A DNA stretch of 64,000 bases from Rhodothermaceae bacterium (lineage in GTDB: Bacteria; Bacteroidota; Rhodothermia; Rhodothermales; Bin80), in contig VXLY01000105.1 of NCBI GenBank assembly GCA_009841335.1, positions 4,136-68,135 on the forward strand. The letters run 5' to 3'. The first letter of the stretch is position 1. Every line of letters begins with the position of its first letter. A program made the translations under genes and the position numbers. The notes below the pieces were generated by a model. That model did not search any database. It was given only the letters and a program-made list of their open reading frames with translations, and had not been told where the DNA came from. Shown piece by piece: positions 1 to 64,000 of this stretch.

Positions 1-2580
1 CGTTACGAGTCTAACGGGCTGACGCAGGCTTTGCATGGCTTTATTGATCGCCTACCGCATCCCACGTCAACGGATACTAGTCAGCCACTTGCTGAGCTTG
101 TCAGGGATTTCGGAACAAGGCTTGATCACCCTCCCTTTGTTGATCCGAACTACTGCCGCATCTCGGAGGTCTTCTCTTGGTTACTTGGCACAGCCATCCA
201 TGCGATAGAGAGACTCGTATCCGCCCATTCAGAAGTGGCAATGCAGGATCATGGAATCGCGATTATACTCAAGCGTTCGGCTGCACGCGGTTGGGAAGGC
301 TCGAGCATTGATGACTACCAGGACAGTTTGGACAAATTGATTCCAGCTTGGCCCGAGTTGAACGACATCCTCTTTTGGAAATGTGTAGGGCAAGTACGGG
401 AACGGATGGAGAATGACGGGGAGCGGCTAAACAATGTACTACAGGTCCTACTCCCCGAACCGTATTGGTCATTTGGAACTGACGCTTTGCCCCGAGTACT
501 TGAATGGGTTAGAAAACGCGAACTGGAAGACGACCGCCATATTGCAATCTCGCTCGCCGTTCACATCTACGCAGAAGGGGGAAGACGTGTCGACACGCTT
601 ACCCGACTACAGGACGCTATTTCAGGTGATACTGAACTGGATGCGCGGCTGCATCAATTGCTTAATCCCAGCATATCGGAGCACGAACGCAAGCTCCAAC
701 AACAGAATTCGGAGATTAGGCAGCAGCGAGAGCAAATGAACCTCGAGCAAGAGCAAATAAAGGCAGATTGGATTGCGCACCTCAGGGCAAATCCCGACTG
801 TATTCGAATTCCTCCGGGGATGGGGCCCGGCGGGTTTAGTGGTGATCAATACTGGCTACTCAGAGAAGTAGAAGGTAGCGGCCATCAATCAAGCCGCTAC
901 GAAGGTGCAGCATGGGAATCCCTTATAGATGAATTTGGGATCGATGTCGCCCATGCGTACCGAGACGCCGCCATGAGACATTGGCGGCATTATAAACCCG
1001 AACTTCGATCAGAAAACCCGTTAGTCCAGCCAGATAGTTCTACCGGACAAGTCATTCCTTATTCTCTGCTCTTCGCCCTCGCAGGTCTCGAAATTGAGGC
1101 GAAGGAAGTAAGAGAATTTCCAAAGCACCTGAGCGATTCTGAGGTGTCTCACGCCCTACGCTACATCACTATGGAATTGAACGGCTTCCCGTCTTGGCTG
1201 GAGGCAATGTACCGAGCACGCCCTCAGGCGGTGATAGAAGCCACTAAGACTGAACTTTTCTGGGAATTGACCAACACACGACCCGGTCAACACATCCATT
1301 ATATCCTCGACGACATTAGATTCAGCGCTCCTTGGCTGCACTCCCCAATCGCCGAACCGTTGCTTGAATGGATGCGTGTACATGACGTGCCGAGCATTGA
1401 AAAACTAAGTGCCTGCCTCAGCATTTTGAGAGGCAGCGATGTGGATCCGCCGCAACTCGCCATGGTCGCGCAATCCAAAATTGCAGCTGGGCAGCCCAAA
1501 GAGCGTCTCCCGTACTGGTACGCTTTGTGGGTCGATTCCGAACCAGATACAGGTATTCCGAGCGCCGCCAACTGGCTCGATTGTTTCGATTCTCTCAGGG
1601 AGAGTTCACACGCTGCGCAACTCTTTGTTTCTACACTATTGGGCACCACCGGCGGAAGAAGTAGTGGGCCCTATATTGAGAACTTCAGAACGGCCGCGCA
1701 CCTCAAGGCTCTGTATGTGCTGATGCATAGACATATTCGTTTGGAGGACGACATTGATCGACCCGCCGGTAGAGGGTATACACCCGGATTACGTGACAAT
1801 GCCCAAGACGCGCGTAACTCATTATTCAGATTTCTGTCGGAGATTCCCGGTAAAGCGGCCTATGTCGCAATCAACGAACTTGCAGAAGAGCATCCCGACC
1901 CTGATGCTCGACTCTGGATGGCAAGACACGCATATAATCGTGCAGAGCAGGATGGCGATCTTGAGCCACTGACCGCAGACCAGGTCCATGAGCTTAACTC
2001 CAAGCTCACACTAACACCGTCAACCCACCGCCAACTGTTTGATCTGGCGATTAATCGCCTGACGGATCTCAAGGACTGGATTGAGCACGGCTTTGATAGC
2101 CAGTACGTGACTTGGCAGAAAGCCCAAAATGAAAGCGAATTGCGGAATCTCGTGGCCGGTTGGCTTAACCAGAATTGTAGTAACACATTCACGACTGCAC
2201 AAGAACTCGAGCTGGCGAATGGTCAGCGAATAGATATCTGTCTACAAAACGACAATGTTCGATCTCCAGTCCCGATAGAACTCAAAATGCTCAACAAATC
2301 CTGGACGGGACGAGACCTATGCGAGGGGCTATGCAACCAACTTGCGACTGATTACCTCCGACATGAGAAAGAGGGTTGCGGCGTAATGCTCCTTGTCTGG
2401 GGAGGAACTAGTAGGCCTGAGCGAACGTGGCAGATCAACGGTAGACGCGTGGGTGTGTCGGATCTCCAGGAAGTCCTTGATGGCTATTGGGTTAAGATCT
2501 CGAATGGCTTTCAGAATGTTGCGGCCATCAAAATCATCGTGATCGATATGACTATCAGAGCAGACTTTTCAAATACGTGA
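1..2580 (+). CDS. C-terminal part (5'-truncated by window edge) of a large putative defence protein with a C-terminal PD-(D/E)XK-like nuclease domain
   Basis: Frame is open from base 1 (RYESNGLTQALHGF...). C-terminal ELELANGQRIDICL...VPIELK...NQLATDYL...GVMLLVW fits a restriction-endonuclease-like D...ExK motif. The NTPase domain expected in such proteins is not visible in the window. Confidence 0.65.
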   Translation, partial: RYESNGLTQALHGFIDRLPHPTSTDTSQPLAELVRDFGTRLDHPPFVDPNYCRISEVFSWLLGTAIHAIERLVSAHSEVAMQDHGIAIILKRSAARGWEGSSIDDYQDSLDKLIPAWPELNDILFWKCVGQVRERMENDGERLNNVLQVLLPEPYWSFGTDALPRVLEWVRKRELEDDRHIAISLAVHIYAEGGRRVDTLTRLQDAISGDTELDARLHQLLNPSISEHERKLQQQNSEIRQQREQMNLEQEQIKADWIAHLRANPDCIRIPPGMGPGGFSGDQYWLLREVEGSGHQSSRYEGAAWESLIDEFGIDVAHAYRDAAMRHWRHYKPELRSENPLVQPDSSTGQVIPYSLLFALAGLEIEAKEVREFPKHLSDSEVSHALRYITMELNGFPSWLEAMYRARPQAVIEATKTELFWELTNTRPGQHIHYILDDIRFSAPWLHSPIAEPLLEWMRVHDVPSIEKLSACLSILRGSDVDPPQLAMVAQSKIAAGQPKERLPYWYALWVDSEPDTGIPSAANWLDCFDSLRESSHAAQLFVSTLLGTTGGRSSGPYIENFRTAAHLKALYVLMHRHIRLEDDIDRPAGRGYTPGLRDNAQDARNSLFRFLSEIPGKAAYVAINELAEEHPDPDARLWMARHAYNRAEQDGDLEPLTADQVHELNSKLTLTPSTHRQLFDLAINRLTDLKDWIEHGFDSQYVTWQKAQNESELRNLVAGWLNQNCSNTFTTAQELELANGQRIDICLQNDNVRSPVPIELKMLNKSWTGRDLCEGLCNQLATDYLRHEKEGCGVMLLVWGGTSRPERTWQINGRRVGVSDLQEVLDGYWVKISNGFQNVAAIKIIVIDMTIRADFSNT

Positions 2581-2672
2581 GTTCAGGTCCGACAGACTCT
2601 TGGAGCTGTCTGTATCAACCAATCTGGTTTGATTGAGATTCCGGGATATCAAAATGTGCGGTAATGCCGCGC

Positions 2673-5600
2673 TCAGGGTATGACGGCTTGCTGTTTAAGT
2701 GCCTGTAGACGACGGTCCGTTTCAAGGTTGGGATTTGCCATCACCAGTCGATCAATCAAGTCTGGAAGGAAATAGAAGTCGCTGGTGCTACTACGACCGT
2801 AGACGTCCCATAACAACCCAAGGGTTTCACTGGGGAACATCTCAGGCATATCGGACTCGGCAATGACATGAAGTCCAGAGAAGGATGAAGATCTGGGGAC
2901 GATATATGGTTCCAAGAACCTGCATGCCTGAGGGAATTTATTGCCAGCGCCAACGGCCAACTTCAGGAGATTGGATGTGTGTCTCGTACTCCAGAATTTG
3001 CCTTCATTTGGCCAGATTTTCTCGAAGAAGGGGACAACCGTACTTGACCAAGCCGCTTCTGGATTATCTCTTTCACATTTAGATCGGTAACTTAATACGT
3101 CATTCAATACTTCGAGTGCACCTACAAGGAGGGCGGGAGATGACCTTTTCAAGACGCCAGTCGCATCTGCAGCAGTAATACCCCACTGAACTGTTGTGTC
3201 GGCGTCCTGCTCAATGTTGGCCAGTGCTGGAAGGACAACCCATGATGCGACTTTGCGGCGAGCGCGATCGTGGTCCCAACCCCACTCCAATAGGCCCTTA
3301 AGAAGTGCATCCTTGATATGAGTCGTAGCCAAAGCACTGGTGGGGTGATATTGTAGTATGATTATACGTAGCTTTTTCCCTTCTTCATTTTCAGCGTGTA
3401 GAACAGGTTTGAGGTTTTCAACAACAACTGAGAGTCCACAGTGGATCAGGAATGCGATATTACGCACAAGCACTGCGCGTCCCACAAGACCGACTGTACC
3501 CGGATACTCAGTGATTCGAATGAGGAGTTGGAATTGTTGGGTCGTTGGAATGCGGCCTTCTTTGAACAGGGCCTCAATTTTCAAGAGAAGCACCTCTGTT
3601 AGTTGGCCTGCTGGGGATTGAGTCGCTTGTTTGTATAGGTCGTCCTGATGGTCTGTCTCCTGCTCAGGGTGTTGTTCGAGAGATTCCCATAGCCTAACGA
3701 CCCACCCATCAAGCGTAGAAGAATTGCTCTCCCATGTCTGGCGAACTAAGGTGCAGAGAGCGGGCAAAACTGAGTGCAGGTCCTTTGTTTTTGCCTTGAA
3801 CAAATGTCCAAGTGCCCGTGCTGATAGGTTTTCACATTGTTGAGTACTAGATGAGTCGCTAGATGCTAAGACGTACAATAGCGTGTTCCATAGTTCGCTG
3901 TCGGCAAGATCAAAAGCTCTCTGTAATAGCGTGTCCAGTGCCCCTACCGGATCGCTCCGGCAATAAGTAGCCCATCCCTCTCGCTCCTCCAGATCACGAC
4001 TTGCAATCTGTTTTCGCGCAACTTGCAGGCGATCCTCTTCCTGTGCCTGTACAATGGGCGTAGGATCACCGACTATCAGTCGTGCCTGGGATATGTAAGT
4101 GCCGAAAAAGTCCCGGTCTTCTATCGCTCGATCCAAGTGGCTGCGGCGTTCAATAATTGACTCAAGTTCATTGGCGCCGATAGGCGATAGGGCATCAGCG
4201 TCTTCCAGTATCCTGAGAAGAAGCCACACCGCGTTGTCCCGTGCATGTTCTCGCCAATCGGATTCGTTTGGTTGCAATGTATATCGCCCGTAATAACTAC
4301 GGCTGCTATCACGGATCAACAGTTCAAATTCCCTCACCAATTCAGGCGCAGCGTTTCCAGCCCGATCTCTGATCAGGAGTGCTGATTCCCGGCGCAACCG
4401 CCAGAAATCCTGTTCGGAGACAGACAGCAATATTGAAATTGCATCGTCTGCACTGAACAGCGCGGGGTTTCGCATGGCGTGAAGGTAAAGACGGAGCCCA
4501 ATTCGCCCAGGAAAATGCTTCCAGCATTCCACGATGCATTTAGTGCCCTCGGGATCCAAAGTATGTGCTTTGGTCAGGCATTTGCTGAGAAGCTGGACAA
4601 GAAAGACCTTCCCCCCATGCGATTCATTTTGGAGATGGCTTTCTACAGAAGGCACCGCCCAGTCATTGTAGTCATGCTCATCATGAATCAGTCCGAGTTC
4701 CTTTTCGAGTTCAAGTATGGACCGCAATTCCCAAGTGGCAAGTTCGAGAATACGCTGAGTGTGATCTGACATCTTGCACAGCGAATTAGCTAACTCCTCG
4801 GCCTCTTTATAGTCGGAAACATCAATGCGTGCATTCAAGATGGAAGCCAAAGGGTGCCCACGATTTGCCAGTTCCCGTGCGCGGGGGCTCCGGCCCAGTT
4901 CCAGCTTCGGTGCTAGCTGGGCTACCGCCAAACGTAAATCGCAGTCCAGGACTATCTCGTTATTGAGAGGCATCTGCACTCGGGAGAAGGCTGTATCGTT
5001 ACGCTGCGCCGGAACGGCGAGGCAAAAGAGTCGCCATACTTTCTTCCAGTCCTGATCCAAGTTATTCGCACGAGATAATATCGCAGCCATATGCTCCGTA
5101 AATGGCTGCCCCACCTGCCTCTGCCAACGCAACGCACAGTCGAATCTGTCAGTATTCTGTAGGTCCCTACCAACCCAGACAGAAACGAATCTGGCAATTT
5201 CGGCCTCATGCCATGCTCCATCTTGCCGAAAGAAATCAAACCATTTTGGGTCCATAATGGCATCTAGCGCGACCGACCAGAGATTTCTAGGTTTTTTAAG
5301 AAGCCATACTATTTCGTTCCGTGACTGCGGACACGATTCCGAAACATCCTGTTTTAGAATTGTGATTACACGCGATCGGAAGGCTTCCTGTTGGTATTCA
5401 ACCACATATACCAATTCCCTCAGGTCGCGCCATAACGTAGCATGGTCTTCTTCTCCAGTATTCTCGTTCATTTTGCAATATGGGAGAGCCTTGACAGCTA
5501 GAATTTGCCAAAATGCGACAGCCTCCTGCTTATCCTTATCATCCTTGTATTCAGCGAAAGCATATACCTGCCGCAGGTCAGAGAACCGGGTACGATCTGC

Positions 5601-6299
5601 CTCAAGTACGTTGAGCAAATAGCGTACGGGCACATCGTTGGCGCTGTATCCAACGAGTAAAATATCCCTGCAACGCACCAGATCAAAGAAAAAGCGTGAA
5701 GCCCAACCGGACCGCATATAAGCCTCTCCGAAATCGGTACTGGTTAGTACCAGTGGACTCTGTTCCAAGTCAAGTTCTGGGTCCGCCAACCGTCCGTGTA
5801 TATGCACGATGCCCGTAAAATCGGAACTGCCGGGCGCTGGCAATGCTTGGCCAGCAGAACTGATTTTCTTCAGGCAATCTTTGTCATTAAGGGTTACTGC
5901 AGCCCTCTCCAGCAGAGTGTCAAAGTTGGTCGTCACTACTATAATCCGGTTATCCAAATCCCGGGCAAGGCGGAGGATGGTGCAGTGATGATCAAGGCAT
6001 GCAGAAGTGGGCACAGCGAGCAGATCCGAAACCGATCGCGTAACCTTCTCAGGATCTGCCAGCCGTTGTCTGAGCGATCCCAGAACTTCCTCATACCGCT
6101 CAGCTTTGAACGCTATTTCCTCTGACTTCGACATATCCATCGAGAGTTCTTTGTACGTCCGCTCAACCAATCCCTTGAAATCTGGCAATTGCGGTCTGCT
6201 GATTCCCGAACCGCAGAGAAAAACCACCTCACCCTTCAATAGTGAGTCGACTAGGTCACCCGGGAATTCTGGCCCATCATTTGAAAAACGGAGAGACAT
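2673..6299 (-). CDS. SIR2-domain anti-phage protein, Dsr1-like (1208 aa)
   Basis: N-terminal sirtuin motifs GEVVFLCGSGIS, TTNFDTLLE, VHIHGRL, LVGYSAND. The start MSLRFSNDGPEFP and the long helical C-terminus resemble Dsr1/DUF4020-type proteins as I recall them. Confidence 0.85.
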   Translation of the reverse strand: MSLRFSNDGPEFPGDLVDSLLKGEVVFLCGSGISRPQLPDFKGLVERTYKELSMDMSKSEEIAFKAERYEEVLGSLRQRLADPEKVTRSVSDLLAVPTSACLDHHCTILRLARDLDNRIIVVTTNFDTLLERAAVTLNDKDCLKKISSAGQALPAPGSSDFTGIVHIHGRLADPELDLEQSPLVLTSTDFGEAYMRSGWASRFFFDLVRCRDILLVGYSANDVPVRYLLNVLEADRTRFSDLRQVYAFAEYKDDKDKQEAVAFWQILAVKALPYCKMNENTGEEDHATLWRDLRELVYVVEYQQEAFRSRVITILKQDVSESCPQSRNEIVWLLKKPRNLWSVALDAIMDPKWFDFFRQDGAWHEAEIARFVSVWVGRDLQNTDRFDCALRWQRQVGQPFTEHMAAILSRANNLDQDWKKVWRLFCLAVPAQRNDTAFSRVQMPLNNEIVLDCDLRLAVAQLAPKLELGRSPRARELANRGHPLASILNARIDVSDYKEAEELANSLCKMSDHTQRILELATWELRSILELEKELGLIHDEHDYNDWAVPSVESHLQNESHGGKVFLVQLLSKCLTKAHTLDPEGTKCIVECWKHFPGRIGLRLYLHAMRNPALFSADDAISILLSVSEQDFWRLRRESALLIRDRAGNAAPELVREFELLIRDSSRSYYGRYTLQPNESDWREHARDNAVWLLLRILEDADALSPIGANELESIIERRSHLDRAIEDRDFFGTYISQARLIVGDPTPIVQAQEEDRLQVARKQIASRDLEEREGWATYCRSDPVGALDTLLQRAFDLADSELWNTLLYVLASSDSSSTQQCENLSARALGHLFKAKTKDLHSVLPALCTLVRQTWESNSSTLDGWVVRLWESLEQHPEQETDHQDDLYKQATQSPAGQLTEVLLLKIEALFKEGRIPTTQQFQLLIRITEYPGTVGLVGRAVLVRNIAFLIHCGLSVVVENLKPVLHAENEEGKKLRIIILQYHPTSALATTHIKDALLKGLLEWGWDHDRARRKVASWVVLPALANIEQDADTTVQWGITAADATGVLKRSSPALLVGALEVLNDVLSYRSKCERDNPEAAWSSTVVPFFEKIWPNEGKFWSTRHTSNLLKLAVGAGNKFPQACRFLEPYIVPRSSSFSGLHVIAESDMPEMFPSETLGLLWDVYGRSSTSDFYFLPDLIDRLVMANPNLETDRRLQALKQQAVIP

Positions 6300-6364
6300 A
6301 TCTGTATTCTATTTGGTTGCGGGTACTTCCCTTGGAGGTTTAGGGTTTCCGACGGGGTGACTGT

Positions 6365-6392
6365 ATCGTACCTAGTCTCACTGGGTGGGCAA
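6365..6392 (-). promoter_or_regulatory. Putative sigma70-type promoter within the IS-like end, facing the SIR2 gene
   Basis: Minus strand TTGCCC (6392-6387), 16-bp spacer, TACGAT (6370-6365), about 65 bp upstream of the SIR2 start codon. Confidence 0.35.
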
Positions 6393-6433
6393 TTTGGATC
6401 TCACTGGGTGGGCAATTTGAATCTCAGTATACA
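6376..6433 (-). mobile_element. Orphan IS21-family-like terminal repeat (IS end without transposase)
   Basis: 23-bp tandem repeat TCTCACTGGGTGGGCAATTTG(G/A)A at 6376-6398 and 6399-6421, then TCTCAGTATACA. The reverse complement TGTATACTGAGATTCAAATTGCCCACC-CAGTGAGATCCAAATTGCCCACC has a TG start and reiterated internal boxes typical of IS21 ends. Confidence 0.6.
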
Positions 6434-6619
6434 ACGCCCCAAGGATGGAGCCAAATTACCGAGGACGGGATGATCGAACTCCAACGTTTAGGGGCGGCCC
6501 AGTTCAGCGTTTTGACAGTCCCACCCCCAGCGGAATACCCACCTTGGATGGCAACAAGTTGGAATCCCGAAAGTGGTCAGACGGTAGGGGGTAAACATCC
6601 CATTAGAATCACGCAAAAT

Positions 6620-7963
6620 CTACTTAAAGCGTCCTGCGCGAATTTTGCAAAAAAATTTCTTGCAAATCTGGCTGAGCTCACTTAGAAAGTCAGTGAAAAT
6701 GTTTGGGGCTGCCGCTTGGCTCATATAAGTTGGGTTTGGATCGATTTGCTTTGGCGTAGGGCCAAACCGAAAGTCATATGAAACGGTGTGGATAACTAGG
6801 CGATTAACACTTACCACTTTCAGGATGTCTTCTCTAATAGGTCTTCCGAATAATGCGACGTTTGAAAATGTTCCAGCCTTAATGTGTTCATGGAATTGTG
6901 GAATGCGACGCAAAGATCTCCCATAAATGGTTTCATTTGGCATTTGCCAGGTCCTGACTTTATTAAAGAACGAGGGATACAGTAAACCATCAAACCCAGC
7001 CTGATTAGCAGCGCGAGAAATGTCTCTGCTAATTTCATAGGAGTGTCTTGCCGCGTGAAACAACATGTTGATGGCCGTGTCCAGGCTCTCAAACTCTGTT
7101 TCCCCATCCTGATTGGGCAAAATCACCGTCAAGTCAAGTAGACGTAGATTACTCCTTGGAATAAGGGCCGCCAAATAAAGATCGTCTTCTGCGGTTACAC
7201 GACATTCATGAATGCAGGTGTCTATATCATCTGAGCAATACAAAACAGGCAGGTCTTTTGAGTCCAGTCGGCCATCCCCTACATGTTTTATCGGAGGACT
7301 GTCATATTCGAGATAGTCATCAGGGTCGCGGGGGTCTATCCTTAGGCGGTATAGGATTGTATCATGGGGTAGTATCCTTTCGGGATATTCTTCAAGGACA
7401 CGGTCTATTACGGCCATTCGGGTACAAGGATTTATCAAATCCTTCAACGGTTCTACCTCCCCCAACATCCAAAGGTTAGGGGCGTAATGGAAGAAGCGGA
7501 TCCGCCCCTTCTCACTGAGGAGGGCAACGTCATCTCTTAGTGATTCATCACCCTCGTAATCACCTTCCCGGGGCTGCATTTCATTGAATGCGATTAATGG
7601 GGCATCCCCATATCCCTGCTTAGGTCTCCACATACTCCCTCTCTCAAAAAACTGACGTGCCAGATGTTGGATTAAGTGATGTGTTAGTTTTTTCGTATCA
7701 CGCTCCCCACAGTGAGGACATGATAGTGCAAGTGGCACTGCTACACGTTCTGCATTCAATCGCAATCCATGGTTTGACAAGCAATTAGTACATATTAGTG
7801 GACGGTAACTATGAACCAAGTTACAAATCAGGATTGCTCCCAGGCGAGTCCTAATCGCATACTTCCCTACTACATCAAGAAAATGAAGAGCACGGTAAAT
7901 TCTACGGCGCAAATACCTGTAGAAAATTCGCATGGGGTTGAGAGATTTTTCATTATTGTCCAA
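6620..7963 (-). CDS. RES-domain protein with N-terminal CxxC...CxxC (Zn-finger-like) region
   Basis: LYRLR...DSPP...GDGRLDSKDLPVLYCS...CIHECR...RLLDLT...GFDGLLYPS carries the R, E and S signature. N-terminal ICTNC and SCPHC. Start codon uncertain. Confidence 0.8.
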   Translation of the reverse strand: MDNNEKSLNPMRIFYRYLRRRIYRALHFLDVVGKYAIRTRLGAILICNLVHSYRPLICTNCLSNHGLRLNAERVAVPLALSCPHCGERDTKKLTHHLIQHLARQFFERGSMWRPKQGYGDAPLIAFNEMQPREGDYEGDESLRDDVALLSEKGRIRFFHYAPNLWMLGEVEPLKDLINPCTRMAVIDRVLEEYPERILPHDTILYRLRIDPRDPDDYLEYDSPPIKHVGDGRLDSKDLPVLYCSDDIDTCIHECRVTAEDDLYLAALIPRSNLRLLDLTVILPNQDGETEFESLDTAINMLFHAARHSYEISRDISRAANQAGFDGLLYPSFFNKVRTWQMPNETIYGRSLRRIPQFHEHIKAGTFSNVALFGRPIREDILKVVSVNRLVIHTVSYDFRFGPTPKQIDPNPTYMSQAAAPNIFTDFLSELSQICKKFFCKIRAGRFK

Positions 7964-8005
7964 TTCATTTCAATTCGCCCGTCGGATTGGGTTGTTTGGG
8001 CCTAG

Positions 8006-8048
8006 ATCTCATATCAGCCAATCTATACGAAGGTGGATGATATGAGAT
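8006..8048. repeat. Perfect 11-bp inverted repeat (ATCTCATATCA / TGATATGAGAT) with 21-bp spacer
   Basis: Read directly at 8006-8016 and 8038-8048, in the FRG-RES intergenic region. Confidence 0.8.
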
Positions 8049-8133
8049 GCCTGTAAGTATAGCACTGAAAGAACAGGCGTTTCAGCCATTTTGCCACGCG
8101 GACCACTTATTCGTTCTTACCTTGTAGAAAGAT

Positions 8134-9612
8134 CTAGGTACTATAAATCTTTTTGGTTGCTTCCACTGCTTCATCAAGGCTGGGCAACAGGGTCTCCCGT
8201 GAGACATCAAGCAGGCGAAGTTCGTCATTGATCGTATCCTTGCTATCATGTGGTATTTCAAACGTGAAATGATCATAGATAAGGATATCGGAATTAAATT
8301 CCAGAACCATCTCCCTCTCCAATCTCTCATGGAACGCCGAAAGGAGGAAAGCTCCGCGTTGTGCCCTAATTCGCTCAAATGATTGCCTTGGCTCAACAAT
8401 AAAGACCTTAAAAAACAATTTTGGATTGGGGCAATAATCAAGATAGTATTTCTCTTTTCGCATCTCCCTCTGTAAACGCTCCATTGACATACTATAGACC
8501 AGTGACGCTCCGAACTTAGGATTCTCCTTCCCCAAAAGAGTCTGTTGGTCGTGATAAGGTAGCTTAGCAAAAGTTGACAAAATGCTAATCTCGTCACTGT
8601 TGGGGGATTTAATCATTTCACGAGGAACAGAAAATACATGCATCCGTCCAGGCCGCTTCTCCACACCACCCTCGCACGCCCAAAACAACGCGACCAAGGG
8701 GTTTCGTGTCAGGTCAAGTAGTCTGGTAGGTAGTCCATGATGCCGCGCGATCACCCATTCGTCAAATGCGGATGATGCATTTAAGAAATCATTTGGCCTC
8801 ATGGTTAAGACGTTTTGCAACAGGTCGTGTTCTTTCTCACGAAAAGTCCCTTGTCCGTTTTCGCGCTCACGCATAACAGACGGCCGTAGACCCCAGTTGT
8901 TTGCGGGTTCACCACGAAAATAGAACACTCGTTTAGGATACAGATTCTTTAGCGCTCTATATACGTTTAGCAGTTCCTCAATGCGCTGAATGTTGCATGT
9001 ATCACCTCCAGAGCCAAATGGGTTTGATGTTGGCTTGCTACTCGCTGACTTCGCGTAAAATAGTTTCGACTCCCACAAGTCAACACCGTAGAGTACAACA
9101 TCCGCCAAACCCACACCATATAAACCCGTGTTCATTACGTTAGCCCATGACATGACAGCCCCCCGCAGATTCGCACCCGAAAAATCAGCCTCGGTAAGGT
9201 TAGATCCTTCCAAATTAGCTTCCACGAGGTCTGCACAAGTCAGGACGGCATTGCGGAGACTTGCCCCTCTCAGACAAGCATTGTTAAGCATTGCATTGTC
9301 AAGGTTCGCCCCATCAAGCACCGCGTTCCTAAGGTAGGATTTTTCCAAGGTTGCATGCTGAAGTTTTGCATCCCGAAGGTCTGCTCCATGGTTTCCATAT
9401 CTCTCCCCCAGAATAGCACCACACATCTTCGCAGCAAAAAGATTAACACCGCGAAGGGGTATTCGCCCATCGTCATCAAGCATGTTGGCTTCGTCAAACG
9501 CCTTGTAAATGTTTACACCAGATAGGTCTGGAATAAAAGGGGACTGCTCTTGTCTATCGTTCCAGCTTTCTACCCCTTCCAGTATCCACTTAAGATGTTG
9601 AGAGTTTGCCAT
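8134..9612 (-). CDS. Pentapeptide-repeat / FRG-domain fusion protein
   Basis: Likely start MANSQHLKWILEGVESWN (ATG 9612). About 20 A(N/D/V)Lxx pentapeptides, then FRG motifs FYFRGE...LRPSVMR and ARHHGLPTRLLDLTRNPLVALFWAC. Confidence 0.85.
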   Translation of the reverse strand: MANSQHLKWILEGVESWNDRQEQSPFIPDLSGVNIYKAFDEANMLDDDGRIPLRGVNLFAAKMCGAILGERYGNHGADLRDAKLQHATLEKSYLRNAVLDGANLDNAMLNNACLRGASLRNAVLTCADLVEANLEGSNLTEADFSGANLRGAVMSWANVMNTGLYGVGLADVVLYGVDLWESKLFYAKSASSKPTSNPFGSGGDTCNIQRIEELLNVYRALKNLYPKRVFYFRGEPANNWGLRPSVMRERENGQGTFREKEHDLLQNVLTMRPNDFLNASSAFDEWVIARHHGLPTRLLDLTRNPLVALFWACEGGVEKRPGRMHVFSVPREMIKSPNSDEISILSTFAKLPYHDQQTLLGKENPKFGASLVYSMSMERLQREMRKEKYYLDYCPNPKLFFKVFIVEPRQSFERIRAQRGAFLLSAFHERLEREMVLEFNSDILIYDHFTFEIPHDSKDTINDELRLLDVSRETLLPSLDEAVEATKKIYST

Positions 9613-10126
9613 GAGTGCCCAGCCATTTTCCTTAGTTGGACGTAACCGATCCAGACGTAGCCGGTTCACAAAACCACGATATCAGCATATTTTCGAATTC
9701 AGATGGACTAACGAGCAAGGATTCAGATTACTCCTGTTAAATTAAACTGCACCGTGTCTTGTTGGGTCATGAAATCTGATCATCTCAGACATGCCGAGAT
9801 ATGGGTGTATCTTAGAAATTAGGAATATGAACATATTTCCGTATTCCTGTTCTCCAGAAAGCGCGGGTACATCCCGTAGATACAAAACTTTGAACCATAC
9901 CATTTGGAACCTCCCACGCTACACCAGTTTGCCATTTCATTGAAACCTAATCGCCTCTAGATTCTAAGAATAGCGACGAACAAATGCCAACCATTCAAGT
10001 AGTGCTCGGGGGATTGGACAAGTTGATGTCCCAAGTCTGCCAGATCACCAATGGCAGTAAAATTGGTTTACAAGAAGCCTGTTTGAAAGTGTTAATACAT
10101 TTTCGAACCAACAGAACGGACATTTT

Positions 10127-11035
10127 ATGAAAATACGGAATGGCCCTGATGGCATTCATTTTTTTGACAGGAATTCGGGCACTAATCTGCTGCTGAATGA
10201 AGTTGTCTTACCCCCTGAGATTTGGAGTAGGTCGCCAAGGCAAGTGTCTATTGCACTGACTAATGCGTGCGACCTCGACTGCCTGCACTGTTATGCCCCG
10301 AAAACAAAAGCGAGACTTGAGGGTCAGCTTGTCAAGCGGTGGATGTCTGAGTTAGATGAGCAGGGTTGTTTTGGCGTCGGATTTGGCGGCGGGGAACCAA
10401 CCCTGCATCCAGAGTTGGTCGATATCTGCAATTATGGACAGTCAGAAACTGGCTTGGCAATTACAATAACTACTCATGGACATCACCTAAGTAATGATTT
10501 GTTGTCCCAACTTGCCGGAAGTGTAAATTTCATCCGTATAAGCATGGATGGTGTGGATTCGACTTACGAATCAATCCGGAATCGCTCCTTCAATCATCTG
10601 CTTGCAGTTCTCAAGAAACTGGATAGCCTTGTGCCATTTGGGATTAATTACGTCGTCAACCACAGAACTATTGATGACCTTGACAAAGCAATTCTTGTCG
10701 CCGAGAGCTTGAAGGCAAAAGATTTTCTTCTGCTGCCCGAGGAACCGTTTGGCCGAGGTGTGGAAATTGATAGCGGGTCACTCAAGCGATTAAAGGAATG
10801 GGTAGATTTGTACAAGGGCAATCTACGGTTGTCGGTTAGTTCTAGCTACGCGGCTGAATTCCCGAGCGCGTTGCCACTTGAGAAGGAGCCCGAGGAAATG
10901 GCTTTTTCCCACATTGACGCCGCAGGTGTTCTGAAACGAAGCTCCTATGAAAGTGGTGGCTGTAAAATTGATTCCCGCGGCGTCATAACCGCATACAGGT
11001 TATTGAACAGAGACACTGCAAGAGGTTTATTATGA
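10127..11035 (+). CDS. Radical SAM protein (302 aa, no SPASM domain)
   Basis: CX3CX2C motif CDLDCLHC (10268-10291), GGGEPTLHP, ISMDG. No C-terminal cysteine cluster. Confidence 0.9.
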   Translation: MKIRNGPDGIHFFDRNSGTNLLLNEVVLPPEIWSRSPRQVSIALTNACDLDCLHCYAPKTKARLEGQLVKRWMSELDEQGCFGVGFGGGEPTLHPELVDICNYGQSETGLAITITTHGHHLSNDLLSQLAGSVNFIRISMDGVDSTYESIRNRSFNHLLAVLKKLDSLVPFGINYVVNHRTIDDLDKAILVAESLKAKDFLLLPEEPFGRGVEIDSGSLKRLKEWVDLYKGNLRLSVSSSYAAEFPSALPLEKEPEEMAFSHIDAAGVLKRSSYESGGCKIDSRGVITAYRLLNRDTARGLL

Positions 11036-11421
11036 AGATCTGGAAGAGCTACGGCTCTGAGCATTCAATGAATCTTGTCATGATCGGCAGTTTCAAAAAG
11101 GAGGACGACGCTGAAAAAGTCGAAGAGGAGCTTAGGTTTCTGTTTGAAGAAATTCGAAGCTTGGACGATTCCGAGGTTTTTAGAGATCGATTCAGCGATG
11201 ATGTCAAAAAACTGCTGTATTCGAAAGAGATATACTGCTTGATGCCGCAGGAACTAGAGCAATTCCAGTATGATCATAGCTTCGAGCGCGACGGTAAAAA
11301 AATACGGTACTGGACCGACGAGTGGGATGTTTCAGCAGCGCTGAAAATCATGCTCACGGGGGGAGCGAAAGTGGAAATATTCTCTGGAGACAATTATCGA
11401 GAGTCCGATGTGAAGGAGTAG
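11032..11421 (+). CDS. Small acidic hypothetical protein (resembles DUF6375 family by recall)
   Basis: ATGA overlap with the radical SAM stop. N-terminus MKIWKSYGSEHSMNLVMIGSF. 10-bp gap to the next gene. Confidence 0.75.
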   Translation: MKIWKSYGSEHSMNLVMIGSFKKEDDAEKVEEELRFLFEEIRSLDDSEVFRDRFSDDVKKLLYSKEIYCLMPQELEQFQYDHSFERDGKKIRYWTDEWDVSAALKIMLTGGAKVEIFSGDNYRESDVKE

Positions 11422-11431
11422 AAAGTCGGGA

Positions 11432-14400
11432 ATGCTTGATTGGGGAAAATTTAAAAACCTTACGGGAAGCGACTCCGAAAACTTCGAGAAACTGTGTCGT
11501 AGCATAGTGCGCAGGAGGTTCGGACATTGCGGTCCACTTATTGGGAGAAGGAATCAACCCGGTGTTGAGTTTTATATCCGGCTCAGTCGGGATTGTCCCG
11601 AATTAGGCAGTTCGGGCGAAAAGGTCGGGTGGCAGTGTAAGTGGTTTGAATTGAGAGCGAATAAGAAACTAGTGTCTAATCAAAGGAAGCAAATCAGGCG
11701 CTCTCTTGACACTACAAAAGCTCATATTGAAGGTTTAAATCGCTGGATACTCTGGTTACCCTTCACGCTGGCTGAAGAGGATCAGGACTGGTTTTATGGT
11801 CTGCAACCTGAATACGAGTACGAACTGCATTTGTGGAATGCCGAAGATATTGACGGTTTTCTGGAAGGTCCGGCACTTGAGTTAAGACACGCATACTTCG
11901 GTGAACTTGCGCTGACTGATGAAGCATTGGAATGGCAGCATGGTTTGTCCGTGGCCCCGATAAGAGAGCGGTGGATAAAAGAGGTTCATCACCAGGTACG
12001 GGTCGAAAAAGAGTTACAACAATATCTCGGTCATCCTTCGGCTTGGGAAGACTTTAAACAAGCAGGTGCTTCCCTGTCAGAAGCTTATGAGGCCATAAAA
12101 AAAGATGTTAATGAATCCATTTATTGTGATTGGTCACAAGACCTGAAGGAGTTCCTACTTTATTGCTCAATGTGCCTCAGGTTTGCTGAATATTTTACTA
12201 ACAATCTAAGTGCGGAAGACATTGAGTCTATTAACGGCATGCTCAGTCAGGTTAGATCGCTTGATTCAAGAATTCGTACTGTCTTGTACCACATAAGAAA
12301 CAGGAATCTGCCGCTTGCTATAGAGATTACTAATTCACTTGCATGTATCAAGGACATTCGAAAACTGCTGGAAAACGCATCGGAATATTTGTCCTGTTCT
12401 TTTGTTGCCGTGATAGCGGATGCTGGGGGCGGCAAGACTCAGATGGCTGCTGAACTGACGGCAACTCAACGGCATGGTCACCGACCTGCGGGGATCCTTC
12501 TGCATGGCAGACGTCTCCAGAAAGGTGGCAGCTTGGATGACCTCGCCAAGGAGATTTCGTTTTACGGACAGAAAGTACCAAGCTTCCAGGCATTAGTTTC
12601 CGCCCTTGATGCAGCCGCCTACAGAAGCAATTGCCGCTTGCCAGTTATTATTGACGGTCTCAGCGAGGCAGAGGAGCCCAGGGAATGGAAGCCGGAGCTT
12701 AAAACAGCGCTCGAACTGCTTAGGAACTATCCGAATGTTTTGCTTATATGCACATTAAGATCCGGCGAACGGGAACACCGTGAGGCCGCTCCCCGTCGCA
12801 ATAGAAGGGCGAACAACCGGGAGATCTTTGCGCAAATGTCACTGCCTGAAGACTGTGCCCGCCTAGAATGCGACGGCTTTGGCAATCTAACTTTGAAAGC
12901 CGTCAAAAGCTACTTCCAGCATTATAAAATCGAAGCAGATTTAGTCCGGATCCCGAAAAATTTTTTTAACCACCCACTGAACCTGCGGATATTTTGCGAG
13001 GTAACTAACAGGAAGGCAGAAGAAACAGTGAAGGTTACTACTTTTCCTACCTCAATTACAACCTTGTTCGGCAAGCAAATTGAATATGCTGCTGAAAGGA
13101 TAGCCGAGTTCACCAATCTCCATCGGCCTTACAGTAAAGAGGATGTTCGGTCTACAGTTTTTCACTTTGGGAAAGAGTTGTGGGTGTCGGGGATGAGACA
13201 GGTTTCCGAGGCGGATCTACTCCGTTCGCTTGATCAACCAGGGAGGAGTTGGGATGATAGTATTGTCAGTCTTCTGGCGCAAGAGGGAATAATATTTCGC
13301 AATCCAGACGATATCCCTGGGGCATACACCATCACTGCGGTTTTTGATCGATTGGGCGGCTACATAATTGCTGACGCGTTATTACAAGAAAACAGAAGTA
13401 ATACCATGTCTAACTGGATGTGTAGTGACACCATTCTGGAAATGCTGTTTGGAGAAAATGAATCAAGTCACAGTTTGTCTCAGGACATTTTGCATGCTCT
13501 GATAGCTCTCGCTCCTAAATACTCGCGCAATCAAGAACAGCTATGGGAGGTTGTCCCGGAGAAGTATAGAGAAGAAGTTATTGATCTGTCAACACTGATT
13601 GACCCCGAGGATTTCTGTGACAAAACCAAACAAGAATTCAGAGAGCAGATACTACGAAAGGGATTGGATTATTCTACACTAGCGCGTTTGGAGGATCTTC
13701 TCGCTAGCGATCACCCGCTTAATGCGGATTTTCTGAGTGACTTATTGAGAGCTTTTTCCGTAAAAGAGAGGGACCTTTCGTGGACTGAATATTTGCGAGG
13801 GTATTATGGCGACTATATGTTACCTCTGTTGCCCAAAATCGACTCCCTTGTACAACGATGGAAGTCCGACAGTACACCTAAAACTGAAGGCGACAGGCTT
13901 TTGGCTGTCTGGGTCAGTTGGCTGCTTACGTCCACATCCATTGAGATACGGGACTTCTCTACCGAAGCCCTTTACTGGTATGGCAGAAGTTGTCCTAGGA
14001 ATCTGTTCGAGGTGACCGTTTCTTCGCTGGACATTAATGACCCCTATGTTCCTGAAAGGCTTTTAGCCGCCAGCTACGGAGTTGTCATGTTTTTTGTATA
14101 CAAAGAGGAACATCTGGAAGAAATGAAGTGGCTCGTTTCCCGGTTATACGAGCAAATGTTCTGCAAGTCGGCCAAAAACGCGACGACACATTTCTTAGCC
14201 CGGGACTACGCGAGTCGGATAATATGGATAACAAGAGAACTCTTAGCGGGGACTCTATCTAATGAACAATTGGCGGATGCTTCACATCCCTATACCTCCA
14301 TGCCGAGACGAATATGGGGATCTCTAGAAGGGATTGCAACAGGGCCAAGGACTGAATCTCCCTTGGGCATGGACTTCGAAAATTACACTATCGGAAGATT

Positions 14401-15571
14401 AGTTCCAGGTCGCAATGCCTACGATTATTACCATCCTGATTACCAGGACGTAAGGGCAAAGATATTGTGGCGTATTAAAGATCTTGGATGGAACAACGAG
14501 GACTATGCAATCGCCGAAGAAAGAATCTCCGAAGGCTCAAACCGTAGAAGGATGCATGGTGATCGAATCGAACGCTACGGGAAAAAATATTCGTGGATTG
14601 CATATTATGAAATAGCGGGCCAGCGCCTTGATGAAGAAATGTTGAATACCTACGGTGAGCGATTTGCGGCAGATCTTGATCCAGGTTTTCCAAAACCGAT
14701 TGTTGAAAGAGAATTGGGAGCGGCAGAGTATCTAGGCGATTCTGATATGGATACGGTCGACTGGATCAAGAATTCAAACCCGCCTGAAATAGACCATCTA
14801 ACCAAAATAGACTCTTTGGATGGTGTATCTGGGCCCTGGGTTTTGTTATATGGTGGTGTTTCTGAAAGATCAAAAAGGATAGACAGGTATTTTGATTTTA
14901 GTTGCAGAGCAATCTTGGTTAAGCAGGGCGATATACAGAAACTGATTTCTTACTGGAGGAATGGCGGGCGGGAGAAAATTGATTTGCCAGAAATGGTTCA
15001 ATCTACGTACCTGTATTCTGGAGAATTGAACAGGTTGCCAGATAGTATGCTTAACTCTAATGTAGATATTAATCTTGTTGTAGGTACAACGGTCGAACGG
15101 CAGGAGCAACCCACAATTACATTTGTGGAGAATGAGGAAACCATTGTCTTAACAACTAAACAAGTACTTGAAGACGTTGTAGTTCCGGTCTATGAATCCA
15201 TAAGAGCATGTAACCCAGTGGCTGAGTTCTGTTGGCTTGCGAGAGATAGTTCTACGCCGAGTCTACCAGTGATCGTTCCGACTTCAATATTAGTGGAAAC
15301 CCTGAATCTTAAGATTGATCCAGCATCATTTGATGTTGAGGATATTCAAGGCAACCTAGCTGCACGCAATATAAATTTTGGAGGCCAGACGCATGGCAGC
15401 TACAGGAGGTTCTTCTATATACGAGGAGATCTTTTGACTAGATTTATGGCCGAAGAAAGACTGCAATTGGTCTGGCTTGTACATGGAAGGCGAACAGCCG
15501 ACATTTTTTCGTCAGACGCTGCGTATCAGGAATTTAGTTTTGCAAACCAGGTGAGAGATAGCTCACTGTAA
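11432..15571 (+). CDS. Avs/AVAST-like STAND NTPase with N-terminal Mrr-like nuclease (1379 aa)
   Basis: N-terminus W..FK...NFE..C...NQPGVE...GWQCKWF resembles the Avs4 nuclease domain. Walker A ADAGGGKT (12416-12439), Walker B VIIDGLSE. Long C-terminal sensor-like region containing IERYGKKYSWIA. Confidence 0.8.
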   Translation: MLDWGKFKNLTGSDSENFEKLCRSIVRRRFGHCGPLIGRRNQPGVEFYIRLSRDCPELGSSGEKVGWQCKWFELRANKKLVSNQRKQIRRSLDTTKAHIEGLNRWILWLPFTLAEEDQDWFYGLQPEYEYELHLWNAEDIDGFLEGPALELRHAYFGELALTDEALEWQHGLSVAPIRERWIKEVHHQVRVEKELQQYLGHPSAWEDFKQAGASLSEAYEAIKKDVNESIYCDWSQDLKEFLLYCSMCLRFAEYFTNNLSAEDIESINGMLSQVRSLDSRIRTVLYHIRNRNLPLAIEITNSLACIKDIRKLLENASEYLSCSFVAVIADAGGGKTQMAAELTATQRHGHRPAGILLHGRRLQKGGSLDDLAKEISFYGQKVPSFQALVSALDAAAYRSNCRLPVIIDGLSEAEEPREWKPELKTALELLRNYPNVLLICTLRSGEREHREAAPRRNRRANNREIFAQMSLPEDCARLECDGFGNLTLKAVKSYFQHYKIEADLVRIPKNFFNHPLNLRIFCEVTNRKAEETVKVTTFPTSITTLFGKQIEYAAERIAEFTNLHRPYSKEDVRSTVFHFGKELWVSGMRQVSEADLLRSLDQPGRSWDDSIVSLLAQEGIIFRNPDDIPGAYTITAVFDRLGGYIIADALLQENRSNTMSNWMCSDTILEMLFGENESSHSLSQDILHALIALAPKYSRNQEQLWEVVPEKYREEVIDLSTLIDPEDFCDKTKQEFREQILRKGLDYSTLARLEDLLASDHPLNADFLSDLLRAFSVKERDLSWTEYLRGYYGDYMLPLLPKIDSLVQRWKSDSTPKTEGDRLLAVWVSWLLTSTSIEIRDFSTEALYWYGRSCPRNLFEVTVSSLDINDPYVPERLLAASYGVVMFFVYKEEHLEEMKWLVSRLYEQMFCKSAKNATTHFLARDYASRIIWITRELLAGTLSNEQLADASHPYTSMPRRIWGSLEGIATGPRTESPLGMDFENYTIGRLVPGRNAYDYYHPDYQDVRAKILWRIKDLGWNNEDYAIAEERISEGSNRRRMHGDRIERYGKKYSWIAYYEIAGQRLDEEMLNTYGERFAADLDPGFPKPIVERELGAAEYLGDSDMDTVDWIKNSNPPEIDHLTKIDSLDGVSGPWVLLYGGVSERSKRIDRYFDFSCRAILVKQGDIQKLISYWRNGGREKIDLPEMVQSTYLYSGELNRLPDSMLNSNVDINLVVGTTVERQEQPTITFVENEETIVLTTKQVLEDVVVPVYESIRACNPVAEFCWLARDSSTPSLPVIVPTSILVETLNLKIDPASFDVEDIQGNLAARNINFGGQTHGSYRRFFYIRGDLLTRFMAEERLQLVWLVHGRRTADIFSSDAAYQEFSFANQVRDSSL

Positions 15572-15739
15572 TAGTTGTCTTAAGTATGTGCTGAGTGTAT
15601 AGAGTTGGTACTTGTCCCGGATTAATCTGTGGACATTTTCCTGTATCTCTTATGTAACTCCCGTACTCTACCCTCCATGGTATAGCACACCCATTTTGTC
15701 TGGACAGGGCCACCTGTGACGCATATTTGTAAGCTTGCT

Positions 15740-16624
15740 TCAAATTAGCGGCAACAACGTCTCGGCGGAACGACGCACATGCATTTCATAAAAATCGGAA
15801 CTGAATACGCTGCTGCCATGATCCTCCAGAAATTTTCGTTCTGAATCCGATATCCCTTCGGGGTTGGAGTCTACACTGCCCGGAAACCGATTCGCTGGCG
15901 TGCGATCAAGTGGAGGACAAAATTCAACCGAGATCGCACCGTCGTAACCAACCTCTTTTAACGCCTGCACGATTGCAGGCCAATCCAAACAACCCATGCC
16001 ACAGGCCATGCGGTTGTTGTCTGCAACGTGAAAGTTTACCAGGCGGCCTTGTGCCTCGTGAATAGCGGCAATCGGATCATCCTCCTCAATATTCATATGA
16101 AAGATGTCTAGACATACCCCGCAATCTGGAGCCACCGCCTCAGCCAAGGCCAACGCCTGGGCACCCCGATTAATGAAATAAGTCTCGAAGCGATTAATGG
16201 GTTCAATGCCGATCTTGACCCCGTGCTGACGCCCATGCTCATTGATCTCCTGCAAAGCAGCAACACACCAGTCCCACTCCATCTCCGGAGTTGAGTCTGG
16301 AACGATTTTCCCGACCGTGCTGGGCACTACCGAGATAACCTCCCCACCCAATTCGCCCACCATCGTGATGCAATCCTTCACATAAGTCACTGATTCTGCT
16401 CGCTGATCCTCGTCTTTTGCAAGGAGATTGCGCTCATCAAGCATCAAGGTGACACTGCCCCAACAACGCACCCCATAGCTATCCACAAGCTTGCGAACCT
16501 TACCAGTATCGTATTTGTAGGGCTCGCCCTGAATTTCCAGGCTCTTATAGCCGTACTTGGCTAACCGCTCAACGGTAACCTCTATTGGTTCGACCTTCAT
16601 CCAGTTGTGTATCGCAAGGTGCAT
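15740..16624 (-). CDS. Sugar phosphate isomerase/epimerase (xylose-isomerase-like TIM barrel; ketose 3-epimerase family)
   Basis: IGIEPINRFETY, LDIFHMNIEE, FHVADNNR metal-binding motifs. Confidence 0.9.
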   Translation of the reverse strand: MHLAIHNWMKVEPIEVTVERLAKYGYKSLEIQGEPYKYDTGKVRKLVDSYGVRCWGSVTLMLDERNLLAKDEDQRAESVTYVKDCITMVGELGGEVISVVPSTVGKIVPDSTPEMEWDWCVAALQEINEHGRQHGVKIGIEPINRFETYFINRGAQALALAEAVAPDCGVCLDIFHMNIEEDDPIAAIHEAQGRLVNFHVADNNRMACGMGCLDWPAIVQALKEVGYDGAISVEFCPPLDRTPANRFPGSVDSNPEGISDSERKFLEDHGSSVFSSDFYEMHVRRSAETLLPLI

Positions 16625-16687
16625 TTGATTTTCAGATTAACAATTCGTGTGTGTCAAAAATACAACGCGAGAACTAGTCCTCTGCAT

Positions 16688-17665
16688 CTATGTGCCACGC
16701 GTTCTCTTTAGTTCATGGCGCGCCGCTAATCGGCGAACGATCTCATCTGTGCTAACGCCCACGAGAATGACCGTGCCAATGATAGCGAACTCCAGCTGTG
16801 TTGGAATACCCAAAATGTTGATTGCATTGTAAAGGAGGCGTAGCACGGCTGCCCCAATTACCACACCAAAAATGGATCCCTCGCCCCCTCGCAGACTGCA
16901 TCCTCCAAGAACCGCTGCCGCAATCGCATACAGCTCGTAAAAATTGCCATGCACGGCTGGCTGAATAGAGTTCACATCAAGTGAAAACAGCAGCCCCCCA
17001 AATCCAGCGGTCATCACACCAATCACATAGGCTACCGTGATCATCCGACTCGTGTTGATCCCACTGAAGCGCGCGGCTTCCTCATTGTATCCGAGTGCCA
17101 ACAGGTAGCGGCCCCAAACAGTGTTGTGCAGAAATCCCGCAGATAAAAAAGCCAGAACAATCAAGATCACGAACGGAATCGGAAGCCCAAAATCACCGGC
17201 AATGGGGATGCGACCAATAGCCAATTGCCGCAATCCGTCAAAAGCCGAACCGAACCCCTGTGTCTGATCACCTGCAAGCCAACGCGCAAGCCCCCGGTAA
17301 ACCAGTAACCCACACAAGGTCACAACAAACGGCTGCAGGTTGAGCTTGGTCACCAAAACTCCGTGAAAAATGCCCATTACCAGGAGAACACCAAACAAGA
17401 TCAGCAGAACAAGTACCAGTGGCATGCCAACATCAACCAGCAACATTGGCACTAGAACACCAACAAGCGCAATCACAGATCCTGTGGACAGATCAATACC
17501 GCCAGTAATAATGACAAAGGCTGCTCCAATACTTATGATTCCGAATAGACCTGTCCATCGCAGCGTATTCTGCAGATTGTAGGCGGTCAGAAAGTTCGGC
17601 TCCAGGATCGCTGTGAGCACAAACACGGCGACAAACACTCCGAGTATCCCGAATACCTTTTTCAT
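16688..17665 (-). CDS. Sugar ABC transporter permease (RbsC-like)
   Basis: Hydrophobic; IITGGIDLSTGS, ELYAIAAAVLGGCSLRGGEGS. Confidence 0.95.
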   Translation of the reverse strand: MKKVFGILGVFVAVFVLTAILEPNFLTAYNLQNTLRWTGLFGIISIGAAFVIITGGIDLSTGSVIALVGVLVPMLLVDVGMPLVLVLLILFGVLLVMGIFHGVLVTKLNLQPFVVTLCGLLVYRGLARWLAGDQTQGFGSAFDGLRQLAIGRIPIAGDFGLPIPFVILIVLAFLSAGFLHNTVWGRYLLALGYNEEAARFSGINTSRMITVAYVIGVMTAGFGGLLFSLDVNSIQPAVHGNFYELYAIAAAVLGGCSLRGGEGSIFGVVIGAAVLRLLYNAINILGIPTQLEFAIIGTVILVGVSTDEIVRRLAARHELKRTRGT

Positions 17666-19209
17666 GCAGCTTCCCCAATATTTTCTTGTTCAATAAGGGG
17701 CTCGTGAGCCGTACCCGTGGCTAGCTGCATAAGCGCCCTTTCGTTGAGTTCGGTATGATCCAGTTCTCCGACTATGGCGTGATCCTGCATCACCAGCACA
17801 CGATCGGAAAGTGCGATGATTTCATCAGACTCGCTGCTAACCAACAGAATCGCCATCCCCCTAGCAGCCAGTTCGTCAATAGCTTTGTAGGTCTCCTGTT
17901 TCGCTCCCACATCTATACCACGTGTAGGCTCATCCAGTAAAAGAACACGAGGATGCAGCGTAAGCCATTTACCTAGTACGACCTTCTGTTGGTTACCACC
18001 GGACAGGTGACGCGTTGGTTTACCCGTTTGAACACCCTGGATATTCAACTGGCTAACCATTTCCTTTGTCACGCCACTCTCCCATGTACGATCCAGCAAC
18101 TTCCAACCCAGATAATGTCGATACAATGCTCCCAGGCTAAGATTAGGCTGTGTTGCCATTTCCAGTATCAAGCCCTGCTTTGCCCGATCTTCGGGTACCA
18201 GTGCAATACCTACCGCTATGGCGTGGTGAGGGGATTTCAACTCAACGGGTTGGTCGGCTACGGTGACACGTCCACTCTTTGGCATATCCACGCCGAAAAG
18301 TATTCTAAGCAACTCTGTACGTCCTGATCCAACCAAACCGGACAGTCCCACGATCTCGCCTTCACGCAGGCAAAAAGATAGTCTTTGTTTTTCTTTATTC
18401 CTCGTAGCAAGACGTTCCGCACGCAAGACTGGAGGACCTGGCTCATTGCGCTTTCGAGTATAAATGCGATTCACACTCCGTCCAATCATGCACCTCACCA
18501 TTTCATCCCGTGTGACAGATTCCTGTGCCAGTCTTCCGGTGATTCGCCCGTCACGAAGAACAACTACACGATCAGCAATTGACATCACCTCCCTTAGCCG
18601 ATGAGATACATACAATATGCTCACCCCCCGCTCCTGCAACTCACGAATCACATCAAATAGTACCTCGGCTTCCTCCTCCGCCAGGCTTGACGTCGGTTCA
18701 TCCATAATCAGAAGCCTTGCGTTGGACGCTAATGCACGGGCCACCTCTACCAACTGTCGCTGCCCTATTGGCAATTCGGCAACCAGGGTTTGTGGATCAC
18801 ACTTGAGGTCCACCCGCTCCAGATATCTTAGTGCCTGTGTGCGAAGTGTGCGTTTATTGATCCAGCCTGCACGGGTTGGCTCACGACCCAGATACAGATT
18901 CGCGGCGACAGTCAAGTTCGGAAGCAGGCTGAGTTCCTGATGAATCAGGGCAATGCCTGCAGCATGTGCCTGCTTTACAGAAGTAAAATGTTGAACGTGA
19001 TCGTCCAGATGGATCGTACCCTCGTCGGGCAAGAGCACACCTGCCAGTATGTTCATCAGTGTGCTCTTACCAGCCCCATTCTCGCCAATAACCGCAACGA
19101 CCTCCCCGTACCCAACGCGCAAATCTACAGAATCAAGTGCGAGCGTCCCTGGAAACCGCTTTGTGATCCCCCGAACCTCAAGTAGCGGCGTCTCCCCAGG
19201 CACACGCAT
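17662..19209 (-). CDS. Sugar ABC transporter ATP-binding protein (two ABC domains, RbsA-like)
   Basis: GENGAGKST, LIMDEPT, LSGGNQQKV, LLDEPTRGIDVG. Confidence 0.95.
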   Translation of the reverse strand: MRVPGETPLLEVRGITKRFPGTLALDSVDLRVGYGEVVAVIGENGAGKSTLMNILAGVLLPDEGTIHLDDHVQHFTSVKQAHAAGIALIHQELSLLPNLTVAANLYLGREPTRAGWINKRTLRTQALRYLERVDLKCDPQTLVAELPIGQRQLVEVARALASNARLLIMDEPTSSLAEEEAEVLFDVIRELQERGVSILYVSHRLREVMSIADRVVVLRDGRITGRLAQESVTRDEMVRCMIGRSVNRIYTRKRNEPGPPVLRAERLATRNKEKQRLSFCLREGEIVGLSGLVGSGRTELLRILFGVDMPKSGRVTVADQPVELKSPHHAIAVGIALVPEDRAKQGLILEMATQPNLSLGALYRHYLGWKLLDRTWESGVTKEMVSQLNIQGVQTGKPTRHLSGGNQQKVVLGKWLTLHPRVLLLDEPTRGIDVGAKQETYKAIDELAARGMAILLVSSESDEIIALSDRVLVMQDHAIVGELDHTELNERALMQLATGTAHEPLIEQENIGEAA

Positions 19210-19214
19210 CTTTC

Positions 19215-20246
19215 CTAGTTGCCGAGTAATTCCCTCAGCTCAGCCTCGAAAACATCAACGTTGTCAGCGGTAATGCGCCGTGCGGGAATGTCTATAAACT
19301 GGTTCTCGGGAATTACCGACTGATCACCACGCGCAAGTGACGCCAGTACACGAACAGACTCATACCCGTACCGATAGGGATTTTGAACCACAGTTCCAAC
19401 AATTTCACCGTCACGGATGGCCTGTAACGTTACATCATCCTCATCAAAACCAACAATGGTGATCTCATTCAATTTTCCAGCCTCACGTACAGCTTCTAAT
19501 ATTTGGGGTGGATTATACACGAAAAGGCCAATCATAGCATCCAGTTCTGGATATCGGGCCAATGCGTCTTCTACCTGCCCCTTAGCCCGCGCAAAATCAA
19601 ACTGATCAACGCGCGTATCCAGAACTGTATAGCGCTCGTTTGCTACAACCCGATCAACTGGATCGCGTCGAGTGTTATCATGACTGCGGTCCATGAGTTC
19701 ATCAATAACCCCCTGACGTCGAAGATCCGCGTTAAGTTGGCCCAACAAACCAATAAAAAGCACCACTTCGCCCCCCTCAGGCATTGCTTCTTTCAACAAC
19801 TGACCGCACATCCGCCCAGCCTCATAGTTATCCATCCCCACATACACTAAACGCTGGCTATCTGGAGCGTCCGAGTCATGCGTGATTAGGCTAGTGTTTT
19901 GTGCGATTTCATTGAGGAGTCCCGCTTGATTCTCGGGATCAGACGGGCTGATTGCAATCCCGTCCACGCCTCGGGCCAAAAGGCTCTGGACCATCCGGCT
20001 CTGCCCCGACGGACCGTCCGGAGGCATCATGACCGATACCTCTACATCAAACGCTTCCGCGGCTGCGTTAGCACCGCGATCCGCAATCGTCCAGAAAGAT
20101 GCAATACCATTTGTGACAAAGCCAACTTCAGGGCGATCTGCTTCGTCCGAGGATCCACAGGCGGCCAGAAAGAGCACCAGTAACCCGGTCACCGCACAAT
20201 GAACATAATATTTTACTTGTTGCAGCATTGGAATCTTGTGTATCAT
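19215..20246 (-). CDS. Sugar ABC transporter substrate-binding lipoprotein
   Basis: Lipobox LAAC; periplasmic binding protein type 1 motifs (GVDGIAISP, YVGMDNYEAG, IVGFDE). Confidence 0.9.
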   Translation of the reverse strand: MIHKIPMLQQVKYYVHCAVTGLLVLFLAACGSSDEADRPEVGFVTNGIASFWTIADRGANAAAEAFDVEVSVMMPPDGPSGQSRMVQSLLARGVDGIAISPSDPENQAGLLNEIAQNTSLITHDSDAPDSQRLVYVGMDNYEAGRMCGQLLKEAMPEGGEVVLFIGLLGQLNADLRRQGVIDELMDRSHDNTRRDPVDRVVANERYTVLDTRVDQFDFARAKGQVEDALARYPELDAMIGLFVYNPPQILEAVREAGKLNEITIVGFDEDDVTLQAIRDGEIVGTVVQNPYRYGYESVRVLASLARGDQSVIPENQFIDIPARRITADNVDVFEAELRELLGN

Positions 20247-20249
20247 CGA

Positions 20250-21002
20250 TTATAGACCATAAGACCGGCCGCCATTCACAGTAACGAATTGTCCCGTTAC
20301 AAAAGCAGCCTCATTGCTTGCAAAGTAACAGGCTGCGGCGGCAATATCATCTGGAGTCCCCCAGCGACCAACGGGCACCGTACGCAAATAACCATCCTTC
20401 TTTGACTGTGACTCAGATTGGTGACGCTCAACCGGAATCCATCCGGGAGAAATCATGTTCACCGTGATCCCAAACGGTGCAAGCTCGGTTGCCAGACTGC
20501 GCGAAAGCCCCACCTGCCCTCCTTTGGCTGCTGCGTAAGCAGTAAACTGTGCAACCCCCAAAGAAAAAACCTCGCTGATGATATTAATAATGCGCCCCCA
20601 CCGCTGTTGCTTCATATGGGGAATACAGGCTTTCGTCAGCAAAAAAGGACTCTTCACAAAAAAATCCAGCATCCGCTCGTAATCCTGCCACGAATAATCC
20701 TCAATCCGCCGTTGCGGCTGATCGGGGGTCGCATTTGGTATCAAGATATCAATAGGACCCAGTTTCTTAGAGACCTGCGAAACCAGTGTTTGAACACCTT
20801 GTTCTTCCGATACATCGGATCTGAACAACATTGCGCGGGTGCCCGCAGACTCAAACTCGGCCAAGGCGCGTAGTGCCCGTACTTCATTGTTCGCATAGTT
20901 GAGGGCAACGGTAGCTCCCGAACGAGCCAGTGCGTGTGCCATTGCTTTACCAAGACCGGTTGTACTGCCCGTAACCAGTGCTACACGTCCTTCCAGATTC
21001 AT
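20250..21002 (-). CDS. SDR family oxidoreductase
   Basis: VTGSTTGLG, YAAAKGG (YxxxK), VNMISPGWI. Confidence 0.9.
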   Translation of the reverse strand: MNLEGRVALVTGSTTGLGKAMAHALARSGATVALNYANNEVRALRALAEFESAGTRAMLFRSDVSEEQGVQTLVSQVSKKLGPIDILIPNATPDQPQRRIEDYSWQDYERMLDFFVKSPFLLTKACIPHMKQQRWGRIINIISEVFSLGVAQFTAYAAAKGGQVGLSRSLATELAPFGITVNMISPGWIPVERHQSESQSKKDGYLRTVPVGRWGTPDDIAAAACYFASNEAAFVTGQFVTVNGGRSYGL

Positions 21003-21262
21003 GTAAGAAGTATTCTGTCTCTTTCTGGGGTAAACTTATGCAATATTACCGTCTTTGCAGCCTTCCAGCTGGTACGGCTCCAGAGTGGTTTTCACTTGAG
21101 CTGGAGTTGTATGGATCCTGCAGACTAGACAGAGCCGCGTGGCGAGCGGCTTGCCATTGGCACCTCCGTGATCCGTGAAATTGGCATACCTGCTACCGCG
21201 GGGTATGGGCAGTCCGGTATATGATTCTCTTTTCAACCTTCTTGTACCGTTGCAAGCCAACC

Positions 21263-22711
21263 TCAGGCGAGAATCCCTCTTATGACATTTCCACCTACAT
21301 CTGTGAGCCGGATATCGCGTCCGCTGAAGCGATATGTGAGATGCTCATGCTCTAGACCCAACAGGTGCAACATGGTTGCATGTAGATCATGGATCGTGGT
21401 CACGTTTTCAATAGCCCGGTAGCCATACTCATCGGTAGCGCCGTACACTGTGCCTCCTTTGATACCTGCCCCCGCCAGCCAAATGCTGAATGCCGACGGG
21501 TTATGATCTCTTCCGTTGGTACCCTGTGCAAAGGGGGTTCGTCCAAATTCACCGGCCCAAATCACGAGAGTATCTTCAAACATACCACGTGCCTTTAAAT
21601 CCTTGATCAGACCTGCTATGGGCTGATCTACGGCAAAGGCGTTGCGCTCATGGCCATCTTTGAGGTTTGCGTGCTGATCCCATCTATCAGCCTTCACATT
21701 TGGACAGGTTAACTCTATAAACCGCACGCCGCGCTCAACCAGTCGTCTGGCCAGCAAGCACTGCGCTGCGTAAATACGAGTGTCGGGTTCACTTGAATCC
21801 ATCCCGTACAACTTCTTGGTCGCTTCCGTTTCCCCTGAAAGGTCGGTCAGTTCTGGAACCGAAGCCTGCATCCGATAGGCCAACTCATAATTGGTGATTG
21901 CTGATTCCACCTGATCAGAATTACCAATACGACCGAGCAAATGATTGTCCGTGCGGCTCATAAGATTCAACTTGCGTCGCTGTAGCTCCGAAGTCGGCTC
22001 TTTGGGCTCAATATTCGCCAGGGGAGTATCACCAGACCTGAAAATTGATCCCTGATACGACGCAGGCAGGAATCCACTGTTAAAATTATCCAGACCCCCC
22101 GGCGGAATCAGTCCACCATCCAGGACTACATAACCTGGCAGATCCTGGTTCTCGGTTCCAAGCCCATAGTTTATCCAAGCACCCATGGAAGGGCGTCCTT
22201 GGATCCCTATCCCTGTGTGAAGAAAATAGTTGGCATTCGTGTGCTCTGGAAAATCCGCTACCATAGATCGGATGACTGCAAGATCATCCACGCATTCTCC
22301 TACATGCGGGAAGAGATCACTCACCTCGATACCGCTCTCGCCATAGCGCCGAAAATCCCATGGACTTTTCAGGATTGTGCCAATGCTGTTGAATTGAGTG
22401 GCATCAACCGTAAACTTGTCGTACGGGCTGTCTCCATGCTCTTTGGCAAGGCGCGGTTTGGGATCGAAGCTGTCAACCTGTGACACACCGCCGTCCATGT
22501 ACAGGAATATGATGCTCCTCGCCTTGGGGACCAAATCGCTCGGGCGCGGAGCCAACGGGTGAGGCCCTGACGGGGCAACTTGCTTAATGATCTTGCCAAA
22601 GGCAGAGCTTCCCATAAGCCCCATTAGTGCCACACCGCCGAATCCGTTGCGACACATGGTAAGCATTTCTCGACGTGTCATTCGACACGTTAACCTGTGT
22701 GGACCTTTCAT
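21263..22711 (-). CDS. DUF1501 domain protein
   Basis: Tat-like TRREML, IFLYMDGGVSQVDSFDPKP, WAGEFGRTP, GRDHNP. The start at 22711 gives a TGATG overlap with the upstream gene. Confidence 0.9.
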   Translation of the reverse strand: MKGPHRLTCRMTRREMLTMCRNGFGGVALMGLMGSSAFGKIIKQVAPSGPHPLAPRPSDLVPKARSIIFLYMDGGVSQVDSFDPKPRLAKEHGDSPYDKFTVDATQFNSIGTILKSPWDFRRYGESGIEVSDLFPHVGECVDDLAVIRSMVADFPEHTNANYFLHTGIGIQGRPSMGAWINYGLGTENQDLPGYVVLDGGLIPPGGLDNFNSGFLPASYQGSIFRSGDTPLANIEPKEPTSELQRRKLNLMSRTDNHLLGRIGNSDQVESAITNYELAYRMQASVPELTDLSGETEATKKLYGMDSSEPDTRIYAAQCLLARRLVERGVRFIELTCPNVKADRWDQHANLKDGHERNAFAVDQPIAGLIKDLKARGMFEDTLVIWAGEFGRTPFAQGTNGRDHNPSAFSIWLAGAGIKGGTVYGATDEYGYRAIENVTTIHDLHATMLHLLGLEHEHLTYRFSGRDIRLTDVGGNVIRGILA

Positions 22712-25701
22712 CAGATCAGGTAAATAAATTCTTTTTGATTGAACACCACGTGGCAATATGCTGCCCAGAGTTCTGCGGCATGCATGATCTCTACGGACTG
22801 CAGGCCAAGCGCCTCGGCCTCTGTGCCTATAAAGGCCTGAGCTTCCTGCAACTCATTCGGGTCTGGAAGTCTGGACAGCGCCCGTAAGTAAATATGCCTC
22901 ACACGATCCGCAATGTCAAGATGGGGTTGCTCCACCAGTGAGTCTCCCCAGAGAACGGCCTGCTCGGCAACAAACGCGTCATTGAGCAAAGTAAGGGATT
23001 GTGCAGGCACATTGCTGGAGTTGCGAGCCCCGAACGTGGAGAACGGGATCGGCATATCAAAGGCGAGCATCATCGGTGAGAGAAAATTTCGGCGTATAGC
23101 AATGTAGATACTTCGCCGACCATCTCCATCCAATGGTCCGTTAACAGCGGGTTGTCCTCTACCCTTCATGAATTCCGTTAAATGAATCGGTACTGGCGGA
23201 CCATACATGGTGGGGTCTAGCGCTCCCGACACCGCCAAAATACCATCACGAATCGCCTCGGCCTCCAGCCTTCGTACAGGATAGTGCGATAACAGTAGAT
23301 TCGAGGGGTCAAGTTCAGCGGCATTTTCAGGGACCTGAGTAGAACGCTGAAAAGCCTCCGAAAGCAGGATCTCCCGGAGCATGGATTTGATTGACCAATC
23401 CAGCTCCACAAAGCGCAATGCCAGATAATCAAGCAGTTCTGGATGCGTCGGAAGACTCCCCTGCCCCCCAAAATTGTCTACGGTCTTTACAATCCCTCTC
23501 CCGAAAACATGATGCCACAGGCGGTTTGCCATAACACGTGCAGTGAGAGGATTGGCAGGATCTATAACTGCCTCCGCGAACTCCAGTCGCCCGCTGGCCG
23601 TCTTGTTGAAAGTACTACCGGTAGGATCAAGTGCGGTCAAAAATCTATGCGGTACTGGGTCCCCCACAGGGGTTTTATAGTTGCCGCGCCCAAAGACCGC
23701 ACTCGTTACCACGTCCCCTTCAGTCATACCGATGAAGAACTCCGCGGCGGGCATGGCCTGTTTGATCTCCTGTTCCTGACGAACCACATCATTAACTAGT
23801 GGCCGCTCCAGCTCACCAGATTCCAAAGCCTGGTTAATGGCTGACACCTGTGCAGGACTAGCTTTCTGTGCAGCCCAGGCACTTACAGATTGCGGGAGTG
23901 GGGCCTCGTCAAATTCCCGGCGCGGCAGTGTGGGAGCAGCCTCATTGTGGGCTACGGCATAAGCAATTTCAAAATAGGACGAATCATTAACAACCAGCAT
24001 GTGCTGATCGGTAAGAAATTGTTTCCTGTCATAGGTCCCGACAAGTAACTCTATATAGGCTTTATGCCCCTGCCATAAATCTAAAGGGAACCGATAGGGT
24101 CTTAACTCATCACTGCTGATTACTTGATCAAGCTCGCCATGGATCGGAGCTCGTATAAGCTGAAAATTATCAACCACAAGTCGCAACGATGACTTAAAGC
24201 CTTTTGCCATGACCGTGATCGTATCATGGGCTATTGTGAAAGTGGGTGACCGCAGTGCCCCTGGAATACCCTTTGATATATGCCGGCTGCTCGCCACTCC
24301 CTCAGAAAGCTGCACCAAACGGGCATCCTCTATCACGGGGAGGCCGTGAGAGGTGCCACCTTCAAACGCCGCACCGTCCGCGAACCACGCATCAAATGCT
24401 CCGTCCCGAAAATCGCCCAGCAGGTCCCACGATCCGGTTGTGTCCCGTAAGGTCGGCGTATTTATTGTCATACTAGCCGGAACGGCTGGAACCACGCCTA
24501 GGGATGACTGCCACCGGTTCGCAATATCCAGGCGCAACGTCTTATTGAAATCAATCAGCGAGCGCAACCCGGCTAGATAACCTTCCGACAGAATCGGAAC
24601 AGGCGTAAATCGCGCACTCTCAACAATGCCGTATAGCGAGTAAAAATCCGTGGTCGGAATTGGATCAAACTTATGGTCGTGACAACGCGCGCAGGCTACG
24701 GTTAGCCCCTGAAATGTTTTGGTGGTCACGTCAATAATGTTGTCTATGCGCTCAGCTTCGTCAATGCGCGTATCAACCGGACTGTGCTTTCCTTCACCGA
24801 GTGCGAAGTACGCGGTCCCAATAACAGACTCGTTAAACCCCTCTATTGAATTGCGTCTGGGCTCCTTTAGAACATCACCCGCAAGGTGTTCCAGGACAAA
24901 CTGGTCGTAGGGAACATCCTCGTTGAAGGCCCGGATCAGGTAATCCCTGTACTGCCACGCACCCTGAATTGTAAAGTCAAATTCATGCCCTCTTGCCTCC
25001 GCATATCGTACCAGGTCCATCCAGTGACGCGCCCAGCGCTCACCAAACGCGGGAGAATCCAGGAGGGTATCCAATACCCGTTCATAGGCATCGGGGGATT
25101 CATCTTCCTTAAATGCCTCAACGGCCTTTGGTGAGGGAGGCAACCCAGTCAATACGTAAGACGCACGTCGAATCAGGCTGGCTCTCGACGCCGAGGCCGC
25201 AGGCTCAATGCCGCTTTTTTCGATGTCTGCCTGCAAAAATGCATCAATTGTAGCCTCATCCGGCGGACTTTCCGGCGGAATCAATGCCCAATGAGTCTTA
25301 TACTCCGCCCCCTGATCAATCCATTTGGAAAGAAGTGCGATTTCGTATTCAGTGAGTATCTTGTTGATCTTTGGCGGAGGCATGCGCTCCTCCGGATCGT
25401 GAGCACTTACACGCTGGATAAGCAAACTGCGTTTTGCATTGCCCTGCACAATAGCTTGCCCGCCTTCGCGCCGGGCAGTGGCGCCATCGTAGGTATCCAG
25501 ACGTAACTCCGCCTCCCTGGTGCTAATGTCAGGACCGTGACACACAAAGCAGGTATTCGACAGAATGGGCCGTACATGATAATTGAAATCTACCTTGTCA
25601 GGTAGATCGTGCGCCAAGTCTGAACGAGCACACCCCTGCAACAAGATTGCGGACACGGCAACAATGCAGAAGGCAAGGCGGTAAACTACTTGACCATTCA
25701 T
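22711..25701 (-). CDS. Planctomycete-type cytochrome c / DUF1549-DUF1553 (PSD1) protein
   Basis: CFVCH and CARCHDHKFDPI heme motifs, FGERWARHWMDLVRYA, NPLTARVMANRLWHHVFGRG. Confidence 0.9.
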   Translation of the reverse strand: MNGQVVYRLAFCIVAVSAILLQGCARSDLAHDLPDKVDFNYHVRPILSNTCFVCHGPDISTREAELRLDTYDGATARREGGQAIVQGNAKRSLLIQRVSAHDPEERMPPPKINKILTEYEIALLSKWIDQGAEYKTHWALIPPESPPDEATIDAFLQADIEKSGIEPAASASRASLIRRASYVLTGLPPSPKAVEAFKEDESPDAYERVLDTLLDSPAFGERWARHWMDLVRYAEARGHEFDFTIQGAWQYRDYLIRAFNEDVPYDQFVLEHLAGDVLKEPRRNSIEGFNESVIGTAYFALGEGKHSPVDTRIDEAERIDNIIDVTTKTFQGLTVACARCHDHKFDPIPTTDFYSLYGIVESARFTPVPILSEGYLAGLRSLIDFNKTLRLDIANRWQSSLGVVPAVPASMTINTPTLRDTTGSWDLLGDFRDGAFDAWFADGAAFEGGTSHGLPVIEDARLVQLSEGVASSRHISKGIPGALRSPTFTIAHDTITVMAKGFKSSLRLVVDNFQLIRAPIHGELDQVISSDELRPYRFPLDLWQGHKAYIELLVGTYDRKQFLTDQHMLVVNDSSYFEIAYAVAHNEAAPTLPRREFDEAPLPQSVSAWAAQKASPAQVSAINQALESGELERPLVNDVVRQEQEIKQAMPAAEFFIGMTEGDVVTSAVFGRGNYKTPVGDPVPHRFLTALDPTGSTFNKTASGRLEFAEAVIDPANPLTARVMANRLWHHVFGRGIVKTVDNFGGQGSLPTHPELLDYLALRFVELDWSIKSMLREILLSEAFQRSTQVPENAAELDPSNLLLSHYPVRRLEAEAIRDGILAVSGALDPTMYGPPVPIHLTEFMKGRGQPAVNGPLDGDGRRSIYIAIRRNFLSPMMLAFDMPIPFSTFGARNSSNVPAQSLTLLNDAFVAEQAVLWGDSLVEQPHLDIADRVRHIYLRALSRLPDPNELQEAQAFIGTEAEALGLQSVEIMHAAELWAAYCHVVFNQKEFIYLI

Positions 25702-25748
25702 GGCTATTCGCTTAATGCGCGCGCCTTTATAAATTACGGCGGAAAGTA

Positions 25749-26834
25749 ATGGGAGTCATTATCAATTGTAAACATTCAAGATTGTTTCTTCTCCTTTGGG
25801 CTGTACTTGCTCTCGGTTGCAAAGACAACACAGTCGCGGTACAGGAGCCCGAACCCAGCAACGAATACACACCGCTGCGCTCCGTGGCCCCCTTTCCTGT
25901 GGGGGTTGCGCTCCAATCAAACCGATTGAGCTCTGGACCTCACTCACAAGTTGTCCGCACCGTGTTCAACAGCGTGACTGCTGAGTATGAGATGAAAATG
26001 CGGCACATGACAGATCCTTCTGGAAACTACGTCTGGGACCCCACCGACGCATTGGTTGACTTTGCAAAAGAATACGACATGCAGGTCCACGGCCATACGC
26101 TGGTCTGGCACCAGTCCACCCCATCCTGGCTAGAGAATTTCAGTGGGACCGATGCTGAGTTTGAGGACGCCGTCAAAGATTACATCACTAATGTCGTTGG
26201 ACGCTACAAAGATGATGTCGTAAGCTGGGACGTGATAAACGAAGCGTTTGAAGATGGATCAGGAGCACTGCGCAATTCAGTCTTTCACCGACGAATGGGG
26301 CCAGACTACATAGCCCGGTTATTCCAGTATGCCAGGAACGCTGACCCCGATGTGCTGCTTTTCTACAACGATTATGGCACGATCTGGGACGCAGCCAAGC
26401 GAGACGCGATGTTTGCCATGATCGATGACCTTCAAACCCGCGGTATACCGATTGACGGTGTCGGGCTGCAGATGCATATCACCTATAACACCCCTTCCTT
26501 GAATAATATTGTTGCGGTGATGGATGCCATAGTTCAACGAAGTCTTCTGATTCATATCTCTGAGATGGATGTCCGCGTTAACCCCCAAGGTGATCTGTCT
26601 GAACTCACGACCGCAAGGAGTGAACTTCAGAAGCAACGTGTCAAGGACATCGTAACTGCCTTTATGGACCTGCCCGAAGCCAATCGATTTGCAATCACAT
26701 GGTGGGGATTACGTGATCCAGAGAGTTGGCTGATTGAATTCTGGGGTAATCCAGAGTGGGGGCTGCTGTTTGATGCAGCGTACAGACCCAAGCCGGCCTA
26801 TGAAGGCTTCCTTGAGGCGCTTACTGGAAATTGA
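25749..26834 (+). CDS. GH10 endo-1,4-beta-xylanase-like lipoprotein
   Basis: HGHTLVWH, WDVINEA (acid/base), LFYNDY, IHISEMDV (nucleophile); lipobox ALGC. Confidence 0.9.
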   Translation: MGVIINCKHSRLFLLLWAVLALGCKDNTVAVQEPEPSNEYTPLRSVAPFPVGVALQSNRLSSGPHSQVVRTVFNSVTAEYEMKMRHMTDPSGNYVWDPTDALVDFAKEYDMQVHGHTLVWHQSTPSWLENFSGTDAEFEDAVKDYITNVVGRYKDDVVSWDVINEAFEDGSGALRNSVFHRRMGPDYIARLFQYARNADPDVLLFYNDYGTIWDAAKRDAMFAMIDDLQTRGIPIDGVGLQMHITYNTPSLNNIVAVMDAIVQRSLLIHISEMDVRVNPQGDLSELTTARSELQKQRVKDIVTAFMDLPEANRFAITWWGLRDPESWLIEFWGNPEWGLLFDAAYRPKPAYEGFLEALTGN

Positions 26835-26898
26835 TATCCCGTAATGTTACCGGAATAGTTTTTCGTCGGCTCCCACACTTCTGGCGAGACACGTACAC

Positions 26899-28638
26899 TC
26901 ATTCGCGCTCAGCGTAGACAAAGTAGGCGCCCCGTTCCTGCCCGTCCGGTTGGACAAGCCACGTCTGCACAGTAGTGGGTCCCGCTACAAGATCAAACGC
27001 AAACATTGCTGCCGTCTGATCTTCGGTAATTTCCATCCGCGCCTCCTGGTCTCCTACCTTTATTCGCGCCTCGGTGCTCTCCAGAGGTTTATCCATGTGT
27101 TCGGGCCATCTCCGCAACTCGAAAGTGTATCTGCCAGATTCGACCACCTCAACCGCCCAATAGCCGTTCCCCATCATGCCGTTCTCAACGTGTCTGTGAT
27201 TCCATACTGATTGGGATTGATCGACTACATGCCAGTCATGCGGATTCAATGCCACCGGGTTCTCCGAATCAGACCCAAGCCCAATCCGTACATAACCATC
27301 AAACGAAGGGGTAAGATGATCCCACCACTGCTCGTATGCAGCGCGCAACTCATCAACCACCTCAGGAAACTGTTCGGCGATATCATTTTCCTGCCCCGGA
27401 TCCTCCTGAATGTCGTAGAGCTCATCCTGGTTAACCAACCGCCAACGTTCAGTCATTACAGCAGACTTACGCCATTGGATTGGGTACGGGACACGTTGAG
27501 AATGGACAAATAGCGTGCGTCCCGGCTGTTCTTCTCCGTGCAGCAATGGTACCAGACTCACGCCATCCAGATCTGCTGGCACCGGTAGATCACAGAGCTC
27601 GGCCAACGTGGGCAAGACATCAATGTGAGCCGTCAGGGCATCCACCTCCCGCGATCCAACATAACCGGCAGCCGGCCAACGCAAAAAGAATGGTACACGA
27701 TGCCCACCATCATACTCGGATCCCTTGCCTTGGCGCATACCTACATTAAATCCTTCCCATGTACCCTCCTGCCCGCGCCAGTTGGCCCAGCCCTCTGCTG
27801 AACCGTTATCTGTCATGAAGATGAGAAGGGTGTTCTCACTCAACTCGAGGGAATCCAACTGCGCCAGCAGCCTTCCCATATTTTCATCTATGTTCGTTAC
27901 CATGCCACTGAATCGCGCCATGACATCTGGGAATCCCATCTCACGGTACGGCGCCGCATACTCCTCCTCCACGAAGTATGGACCATGCGGGGCATTCGTC
28001 GCCAGATACAAAAAGAAAGGTTCATCCTGATGCTCCTCCACAAAACGCAATGCATCATCAAACCAGACGTCAGTCACATACCCTTCGGTTTCCTCCAAGA
28101 CTCCATTGCGCACATACGTGTCATCGAAATAGTCATTCCCAAAATAATCGGGCCCCTGCCCAACACCGCCCGCCGGATGGTAAAAAGCTTCTTCAAACCC
28201 TTGATCCTGCGGACGCAGTGGATAGTTGTCACCCAAGTGCCATTTACCTACCATCCCAGTCCGATAGCCCGCGTCGGCGTACAGTTCGGCCAGAGTGACT
28301 TCTTCCGGAGCCATCAGGGATCTCCCCATTATCGTGTGCCATACCCCAGTTCGGGTAGAGTAGCGTCCCGTAAGGAGTGCCGAGCGCGTCGGAGAACACG
28401 TTGGATCTACATGAAAGTCGGTCAGACGCACGCTTTCGTCGTGCAGGCGATCAAGTACAGGCGTACTGATTGCAGGGTTGCCATGCGCACCGATATCCCC
28501 ATACCCTTGGTCATCGGTGATAACAAGAATAACATTAGGGCGTTGTGGACCATCCGATATCTGACATCCTCCTAAAGCGATCGTAACAACCCAGATAACA
28601 GGAATAATGAAGCGCATACCGATCGTGTAATGTCTCAT
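26899..28638 (-). CDS. Arylsulfatase-family sulfatase
   Basis: ILVITDDQGYGD, formylglycine motif CSPTRSALLTG, GKWHLG. Confidence 0.95.
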   Translation of the reverse strand: MRHYTIGMRFIIPVIWVVTIALGGCQISDGPQRPNVILVITDDQGYGDIGAHGNPAISTPVLDRLHDESVRLTDFHVDPTCSPTRSALLTGRYSTRTGVWHTIMGRSLMAPEEVTLAELYADAGYRTGMVGKWHLGDNYPLRPQDQGFEEAFYHPAGGVGQGPDYFGNDYFDDTYVRNGVLEETEGYVTDVWFDDALRFVEEHQDEPFFLYLATNAPHGPYFVEEEYAAPYREMGFPDVMARFSGMVTNIDENMGRLLAQLDSLELSENTLLIFMTDNGSAEGWANWRGQEGTWEGFNVGMRQGKGSEYDGGHRVPFFLRWPAAGYVGSREVDALTAHIDVLPTLAELCDLPVPADLDGVSLVPLLHGEEQPGRTLFVHSQRVPYPIQWRKSAVMTERWRLVNQDELYDIQEDPGQENDIAEQFPEVVDELRAAYEQWWDHLTPSFDGYVRIGLGSDSENPVALNPHDWHVVDQSQSVWNHRHVENGMMGNGYWAVEVVESGRYTFELRRWPEHMDKPLESTEARIKVGDQEARMEITEDQTAAMFAFDLVAGPTTVQTWLVQPDGQERGAYFVYAERE

Positions 28639-31600
28639 CTGTTCTGTAAATGCTCGTCGACTGTATAGTATCCCTGCCTGGTCGCTGTACTGGCACGAAC
28701 GGACTCTACTTGGGCCGGCGTAATTGCTGAAGCCTGGTTCCCGAATGCATTGCGCACATAGGTCAGTACGGCAGCAACCTCATCGTTGCTCAGCAAATCC
28801 CGGAATGGTGTCATAGGCACCTGACCCGGATAACTCTCGCCCAACACTTCCATAGGTCCGATGAGACCATCCAATGTGACCTTGATCAGGCGCTCTGAAT
28901 CCCCCAATACCCAGTCTGTGCCGGCCAATGGAGGAAAGCCCGATGCCGGCAACCCCTTGCCATCGGGTCTATGGCAGGTAATGCAATACCCATCGCGCCC
29001 ATAAATCTCCTTACCAGCGGTGAATAGCTCCAGGTCCGAACCTTCCAGTTCAGGCATTTCCTCTTCGGGCCGATCAGACTGCACACGCTGACCTCGCAAA
29101 TGAGCTATTGCCGTTACGGAAACATTCATGTTCCACCTATCCAGTGTGCGCTGACTTGCCTTTTCAACAATGGGTAGTCCTTGTTCGGGTTCCAGCCAAG
29201 AAGCGGCCGCCATCACTTCGAGACGAACACGACCATTCGAATCATCTGCTGCTTCTGTAAGCAGTTCTATCTGCCTTCCCAGCTGTGGATTGTATCGAAG
29301 TACACGAACGGCAGCAGCACGAACCCGGAAATCACTCGCGCCCAACAACCGCTCCAACAGTGCTTCATCTACCTGATTCAATCCCCAAGTTACCCAAAGG
29401 GCCTCCAAAAGATGATGTTCGTACCTCTCGTCATCCGGGTCCAGATCTGCTATCCAGGTGTTCAAGCGAGGCAAGACCTCTGAGGGTGCACGACCGCGTA
29501 TTTCCCGACGCGTACGGTAACGGGTGCGATACTCCGGTAACGTCAAATTCTCCAGCAATTCTTCAATCGTGGCTCCTGCTACCCTGGCAGGCTCAACCAG
29601 AGGCCTTGACGGGTACGTTATTCGATAGATCCGGCCGTGCTCATGGTCGCGCAGGGGATCGCGCGCATTGTGCTGCATGTGACCAATCAGCACGTTGTGC
29701 CAGTCAACAAAGTAAAGCGAACCATCCGGGGCGAACTCCATATCCACAGGCCGGAAGTTCCCATCGGTACTCTGAACCAGATCATGTCGATGCGTACTGA
29801 TGTATCCAGTCCCATCATCCGCCATCGTATGCTGTTTCATTCCCAGGAATCCAATCGTGTTGTTGATCAACAGGTCCCCCTGCACCTCGTCTGGGAAATG
29901 TCGACTGTGAACGAATTCTAATCCCGAAGTGGGACGCACACGATGTGCATCCTCAATCAGGTTGTATGACTTATGTGTCGCCACACCATAACGTGGCTTC
30001 ACGGATCCGGGTGACATCCACCGTACATCTGGACCGGAAGTTTCCGCAAAAAAGGGCTGCCCCCATTCATCAAAAGCAATTCCCCAGGGATTGGGGATGA
30101 TCAGTTGCGCGGTACGCTCAAGGTGGCGTCGTTGCGGGTTGTAGCGATAGAATCCTCCATTCGTTCCTCGAACCGGACCATAAGATGTCTCCACATTTGA
30201 ATGCAAAAATACCCCTTCCCCCATATAAATGGCTCCGGATGGATCTGCCGCAAATGCACTGATTACATGGTGCGTATCGTGATCGTCAAAACCACTCAGT
30301 ATGATCTGCTGCGTGTCTGCATGATCATCCCCGTCGGTATCTGAAAGCAGTACTAGATTGGTACCCTGGCTTACATACACCCCTTCCGGAGCGAATTCGA
30401 ATCCAACCGGGAGATGCAGACCGTCTGCCCATACAATCTGCCGGTCTGCCTTTCCATCCTGATCTGTGTCTTCCAAGATCAGAAGCTTATCGTTGGGAGG
30501 CGAATCTCCCGGCCGCCAGTGCGGATAACTGGGCATAACCGATACCCACAGACGCCCCTGGTTATCAAATGACATCTGAACCGGATTCGCCAAGTCTGGA
30601 AACTCTACCTCTGATGCGAATAGTGCTACCTCATATCCCGGCGCAGAAGAAAGCGTCGCTAAGGCCTCCTCTCCATAACGATAACCAGGGTCCCCATTCT
30701 TGTTGCTAGGAGTATAGTTAGTAATCACCTCCGGCAACTCATGCGTCCGCGCATCGGCTGCTTCCACATCCATAGTGGTTCCCGCTAGAACCCGCCAAAT
30801 TGCGGTATCCCGAATCGCCGTCATCTGCCTAATCTTTTCCAGTTCTGCCGGATAGTTGTCCGGTCCGAACGGGTTATACCGACGCCCATACACATGCACG
30901 CCGTTCGGAATTTTGAAATCGTTGTGCCAGTGCCAATTCTTGTCCTTCACGGCGGCCAGCAAATGGACACGCTCCTGATCGTCAAGTACTCGACTACCCC
31001 CGAACAGTTGATCCGTCAGGCTTTCTGCCAACAAGACATATCCCTCTTCATTGAGCTGTGAACCGTCAATGGTAAGCGGCTCCGTCGTACGTCCATACCA
31101 CCTTCTAGAAGCAGAAAAGACGTCAGCAAAAGGGAGCCCCTGGCGCTGCGACACACGCTGAATGGCTTCTGTATAGGCCGCCAGATTAACATTCTCCTGC
31201 TTGCCGTCAGGAACATCCAATACGTGCGACAGATCCTCAAAACCTATTGGAGACACCAGCGCGAGACCAGGTGCGCCCTCTCCGTTGTAAGATTGGGAAA
31301 GCGTATGCTGGACGAACGCCTCCAGTTCTGCCTCAAACGCGTCTACTCCCTCAAGGCCTGCATAGGATTCGTTGAAGCCGAAGAATGCCACAATCACATC
31401 GGCCTGTAATCGCGTCAGCCACTCATCGGGAGTCTCGAAATGCCCCTGACTGTTGGAAGGCTGTGCCAATTCCGTGTAGAAGCTGTCTGCTCCAGGAAAA
31501 GCCCACGGAGAAACGCGGCCCGGATGCGGCCGAAAACCCGGAGTATTGCCTCCATCGCACATATTCCTGATGGTTAGCTTATACTCTGGAAACCGCTGAT

Positions 31601-31805
31601 GCAATTCCGTTTCAAAATGCCCGAAATTCATCATGCGCGAGCATAAATTGTTGCCAATTAGCACAATATGATCTCCTTCATTGATCGACTGCACTGGCCC
31701 CTGTGGATTAGATCCACACTGCACACAGAATATCACAAGTACAACCACAGCGCTGATACCTCCTTTGTGTAAGGCTATCTTCGATGTCTTAAGGGGAGTA
31801 GGCAT
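28635..31805 (-). CDS. PVC-type heme-binding protein: SGNH/GDSL-like domain, dehydrogenase-like beta-propeller, HEAT-like repeats, C-terminal cytochrome c
   Basis: IVLIGNNL (SGNH-like), LANPVQMSFDNQGRLWV, FRPVDMEFAPDGSLYFVDWHN, YCITCH heme motif. Confidence 0.85.
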   Translation of the reverse strand: MPTPLKTSKIALHKGGISAVVVLVIFCVQCGSNPQGPVQSINEGDHIVLIGNNLCSRMMNFGHFETELHQRFPEYKLTIRNMCDGGNTPGFRPHPGRVSPWAFPGADSFYTELAQPSNSQGHFETPDEWLTRLQADVIVAFFGFNESYAGLEGVDAFEAELEAFVQHTLSQSYNGEGAPGLALVSPIGFEDLSHVLDVPDGKQENVNLAAYTEAIQRVSQRQGLPFADVFSASRRWYGRTTEPLTIDGSQLNEEGYVLLAESLTDQLFGGSRVLDDQERVHLLAAVKDKNWHWHNDFKIPNGVHVYGRRYNPFGPDNYPAELEKIRQMTAIRDTAIWRVLAGTTMDVEAADARTHELPEVITNYTPSNKNGDPGYRYGEEALATLSSAPGYEVALFASEVEFPDLANPVQMSFDNQGRLWVSVMPSYPHWRPGDSPPNDKLLILEDTDQDGKADRQIVWADGLHLPVGFEFAPEGVYVSQGTNLVLLSDTDGDDHADTQQIILSGFDDHDTHHVISAFAADPSGAIYMGEGVFLHSNVETSYGPVRGTNGGFYRYNPQRRHLERTAQLIIPNPWGIAFDEWGQPFFAETSGPDVRWMSPGSVKPRYGVATHKSYNLIEDAHRVRPTSGLEFVHSRHFPDEVQGDLLINNTIGFLGMKQHTMADDGTGYISTHRHDLVQSTDGNFRPVDMEFAPDGSLYFVDWHNVLIGHMQHNARDPLRDHEHGRIYRITYPSRPLVEPARVAGATIEELLENLTLPEYRTRYRTRREIRGRAPSEVLPRLNTWIADLDPDDERYEHHLLEALWVTWGLNQVDEALLERLLGASDFRVRAAAVRVLRYNPQLGRQIELLTEAADDSNGRVRLEVMAAASWLEPEQGLPIVEKASQRTLDRWNMNVSVTAIAHLRGQRVQSDRPEEEMPELEGSDLELFTAGKEIYGRDGYCITCHRPDGKGLPASGFPPLAGTDWVLGDSERLIKVTLDGLIGPMEVLGESYPGQVPMTPFRDLLSNDEVAAVLTYVRNAFGNQASAITPAQVESVRASTATRQGYYTVDEHLQNR

Positions 31806-31942
31806 TTTTTAAGAATTTTTCCCAAGTTATCAAATTCCGTTATCAGGTGTTCCTGCGGATACAAAGATATTGACAGAATTCCTGATTTGAGAAAAAGGCC
31901 AAAACCGGATGTTTGATGACACGATGAGAATGAGCTATCAAC

Positions 31943-32413
31943 TCATTCTCCGTTGCTGAAACCAAACTCTTCGTGCAGCTTGGGCAGATTAAATTGTCCC
32001 CGACAACAAGAACGTAGATGGTTTCCTTTCGGAGGGAGTGCTCCGTGGATCACTTACATTCCCCTAGTCTCAAGAAATTCCGCCACAGGGACAAAATCCG
32101 CGTCGGAGGAAACCAGCCCGGCTACGTCGTAGTTGTTAACCCACACCAATTTGATCATATCTGCTGCCATGCGTACATCTATACCCTTCTCCTCCGTTCC
32201 ACGCATATCGGCACCGCTCTCTCGACAAACTTTCGTGATTTGATGACGTTGCGGACATTTACCAATGAAAGAACCTATTGACGTAAGATTTGGAATTGCG
32301 AGATGCAAATCGGTTGCCAGTAGTGATCCCCGTCTTGTGGACACGGTGGCTACCAGCCTTAAAACCATACATAACCGGTTCTGCCGCGAATATTGTGGAG
32401 AACCACAAAACAT
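31943..32413 (-). pseudogene. NYN (PIN-like) domain gene, C-terminal fragment with premature stop
   Basis: EEKGIDVRMAADM...LVSSDADFVPV. In-frame TAA at 32054-32056 is followed by continued NYN-like sequence VIHGALPPKG...FNLPKLHEEF to TGA at 31943-31945. Confidence 0.75.
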
Positions 32414-32679
32414 TTTACAATGCGAAAACGAAGAGACTCCGTGATACGATCATTTATCGCTCTGTTTTGTGCAGCTATGCTGATGTTTTTCGGCGGTAAT
32501 GCATGATCACAAAGCGATGTATCCGATAAAAAATGCAACCATAAATGTAGCTTTAAAGGATGCAGCGGCGGTCATAAGTCGTGCCGTGGTGCGAACGTCA
32601 GATGTTGCCACGTTGAAGATCTTCCCCGTACCACAGATGAAACATGGGGCGTATTATGTTTCGACAGCATATTTTAGTG

Positions 32680-32940
32680 ATGAAAGTAACTATTAAATCT
32701 CGTAAGGCTCGGAGGCTTTTTGCATCATTGACATTCGTATTAATTATTAGTCTATCGGGGTGGGCGTCCAATAATGCTGGACTTAGTATCGTCCCTGAAT
32801 GTTGTGACTCACGATCATGTCGTGCGGTGGGATGTGACGGGGGAAATATGATATGTGCAACTATGCCATGTCAGTGGTGTGTGGACATACCTCATTCAAT
32901 TTGCTTCCCATGGGTCCTGGTATATTCTAAGTGGGCATGA
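32680..32940 (+). CDS. Small putative secreted cysteine-rich peptide (8 Cys)
   Basis: Basic then hydrophobic N-terminus (MKVTIKSRKARRLFASLTFVLIISLSGWA), then ECCDSRSCRAVGCDGGNMICATMPCQWCVDIPHSIC. ATGA overlap with the next gene. Confidence 0.55.
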   Translation: MKVTIKSRKARRLFASLTFVLIISLSGWASNNAGLSIVPECCDSRSCRAVGCDGGNMICATMPCQWCVDIPHSICFPWVLVYSKWA

Positions 32941-33971
32941 CCTTAATGAACAGTAGAAACACTGTCCTGATCTGCTTTTTTGTTTTGTCCTGCAGTAGTG
33001 GCGAAGGCAAGGCTACCTTCGGAGAGTTTCTGCTTTTAGAAAAAGCTGAGGAGCAACAAACACAGGAAAGGGATTGGAAAAGTGTTTCTGTGAGTAGGAT
33101 GTTTGAGTTGCCTGCGGATGGGGAGGTTATGCTGTACAACCCCCAGTATATCATACCGGGCTCCAATGGAGATGTGTATGTTGTTGACTACGGGGTGTAT
33201 CAGATTTTTCGGTTTGATTCTGAGGGCAATTATATCATGTCCTATGGAAGTGGTGCTGGTCGTGCCCCCGGCGAATTTGTAAACATAACTAATGTTGAAG
33301 TCGCATCTGATTCGCTCATTTATGTAACAGATCCCGGCAACGCGAGAATTTCTTCTTTCTCAAAGGCGACAGGGAATTTTATAGATTCAAGAGTATTTGA
33401 CGGGCAGGATACTCCTTCCCGGCACGCCATAACGGATACAGGCATAGAGTACTTTTTCCGATCGTTTAATGAACTAGCCTTTGAATCTAATTTCAGGGAT
33501 AGATCGGTTGAATTTGGAGAATTAGTGGAAGGAGACCATTCCCTTTCTACGGCGGTGGCAGCTGGGATGATGGAAACGTATAAAGACTGGATGATTTTTG
33601 TTCCTTTTCGCTTTCCTGTAATTATGGTTTATGATGTGAATGGTAGTCTCGTTCGGGCAAAGAAGACAATGACCCTTGACAGGTTTGAAGAGCCCCAGCT
33701 AGTACAATATGTGATGAATGGAATTGAGAGCTATAGGATTGAAACCGATTTCAGGAATAGTTTCATAGTAAGTGTCGTGGGAGACGAATTGTTGCTTCAT
33801 TCCAGGAGCGATTCAGAAGATATGATTGTTGATGTATATGACGCTAGGTCGGTCGAGTACAAGTATTCATTTAGATTGGATTACTACCCGTCGCGTATAA
33901 CAAATGATCGAATGTATCAGTCAACCCGCGATGGCACTGTGATTGTCCATTCAATAAAAAGACCTTCTTAA
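32937..33971 (+). CDS. 6-bladed beta-propeller (NHL-like) lipoprotein
   Basis: Lipobox VLSC; VYVVDYG...FDSEGNYIMSYGSGAGRAPGEF...IYVTDPGN. Confidence 0.8.
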   Translation: MTLMNSRNTVLICFFVLSCSSGEGKATFGEFLLLEKAEEQQTQERDWKSVSVSRMFELPADGEVMLYNPQYIIPGSNGDVYVVDYGVYQIFRFDSEGNYIMSYGSGAGRAPGEFVNITNVEVASDSLIYVTDPGNARISSFSKATGNFIDSRVFDGQDTPSRHAITDTGIEYFFRSFNELAFESNFRDRSVEFGELVEGDHSLSTAVAAGMMETYKDWMIFVPFRFPVIMVYDVNGSLVRAKKTMTLDRFEEPQLVQYVMNGIESYRIETDFRNSFIVSVVGDELLLHSRSDSEDMIVDVYDARSVEYKYSFRLDYYPSRITNDRMYQSTRDGTVIVHSIKRPS

Positions 33972-34113
33972 GTCAAGGATGAGGTGGTGGGTATAGGTCT
34001 TTTACGAAAGAAAGTTTTTATACCTTGCCCCGCAAAGGCACACGTGCGAAAGATACGTCTGGATTTTGGTCCAGGCGAAATGCCGTTTTAGGATAGATTT
34101 TAGAGAAATTACA

Positions 34114-34471
34114 ATGAAGTATCTGGAATGGACAATGTATGCACTGGTAGTAGCGGCATTACTATTTTTCTCTTCAAGTGACTTTTTTTGCTAAGTCAAC
34201 TGATGGGCACGGCATTGTGGATACTCTTACAACTATGTTAGAGTATTTTCATGAGGACCTAGGTAGATTAGTGTTGATTGTGTTAACTCCTACCTGCCCA
34301 TATTGTCTGCAGAGTTATCCCTTTTACAGAACACTTATTGCAGAGAGAAGCAAAAATATCGGGGTATTCACCGGTATTGATCCAGGTATATCCATTGAAC
34401 TTCAAAGACGCATACTTCAGAAAGAAAATCTATCTGTTGATACATTGATTGCTCTGCCCAATCAGTGTTAA
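34114..34471 (+). pseudogene. Membrane-anchored thioredoxin-like (CPYC) protein, frameshifted in a T7 run and probably 3'-truncated
   Basis: The ATG 34114 frame encodes a hydrophobic leader that stops just after a 7-T run (34183-34189). Removing one T joins it to the frame encoding LIVLTPTCPYCLQSYPFY. Confidence 0.55.
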
Positions 34472-34535
34472 ATCCGTCGTCTCCGTCACGTATTAAGAGC
34501 TCATAATTCCAGTAGTCGAGAAAAACACGAACCCT
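34458..34535 (-). pseudogene. Probable N-terminal fragment of the NYN gene
   Basis: RVRVFLDYWNYELLIRDGDDGFNTDW resembles the first beta-strand (hFhD..N) of NYN domains. Same strand as the C-terminal fragment 2 kb away. Confidence 0.5.
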
Positions 34536-34589
34536 GCAACACGACCTATCCCATCTCCCAATCTCCATTAGAAATTCCCCCAAAAAGCG

Positions 34590-34612
34590 CAAGGACGCGT
34601 ATAGCGTCCTTG
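34590..34612. repeat. Perfect 9-bp stem hairpin CAAGGACGC-GTATA-GCGTCCTTG
   Basis: Read directly. On the minus strand it is followed by GCGCTTTTT (terminator-like). Confidence 0.6.
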
Positions 34613-34794
34613 GGGTTTGATCAGCCGGACCCCGATATAACCCCTTTCTGGGCAGCAGTCCGACGGGTTGGATTCGTACCGGTGTACGGTTCGACGGTTT
34701 ATTATGCAACAATGTTTCAGTATCCCTCTCTATACATTCAGTATTTTTTGATGTATGACACCACGCTAGCAATCTCTGACCCAACCTTTTAATA

Positions 34795-36157
34795 ATGCAA
34801 GACAGGCACCTCACACGCAGGTCATTCCTTCAAACTATATCTGCCAGTGCGATACTGGCAGGCAAGTTCGCCCCCCGTCAACAACCAAACATTGTTATGG
34901 TTGTCGTGGATGACCAAGGAACCAATGACGCTGGCTGTTACGGCAACCCCGTGATCAAGACACCGGGGTTGGACCTCCTGGCTGAAAACGGCACACGATT
35001 TACCCATGGCTTTTGTACTACGGCATCCTGTAGTGCCAGCCGATCTGTCATATTGAGCGGTCTCTATAACCATGCTAACGGGCAGTACGGCCATATGCAT
35101 GCTTTTCATCATTTCAAAACCTTTGACCATGTGCAATCGCTGCCAACGCTTCTAAATCGTGCGGGATACCGTACTGTAAGAACGGGCAAGTACCATGTTG
35201 CACCCCCCGTCTGTTTATGCGTTTGAGGAAGAGATTACGGCTTCCGGCACCTCACCTATGGAGCGCGCAGAGGCCTGTGCACCCATCTTTAATCAAGAAG
35301 ATGGCCGTCCTTTTTTCCTGTACTTCTGCACCAGGGAGCCGCACCGGCCCTTTGTACGAGACGGAAGTGATCCTGTATCGCCCGACGAGGTACTCGTGCC
35401 CGACTATTTACCGGATCTACCCGAAACTCGAAGAGAACTTGCGCGCTACTATATGTCCGTGCAACGTGCCGACCGCGGTCTCTTGCGTCTGATTGAACTC
35501 CTCCAGAGCTCGGGAAAATGGGAGAATACGGTCGTCGTGTTCATTTCTGACAACGGCGTAGCTTTTCCTGGAGCAAAGACCACGCTCTACGAGCCCGGTA
35601 TGCGTCTGCCATGCGTTATCAGGCGACCTGATGTAGCCCCTGGGGTCTGTGACGCTATGGTAACCTGGGCCGACCTGTCGCCAACGCTCCTGGATCTTGC
35701 CGGCGTGATCTCGGAAGCCCCCGCCATGCACGGGCGTAGCTTCAAGAATGCGATGATGCAAGGCTCCACCGAGGGATGGAATGAAGTCTTTGCTTCACAT
35801 ACCTTCCATGAGATTACAATGTACTACCCCATGCGAGTAGTCCGTGGACGACGCTACAAACTTATCTGGAATATTGCTCACGGCCTACCCTATCCCTTTG
35901 CCACCGATCTCTGGGCCTCAGAGACTTGGCAGGCTACACTCTCGAGAGGACTGACACACTACGGCAAACGCCCCGTTAAGGACTACCTTGAACGGCCGAG
36001 GTTTGAATTGTACGATCTTGTGAATGACCCGCACGAAGTCCATAATCTTGCCGGAGATCCTGCCCATCAGTCTATCTTGGAAGACTATCAGAATAGACTG
36101 CGCGCATATCAGCAGAAGACGGGCGATCCCTGGATTCTAAAATGGGAGTATGAGTAA
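34795..36157 (+). pseudogene. Sulfatase (heparan N-sulfatase/sulfamidase-like) split by a +1 frameshift in a C6 run
   Basis: 5' ORF has VVDDQG and CSASRSVILSG; 3' ORF has ISDNG, GAKTTLYEPG, ELYDLVNDPHE. Removing one C at 35203-35208 gives continuous KYHVAPPSVYAFEE. Confidence 0.85.
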
Positions 36158-36220
36158 ATTATGCACAGTAAGCGCGCAACTGCTAAATTCCTGTTTCTAC
36201 AGTCTGCTTTTACTTCGATC

Positions 36221-37066
36221 ATGATCAAGCGCACAGTTTTCCTGCTCCTACTGACCATACCTGCATATTTGGCAGCCGGCCAGGACGCCCCACGTCCAAC
36301 ACAGACTGTCCAACTCCTGGTCCCTCAATTGGAGACCAGCCCCAATATAGATGGGAGTTTGTCTGAGTGGAAAGACTTGGCGTTCACGGATGGAATCTGG
36401 GATATCTACCGTCTACGCCACACGTTCTGGTATGACGATGGCCGGCGTAACCGGCTCACGGACCATGGAAATGAGCCACACCCGGAGGATGACCTGCAAG
36501 CCCGGTACTATGTGGCCTGGGATGCTGAGCACCTATACTTTGGGGCCGAAGTGAAAGACAACGCCAACGATGTTGATGCTCCCGGGCAGGAGCCGCGCGC
36601 GTGGTACCTGCGTGATAGTATTTGTTTTTTTGTCGAGGCACCCCGGGACGAAGCTCCAGAATATTTTGGTCAGGGTGATAACGCATTCTGCTTTGTAGCA
36701 GACGCATCCCAACCGGATTATGCGGCATGGTGGCGGCACGGAACTGCCGAGGAGCGATACGTGGAGGAGCCAATCCCGTCAGAGGCCGTGTCATACGCCT
36801 TCCAATTCAACCCCTGGGGTACAGGAGAAGCCGATTTTGTGCTGGAAGCACGTGTCAGACTGGCTCCCACGCTGGGAGCCAGTGATCCTCGCTGGACACC
36901 TCCTCACGTTGGGGATGTTTATGGACTCGAAATTGTACATTGTGATCCAGATGGAGGCCCCTATGGCGGACATTTCATGATTTACGGCACCGGTGACGAC
37001 GACGCAACGTGGGGACGCATGGTCCTTACAGCCCCTCAGACACCTATTGAGCGCCGCACTGAATAG
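36221..37066 (+). CDS. Secreted CBM9/DOMON-like sugar-binding protein
   Basis: Signal peptide MIKRTVFLLLL; PNIDGSLSEW, VAWDAEHLYFGAEVKD. Confidence 0.7.
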   Translation: MIKRTVFLLLLTIPAYLAAGQDAPRPTQTVQLLVPQLETSPNIDGSLSEWKDLAFTDGIWDIYRLRHTFWYDDGRRNRLTDHGNEPHPEDDLQARYYVAWDAEHLYFGAEVKDNANDVDAPGQEPRAWYLRDSICFFVEAPRDEAPEYFGQGDNAFCFVADASQPDYAAWWRHGTAEERYVEEPIPSEAVSYAFQFNPWGTGEADFVLEARVRLAPTLGASDPRWTPPHVGDVYGLEIVHCDPDGGPYGGHFMIYGTGDDDATWGRMVLTAPQTPIERRTE

Positions 37067-37114
37067 GCCGCTTGACCGATTCTTTACTATCTTACCCTAA
37101 ACAACAACAAAGTC

Positions 37115-38113
37115 ATGCTTTCGCGACTAACCCTCTCAATTTTCTTATCCCTCATTGCGATCTCAGCCACTGCTCAGGATAATGTCTCCGCCTTTGAAGG
37201 TAGGTGGACCCTGTACCTGCCTGGTGGGGCTGGCTGGCTTGAAGTCACCCATGATCAGGGATTTGTAGATGCATCTCTTCTCTGGTACGGCGGCAGCGTA
37301 CTCCCCGTATCAAGTGTAAACGTCACCGGCGACATACTAACCGTCACAAGAATACAAGCCGTCAACAGAGAACTCGAAGACGGAAGTACACGGAGGCACA
37401 CCCTTACCAATACTTTTAAACTCAAGCCCAATGGCGATCACCTGACAGGTACGGCATATTTTCCAGCCCGATCCGCAATGGGTACCCGTATAATAGAATT
37501 TGAGGCAGTGCGGATTCCGGAACTGCCCCCTGCACCAGATCTCTCACAGGCAACCTATGGCGAACCCATTGATCTGTTCAATGGCGAAGATCTTACCGGA
37601 TGGAGTCTAATCAACAACCGGCAAACCAATGGCTTTAAAGCCGAGGATGGTATGCTCGTTAACGATCCGGTGCAACCGGAGAATGGTGAGCATGTCAGTT
37701 ACGGAAATCTACGTACCGATGCTACCTTTGAGGACTTTCGCCTGACGCTGGATGTGAATGTACCTAAGGGCAGCAACAGCGGTGTTTACCTTCGCGGCAT
37801 CTATGAAATTCAGGTTGCAGACACCTACGGAATGGACTTGGACAGTCATCACATGGGCGGCCTCTACAGCAGAATCAAACCCTCAGCCAGCGCGGAGAAG
37901 CCGGCCGGTGAATGGCAATCAATGGACATTACGCTCTATCAGCGCCACCTCACGGTGATTCTGAACGGAACGATGATCATTGACAATGAGCCTGTTCTCG
38001 GAGTGACTGGAGGTGCCATGACGGCTGATGAGGCCTCACCTGGCCCCATTTATCTTCAGGGAGATCACGGCCGTGTTCTGTACCGAAATCTCGTATTAAC
38101 TCCAATCATGTAA
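37115..38113 (+). CDS. DUF1080 (3-keto-disaccharide hydrolase family) secreted protein
   Basis: LFNGEDLTGW, NSGVYLRG..EIQV, GEWQSMDITL, IYLQGDHG...YRNL. Confidence 0.9.
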   Translation: MLSRLTLSIFLSLIAISATAQDNVSAFEGRWTLYLPGGAGWLEVTHDQGFVDASLLWYGGSVLPVSSVNVTGDILTVTRIQAVNRELEDGSTRRHTLTNTFKLKPNGDHLTGTAYFPARSAMGTRIIEFEAVRIPELPPAPDLSQATYGEPIDLFNGEDLTGWSLINNRQTNGFKAEDGMLVNDPVQPENGEHVSYGNLRTDATFEDFRLTLDVNVPKGSNSGVYLRGIYEIQVADTYGMDLDSHHMGGLYSRIKPSASAEKPAGEWQSMDITLYQRHLTVILNGTMIIDNEPVLGVTGGAMTADEASPGPIYLQGDHGRVLYRNLVLTPIM

Positions 38114-38124
38114 CCTCGGCGGCA

Positions 38125-39456
38125 ATGGCTCAACGTTTTTTAGTTTCCCGGCGTGATTTTATGCGGACAGGTGTTGTTGGCACCGCCGGACTCGCCATGG
38201 GTTCAGCTCTCCCGACAGTTGTGCCTCCAAGTGATCGTATCACAATTGGCATGATTGGTGCGGGAGCCAGAGCACATCAACTGGTCGAAGCTTTCAAGCG
38301 GTTTCCCGAAGTGGAGATCGTTGCTGCCTGTGACGCTTACACGGGACGCCTGTCTCGAATTAGGGACCGAACGGATCAAAAGGCTGACGTAATGGCGGAC
38401 TACCGGGAAATCATCAACCGCAGCGACATTGACGCGGTTGTGATTTCCAGCCCTGATCACTGGCATTATCGGCACTCTGTTGATTCACTCAATGCAGGCA
38501 AACATGCTTACATAGAAAAGCCGCTCACCTATTCCATTGAGGAAGGGCTGGGCATCATTGAGGCGCAAAAAAAGCACAACCTTGCCGTACAAGTGGGTAG
38601 CCCCGGACCCGGCAGTATACTTGTCCAAAAAGCACGCCAAATGATCCGGGAGGGAAGACTTGGCCAAGTCACCATGGTACGCGCAACCATGAATCGTAAT
38701 ACTGCTTCCGGCGCATGGATATACCCGATACCGCCGGACGCCTCACCTAGAACCGTCGACTGGGATCTATTCCTTGGTTCAGCACCCAAGCGGCCGTACA
38801 GCCCCGAACGCTTCTTCCGCTGGCGCTGTTACAAAGATTACTCAGGCGGCATGTCTACTGATCTCTATGTCCACACTTGCACGAACATAAACTATGTCAT
38901 GGGTGCGCAAATCCCTGAGAGTGTTATGGCTATGGGCGGATTGTATCGCTGGACTCGCTCCCGCGATGTACCCGACACCATTAATGCATCACTGAAGTAC
39001 CGGGAGGGCTTCATGGTGAGTCTGAGCGGGACCTTCAACAATCAGGGTGGCAGTGGTGGTGGTATGCGAATTCTGGGTACGGAAGGCTCGTTGGTGTTTG
39101 GAAGTGGACTGCGCTTTATCCCCGAGCGTGTTAATGAAAGCAATGGCTGGATCACTGACAGCTGGCCAAAGGACTTGGCAGACGCGTATATTGCCGATCC
39201 GGCCGTTCGCCTCGAGGAAATGCCCTCCAGCCGCCCCCAAGCAACTGTGGACGGTGAAGAAGTCTACTACTCCGAAGGACAGTCTTCTATCATTGCTCAT
39301 ATTCAGGAATGGCTGGATGCTATACGAAACGGCAGCGCCACCAAGGAAAACGCAGAGGTAGGACATCATGCCGCCGCATGTGCACACATGATCAACTCCT
39401 CACTGGAAATGGAAAAAGCAGTTCACTGGGATGGACAAAGTTTGACGGCTAGGTAA
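38125..39456 (+). CDS. Gfo/Idh/MocA oxidoreductase with Tat signal
   Basis: SRRDFM Tat motif, IGMIGAGARA, SSPDHWH, YIEKP. Confidence 0.9.
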   Translation: MAQRFLVSRRDFMRTGVVGTAGLAMGSALPTVVPPSDRITIGMIGAGARAHQLVEAFKRFPEVEIVAACDAYTGRLSRIRDRTDQKADVMADYREIINRSDIDAVVISSPDHWHYRHSVDSLNAGKHAYIEKPLTYSIEEGLGIIEAQKKHNLAVQVGSPGPGSILVQKARQMIREGRLGQVTMVRATMNRNTASGAWIYPIPPDASPRTVDWDLFLGSAPKRPYSPERFFRWRCYKDYSGGMSTDLYVHTCTNINYVMGAQIPESVMAMGGLYRWTRSRDVPDTINASLKYREGFMVSLSGTFNNQGGSGGGMRILGTEGSLVFGSGLRFIPERVNESNGWITDSWPKDLADAYIADPAVRLEEMPSSRPQATVDGEEVYYSEGQSSIIAHIQEWLDAIRNGSATKENAEVGHHAAACAHMINSSLEMEKAVHWDGQSLTAR

Positions 39457-39533
39457 CCTGAATTTTCATCACTGCGTTCGGGGGACTTTTCAGTCTATGG
39501 ACAAATCGGGAGATATTAGGAATTCTTGAATAG

Positions 39534-40736
39534 ATGGGAGCAATAATTACGGTTACTACCGGTTGTAGCGGGATCAGCATACCGAGAAAGATCATTCCGA
39601 CCTGGGCATTTAGGGCCTGTGTCACTCTGGTCGCAGCAATGCTTGTGGCACCTGTGCTCTCTGTGGAGGGACAGCAAACTTGTATTGAACGTGATTTACA
39701 GTACCGTCTTGACGGAGATGACCTCCTCTGGAATAATGTAAGGGCCGTGAGTAACGACGATCATAATCTGTTCGTGCTTACGTTGTCCTCTCCGAGGATT
39801 CATCGCTTCGATCTAGCCGACGGTACCCACGTGCGGAGCTGGGGGCAACGCGGCCAAGGCCCCGGCGAATTCCAGTCATCCTCCGGAATTACGTTGGTAG
39901 GTGAGCATGTCTATGCGCTTGACAGCAATCAGGGGCGGTTGCCCATCTTTGAGTTTACGGGCGATTTGGTGCGCACCGTGGCGCTCCGGGAATTCGGAAT
40001 GACTCCCAATTCCGCTGGCTGGCTCGGTAGGGCTGGGGATGATACAGTATTGTTCGGGTTGTCTGTGCCTATGGGCAACGAAAGGAGCATCATCGCACGG
40101 TCGTTTGGGGCCAGCGCCGGCGAGGATCCGATTCACCAAGACACGGTGATCGTCTTCCCCGCACGCACGGCAACATTGCGGCTCACAGCACCAGGAGCAC
40201 CGAGCTTCACCCTTCCGCCTCCGTACTCGCCGGTACCGCGATGGACACCTTTTTCTGGAGACGTGGCGTATTGGTCGGGACTGGATTCAGACATCCAGAT
40301 ATTGGGATTCGATGGCGTCCTAAAGTCTGCGATATCGCTGGCTTTTGATGATCGATTTGAAGTCACCCCGGATGACAGGGAGTTCTGGCTTCAGAACGCC
40401 ATCCCGCAGGAATTCTTGGGGCAGCGGGCATTCGAGCCCTTGAGAGAAAAGGCACGCCGAACCGTCGACTTTCCCAGATACCACCCATTGTTGTTCGCTA
40501 TCTTCGGCGGACCGGATGATCTCTTGTGGGTGCGCCGGACTCCTGACGGACAAGATCAGGTTTGGGACCTCGTAGATATGCAAGGGCAATTTGTCAGCCG
40601 GGTTTCCTTGGCTTCAGGTCAAGCCCTCATGTCCGTGATTCCCGATCAATTGGTGTTGAAGGTAACTGACGAACTCGGAGTCGAGTCAATTGAGGTTCAT
40701 GGGTGCAAATCTCTTCCAACCGGAAAATCCCCCTAA
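39534..40736 (+). CDS. 6-bladed beta-propeller (NHL-like) secreted protein; start uncertain
   Basis: IHRFDLADGTHVRSWGQRGQGPGEFQ...VYALDS; C-terminal LLWVR...WDLVDMQGQFV. Confidence 0.7.
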   Translation: MGAIITVTTGCSGISIPRKIIPTWAFRACVTLVAAMLVAPVLSVEGQQTCIERDLQYRLDGDDLLWNNVRAVSNDDHNLFVLTLSSPRIHRFDLADGTHVRSWGQRGQGPGEFQSSSGITLVGEHVYALDSNQGRLPIFEFTGDLVRTVALREFGMTPNSAGWLGRAGDDTVLFGLSVPMGNERSIIARSFGASAGEDPIHQDTVIVFPARTATLRLTAPGAPSFTLPPPYSPVPRWTPFSGDVAYWSGLDSDIQILGFDGVLKSAISLAFDDRFEVTPDDREFWLQNAIPQEFLGQRAFEPLREKARRTVDFPRYHPLLFAIFGGPDDLLWVRRTPDGQDQVWDLVDMQGQFVSRVSLASGQALMSVIPDQLVLKVTDELGVESIEVHGCKSLPTGKSP

Positions 40737-40948
40737 AGCTTTGGCGTGCCAACTGCGACTTTGCTCCACTCCAGGTAACATGAAATCACCCCCGAACATT
40801 TCCGCCTCACGCTCGTGCACCCCGGTCCCAGCACCGTACCTACTTAACAAACAGAAGCCCCAAAGTTTTAGACATTGACAGGACCTGTGTTCAATGCAAC
40901 GAGGACTGCATGAGTGAATATAGGACAGCTGAAAGACGGTTTACAACA

Positions 40949-41209
40949 ATGAAAAAAGGTGGTCGTGTTTACAATTGGATCCACTTTATCGGATTCATTC
41001 CGATCGCGTTTTTAACTACCGAGTTCGGCAGTTTGGCTGTATCGAGTGATGGACCGGGTATCGGGCTAGCTCCAGTAGAAGAAATTGCAATATTTGTCTT
41101 GGGTATAGCAGCATTTCTGGCGTGGGATAAGTATTTCCCAAAGTTTACTGGTGGAAACGTGAGAAAAATAAATCCCAGCAGGCGTTCTAGCATTGGAGTA
41201 AACGGGTAA
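40949..41209 (+). CDS. Small hypothetical membrane protein
   Basis: Two hydrophobic segments; no family recognised. Confidence 0.35.
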   Translation: MKKGGRVYNWIHFIGFIPIAFLTTEFGSLAVSSDGPGIGLAPVEEIAIFVLGIAAFLAWDKYFPKFTGGNVRKINPSRRSSIGVNG

Positions 41210-41831
41210 ACCCGAATTTCGTCTATTCGCCAGCCCCTCCACGGACTGCATGCGGTGTTCCGCCGCTCCGCCCTCCCGCGGGATTAGGTCAAGTATTAGC
41301 GCTGCGCTTAGCGCGTCCCAGAATCAAACAGCGTTGATCTTAGCCCCGTGTATATTCAGGTTGATATTGCCAGGGTAATTAGATTGATGTTACCGAGCAC
41401 CAGGCTAACTGGTAATTGCGCACAGGCGAGGTCCTACAATTTGAAGTTCAAACCAAACACCTATTTTCCGCGACGTTCCATTTTGAGTTGAACGTTGGGA
41501 ATCCAGCCGACTATTGCGGCCGGAAACTTCTACTCACAATGAAACAATGTCCGCGCAAGGTATCATGATCATATGCGACTCCCGTACAGATACCAACGAA
41601 GTACCACACAGAAGCGCCCGGTGCACGAATAACCCAGAATCTTGGAATTCTCTTCCCTTTACCAGTTGCATCCAACGCCATCATCTACGGAGGCACTCGT
41701 GCTTCCACATCACCCACCGCGCGAGATGGTGACCAATATGCAATAGGGGCCTAGGTAAGACTGACTCAAAACTCGCGCCACAATGATATAGTAGAGCCGG
41801 ACTATCCTGTCCACTCTATCAAAACAGAACA

Positions 41832-42743
41832 CTATTCCATCTCAGCCGCGAGGGTTTCGCGTGCCGCCTCCAATGCCGCCTTAACTTCCAATATACCCTC
41901 CACTTCACGGCCGGCCGGTCCATGCTCAATGCCACAGTACCCGGAGTAACCAGCTGCCAAAACAATCCGCATCATACGCTCATAATCCAGTGGGCTGGAA
42001 TTGCCATCATCGTCATAGACGTTTGGCTTTACACTGACACCAGTTGCATACGGCATCAGTTCTTCTACTCCGCGATAAGAATCATATGTGTTGTCCTCAT
42101 CAATGCGGAAATTCCCGAAGTCTGGAAGCGTACCGGCCCGTGGATGATCCGTCATTCTGATCGTGTCCGCAAGCCATTTTCCACTACTTGAATACCCCCC
42201 ATGATTCTCAATAATGACATGCAAACCATGCTCATCCCCAAAACCGCATAGCTGATGCATCCCATCGGCTACCAGCCTCATTTGCTCGTCATAGTCGCCC
42301 TCACTGTACCCATTCACGCGGATGGAGTGGCACCCCAAATGTTTGGCAGCGGTTACCCATTTAAAATGCCGCTCCACAGACTCCCGCCGTAACTTTGCGT
42401 CCGGGTCACCCAGGCGCCCTTCACGATCACACATGATGAGAATACTCGTCGCACCGACGTCCTCTGCGCGCGCTTTCATTTCGTTCAGGTAATCCATGTC
42501 CTCCGCCTTGTCCATGAAGAACTGGTTAACATACTCCAAGCCCAAAATTCCATTTTCCGCTGCCACGGAAGCGAACTCCAGGTTATCAATCTTTTTGTCA
42601 AAGATTGAGCGATGCAAGGACCACTGAGCGAGCGATATGTCGAACAGCTTTCTCTTTGATCCAGCCCACACCCGAGTGGACAGAGGAAGTGCGGCTGCCG
42701 CCAGCGCGCTTGTTTTCAAGAAATCACGACGAGTTGTAAGCAT
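41832..42743 (-). CDS. Sugar phosphate isomerase/epimerase (TIM barrel) with Tat signal
   Basis: TRRDFLK; ISLAQWSLHR; IIENHGG; TLPDFGNF. Confidence 0.9.
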   Translation of the reverse strand: MLTTRRDFLKTSALAAAALPLSTRVWAGSKRKLFDISLAQWSLHRSIFDKKIDNLEFASVAAENGILGLEYVNQFFMDKAEDMDYLNEMKARAEDVGATSILIMCDREGRLGDPDAKLRRESVERHFKWVTAAKHLGCHSIRVNGYSEGDYDEQMRLVADGMHQLCGFGDEHGLHVIIENHGGYSSSGKWLADTIRMTDHPRAGTLPDFGNFRIDEDNTYDSYRGVEELMPYATGVSVKPNVYDDDGNSSPLDYERMMRIVLAAGYSGYCGIEHGPAGREVEGILEVKAALEAARETLAAEME

Positions 42744-42766
42744 TTTGAATTTGTTTTAACCGATGC

Positions 42767-45610
42767 TCAATATATGAAACCCGCATCTTCAAATCGAATC
42801 CAGTCGAGTTCTGCAGCAGGATCTTCTTCTGCGGACTCGAAGGTAAGCATCAAAGTGATGGTTTCTGGGATGGATGGGATTTCCACTGACACTTCACGCC
42901 AATTATCGTAAGCGCCCTCTGCCAGCAACCCCATACCTGGAAAATCCGGCGGTACCCCGGCTGTGTAATCTGCCTGATGCGGGACGACGGCCTGACCTGT
43001 GTCAGGAGAAATTTTAATACTCGGTAAAACCATCTCACTACCTTCCGCGGAAAGCAAGATTGTTCCCGTTCCCGTCGCTCTGAAGCGGAATGTAAGTCTG
43101 TCAATCCCTTGAAGATTAAGGGGGGTATATGTGAGTCTGGAACCATTCTCGAGCGGCATAGCAGTGAGCGCAGTACGCCCCCAATGCTTACTCGCAGGTC
43201 GAGCAGAATACGTCTTCCGAGCGGATTTCTCAGCGCTGGTCGCGTGTTCCGCCTCTTTTAGGCGTGGATGTAACTTCGCACGCACACAAGAGACATCCAG
43301 ACACGCTTCCACGATCGCAAACCGGTCCGCATAATGCAAATCCGGGTTGTGCGTATAGTCGTGTGTAATCAGGAATTCCCCCTCTGGTCTAGTGTAAGTT
43401 GCCAGTGGGATCGGGGATGTGTCGAACCCTGTATATACGCGAACAATCGCTTCGTCCGCGCGCGCCTGATCGTTCACCGTAACGCGATAGGTATACGTCG
43501 AATCAAAATCAAATACGGCACCATTAGGAGGCCAGTCAAGACTCAATGATCGTGCCGGAGGCATCTCTGGAACCTCCTTCTCTAGCGGACCCGGAGCACC
43601 ATAATATTCCAGCCGTACCAACTGTGCGTTTGCGTTGCTGCCCCAAAATTCGTCTCCCCACTCTATGATGTAGAGCCGGCCATGCGGCCCCATTTCAATG
43701 TCCATTGGCCTGATGTAGTCATTGCCGAGCAGGAAAGGATCAATCTCCAGCACACTCCCGTCTTCATCAATCGTTACAATCTTGATCCAGTTGCGCATCC
43801 ACTCGTAGATCATGACCTTCCCGTTATAGTAGGGGGGAAGCGCCGTGTCAAACGCATTCACCTCGTCAAAATGGAATGTTGGCCCCGCCATTGGATTCAA
43901 GCCTCCAGCACCAAGCTCTGGGTACTCCTCACTGGGTCCATAGTAATACCGAATCCAGGCCGGAATCGCCTCATGAAGTTCGCGTGCACCCGTATTGTAT
44001 TCTGACTCGTTCAGCGGTGCAGCAGCATTTGGCTCCACGTATTCCCTTTCGGCCAGATGATAATGCGGATATGGATCATTGTAGCCCGTGAACAGCGGCC
44101 AGCCATAATAACCTGGCTCCTGTGCCTGATTGAACTCATCCCAACCATCCACAAGCCCCGGACCTACATCTCCCCAGTATACCCAACCTGTAGAGTCATC
44201 AATTGAGATCCTGAAAGGGTTGCGATGCCCCATCGTATAAATCTCGCCGCGATGAAGCGAGTCCGCCTGGAATAAATTGCCTTCCGGGATACTGTACGTT
44301 CCATCTGCTTCTGGCTTGATCCTAAGAATTTTGCCGCGCAAATCGTTTGTGTTGGCAGACGTACGACCCTGGTCTGCCCACCGTCTCAGATCTGGGTCCA
44401 GTGAATTCCGGTCGCCTCCAGAATTGTCCCCCGTGGATAGGTACAGCAACCCATCCTTATCAAACTGCACTGAACCACCGGAATGGCAACACGTGCTGCG
44501 CTGAACAGGAATTTCCAGCATCGGGATTTCGCTATCCATATCAAGCATATGGCCGTCGTAGACAAACCTTGATAACCGGTTGATTTTTTTCGGCCCATCA
44601 GAAATGACCGAATAATAGATGTATACCCATTGGTTGTCGTCAAACTGCGGATCCAGCGCGAGACCGAGAAGACCGTCTTCAATATTCTTATCTACCGGCA
44701 ACCAACCAATCACCCGCATTTCTCCTGTTGCAGGCTCCCATATCTTGATCGAACCTGCCCATTCTATAATAAAGACACGCCCATCAGAGGTAATATCAAT
44801 CTCCATAGGATCGGTCAGTTCGGTGGTGAGAAGCACTTCATCATAAGCTGACGCGAGTGTCGCGGTAACATCAGCCTCCACCAAACCCGCAGCCCATTCA
44901 ATTCCGCCCAACAAATGAGCTCGCATGTATGGCTCAGCATAACTCTCGACCGTATGCCCAAGACCTGTATACCAGGCACGACCACCGTCATAGTGGTGCG
45001 CCCATGAGATAGGATGGTCGTCGCCCATGGTTCCACCCTCGTAGGAGGACTCCTTGATCACGGCCAGCACGTGCACATTGGCCCTCGGATTAGGTTCGTA
45101 GTTGTACCATTCGTCCGTGTGATTCCAGACTAACGGCAGATCTTTTGTGGACGGATGAAGACGGTCGGTGAAGACAATATCCGCCGGCTGAACGGCAGGA
45201 TGGGACGCAAAATATCCGCCTACAAGTCCACCATACCATTCCCAGTCATATTCGGTATCTGCGGCAGCATGAATACCAACCCATCCGCCTCCTGACTGCA
45301 TGTAGTCTACCATCGCTGCTTCCTGCGTTGAGTCAAGGACATCAAGTGTTGTATTTAAGAAAACGATGACCTCATAATGCTCCAAAGAATCCGTGTGGAA
45401 ATAGTCCGAATCCTCGGTTGCGTACACACCAAAACCGTTTCCCGCTCCAAGGGCTCTGATGGCCTCCACACCAGACTCAATAGAATTGTGCCTGAATCCT
45501 TCTGTCTTGGAAAATACCAGCACCTCATAACGGTGCTGCGCCACGGCATCCCGTCCTGTTACAGCAGCGATGACTAATCCGATAAGCCCCGCTGCAAGCA
45601 CTTTATTCAT
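42767..45610 (-). CDS. ThuA domain + glucose/sorbosone dehydrogenase-like propeller + CBM6-like C-terminus
   Basis: Start MNKVLAAG (8-nt overlap with upstream gene). VLVFSKTEGFRHNSI, GWVGIHAA, WYTGLGH (ThuA); CCHSGGS, MGHRNPFR (GSDH). Confidence 0.85.
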   Translation of the reverse strand: MNKVLAAGLIGLVIAAVTGRDAVAQHRYEVLVFSKTEGFRHNSIESGVEAIRALGAGNGFGVYATEDSDYFHTDSLEHYEVIVFLNTTLDVLDSTQEAAMVDYMQSGGGWVGIHAAADTEYDWEWYGGLVGGYFASHPAVQPADIVFTDRLHPSTKDLPLVWNHTDEWYNYEPNPRANVHVLAVIKESSYEGGTMGDDHPISWAHHYDGGRAWYTGLGHTVESYAEPYMRAHLLGGIEWAAGLVEADVTATLASAYDEVLLTTELTDPMEIDITSDGRVFIIEWAGSIKIWEPATGEMRVIGWLPVDKNIEDGLLGLALDPQFDDNQWVYIYYSVISDGPKKINRLSRFVYDGHMLDMDSEIPMLEIPVQRSTCCHSGGSVQFDKDGLLYLSTGDNSGGDRNSLDPDLRRWADQGRTSANTNDLRGKILRIKPEADGTYSIPEGNLFQADSLHRGEIYTMGHRNPFRISIDDSTGWVYWGDVGPGLVDGWDEFNQAQEPGYYGWPLFTGYNDPYPHYHLAEREYVEPNAAAPLNESEYNTGARELHEAIPAWIRYYYGPSEEYPELGAGGLNPMAGPTFHFDEVNAFDTALPPYYNGKVMIYEWMRNWIKIVTIDEDGSVLEIDPFLLGNDYIRPMDIEMGPHGRLYIIEWGDEFWGSNANAQLVRLEYYGAPGPLEKEVPEMPPARSLSLDWPPNGAVFDFDSTYTYRVTVNDQARADEAIVRVYTGFDTSPIPLATYTRPEGEFLITHDYTHNPDLHYADRFAIVEACLDVSCVRAKLHPRLKEAEHATSAEKSARKTYSARPASKHWGRTALTAMPLENGSRLTYTPLNLQGIDRLTFRFRATGTGTILLSAEGSEMVLPSIKISPDTGQAVVPHQADYTAGVPPDFPGMGLLAEGAYDNWREVSVEIPSIPETITLMLTFESAEEDPAAELDWIRFEDAGFIY

Positions 45611-48239
45611 CTCCGTCCAATCGCTTGACACGAATATTGCGGTACCACACGGGCTGGCCATGATCCTGGAGCCCAATATGTCCCTCACGGGCAAATGCGG
45701 TCCCGGGGGTCGGAAACTTGTTCCAAGAACCGTCCGGGTTCTCATGAGGAGTCCGCCATTGTGCAATATCCATATCCACCACACGCTTGCCGTTCAGGCT
45801 CACCTGAATCCGGCTACCCCTGCAAATCAACTGATATGTGTTCCATTCCCCTGGTGGGTTGATGGCATTTTTTGCGGGAGCCTGCAGATCGTAGACCGCG
45901 CCTGCTGTCCCCGTACGGCTCAAGTCTGCTCGTCCATAAGAATTCGCGATCTGCACTTCAAGTCCGGTGTAAACGGGATCCATAATATCACTCGTTCGGA
46001 AAAAGACACCGCTGTTGGTCCCCTCAACTACCTTGAAATCCAATTCCAGTATGAAATCACCATAACGCTCTGAAGTCCATAGATAATCCAGGTTGTGCTC
46101 TTCCCCATCCGGGTTCTCGCGCTTCACGGTGAGTTCCCCATTCTCAACAACAAACTTGTTGTTTTCTCCGGTAAGCCAGCCACCCAGATCTTCGCCATTA
46201 AAGAGTTCTTCCCAGCCTTCGGGGTTCTTGGCCGGATCCTCGATAGCCATTGGCGCATCAAGCTCCCGAATCCAGATGTTACGGAACTGAATGTTTGCAC
46301 TTGTGGGGTTCATTGCACCCCGTGCTTCATCCCATCCTCCATGATGCTGCAACGCAATAGCACCTTTCTCGGGCAGACCAGGAATTTCAGCATTCTCAAT
46401 AACCTGTTCCCCGTTGAGCATGACCCAAATCCGGTTCCCAATCAGAGTTATGTCCATTGAGTTCCACTCGCCCATTGCGTTGTCTGCACGTACGCGCGGA
46501 ACCGCTGCTGCGCGTTGCTCAGGCGTTGCTTCGGGATTGGTGCGCACCCCCCAGAGTTCCCCCGAGCCGACGCCCCAGTTCCATAGGTTCACCTGCTGCG
46601 TCGTGCCGCGCAGAAATATCCCTGAATCCGAATTGGGAGTAGGATTGGTCACCACTTCGCCATCCTCGTCCACCTCATAAGAACCATCTGGAAGTATGTT
46701 TGGCATATCGAATATGCCGCTGGCTCCCTTGAACCTCCAATCAACGTGTAACTGAAAATCCCCGAACTCCTCCTCTGTCCAAAGGCTCTTGTCTTCCGCC
46801 TCGGATAGCGCGTCATAGTCAATCATGTATTCCTTGACCGTCCAGTGTCCTCCGTCTCCTTCGGGCACTTTCCACCCCGAAAAATCCTTTCCATTGAAAA
46901 GTGCGCGATACGCGGGCCATTGGCGCCAAGTCGGATATGTGTAGTAGGGTGGGAGTTCGTTCGCATACTTGGGCTTGGGCGGCGTACCCTGATTGAAAAA
47001 CACATAAAGCCCCGTTTTACCTGCCAAGACAACATCAATGTCTCCGTCTTTATCCATGTCCTTGGCATTAATTTTCATTCCCACGCCGACAACATTGTTG
47101 GGGGGCGGGCTGATACCTCCCTCTTCTGGGTAGTAAGGAACGTGGTTGTATGAGAGTATGTGGCGCTTGAATTCGCCGCCCTTTATATCGTACCAGAATA
47201 CGAAAGAGGGATCCCCTACACCAACATCGCCCCCGTAATGTGCAAACAGGCGTTTGCCCGCAATCAGATCATCCTTACCGTCCCCGTTCAAGTCTGCCAT
47301 AGCCAGAGAATGAAAGACGCTATGATCAGTCTCAATCCAGTGCCTCGTAAATGACCGGTTGCCAGACTCATCCACAGACTGCTCATACCAGGCCAGTCCG
47401 TATGCATGCGCGCTACCGAGAATCACATCATTCATGCCGTCTTCGTTAACATCGTATACAATGTTCGGATGCGCGGTTGCAATAGCATTTTCGAAGAGTG
47501 CACTCCTAAAGTCCCAATCGGCGTGGAATGGCCACGGCCCACGCGGCTCGTCCGGCTGCTCATACCAACCCTGCCCAGTTACAATATCAAGACGACCATC
47601 CATGTTGATATCTCCGAGCGCGTTACCGTGCGTGTCTCCGTCCGTCCCAACGATATGCTCTACCCAGTAGGGAGCCTCATCAATATGCTCAAGCCACGTC
47701 ATGCCCTGTCCTTCGACCAGACTCCAGTGATTAACCAGGATATCTTCATCACCGTCTCCATCTATATCCCCGTGGACAACACCTTCCATATTGAAGGCTT
47801 GGTGGATCTTATGCGATTGCCATTGCTCTCCGGGCTCTAGTGGTCTCCCGGGATTACGATACCAGTAAGCTCCCTTCATGAACATCCACCCACTGCTTAC
47901 GATATCTTCCCATCCGTCAAAATCAACATCCAGCGCAAACTCGCTGTTGCTCTCTGTTTCTGGACCGTTGGGTTCGGCGCCTGATCGATACTCCTCATGT
48001 TTGATCCAAAGTGGAGCTTCATACCAATTCCGGCCGGCTGCGATGTCGTAGTCACCGTCATTGTCAAGATCTGCCACAGAGGCGGTTTCCGAGAAAGGTC
48101 CAAACCAGTAACTGTTCTGGAGCGGATCGTGTACAGGCCCGTCAATCTTAACGGGTATAAAAATGGTCTCCTGAGCCTGTGCATTCACTGCCAGAAGCAA
48201 GCCCAAAAGCATGAGTGTGGTACGAAAGAAATGTGTCAT
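45603..48239 (-). CDS. FG-GAP/VCBS repeat protein fused to two DUF1080 domains
   Basis: Seven DxDxDGxxD repeats, then LFNGKDFSGW...ALQHHG and LFNGEDLGGW...GLQDHG..WYRNI. Confidence 0.85.
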   Translation of the reverse strand: MTHFFRTTLMLLGLLLAVNAQAQETIFIPVKIDGPVHDPLQNSYWFGPFSETASVADLDNDGDYDIAAGRNWYEAPLWIKHEEYRSGAEPNGPETESNSEFALDVDFDGWEDIVSSGWMFMKGAYWYRNPGRPLEPGEQWQSHKIHQAFNMEGVVHGDIDGDGDEDILVNHWSLVEGQGMTWLEHIDEAPYWVEHIVGTDGDTHGNALGDINMDGRLDIVTGQGWYEQPDEPRGPWPFHADWDFRSALFENAIATAHPNIVYDVNEDGMNDVILGSAHAYGLAWYEQSVDESGNRSFTRHWIETDHSVFHSLAMADLNGDGKDDLIAGKRLFAHYGGDVGVGDPSFVFWYDIKGGEFKRHILSYNHVPYYPEEGGISPPPNNVVGVGMKINAKDMDKDGDIDVVLAGKTGLYVFFNQGTPPKPKYANELPPYYTYPTWRQWPAYRALFNGKDFSGWKVPEGDGGHWTVKEYMIDYDALSEAEDKSLWTEEEFGDFQLHVDWRFKGASGIFDMPNILPDGSYEVDEDGEVVTNPTPNSDSGIFLRGTTQQVNLWNWGVGSGELWGVRTNPEATPEQRAAAVPRVRADNAMGEWNSMDITLIGNRIWVMLNGEQVIENAEIPGLPEKGAIALQHHGGWDEARGAMNPTSANIQFRNIWIRELDAPMAIEDPAKNPEGWEELFNGEDLGGWLTGENNKFVVENGELTVKRENPDGEEHNLDYLWTSERYGDFILELDFKVVEGTNSGVFFRTSDIMDPVYTGLEVQIANSYGRADLSRTGTAGAVYDLQAPAKNAINPPGEWNTYQLICRGSRIQVSLNGKRVVDMDIAQWRTPHENPDGSWNKFPTPGTAFAREGHIGLQDHGQPVWYRNIRVKRLDGDE

Positions 48240-48754
48240 GATTCAACAAAATTCGTTTAGCAAACCTAACTGCAGCACCGTTGCGCGCAGTCGAATGTAG
48301 CGGACTTTATCAACCATTCTGCGCTATGCGCCTGAGGTTGATTCCGAAGTATGGCACGCCCCAGCTGAGGACCGTGTCGCTTCCATACTCCTACTTGAAG
48401 TCATCCTATATAATATGTGTTTTTTACCGTTTACCGTCAGCATATCCTTGTCGCGGAGTCAGCGGCCCTCCGATTCGTTGTCCCGCTCCGCAACCCTATC
48501 CAAAAGAGCTCGCACACTGGTGTTACTGCGCCCGTTCTGATCGTCCTGAAGATCCCAAATTGATCACACATTGTATGTGTGGATTGACCCTGCTTGATAC
48601 ATACGAGGAACCTTGGGTATGCAAGAAGAAAATTCAGGCATTACCAATTGCTGCGGACACACACCGCCGCGGTTATCGGGAATGATCTCCCGACCGAAAC
48701 CTGTCCAGTTGACCGAAGCCATGGGCTTTCAGTTTCCGTCAGTCACCGCTGAGG

Positions 48755-49723
48755 TTATCTCAGCCACGCTTTTTTGATGTCGGGATCTCCTGCGCGCGTT
48801 AGACGCTCCACCTGATCGTCTGATAGCACCACCTCCAGCGCTGCAAGGTTTTCCAGCACCTGCTCCTGTTTACTGCCCCCTATAATCGGGAGCACCGGTG
48901 GATCGCTCTGTCGCATCCAGGCAATAATGACCTGGTTCACAGTCGACTTTGTTTCCGAAGCCACCGACTGCAGCGCTTGCATGCGTTCGTCGGCCTCCGG
49001 GCCCGCAAACTGCGCGGGCACTGGACGATCATCGCGGGAGTAGGCTCCCTGCAAAAGAATGGAATACGCAATCAACGACATGCCGTGATGGTCACAGAAT
49101 CGCTTCATGTCCTCGGAGATGCAAATCTGCGGTCCAAAATCCGCTCCGTGCCGCGGCCGAAAATAAGTATATCGCTGCTCGACCACACTGTAGGGGGTTA
49201 ATCCACGCAGAGCCGCTACCATGTTTGCTTCTGCAACCCGCCAGATCCATAGATTGCTCGCCCCCAATACGCGGACCTTGCCGGCTGCAATCAGGCGATG
49301 GAACGCCTCCATGGTCTCCTCAAGCGGCGTATCAAAATCATCTCTGTGTGCATAGTACACATCAATGTAGTCCGTCTGGAGGCGTTGAAGGCTCTTGTTG
49401 CATTCCGATTCAATCTCTGAAGCACTCAGTCCACCTTCGCAGCCCGGATAGTCAAATCCTAGTTTGGTACTGATGGCCATTCGGGCACGATTTCCTCGTG
49501 CCGCCATCCAGCGCCCAATCGTACTTTCGCTCTCGCCTCCCACACATCCCGGATACCAACTCGCATAAAAATTGCCGGTGTCAATGAACGTACCTCCGTT
49601 ATCCGCAAAGACATCCAACAGCCTGTACGACTGCGTTTCACCTACGCGGCTACCGATCAGGTCCGTTCCGTAGCAAAGGGCACTGACTTCCACCTCGGTG
49701 CCTCCAAGTTTTACTTTATCCAT
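48755..49723 (-). CDS. Aldo/keto reductase
   Basis: FIDTGNFY, ISTK, LQTDYIDVYYAH, LGASN. Confidence 0.9.
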   Translation of the reverse strand: MDKVKLGGTEVEVSALCYGTDLIGSRVGETQSYRLLDVFADNGGTFIDTGNFYASWYPGCVGGESESTIGRWMAARGNRARMAISTKLGFDYPGCEGGLSASEIESECNKSLQRLQTDYIDVYYAHRDDFDTPLEETMEAFHRLIAAGKVRVLGASNLWIWRVAEANMVAALRGLTPYSVVEQRYTYFRPRHGADFGPQICISEDMKRFCDHHGMSLIAYSILLQGAYSRDDRPVPAQFAGPEADERMQALQSVASETKSTVNQVIIAWMRQSDPPVLPIIGGSKQEQVLENLAALEVVLSDDQVERLTRAGDPDIKKAWLR

Positions 49724-50166
49724 CAGTCAGTAAAGGTTACCATGGCTGCCCCACCCAGCATGAGTACCACGCCAAATGCCTTCATCATGGTGATTGGTTG
49801 CACTGGTGAGCCCAACCAGCCATAATGCGATAATATCATGGCCGTAATCACCTGCCCCGCCAGGAGCGACATAAACAATCCGCCCGCGCCAACCCTTGGA
49901 ATAAGTGCGGCAATAGCAAATACCAAAAGCGCGCCCATCATGCCGGCAGTGAATAACCACGGGTTAACGTCTTGCAGTCGACCAAAAAACTCCGGTTCCC
50001 AAGCTGTAAAGCCCACGAGAATGGCCGTAACTGCACCGATACACCAGAACAGGGCATTGGCCATTTGCGGATTCTGAACGGCTGCACCGGCCCGGCCGTT
50101 CATCGCCAGATGAACCGCCAGTATGACTCCCAATCCAAGGGTGAGTAAGAAGAATGCTGCTTTCAT
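49723..50166 (-). CDS. DMT family transporter (YdcZ/DUF606-like)
   Basis: Five hydrophobic segments; PWLFTAGMMGA, AGQVITAMILSHYGWLG. Confidence 0.85.
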   Translation of the reverse strand: MKAAFFLLTLGLGVILAVHLAMNGRAGAAVQNPQMANALFWCIGAVTAILVGFTAWEPEFFGRLQDVNPWLFTAGMMGALLVFAIAALIPRVGAGGLFMSLLAGQVITAMILSHYGWLGSPVQPITMMKAFGVVLMLGGAAMVTFTD

Positions 50167-50193
50167 TTGCGTAGAGTTTGATTGTGTGAACGT

Positions 50194-51333
50194 CTATGTC
50201 TGAAGGTGAACCCACCGCTCTGTACGGTGGCTCTCCAATATGGCATCACAAAGCATGATTTCGTGGGCACCATCTGCAAAAGTCGGATAGCGTGCTGCCC
50301 GCGGATCTGTACCGGATGCGATATCCTCATAAAAGGCTCTAAAACATTGTTTGAAGGTATCTGGAAACCCCTCGTTATGGCCGCCTGGGTAATTGCTGAA
50401 GCCCGCAGCAAAGTCATTCACCAGGGCTGGGTCGCGTGGCAGCACTTCGTTGGGTTTCGATCGATGACCCATGAACAGTTCATTTGGACGCTCACTGCAC
50501 CAGGACAGCGAGCCGTTTTCTGCCGCAATCTCGTAACTGCAGTAATTCTTGCGCCCTGCCGTGACCTGCGACACCCACAGGACCATCCGCGCACCCCCAT
50601 TCATGCGCAATATTACGCAACCGCAGTCTTCAGTTTCGATGGGTACCTCCACCAATTCCTGCCCTTCTGTAGACGCATACGTAGCGACTTCACCTGTGGG
50701 CCTTTTGCGGACAGGATGAACAATGCTCAGGTCGGCGAACACTGCCTCGGCCCGTAACCCGGTGATAGAGCAGACCAAATCCATCCAGTGGGTGCCAATA
50801 TCTGATACTGCCCGCAGTGCACCTCCCTCAGAGCTCAACACGCGCCAGTTATAGTCCGTGTCGTAGAGCAACCAATCCTGTACATACCGCCCCACAGCGC
50901 TGTGTATCCGTCCCATCTCCTGGACACGCGCACGCGCTTCCAGATTCAGCGGATAGAACCGAATATTATAACATACTCCAGCATGTAGGTTTTTTTCACA
51001 GGCCAAGGCTACCAACGCGTCCGCCTCCGCGGCATTCATAGCCAATGGCTTCTCGCACATAACATGCTTGCCGGCAAGAAGCGCTTGATATGCAAAATCG
51101 TAATGCATGACATTAGGCACGGCCAGATGCACGGCTTGCACAGTAGAATCTGAGAGAATCTCCTCATAACTGGCGTAACCGCGCGGCAGCCCCAGCGCCT
51201 CACTGGCAGCCCTTGATTTTTCTGGGGAACTACCCAAAATACCCCTAACTGGCATGCCTAGGCGCTGCAATGCCTCTACATGCACTGGACCAATAAATCC
51301 TGTACCTGCGACAGCAACACCGATTGACCTCAT
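50194..51333 (-). CDS. Gfo/Idh/MocA oxidoreductase
   Basis: AGTGFIG, VPNVMH, MCEKPLA, DIGTHW. Confidence 0.9.
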
Positions 51334-51515
51334 GGTATGATTAAGCTACCGCCCGAGGGAGCGAACGTACTCTCGGTTGTGCCCGCGGCAATATTTGGAA
51401 AATCTCGGCGGGTAAGCCCACTACGAAAAAAGTGATTCATGGCGCATTTCTCCGTTCGCGAAAAAGAATCTACATAATATCACGTCAACAAACCGGTGAT
51501 GCTACACTGAATCAC

Positions 51516-52583
51516 TCATGAGGCGAACTTCACGCAGGCCGGGCTGGGCACATTCACCACCTGATGGGGTCCGATCAGATGCCCTGACCTGCTGTCGATA
51601 CGATAGACAACGAGCGTATCTGAGTCCTGATTGGCCACAATTAAATGCTCTCCCGCAGAGTCAAGTGTAAAATTACGCGGCGTAGTACCATGGGTTGGGA
51701 ACCAGGCAGGCTTCGCCAGGCGTCCTGTACCGCTATCTACTTGAAAACAGACGATGCTGGCCAATCCGCGCAGTGACGCATAAAGGAAGCGTCCATTAGG
51801 ATGAACATGAATATCCGCACCGGAACGAATTCCAGTATAATCTTCGGGAAGTGCATCCAGCGTATACAACAGTGTTGCACGCCCATCTTTCCACTCGAGA
51901 AATGAAATAGTTGAATCCAGCTCATTCATCAGGTACGCACCTGTACCTGCGGGATTAAACACCAGATGCCTTGGCCCTGCCCCTGCGTGGATGTTTACTG
52001 CTTCCCCGCCACTTTGCAGGTCAGCTTTCGATCCATCCATTCGGTAAACGTACACTCGATCTGTACCCAAATCCGGAACCAGGCAATATTCTCCAGTAGG
52101 ATCTGGTACAATCGCATGCGGATGCGGAGCCTCCTGGCGCGCTGTGTTCGGACCAGTGCCCGTATGCTGCACATATCCTGTAACCTGTTCCAGGCTACCA
52201 TTATCGGTCAGACCTACGACAACGACAGATCCACCGACATAGTTGGCAATCAGGAGGTGGTCATGAAGAACACTGATGTAGCATGGAGCACCGCCCCGCG
52301 TGCCTGCATGACCGAGCGATTCAAGTGCGACGGACTCTGGATCCCATGCCCAGGCCTGCACAGCTCCCTGAGCCAACCCGTCAAATTCCAGGGTTTCACT
52401 CACAGCATAAAGCCTATGACGGGCGGCATCCACAGCCAAATAGGATGGGTTCGGCAGCCCCCGAACCGCACCCTCAGGGCGCAATCGCCCTGCATTAAAT
52501 GAATAGATATAGATACCCACACCGCGCCCATTAACATGGTCCAGCGGTTCTGTATACGTGCCTACAAGTACGGTTGCCATCAC
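51516..52583 (-). CDS. Lactonase, 7-bladed beta-propeller (6-phosphogluconolactonase family)
   Basis: VGTYT, NPSYLA, ANYVGG, RQEAPHPH, GAGPRH, PRNF. Confidence 0.9.
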   Translation of the reverse strand: MMATVLVGTYTEPLDHVNGRGVGIYIYSFNAGRLRPEGAVRGLPNPSYLAVDAARHRLYAVSETLEFDGLAQGAVQAWAWDPESVALESLGHAGTRGGAPCYISVLHDHLLIANYVGGSVVVVGLTDNGSLEQVTGYVQHTGTGPNTARQEAPHPHAIVPDPTGEYCLVPDLGTDRVYVYRMDGSKADLQSGGEAVNIHAGAGPRHLVFNPAGTGAYLMNELDSTISFLEWKDGRATLLYTLDALPEDYTGIRSGADIHVHPNGRFLYASLRGLASIVCFQVDSGTGRLAKPAWFPTHGTTPRNFTLDSAGEHLIVANQDSDTLVVYRIDSRSGHLIGPHQVVNVPSPACVKFAS

Positions 52584-53476
52584 TTCGCTTCGCCTACCTC
52601 CACTCCTGACAAATGCTCAAGCGCCATAATTAATGCATGGTTGCCTTCGCTTCCAAGCCCTCGATCCTGCAGCGTGCGGTACCACTGAAACACTTGACTG
52701 GTCACCGGTAACGGTACACCCATAGCATCTGCTGCTTCCAGTACCAAGCGTAGATCTTTTTGCTGCAGATCAATTGTAAAGCCGGGCCTGAAATCTCTCA
52801 CGATAGCCTGTGAACCCCGATTACTGAGCATCCAACTGCCCGCCGCCCCGTGCTCCACCGCTTCCAGTGTCTTCGCCAGATCCAGGCCTCCTTTGTGTGC
52901 AAACAGAAGTGCCTCACTGACCGCCTGCATCGTACCTACCACCAGAATCTGATTGACGAGTTTCGCCATCTGGCCCGCCCCTGTACAGCCTACATGCGTA
53001 ATGCGATTTCCCATTGCGCTGAGAACATCCATTGCACGGTCAACGTCAGCCGCATCACCTCCAACCATAATGCTTAGCGTTCCATTGGCCGCACCTTCAC
53101 TCCCCCCACTGATGGGGGCATCCAACATCCGCAGCCCTGCCGCACGAAGCCGTGCCTCCATACTGATTGTGGCCTGTGGACTAATGGTACTGGTATCGAT
53201 CACGAGTGCGCCAGGTCTGGCCCCCTTTATGACCCCGCTTTTCCCAAACAATACTTCTTCGACATCCTGGGTTTCACTGACACAGATAACAATGATGTCC
53301 GACTCGGCAGCTACGCCCGCTGCATCCGATGCTCCGCGTGCACCGGCAGATACCAAAGGTGCCATGCGACTCGCCGTCCGGTTCCAGACGTGCACATCAA
53401 ACCCGGCCTTGAGCAGATTGCGGGCCATGCCGCTACCCATGATACCCAAGCCTATGAATCCGATGGTTTCTTTCAT
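52580..53476 (-). CDS. NAD(P)-dependent beta-hydroxyacid dehydrogenase (tartronate semialdehyde reductase-like)
   Basis: GFIGLGIMG, DAPISGG, AKLVNQ, FTIDLQQKDL. Confidence 0.9.
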   Translation of the reverse strand: MKETIGFIGLGIMGSGMARNLLKAGFDVHVWNRTASRMAPLVSAGARGASDAAGVAAESDIIVICVSETQDVEEVLFGKSGVIKGARPGALVIDTSTISPQATISMEARLRAAGLRMLDAPISGGSEGAANGTLSIMVGGDAADVDRAMDVLSAMGNRITHVGCTGAGQMAKLVNQILVVGTMQAVSEALLFAHKGGLDLAKTLEAVEHGAAGSWMLSNRGSQAIVRDFRPGFTIDLQQKDLRLVLEAADAMGVPLPVTSQVFQWYRTLQDRGLGSEGNHALIMALEHLSGVEVGEAK

Positions 53477-53686
53477 CTGAGGATCAAAATGGCATTAATG
53501 TAACCCGCCACGTGCTTTGATGCGGGTAACCGTGCTTGTATGAGTACATTCGTCACGCACGCCCCGTAATGTACGGCTATGGGAGCAATCAGGAATCAGA
53601 CCAACTCCCTCAGCCCAGAGCAAATAGGGGATTTACCTGTAACTCCAACACCTCGCTCATGCCGTACGGACGAATCCTTTCTGAAT

Positions 53687-54964
53687 TCATCCTTCCGCAG
53701 CAAGTCCATCCCCTGCTGAACCGAGTTTGTAGAGATGCTCCCCGGCGCTGGGAACGTACAAATAGCCCTCTTCCACATGTTGTTTCCAGTAGGAGAGGTC
53801 AATCGACCTAGGATCTCGATAACCAAGGCCAACCTTTTCGCAACGTTCCCGGGGAATTTGACTGGCTAGTGTGAGCTTGATGCGAGGAACTTCCACGCCC
53901 CGCTCGTAGGTCGCATCACCCCGCACATGCGCCGAGTGTGCAAGAACTGTCCAGGGATATCGGCCATACCTGCCCCAGTTCGCCTTGAAATACTCGGTGC
54001 CGTGAAAACCGATTTCGTCCAGCAGTTTGCCGTGCGTATACGAAAGCTCAGAAATATGCGGAGCATATAGGAGGACCTCGCCACCATCTGCGATTACCGG
54101 CTCCAGTTTGTACATCCCCTTTGCTCCCGTCCACAGATCATCATACATGGATGGCACAACTGCAAAGGCCCGCCTGACCGGCGTATCCAACCAGGTAATG
54201 TGCACTTGAGCAGCGTGTCTGGCTGCTCTCAACCAGGATCCATCCCCGTCAGATCCCACATGCACTCCCACTAAACCACCTCCGTCTACCACCATGTTCA
54301 CAAAATAGCGTGCACAAGGAATCCCCTGGGCAGCCCGATCAATCAATCGCCGAATCGGGGTATCATAGGTCCCGATTATTGAACGGTTGCTCATAAGAGC
54401 TCCCGCCCAATGTGTGAAGTCAATCACCTCCTGGCCGCTGATTCCAGGAAAGAAATACTTGTTTCCTCCTGAGAATCCTGCCACCTCATGGGGGAAGACC
54501 GGGCCGCACACAAGGGCTGCGTCATAGTTAAGCACCTTACGGTTTACCGTCACGGGAAGTTTTCGCTTTATGAGTCCTTGTGTAATTGCATAGACTTCCT
54601 CGGCAGATATCGTCTCAAGTGTCACAAGCGCTGACGGATCATCCCAAGCGTGATTGAAAAGTCCCACCCGCGAATATTTCCCTGCTCGTTCAATACGCGA
54701 AATCCCCACATGAGCCAAAAGCGCTGATTCACTCATCGGTGCGTGCGTACCCAGGGCAACCAGGAAATCCAATACAGCTACCCGCTCTAATAAGAGATCA
54801 CATATCAGGCGAAAGACCAGCGGAATTGGTGCAGTGCGCGTAGCGTCTGGAATAATTACCAATACTCGATCCCCGTGTGCAAACCTGCTTCGCAGTGTTC
54901 GTTCAAGAATCCGGGCTACATCCGCCTCTGTGAGCAGGCGCGCTGGTGCTGCGGGTTCCATCAA
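53687..54964 (-). CDS. LarA-superfamily (lactate racemase domain) protein
   Basis: VIIPDATRT, VALGTHAPM, PHEVAGFSGGNKYFFPG. Confidence 0.85.
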   Translation of the reverse strand: MMEPAAPARLLTEADVARILERTLRSRFAHGDRVLVIIPDATRTAPIPLVFRLICDLLLERVAVLDFLVALGTHAPMSESALLAHVGISRIERAGKYSRVGLFNHAWDDPSALVTLETISAEEVYAITQGLIKRKLPVTVNRKVLNYDAALVCGPVFPHEVAGFSGGNKYFFPGISGQEVIDFTHWAGALMSNRSIIGTYDTPIRRLIDRAAQGIPCARYFVNMVVDGGGLVGVHVGSDGDGSWLRAARHAAQVHITWLDTPVRRAFAVVPSMYDDLWTGAKGMYKLEPVIADGGEVLLYAPHISELSYTHGKLLDEIGFHGTEYFKANWGRYGRYPWTVLAHSAHVRGDATYERGVEVPRIKLTLASQIPRERCEKVGLGYRDPRSIDLSYWKQHVEEGYLYVPSAGEHLYKLGSAGDGLAAEG

Positions 54965-55054
54965 TGGTTTAGTCAGTTGTTCAACATTCAGGATAATCCC
55001 TTCCCAAAGTAATAGATTCTATACAAGTACTGGAAAAAACTCTCAGACCCGAAT

Positions 55055-56602
55055 ATGAAACGCAACAACGTCTGTCTCGGAGGAATATTTCTGCTGCTTC
55101 TGGCGGTAAACACCGTGGGCTGCGGAATATCTCCCGAACGCCCCAATATCCTGATTATTCTGGCGGATGATCTGGGATATTCGGATATCGGAGCCTATGG
55201 AGGCGAAATCCATACTCCCAATCTTGATTCACTAGCGATAAACGGGGTTCGCTTCCGCCAGTTCTATAACGCGGGACGCTGCTGCCCCACAAGAGCTTCG
55301 CTCTTGACTGGTCGCTACCCGCACGGAGCCGGTATGGGGGCTATGGTATCGAGTTTGAACAGTGAAATCACGACTGGGCCCTACCAAGGCTACCTGAGTG
55401 AATCCGCGATTACCCTCGCAGAAATGCTTCTGGACGCAGGGTACAATACGTACATGTCCGGAAAATGGCATGTTGGCGAACGTCCTCAGCACTGGCCACG
55501 TGTTCGCGGCTTCGAACGTTATTTCGGTCTCATCAGCGGTGCAAGCAGCTACTACGAGATTATCGAAAACCAGCCGCGTTTACGGCAAATGGCCCTTGAC
55601 GACGATCCCTGGAGTCCACCTGACTCAGGCTTCTATATGACCGACGCTTTCACGGACTACGCAGTTGAATTCCTGCAGTCTCATAATTCCAACAAACCCT
55701 TTCTGCTCTACCTGGCCTACACTGCCCCGCACTGGCCTCTGCACGCACTGCCTGAGGACATTGCCCGGTATGAAAACCAATATGGTGACGGCTGGGATGT
55801 GCTGCGTCAGGAACGCTATGCACGAATGCGGACGCTGGGTGTTGTCGATGAAAATTATGCGCTCTCTCCCCGGCCCGCTGGTCTACCCGCATGGCAAGAT
55901 CAACCCAACAAGGAAGACTGGTCTCTGCGCATGTCAGTCTATGCCGCCATGGTTGACCGGATGGATCAAGGCATCGGACGCGTCCTTGATCAGTTACGAG
56001 CTATGGGAGAGCTTGACAATACTCTGGTACTTTTTCTGTCAGACAACGGAGGATGTGCCGAGAGTGTGGATGGACGACGATTGCATGACCCGAACACAAC
56101 TGTTGGCGAGCGCGGTTCATATCTGGCCTATGAGGAAGCCTGGGCCAATGCCTCAAATACGCCCTTCAGACTATACAAGCAATGGACACATGAAGGTGGA
56201 ATTGCAACCCCCCTTATCGCGCACTGGCCTCTTGGTATTGACGGACCAGGCCGCATAGTAGATGAACCAGGCCATGTAATTGATCTGCTTGCAACTATCG
56301 CTGATATCAGCCATGCTGCACTGCCCCAAACCGATGGAACCAGTCTGCTGCCACTCCTGAATACACAGCAGTATGAGTGGCCTGACCGCACACTCTATTG
56401 GGAGCACATTGGTAATCGAGCAATCCGCCAAGGTAACTGGAAGCTGGTGTGGGACCGCAGCCGTGCAGAATGGGAGCTCTACAATTTGGCGACAGACGCG
56501 ACAGAGATTTACGATCTTGCGTTGGAGGCCCCTCAAATTGCCTCACACCTGCAACGTAGCTGGGAAGTCTGGGCAGACTCTATCGGAGTTCGCATGAATT
56601 GA
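55055..56602 (+). CDS. Arylsulfatase-family sulfatase
   Basis: ILADDLGYSD, CCPTRASLLTG, GKWHVG. Confidence 0.95.
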   Translation: MKRNNVCLGGIFLLLLAVNTVGCGISPERPNILIILADDLGYSDIGAYGGEIHTPNLDSLAINGVRFRQFYNAGRCCPTRASLLTGRYPHGAGMGAMVSSLNSEITTGPYQGYLSESAITLAEMLLDAGYNTYMSGKWHVGERPQHWPRVRGFERYFGLISGASSYYEIIENQPRLRQMALDDDPWSPPDSGFYMTDAFTDYAVEFLQSHNSNKPFLLYLAYTAPHWPLHALPEDIARYENQYGDGWDVLRQERYARMRTLGVVDENYALSPRPAGLPAWQDQPNKEDWSLRMSVYAAMVDRMDQGIGRVLDQLRAMGELDNTLVLFLSDNGGCAESVDGRRLHDPNTTVGERGSYLAYEEAWANASNTPFRLYKQWTHEGGIATPLIAHWPLGIDGPGRIVDEPGHVIDLLATIADISHAALPQTDGTSLLPLLNTQQYEWPDRTLYWEHIGNRAIRQGNWKLVWDRSRAEWELYNLATDATEIYDLALEAPQIASHLQRSWEVWADSIGVRMN

Positions 56603-56880
56603 TCCAATCTGGCTATCCGAACGTGGCATCAAGTACACAGACCAACCTTCCCGGACATATCCCTACCAGAATGAGTTCAATCCTCGTTCAACATGTTGAA
56701 GGGATTTGTCGTGAAGCTGTGCCGATCCCGGATGCCGTGTGCAGCCCTGTTAGGTCTGCCCTATTCTTCACACGAAGCTATGTCATGTAACACCTCTTGC
56801 ACCCCGAATCTGATGTGACCCCACAAAGTGGGTAACATTGTCTACTATTTCTCCTAGACCTACTTCTTCCATATAAAATC

Positions 56881-57606
56881 ATGCAACGTACAATCTTGAT
56901 AACGGGAGCCAGTACGGGCATAGGCGCCGTTATAGCCCAACGACTGGCAAAAGGCAACACACTTATTCTCCACCATAACCAGTCTCCCATAGAGTCCGTA
57001 GCAAAAGAAGTACGGGATCTGGGAGGAATCGTGCATACCTCCCAGGCTGATCTCATGCAGGAAGCTGGCTGTCGCGCACTCATGCGAGATGTAACCCGTG
57101 TTACGGATCACCTCGATGTACTGGTCAACAATGCAGGCAGCCTTTTAGAGCGTCACACGGTTGAGAACCTGACTTGGTCGCTCATGGAGCGTATTTTCTC
57201 ACTGAACACTTATTCAGCAATCCTGCTTACGCAGTTGTGTGTTCCGCTATTGCGGAGAGGCAACTTGCCCAGCATCGTGAACATGACCTCCATCGCTATG
57301 CGGCACGGTGCGCCCACAGCAACAGCATATGGAGCGGCAAAAGGGGCCTTGGACTCTTTTACGCGTGGGGCAGCTCGTGAGCTTGCGCCCGAAATCCGCG
57401 TCAATGCCATTGCTCCCGGTGTTATTCTTACACCGTTTCATGATCGATACTCTACTGAGGAAAAACTGGCTGCTATTGCCAGCGATACACCTGTGGGCTT
57501 CAATGGCGAAAGCGATCATATCGCTCAGGCCGTAGAGCTCCTGATTGAGAATACCTTCATCACCGGCGAAACTATAGATATCAATGGCGGATTATTCATG
57601 CGCTAA
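56881..57606 (+). CDS. SDR family oxidoreductase
   Basis: TGASTGIG, NNAG, YGAAKG, VNAIAPG. Confidence 0.9.
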   Translation: MQRTILITGASTGIGAVIAQRLAKGNTLILHHNQSPIESVAKEVRDLGGIVHTSQADLMQEAGCRALMRDVTRVTDHLDVLVNNAGSLLERHTVENLTWSLMERIFSLNTYSAILLTQLCVPLLRRGNLPSIVNMTSIAMRHGAPTATAYGAAKGALDSFTRGAARELAPEIRVNAIAPGVILTPFHDRYSTEEKLAAIASDTPVGFNGESDHIAQAVELLIENTFITGETIDINGGLFMR

Positions 57607-59002
57607 TCACCCTGGTAGCACATTATTGCTGGCCGTGTTCATCCTGGGTTTTTCTGGATGTTCCACATCTGATCCAGAATCAGATTCGCTCCCAAATATC
57701 ATTTACATCATGGCTGATGATTTGGGATTCGGAGATCTGGGGAGCTACGGCCAGGAAACTATCCAGACCCCGCGGCTGGACCAAATGGCTGCCGAGGGAA
57801 TCCGGTTTACCAGTCACTACGCAGGCAGTACGGTCTGTGCGCCATCGCGCTGTGTGCTCATGACCGGCCTCCACAGTGGCCACTGCCGGATCCGCGGCAA
57901 TGGCCGGGTCCCCCTTGAGGACGAGGACTTTACGGTGGCTGAAATGCTTCAGGATGCTGGATACGCAACGGGCCTCGTTGGTAAGTGGGGTCTGGGAGAG
58001 GCTGGATCTCCAGGCATACCAAACCGCCAGGGCTTCGATTATTTCTACGGGTACTTGAACCAAGTTCATGCACACAATTTCTACCCCGAATTTCTCTGGC
58101 GTGACACCCTACAGGTTGCTCTACGAAACGAAGTGATCTCCGTTAGAGGCCTCGGTGGATACGCAACAAAAAGGGTAGACTACTCACACGACCTGTTCAC
58201 GGAAGAAGCACTTGCATTTGTTGACCGACACGTGGATGGACCATTTTTTCTTTACCTGGCCTACACAATCCCCCACGCAAACAATGAGAGCCGCCACGGC
58301 GGGTTGCACGGCATGGAGGTTCCCGACTATGGCATCTACGCCGACATGGAATGGGCGGACGCTCACAAAGGTACAGCTGCCATGATAAGTCGCCTCGACA
58401 GGGATGTCGGGCGATTACTGGATCATCTCACGGCACTGGGAATTGGCGACAACACACTGGTTCTTTTCACGAGCGACAATGGTCCTCACCGTGAAGGCGG
58501 ACGTGATCCAGAATTATTCAAAAGCAGTGGGCCGCTGCGTGGTATCAAGCGAGCTCTTTATGAGGGCGGAATACGCGTTCCTCTCATTGCCCGATGGCCT
58601 GATCGAATTGCAGCCGGCACCGTGACCGATCATCCATCGGCATTCTGGGACTTCCTTCCAACGGCAGCAGAAATAGCCGACATTGAAGCACCGGAAACGG
58701 ATGGGATTTCTTTCCTCGCTACGCTAGAAGGAGAAGAGCAGGAGACCCACAGTCACCTGTACTGGGAATTTCACGAAGGTGGCGGACCCAAACAGGCCGT
58801 TCGCAGCGGCGACTACAAGGCGGTTTATTTTCACGCAAACGGTACCACAGAGTTGTACGACCTGGAACAGGACCTCGGCGAAACTACCGACCTATCGACC
58901 CAGATGCCCGAATTGGCGGACAGTCTGGTAGAGTTGATGCGACACGCACGTACGCCGAACGAGCGCTGGTCAATCACATGGACGACTACCGAACTACCGT
59001 GA
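57584..59002 (+). CDS. Arylsulfatase-family sulfatase (lipoprotein); start uncertain
   Basis: IMADDLGFGD, CAPSRCVLMTG, GKWGLG, LYEGGIRVP. Confidence 0.95.
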   Translation: MADYSCANHPGSTLLLAVFILGFSGCSTSDPESDSLPNIIYIMADDLGFGDLGSYGQETIQTPRLDQMAAEGIRFTSHYAGSTVCAPSRCVLMTGLHSGHCRIRGNGRVPLEDEDFTVAEMLQDAGYATGLVGKWGLGEAGSPGIPNRQGFDYFYGYLNQVHAHNFYPEFLWRDTLQVALRNEVISVRGLGGYATKRVDYSHDLFTEEALAFVDRHVDGPFFLYLAYTIPHANNESRHGGLHGMEVPDYGIYADMEWADAHKGTAAMISRLDRDVGRLLDHLTALGIGDNTLVLFTSDNGPHREGGRDPELFKSSGPLRGIKRALYEGGIRVPLIARWPDRIAAGTVTDHPSAFWDFLPTAAEIADIEAPETDGISFLATLEGEEQETHSHLYWEFHEGGGPKQAVRSGDYKAVYFHANGTTELYDLEQDLGETTDLSTQMPELADSLVELMRHARTPNERWSITWTTTELP

Positions 59003-59570
59003 AGGGTATCGTTGCCATAGTATGTTCCCACACCATAGCGAGCGTCCCACCCTCGTCGGTCACATCAAGAAACGAGATCGTGAATTGATCAATGCTGAAC
59101 TCAACATCGCTGACCGTCATGGCAGTTCGTAACACATCCTTATCCGCCGTGTAGTTGTAGGATCCCCACAATCCATCTCCGGAAGCTCTGCCCGAATCCT
59201 TGGCTTCATGCGTGGACAGAATGAATGTCCAACTACCCTGGTTCAGTTCCGCGAAAACACTGTATTCGCCGGCAGGGACTTCTGTCCCGCCGATCATAAG
59301 GGGTACATCCGTATGCAACCTCGTGGATTTGTTCGCACCAGCCCGCCAAACGGGGGCAGGGCCGGTCACCGCGGTGCCATATTCCTCGCCTGAACCGAAT
59401 ATTCCTGTCCGCCCGCGAAGAATTGGACGTCCATAGTCAACAATGATCCAAGCCTCCCCAATCTGGGTCGAAGCTTCTCCGCGCGGAGAAGCAGGGCGTT
59501 GCGCATATACGTAATCGGCTCCAATCAGGAAGAGTGCGAAAAGAAGCGTGAGAGTTTTGATGCGATGCAT
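58986..59570 (-). CDS. DUF2911 domain protein
   Basis: Signal peptide, then QRPASPRG...VDYGRP...VWRAGANKST. Confidence 0.85.
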   Translation of the reverse strand: MHRIKTLTLLFALFLIGADYVYAQRPASPRGEASTQIGEAWIIVDYGRPILRGRTGIFGSGEEYGTAVTGPAPVWRAGANKSTRLHTDVPLMIGGTEVPAGEYSVFAELNQGSWTFILSTHEAKDSGRASGDGLWGSYNYTADKDVLRTAMTVSDVEFSIDQFTISFLDVTDEGGTLAMVWEHTMATIPFTVVR

Positions 59571-60003
59571 AACTAGTTGTGTAAGCTGATGAACAGAAAA
59601 ATACCTGAGCGACAACTAACGCAAAGAGTCTTCGGCGGTTTCGCTGCCTGGATGGATCAAATACTCCCAGCGTTCACCTGGACCCGACAACGCCCTGTTC
59701 GTTCAGTTTTTTTCGGAGCCGGGCGGAGGTGGCGAACGTACTGTTACAGACGACTTTTCGGGTGAGCCTTCCTGTCCGTCCCCGCCACACGTCCGGCGTC
59801 ACTTACTTTTTCCACCTGTGGCCACGCGGATTAACAATAAAGTTCTGCTCGCTTCCTCTCCGTTTGAAACTCCAGTTTTCGTTCATATCTGGAGACGTCC
59901 CGCAATCCTGGCAGTCCGCACATCTGCAAGATCTCCATTGTATATTTGATGTCGGTGTATCTTTTACCAACTAATCCTGAACCAACCAAACTCGCCTGCT
60001 TAG

Positions 60004-61455
60004 ATGATTAGTCGCAATCGCCTCTTTTACGGCAGCTGCCTTGCTCTGCTGACAACAGCATTCGCTTTCACAGTCATTGCTGGAATTGCCTTCTCTGTAA
60101 AATCAGAATTCATTCTCACGAATGCGCAACTCGGTGTTTTCACCGGTGTGTTTTTTATCGGCTTTACTGTCAGCCAAGCTATTTTTTCTCCGCTTTGCGA
60201 TGTAATCGGAATGCGGTGGATCGTGCGGGGAGCGTTTGTTGGTCATGTGGCCGGCGCCATCCTGATCATGACAGCCCAAGGCTATGTGCCGGCCGTAGCC
60301 GGCTCTCTTTGTGCCGGGCTTGGGGCGGGATTAGTTGAGGCCGGGTGCAACCCACTCGTAGCCGCGCTCTACCCAGATAATAAAACCTCCAAACTGAACC
60401 ACTTTCACATGTGGTTCCCGTACGGAAACCTCATCGCAGCCGTCATACTGACCTTGATCTTTGCACAACTTGGAGCCGGATGGCGCTCGCAGCTCATACT
60501 GGTCCTGGTACCTGCACTGGGTTATGGCCTCATGATGTTCACTGCCCCCTTCCCACAAACGGAAGGAGTCACAGCGGGCGTGTCGGTGGGCGAGTCATTC
60601 AAGGCACTGTTTGCTCCTATAATGCTCGTCATGATGCCTATGATGTTGCTCACAGCATCTATGGAGCTCCCACCCTCAAGTTGGGTTCCGTCTGTCCTCC
60701 AGGCAGGAGGAATTAATGGCTTGCTCGTGTTTGGATTTGTATTTGGCATCATGGGCACACTCCGGTTACTCGCCGGCCCAGTGGTCAAGGCCCTCACACC
60801 GACCGGCATCCTGTTTGGGAGCGCGGTTTTAGCCACGTTAGGTCTATTCCTGTTCAGCATGGCGGAAACAACCTTGCTGGCTTTCCTGACCGCCGCGATT
60901 TGGGCAGCCGGAATTGCTTACTTCTGGCCGACTATGCTGGGTTACGTTTCTGAACGAAACCCCAAAAGTGGTGCGCTGGGTCTCGGGGTTATGGGCGCTG
61001 TAGGAATGCTTGCGTCCTTCTTCGTAACGCCCTGGTTGGGAGACATCGCCGATGACAGAGGACATGACACGCTCAACAGTGAGACCGTCATCCAGATATT
61101 TGAGGATGTTAACACGGAATTCCCTGCCATCGCGGAAAATTCTGGAGCACAGGAAGCTGATATTATGGCCGTCAATTCCACCGTGGCAGGCGTGCTGGCG
61201 ACGTATGGATCCGATGGTGAATTACCCCGCGGCAGCACAATGCAGGCCCTAAGGTCCGTTAGCGGATCCGGCGTCGAATCAGAGATCGTAGGACGGGCAC
61301 AGGCTGAGCTGAATCCTGCTGACAATGAGGGCGGTCGACGTTCCTTCCGCACGCTCGCACCCTTCGGAATTATACTGATCGTGGTCTTCGGACTTCTACT
61401 CGTGAGAGATCTTCGTGCTGGCGGCTATAAAGCCGAAAAGCTCGGCGGTCACTGA
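60004..61455 (+). CDS. MFS transporter (sugar)
   Basis: About 12 hydrophobic segments; GLVEAGCNPLVAALYP, WPTMLGYVSE. Confidence 0.9.
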   Translation: MISRNRLFYGSCLALLTTAFAFTVIAGIAFSVKSEFILTNAQLGVFTGVFFIGFTVSQAIFSPLCDVIGMRWIVRGAFVGHVAGAILIMTAQGYVPAVAGSLCAGLGAGLVEAGCNPLVAALYPDNKTSKLNHFHMWFPYGNLIAAVILTLIFAQLGAGWRSQLILVLVPALGYGLMMFTAPFPQTEGVTAGVSVGESFKALFAPIMLVMMPMMLLTASMELPPSSWVPSVLQAGGINGLLVFGFVFGIMGTLRLLAGPVVKALTPTGILFGSAVLATLGLFLFSMAETTLLAFLTAAIWAAGIAYFWPTMLGYVSERNPKSGALGLGVMGAVGMLASFFVTPWLGDIADDRGHDTLNSETVIQIFEDVNTEFPAIAENSGAQEADIMAVNSTVAGVLATYGSDGELPRGSTMQALRSVSGSGVESEIVGRAQAELNPADNEGGRRSFRTLAPFGIILIVVFGLLLVRDLRAGGYKAEKLGGH

Positions 61456-61472
61456 TCGAGGTACACGAGAAG

Positions 61473-64000
61473 TCAGGGCGTGCGCTGGAGTATTGCGTCT
61501 CGAAGCACTTCCGCCGGGTGTAGGGGATTCGTGATGCCACAGTGCTGCAATTGATGGCGACAACTGGTGCCGGGAGCTGCAATTATTGTGTCGGTACTGG
61601 TGTTGCGCATCATAGGCGCCAGTCGGCGCTCAGCCATCTTCCGAGATATTTCATAGTGCTCCTTTTCATAGCCGAAGGAGCCTGCCATTCCGCAACAACT
61701 AGTATCAACTTCGCGCGCATGGTAGTTTTCGGGGAGTGCCAGGATTTTCAGTGTTGATTCCGTGCCTGCAAGTGCGCGCTGGTGGCAATGACCATGCAGT
61801 AGGATCTCGCGCGCTTCATCCGTGAAGGAGAGCGATAGTCTTCCCTCTTCCGCGAGACTGGCCATAAACTCGTCAAAAAGTACCGCCTGATTCGCAACCT
61901 CCCGCGCTTCACTGCTATCAGGCAATAGGTATAGGTACTCGTCGCGCATTGACAACAGACAGCTTGGCTCCAAGCCAATGATAGGCAGCCCCGCTTTTGC
62001 ATACGGCGCCAGTCGCTCCACCGTATCCCGTGCTGCCGTACGCGCTTTCTTTACCATTCCCTTCGAAATGAGCGGCCGCCCGCAGCAGCGGTGTCCAGGA
62101 AGGATAACTTCAAAGCCTGCCGCCTCGAGCACCTCAACCGCAGCTATCGCTACATGTGGTTCGTTAAACGTGTTGAACGTGTCATTGAAGAGCACAACAC
62201 GTTCCCTTTCCTGCGTGCGCTGTGGTCGCTGTTTGAACCACTTCGTGAAAGGCTTCCGAGTAAAGGCAGGCAACTTGCGCTGTCGGGAAATACCCAATCC
62301 ACGGTCGAGAGCAAACCGCACCGGCATACTGCCCAAAATCCCGTTAATCGGAGGCGCGAGAGCTCCACTGGCTAAACGGGAAAATCTTGCGATGTCTCCA
62401 AACAGACGCGTTCGCAGCGGCGTACCGTGTTTGGCATGGTATTGCGCCAAAAACTCAAACTTGATCTTGGCCATGTCTACGGACGAAGGACACTCAGACT
62501 TACACGCTTTGCATTCCACGCACAGATCCATCACTTCATACATGCGTGCACTGGTCAGTTCCTCGTGAGGCAGAATCCCCGAAAGCGCAGCTCTCAATGC
62601 ATTAGCACGCCCCCGAGTACTGTGCTCCTCTTCACGGGTAACCATGTAGCTGGGACACATGACCCCCGTTGTGTCTTTCCGGCAAATTCCAGCCCCGTTG
62701 CACATTTCAATGGCCCGATCAAAACCATGCTCCGCGCTGAAATCCAGATTCAGCTCCACCGGTACAACCTCGTAGTCCGCGCCGTAACGCAAATTCTCGG
62801 TCGCTGGCGGAGCATCCACAACCACGCCTGGATTCAGCAATCCGCGGGGATCCCACATCTCCTTCACGTCCTGATACAGCCGGTATAGATCCGGACCGAA
62901 GAACCGCTCGTTTATCCAACTGCGCGCCCGTCCATCTCCGTGTTCGCTGGAAAGTGCGCCTCCGTAACCCTGCAATAGCTCGACCGCAAAATCAATGATC
63001 TCGGGAATCTTGGCTACTTCTGCAGCCAATTTTGCATTGATCAATGGACGAATATGGATGCAGCCTGCACTTGCGTGCGCGTAATAGGCCACACGTGTCC
63101 CCCTTTCCGTACAAAAATCATCTACCTTTCGCACGTACTCCGCCAAATGCTCAGTGGGAACTGCTGCGTCCTCAATAAAGGGGATTGGCTTGTGGTCCCC
63201 CTTGATACTCATCAACAACCCCAACCCCACCTTGCGAACCGTCCACACATTTACCTGTCGGGCCGGATCCAATACCGGCAGCACGCCACCCTTGTGTCCT
63301 CGCCTAACAAGGAGTGCGCGCAAATTCTCAATCTTCGAGCGCAGTTCCACCTCGCCACTTCCATAAAACTCCGTGATCAGGATGCAATCTGGGTCTCCCT
63401 CAATAAAAGTTTGAAGTAGCCGCGCGTACTTGGGAACCTCCTTGCACAAACGCAGACCCAAATTGTCCAACAACTCCACCGCACTGGGATCGGCCTCCAG
63501 AATGTCTGGAACACGCCTAAGCGCCTCTAGTGTGCTGCCAAATTGGACAATAGCCAATCCGCGCGCTGTTGGGACAGGGACCAGGTTCAGCGTCACATCC
63601 TGAATAACCGCCAGTCCCCCCTCCGCTCCACACACCAGTTTTGCCAGATTAAAGCGGTCGTCCCGGGGCACTTTGAAAGAGGGACCTTCGCCTATGAACC
63701 GATCAAGGTTGTAGCCACCACACCTCCGCCAGTGACGCGGTGTCCCTTCAAGGATGGTCTTATGGTTTTCAGGTGATCGTGTGAGCTCCACCATTCTCCG
63801 ATACAGACTGCCTTCCAGACCACTGAGCTTCAATTTCTGCTCAAGCGCCTCGGCTTCCAATGGCTCCAGTTGTACTTGTGTACCATCACTGAGCACAGCT
63901 TTCATGCTACGGAGGTGGTCGGCGGCCATTCCGTAACAGATGGAATGACTTCCGGTTGAGTTGTTGCTTACAATTCCACCCAAAGCCGCACGGTTGCTGC
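61473..64000 (-). CDS. FAD-linked oxidase / 4Fe-4S / CCG-domain oxidoreductase (5'-truncated by window edge)
   Basis: GGIVSNNSTG, SSEHGDG, CNGAGICRK, CVECKACKSECP, HGHCH, CCGMAGSFG. Frame stays open to the window end. Confidence 0.9.
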   Translation of the reverse strand, partial: SNRAALGGIVSNNSTGSHSICYGMAADHLRSMKAVLSDGTQVQLEPLEAEALEQKLKLSGLEGSLYRRMVELTRSPENHKTILEGTPRHWRRCGGYNLDRFIGEGPSFKVPRDDRFNLAKLVCGAEGGLAVIQDVTLNLVPVPTARGLAIVQFGSTLEALRRVPDILEADPSAVELLDNLGLRLCKEVPKYARLLQTFIEGDPDCILITEFYGSGEVELRSKIENLRALLVRRGHKGGVLPVLDPARQVNVWTVRKVGLGLLMSIKGDHKPIPFIEDAAVPTEHLAEYVRKVDDFCTERGTRVAYYAHASAGCIHIRPLINAKLAAEVAKIPEIIDFAVELLQGYGGALSSEHGDGRARSWINERFFGPDLYRLYQDVKEMWDPRGLLNPGVVVDAPPATENLRYGADYEVVPVELNLDFSAEHGFDRAIEMCNGAGICRKDTTGVMCPSYMVTREEEHSTRGRANALRAALSGILPHEELTSARMYEVMDLCVECKACKSECPSSVDMAKIKFEFLAQYHAKHGTPLRTRLFGDIARFSRLASGALAPPINGILGSMPVRFALDRGLGISRQRKLPAFTRKPFTKWFKQRPQRTQERERVVLFNDTFNTFNEPHVAIAAVEVLEAAGFEVILPGHRCCGRPLISKGMVKKARTAARDTVERLAPYAKAGLPIIGLEPSCLLSMRDEYLYLLPDSSEAREVANQAVLFDEFMASLAEEGRLSLSFTDEAREILLHGHCHQRALAGTESTLKILALPENYHAREVDTSCCGMAGSFGYEKEHYEISRKMAERRLAPMMRNTSTDTIIAAPGTSCRHQLQHCGITNPLHPAEVLRDAILQRTP

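Follow-up and report, generated by a model that had tools for sequence, protein, structure and literature searches.

The three co-oriented genes at positions 10127 to 15571 of the 64-kb stretch of DNA that we analysed (the window) are very probably an intact copy, acquired horizontally, of the avap1-avap2-avs2 operon already published as the KpAvs2 type. [quoted passage not shown] 2024, Nat Commun; PMC11564622); judged by its sequence, the window locus is a divergent new copy of it. A preliminary description of this DNA had proposed an undescribed three-gene system. That proposal is refuted, since an existing model, the Avap1-Avap2-KpAvs2 operon of PMC11564622, already covers the triad and the window proteins are full-length homologues of those of loci in that study's clade.

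Table 1. Features in and around the trio (positions are those of the window).
Feature	Coordinates	Strand	Remarks
Dsr1-like SIR2	2673-6299	opposite to trio	defence-type neighbour
RES-domain protein	6620-7963	opposite to trio	defence-type neighbour
Pentapeptide-FRG fusion (PADLOC PDC-S15)	8134-9669	opposite to trio	defence-type neighbour
Divergent intergenic region 5' of avap1, presumed promoter region	9670..10126		457 bp; no notable ORF
avap1 (radical SAM accessory protein, 302 aa)	10127..11035	+	PF04055; 49% identity to L005 Avap1
avap2 (DUF6375 accessory protein, 129 aa)	11032..11421	+	PF19902; 49% identity to L005 Avap2
avs2 (Avs2-clade STAND protein, 1379 aa)	11432..15571	+	PADLOC Avs2 PDLC02164, E 3.2e-105
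Right edge of the island	15572..15739		backbone junction ~15665-15736 (blastn against same-genus genomes)

As shown in Table 1, the ORF coordinates and the sequence bear out the arrangement given in the preliminary description, with an ATGA overlap between the first two genes and a 10-bp gap before the third. At the avap1/avap2 junction (ttATGAag, 11030-11037) the ATG at 11032-11034 overlaps the TGA at 11033-11035, and 10 bases separate the TAG of avap2 (11419-11421) from the ATG of avs2 at 11432. All three frames are open, and the products of 302, 129 and 1379 aa compare with medians of 305, 135 and 1348 aa among relatives. The radical SAM motifs reported for the first gene, CDLDCLHC (C48, C52 and C55) and GFGGGEPTL, were found, and the avap2 product is indeed acidic (pI 4.77, with 30 D+E versus 20 K+R). 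A promoter scan of the divergent intergenic region gave weak sigma-70-like matches whose count was not above that of shuffled sequences. Similarly, no terminator-like hairpin was found in the segment downstream of avs2 (15572..15739), where scan matches were not above shuffles.

The published operon provides the functional background (PMC11564622). KpAvs2 is a 1352-aa protein with an Mrr nuclease-STAND-sensor organization, and its defence is abolished in the K71A, K337A and delta1066-1352 mutants. The STAND protein alone gives only weak protection. Avap2 co-immunoprecipitates with KpAvs2 and is required for full defence, including that against SECphi18; it binds constitutively to the helical bundle that separates the nuclease of KpAvs2 from its NTPase. 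Avap1, which confers no defence alone, is needed against T2 and is dispensable against SECphi18, its role being limited to some phages. KpAvs2 is triggered by the large terminase or by small phage proteins, among them Ksap1 and Ksap2. We found no literature on Avap1 or Avap2 later than this study.

The window trio shares with the KpAvs2 operon the same three families, gene order, orientation and defence-island setting, and its proteins align with their counterparts over their full lengths. Two loci of the published clade were used for these comparisons: L005, which we took as KpAvs2-type by its length (1352 aa), K71 in QCK and K337 in GEGKS, and L018, which comes from a genome that is listed by name in Fig. 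1B of PMC11564622, Nitrospirae bacterium JdFR-85. Window Avs2 can be aligned from end to end with both reference proteins, the 1352-aa one of L005 (residues 2-1354, 32% identity, 601 bits) and that of L018 (35% identity, 771 bits), while Avap1 and Avap2 are each 49% identical to their L005 counterparts, Avap1 across 297 aa. K70 and K335 of the window protein are the equivalents of the essential K71 and K337 of KpAvs2. Apart from these modest identities, the window copy differs from the published operon in its host phylum, where DUF6375 was carried by 1 of 401 genomes, in the C-terminus of Avap2 (SGDNYR as compared to the consensus SAHDYP) and in its sensor, which is rich in indels at approximately residues 1201-1250. 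Together with the 32-35% identity of Avs2 to the characterised clade, these indels suggest that the trigger may differ.

The identification of the large gene as an Avs-type STAND NTPase with a PD-(D/E)xK (QxK) head was confirmed by its PADLOC Avs2 match and by two PDB matches: 9o4e (Avs2; E 1.4e-32, residues 321-961) and, in a PDB profile search with the nuclease head, the head of EcAvs4 (8dgf, E 1.3e-4). A Pfam search with the nuclease heads of 32 members returned no family at a useful E-value. The protein consists of the nuclease (residues ~1-175), a helical linker (~180-300), the NTPase, with Walker A K335 (GGGKT) and Walker B D408, and the C-terminal sensor. Among 63 sequences there is no variation at E46, Q68, K335, D408 or E412, and position 70 holds K (56 sequences) or R (seven); the window protein has K70 within WQCKW. 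PADLOC, which the preliminary description had suggested as a check on novelty, recognized the Avs2 gene, the only one of the three that PADLOC 2.0 models cover. The NCBIfam Avs2 equivalog model NF041813 scored 252.6 bits and did not reach its cut-off of 1000. This model appears to be narrower than the literature Avs2 clade, as suggested by the PGAP label 'hypothetical protein' on the large gene of E. coli KpAvs2-type copies.

Two other Avs systems are related to parts of this protein. Stand-alone Avs2 (AVAST type 2; EcAvs2, PDB 9o4e; PMC13601566) has a homologous STAND NTPase and following region, and by analogy the same logic would be expected, with terminase-type recognition leading to oligomerisation and effector activation. 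However, stand-alone Avs2 needs no further gene to work, whereas window Avs2 is strictly linked with two accessory genes. The head of EcAvs4 aligns with that of window Avs2 at NQpGvE/NQSGIE and GWQCKwY/GWQSKFY, but EcAvs4 has the NTPase and sensor of a different Avs family; Avs4 recognizes portal protein and lacks Avap partners.

The trio is conserved as a unit well beyond the window. We sampled 80 loci from other genomes, in 69 of which both flanks could be assessed, and the three genes recur in an identical order in all 69, which are spread over more than 10 phyla. The four-base Avap1/Avap2 overlap was found again in 53 loci. This degree of conservation argues against a chance arrangement, and it upholds two earlier proposals: that the three genes form one conserved unit, and that the radical SAM enzyme serves Avs2 as a dedicated accessory, the two being linked in every assessable locus. 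Avs2 was likewise present in 73 of 73 loci whose downstream flank extended for 1.5 kb or more, a sample biased to close DUF6375 relatives. We also looked for a conserved fourth gene and rejected it, as each flanking gene family occurred in at most four of 41 loci.

Within the host phylum the trio is very rare. Besides the single carrier among its 401 genomes, DUF6375 was carried by two of 61 relatives, and samples of 400 genomes from each of two phyla yielded no further DUF6375 loci. The closest relatives of the window trio are in a Dadabacteria MAG (L010), whose Avap1 is 81% identical to that of the window, and on an IMG/VR viral contig. The trio is a rigid three-gene unit that has spread horizontally over bacteria and archaea.

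The setting of the locus is consistent with such transfer. G+C content is 0.46 in the trio versus 0.52-0.53 in the backbone, and the same-genus genomes lack the low-G+C defence island that carries the trio. In blastn comparisons with these genomes, backbone homology ends at ~15665-15736, just 3' of the avs2 stop codon; identity begins at 15683, 15665 and 15736 in the three genomes concerned (G021, G016 and G001, respectively). The low G+C content and the SIR2, RES and pentapeptide-FRG neighbours on the opposite strand agree with the earlier placement of the trio in a defence island, divergent from the other defence genes. We searched for tRNA genes as an integration site and found none within the 64-kb window.

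From the analogy with KpAvs2 we infer that the window copy behaves like the published operon. The C-terminal sensor of Avs2 would bind a phage protein, as expected by homology with KpAvs2, and the STAND NTPase would then drive oligomerisation. The N-terminal PD-(D/E)xK nuclease would next degrade DNA non-specifically, and the infected cell would die before phage release (abortive infection). As reported for KpAvs2, Avap2 would be bound constitutively at the Avs2 helical bundle and needed for full defence, while Avap1 would be required against some phages only. What we observed here is the gene content and order, the conservation of residues, the end-to-end homology and the island setting; the defence phenotype, the binding of Avap2 and the partial requirement for Avap1 are taken from PMC11564622.

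Two readings would set the window locus apart from a working KpAvs2-type operon. One is that the trio is a new defence system, distinct from the known Avs systems. It draws on database coverage: PADLOC 2.0 models the Avs2 gene only, and PGAP labels the E. coli copies 'hypothetical protein | radical SAM protein | DUF6375 family protein'. However, the same Pfam families, in the same order and with the same domain architecture, have been published and tested (PMC11564622), and the window proteins are full-length homologues of loci of that study's clade (L005 and L018), so that this reading is extremely improbable. The other is that the locus is a decaying, non-working relic. Some relatives are indeed broken: L052 and L074 have an interrupted Avs2 gene, and in L052 the alignment of Avap1 falls into two overlapping pieces, possibly because of a frameshift. 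In the window, on the other hand, none of the three frames is interrupted and their lengths are typical, no catalytic residue has been lost, and the trio departs from the ≥90% consensus at non-catalytic positions only; decay is therefore very unlikely here. As a working KpAvs2-type operon, the window locus adds little; it is a further copy, and the 2024 study had already reported the defence function, the trigger logic and the accessory genes of such a system. Pipelines label the Avs2 of this clade 'hypothetical protein' and its helpers generically, and such loci will therefore go on being taken for new systems. For the roles of Avap1 and Avap2, divergent copies such as this one do provide useful sequence contrast, which reveals the residues that are truly invariant.

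Avap1 is the best conserved of the three proteins. It matches PF04055 (E 1.5e-15, 58.2 bits, cut-off 29.5) and contains the motif of the radical SAM superfamily, with an invariant CX3CX2C cluster (C48-x3-C52-x2-C55). G85, G87, G88, G89, E90 and P91 of the GGE motif are invariant in 48 sequences, and 64 residues, including the three cluster cysteines and GFGGGEPTL, are at least 97% conserved across 71 sequences. The AF2 model (pLDDT 93.5) has the RiPP maturases SkfB and SuiB, which modify peptides, as its closest folds (E 1.4e-15, TMq 0.74-0.77), and SkfB is also the top match of the sequence-profile search. Viperins come next (E ~2e-12, TMq ~0.66), a modest margin behind. Identity to SkfB and SuiB is 14-18%, and Avap1 differs from both in lacking an RRE domain and the auxiliary-cluster cysteines of SPASM or twitch type. 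Only ~37 residues, forming three short strands, precede the core, and no RRE domain was found. Of its six cysteines only C48, C52, C55 and C101 are conserved, with no SPASM or auxiliary Fe-S cluster, and the NCBIfam SPASM-family matches are all far under cut-off and end near residue 230.

Avap2 matches PF19902 (E 1e-42, 146.3 bits, cut-off 27.5). Its N-terminal stretch MKIWxxYGSEHSMNLVxIGxF (residues 1-21) is almost invariant across phyla, and yet residues 1-11 are predicted to be disordered (pLDDT <50 in the model). Among PDB entries, a sequence-profile search for relatives of Avap2 gave none below E 0.06, and a fold search gave generic ferredoxin-like designs only (E ≥0.03, TM ≤0.42).

One possibility is that the product of Avap1 is a small molecule, such as a viperin-like modified nucleotide or some other ligand, that signals to Avs2 or serves as a second effector. 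Prokaryotic viperins (pVips) share with Avap1 the radical SAM core fold, in which they are strong structural neighbours, and an anti-phage context; PADLOC gave a pVip match to Avap1 (PDLC02903, E 2.7e-21) over residues 40-204 of 302, and a need limited to some phages (PMC11564622) is what might be expected of a separate effector. However, Avap1 falls under the pVip family cut-offs: its match to NF038283, the NCBIfam viperin model, covers residues 40-182 only and scores 56.6 bits against a cut-off of 180, and its C-terminal third, unlike that of pVips, has no match to viperin profiles. We rejected Avap1 as a prokaryotic viperin on these grounds and on the published findings: pVip-type (ddhNTP) nucleotides were not detected in infected cells, the Avap1 model in that study lacks an NTP pocket, and Avap1 alone gave no defence (PMC11564622). 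A small-molecule product thus seems improbable.

It could instead be speculated that Avap1 is a protein-directed radical SAM enzyme that has the Avap2 tail, or else the Avs2 head or linker, as its substrate or docking site, and whose modification tunes the NLR-like sensor in its activation threshold or trigger range. This is a tentative reading, to which the proximity of the model to SkfB and SuiB, the translational coupling of avap1 and avap2 in 53 loci, the strong conservation of Avap1 and the absence of ddhNTP-type products and of an NTP pocket all lend support, as does a nearly invariant Avap2 terminus that is predicted to be disordered. Furthermore, the Avs2 linker to which Avap2 is reported to bind is poorly conserved (0.38-0.47 versus 0.72 in the nuclease head, among the lowest values of the N-terminal half), which makes it more likely that the invariant Avap2 tail meets an invariant surface, for instance on Avap1 or the nuclease head. 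Against this, Avap1 has neither an RRE nor an auxiliary Fe-S cluster, its conserved cysteines being C48, C52, C55 and C101, and the fold margin over viperins is modest. Defence against SECphi18, moreover, needs Avap2 and not Avap1 (PMC11564622), so any modification made by Avap1 is not essential for Avap2 function.

In its most specific form, which is rather unlikely as it stands, the protein-directed reading makes Avap1 a stripped-down RiPP-maturase-like enzyme that acts on protein and not on nucleotide, with the Avap2 tail MKIWxxYGSEHSMN as the likeliest target and the Avs2 nuclease head or linker as alternatives. If Avap1 does modify a protein, this clade would be an NLR-like immune receptor whose tuning relies on radical post-translational chemistry. 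Such a role for Avap1 applies to the whole published family and not to the window copy in particular.

The ORF list and the sequence agree with the preliminary description, which proposed three co-oriented genes joined by an ATGA overlap and a 10-bp gap (see table). The avap1 stop and the avap2 start share four bases (ttATGAag), ten bases separate avap2 from avs2, and each of the three frames is open, with a length typical of other trio loci. Avap1 carries CX3CX2C at C48/C52/C55 and the motif GFGGGEPTL. Its matches to named radical SAM families, viperin included, all fell far under the cut-offs and were confined to the core. The small protein Avap2 is acidic, as had been noted (pI 4.77). The best PADLOC Avs2 match spans residues 2-957 of the avs2 product, which also matched the solved Avs2 structure 9o4e (E 1.4e-32). 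A profile of its first 175 residues picked out the EcAvs4 nuclease head (8dgf, E 1.3e-4), and its motifs NQPGVE and GWQCKW align with NQSGIE and GWQSKF of EcAvs4. This confirms the PD-(D/E)xK “QxK” head that had been proposed for the STAND protein.

Features of the trio and its neighbors in the window
Feature	Position	Strand	Description
849-aa ORF	31-2580	+	Left edge of island; Pfam and PADLOC: nothing at E <= 0.01
Dsr1-like SIR2 protein	2673-6299	-	1208 aa; PADLOC Dsr1 E 2.4e-84
RES-domain protein	6620-7963	-	447 aa; PF08808 E 1.5e-14; weak N-terminal zinc-ribbon match
Pentapeptide-repeat/FRG fusion	8134-9669	-	FRG half matches PADLOC candidate PDC-S15, E 2.5e-60
avap1	10127-11035	+	302 aa; radical SAM, PF04055 E 1.5e-15
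avap2	11032-11421	+	129 aa; DUF6375, PF19902 E 1e-42
avs2	11432-15571	+	1379 aa; PADLOC Avs2 models, best E 3.2e-105
Xylose-isomerase-like gene	15740-16624		Adjoins island

A full-text literature search (DUF6375; “radical SAM” with “Avs2”) returned a single paper (Bechon et al., Nat Commun 2024, PMC11564622), in which the partners of KpAvs2 are Avap1, a radical SAM protein, and Avap2, of the PF19902/DUF6375 family. Avap2 was reported alongside about 5% of Avs2 homologues, the majority of which also have Avap1 (PMC11564622). The KpAvs2 operon protected E. coli through abortive infection, in which DNA was degraded; KpAvs2 alone defended weakly, and defence was lost with K71A (nuclease), K337A (NTPase) or deletion of residues 1066-1352 (PMC11564622). 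The triggers were Ksap1, Ksap2 and the Bas22 large terminase (PMC11564622). Prediction and co-immunoprecipitation placed Avap2 on a helical bundle between nuclease and NTPase, and Avap2 could not be deleted; Avap1 was required against T2 and dispensable against SECphi18, and viperin-type nucleotides were looked for and not detected (PMC11564622). Later literature on KpAvs2 does not mention the accessory proteins.

To place the window copy we used two reference loci. L005, an enterobacterial locus reached via its DUF6375 homologue, served as a stand-in for KpAvs2, since its large protein has 1352 residues, K71 lying within QCK and K337 within GEGKS, and so agrees in length and at both mutated positions with those reported. 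L018 is from Nitrospirae bacterium JdFR-85, a genome in Fig. 1B of PMC11564622. The window Avs2 aligned end to end with both (32% identity and 601 bits against L005; 35% and 771 bits against L018), and Avap1 and Avap2 are each 49% identical to their L005 counterparts. In conservation alignments of 63-77 sequences, E46, Q68, C69, K335, D408 and E412 of Avs2 are invariant, and position 70 is K in 56 sequences and R in 7. Sixty-four Avap1 residues, among them C48, C52, C55 and the GGGEP motif, reach at least 97% conservation. The sole membership test to fail was the NCBIfam Avs2 equivalog (252.6 bits against a cut-off of 1000). That shortfall does not rule out membership, the model being too narrow, as the large gene of E. 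coli KpAvs2-type copies is itself a “hypothetical protein” in PGAP. Judged by sequence comparison, the window locus is a divergent further copy of the Avap1-Avap2-Avs2 operon already published. Synteny and homology to the KpAvs2 operon bear out the proposal of a conserved anti-phage unit of three genes that includes an Avs-type nuclease, and the claim that the system was undescribed was wrong, the same operon type having been published in PMC11564622.

A DUF6375 profile run against a single genome for each GTDB species yielded 80 loci, from Pseudomonadota, Cyanobacteria, Nitrospirota, Planctomycetota, Verrucomicrobiota, Acidobacteriota, Bacillota, Bacteroidota, Deinococcota, Dadabacteria and the archaeon Methanothrix. 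Avap1 lies directly upstream of the DUF6375 gene at 76/76 loci whose upstream flank is 950 bases or longer, and Avs2 directly downstream at 73/73 whose downstream flank is 1.5 kb or longer; where both flanks were assessable, the linkage of all three genes was kept throughout (69/69). The 4-base avap1/avap2 overlap recurs at 53 loci. No conserved fourth gene was found, any flanking family being present at no more than 4 of 41 loci; the unit is therefore three genes. At L005 the 3' end of the Avs2 gene shares four bases with an nSTAND3-domain gene (12478-14763), suggesting that the operon in this island carries a second, stacked STAND gene. The Avs2 gene appears interrupted in L052 (Altericista sp.; 9474-11193, insert of ~1.7 kb) and in L074 (8094-9220, ~1.1 kb); the L052 Avap1 alignment is in two overlapping pieces, which may reflect a frameshift.

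The trio is rare and patchy. DUF6375 was found in 2/61 relatives of the window's genome, in 1/401 genomes sampled from its own phylum and, over the Pfam cut-off, in 1/401 from Bacillota; the KpAvs2-type trio occurs in 26/5426 complete E. coli genomes. In these genomes (for example NZ_CP127324.1, 1329301-1334695) PGAP annotates the trio as [quoted passage not shown], and such generic names make the published system invisible in standard annotation. Of the two nearest copies, the one in a Dadabacteria MAG is 81% (Avap1), 60% (Avap2) and 66% (Avs2) identical to that of the window; for the one on an IMG/VR viral contig the values are 61%, 57% and 51%. Two copies at distant chromosomal sites of one genome from the window organism's family show only 49%, 40% and 37%. 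This pattern fits independent horizontal acquisition. Median identity to the window copy is 49% for Avap1, 46% for Avap2 and 33% for Avs2; Avap1 is thus the best conserved of the three, though reported dispensable against one phage (PMC11564622).

By homology, the C-terminal sensor of Avs2 would bind a phage protein, upon which the STAND NTPase would oligomerise and the nuclease head degrade DNA, aborting infection. Avap2 would be a constitutive partner of Avs2, and Avap1 would widen or strengthen defence against some phages, as in PMC11564622. The conservation alignment shows the sensor to be the most divergent part of the window Avs2, with residues ~1201-1250 rich in indels.

The AF2 model of Avap1 is confident (pLDDT 93.5). 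Its nearest folds are those of SkfB and SuiB, both RiPP maturases (E 1.4e-15 to 1.6e-14, TMq 0.74-0.77), followed by viperins (E ~2e-12, TMq ~0.66), and SkfB also ranked top by sequence profile. Neither auxiliary-cluster cysteines nor an RRE domain were found in the Avap1 alignment, model or sequence. The Avap2 model shows a small alpha/beta protein of ferredoxin-like type, and the fold search turned up no significant neighbor in the PDB; the first 21 residues of Avap2 are near-invariant across phyla, and residues 1-11 are predicted to be disordered. In the N-terminal half of Avs2, few parts are less conserved than the linker, the reported Avap2-binding region. From these features together one may reasonably hypothesise that Avap1 acts on a protein and that the Avap2 tail is its substrate or dock; this hypothesis has a rather low probability and is not specific to the window locus. 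A strict enzyme-substrate dependency between the two is disfavored, as Avap2 is needed where Avap1 is not (PMC11564622).

The defence-island setting that had been proposed, with the trio divergent from the other defence genes, is borne out by the SIR2, RES and PDC-S15-type neighbors on the opposite strand. The best-scoring Dsr1 stretch of the SIR2 protein is limited to its first ~290 residues, and no Pfam family covers the remaining ~900. The RES-domain protein matched no PADLOC model and has no obvious adjoining Xre-type antitoxin partner. The 849-aa ORF was not found in the corresponding region of same-genus genomes. G+C content is 0.46-0.48 in the island segment and 0.52-0.53 in the backbone. 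The adjoining xylose-isomerase-like gene is found in 24/24 genomes of the genus; in three of these, nucleotide identity with the window starts only at 15665-15736, and no island genes lie within 18 kb beyond that point. Another G+C dip (0.43-0.46) at 32000-35000 of the window suggests another inserted islet.
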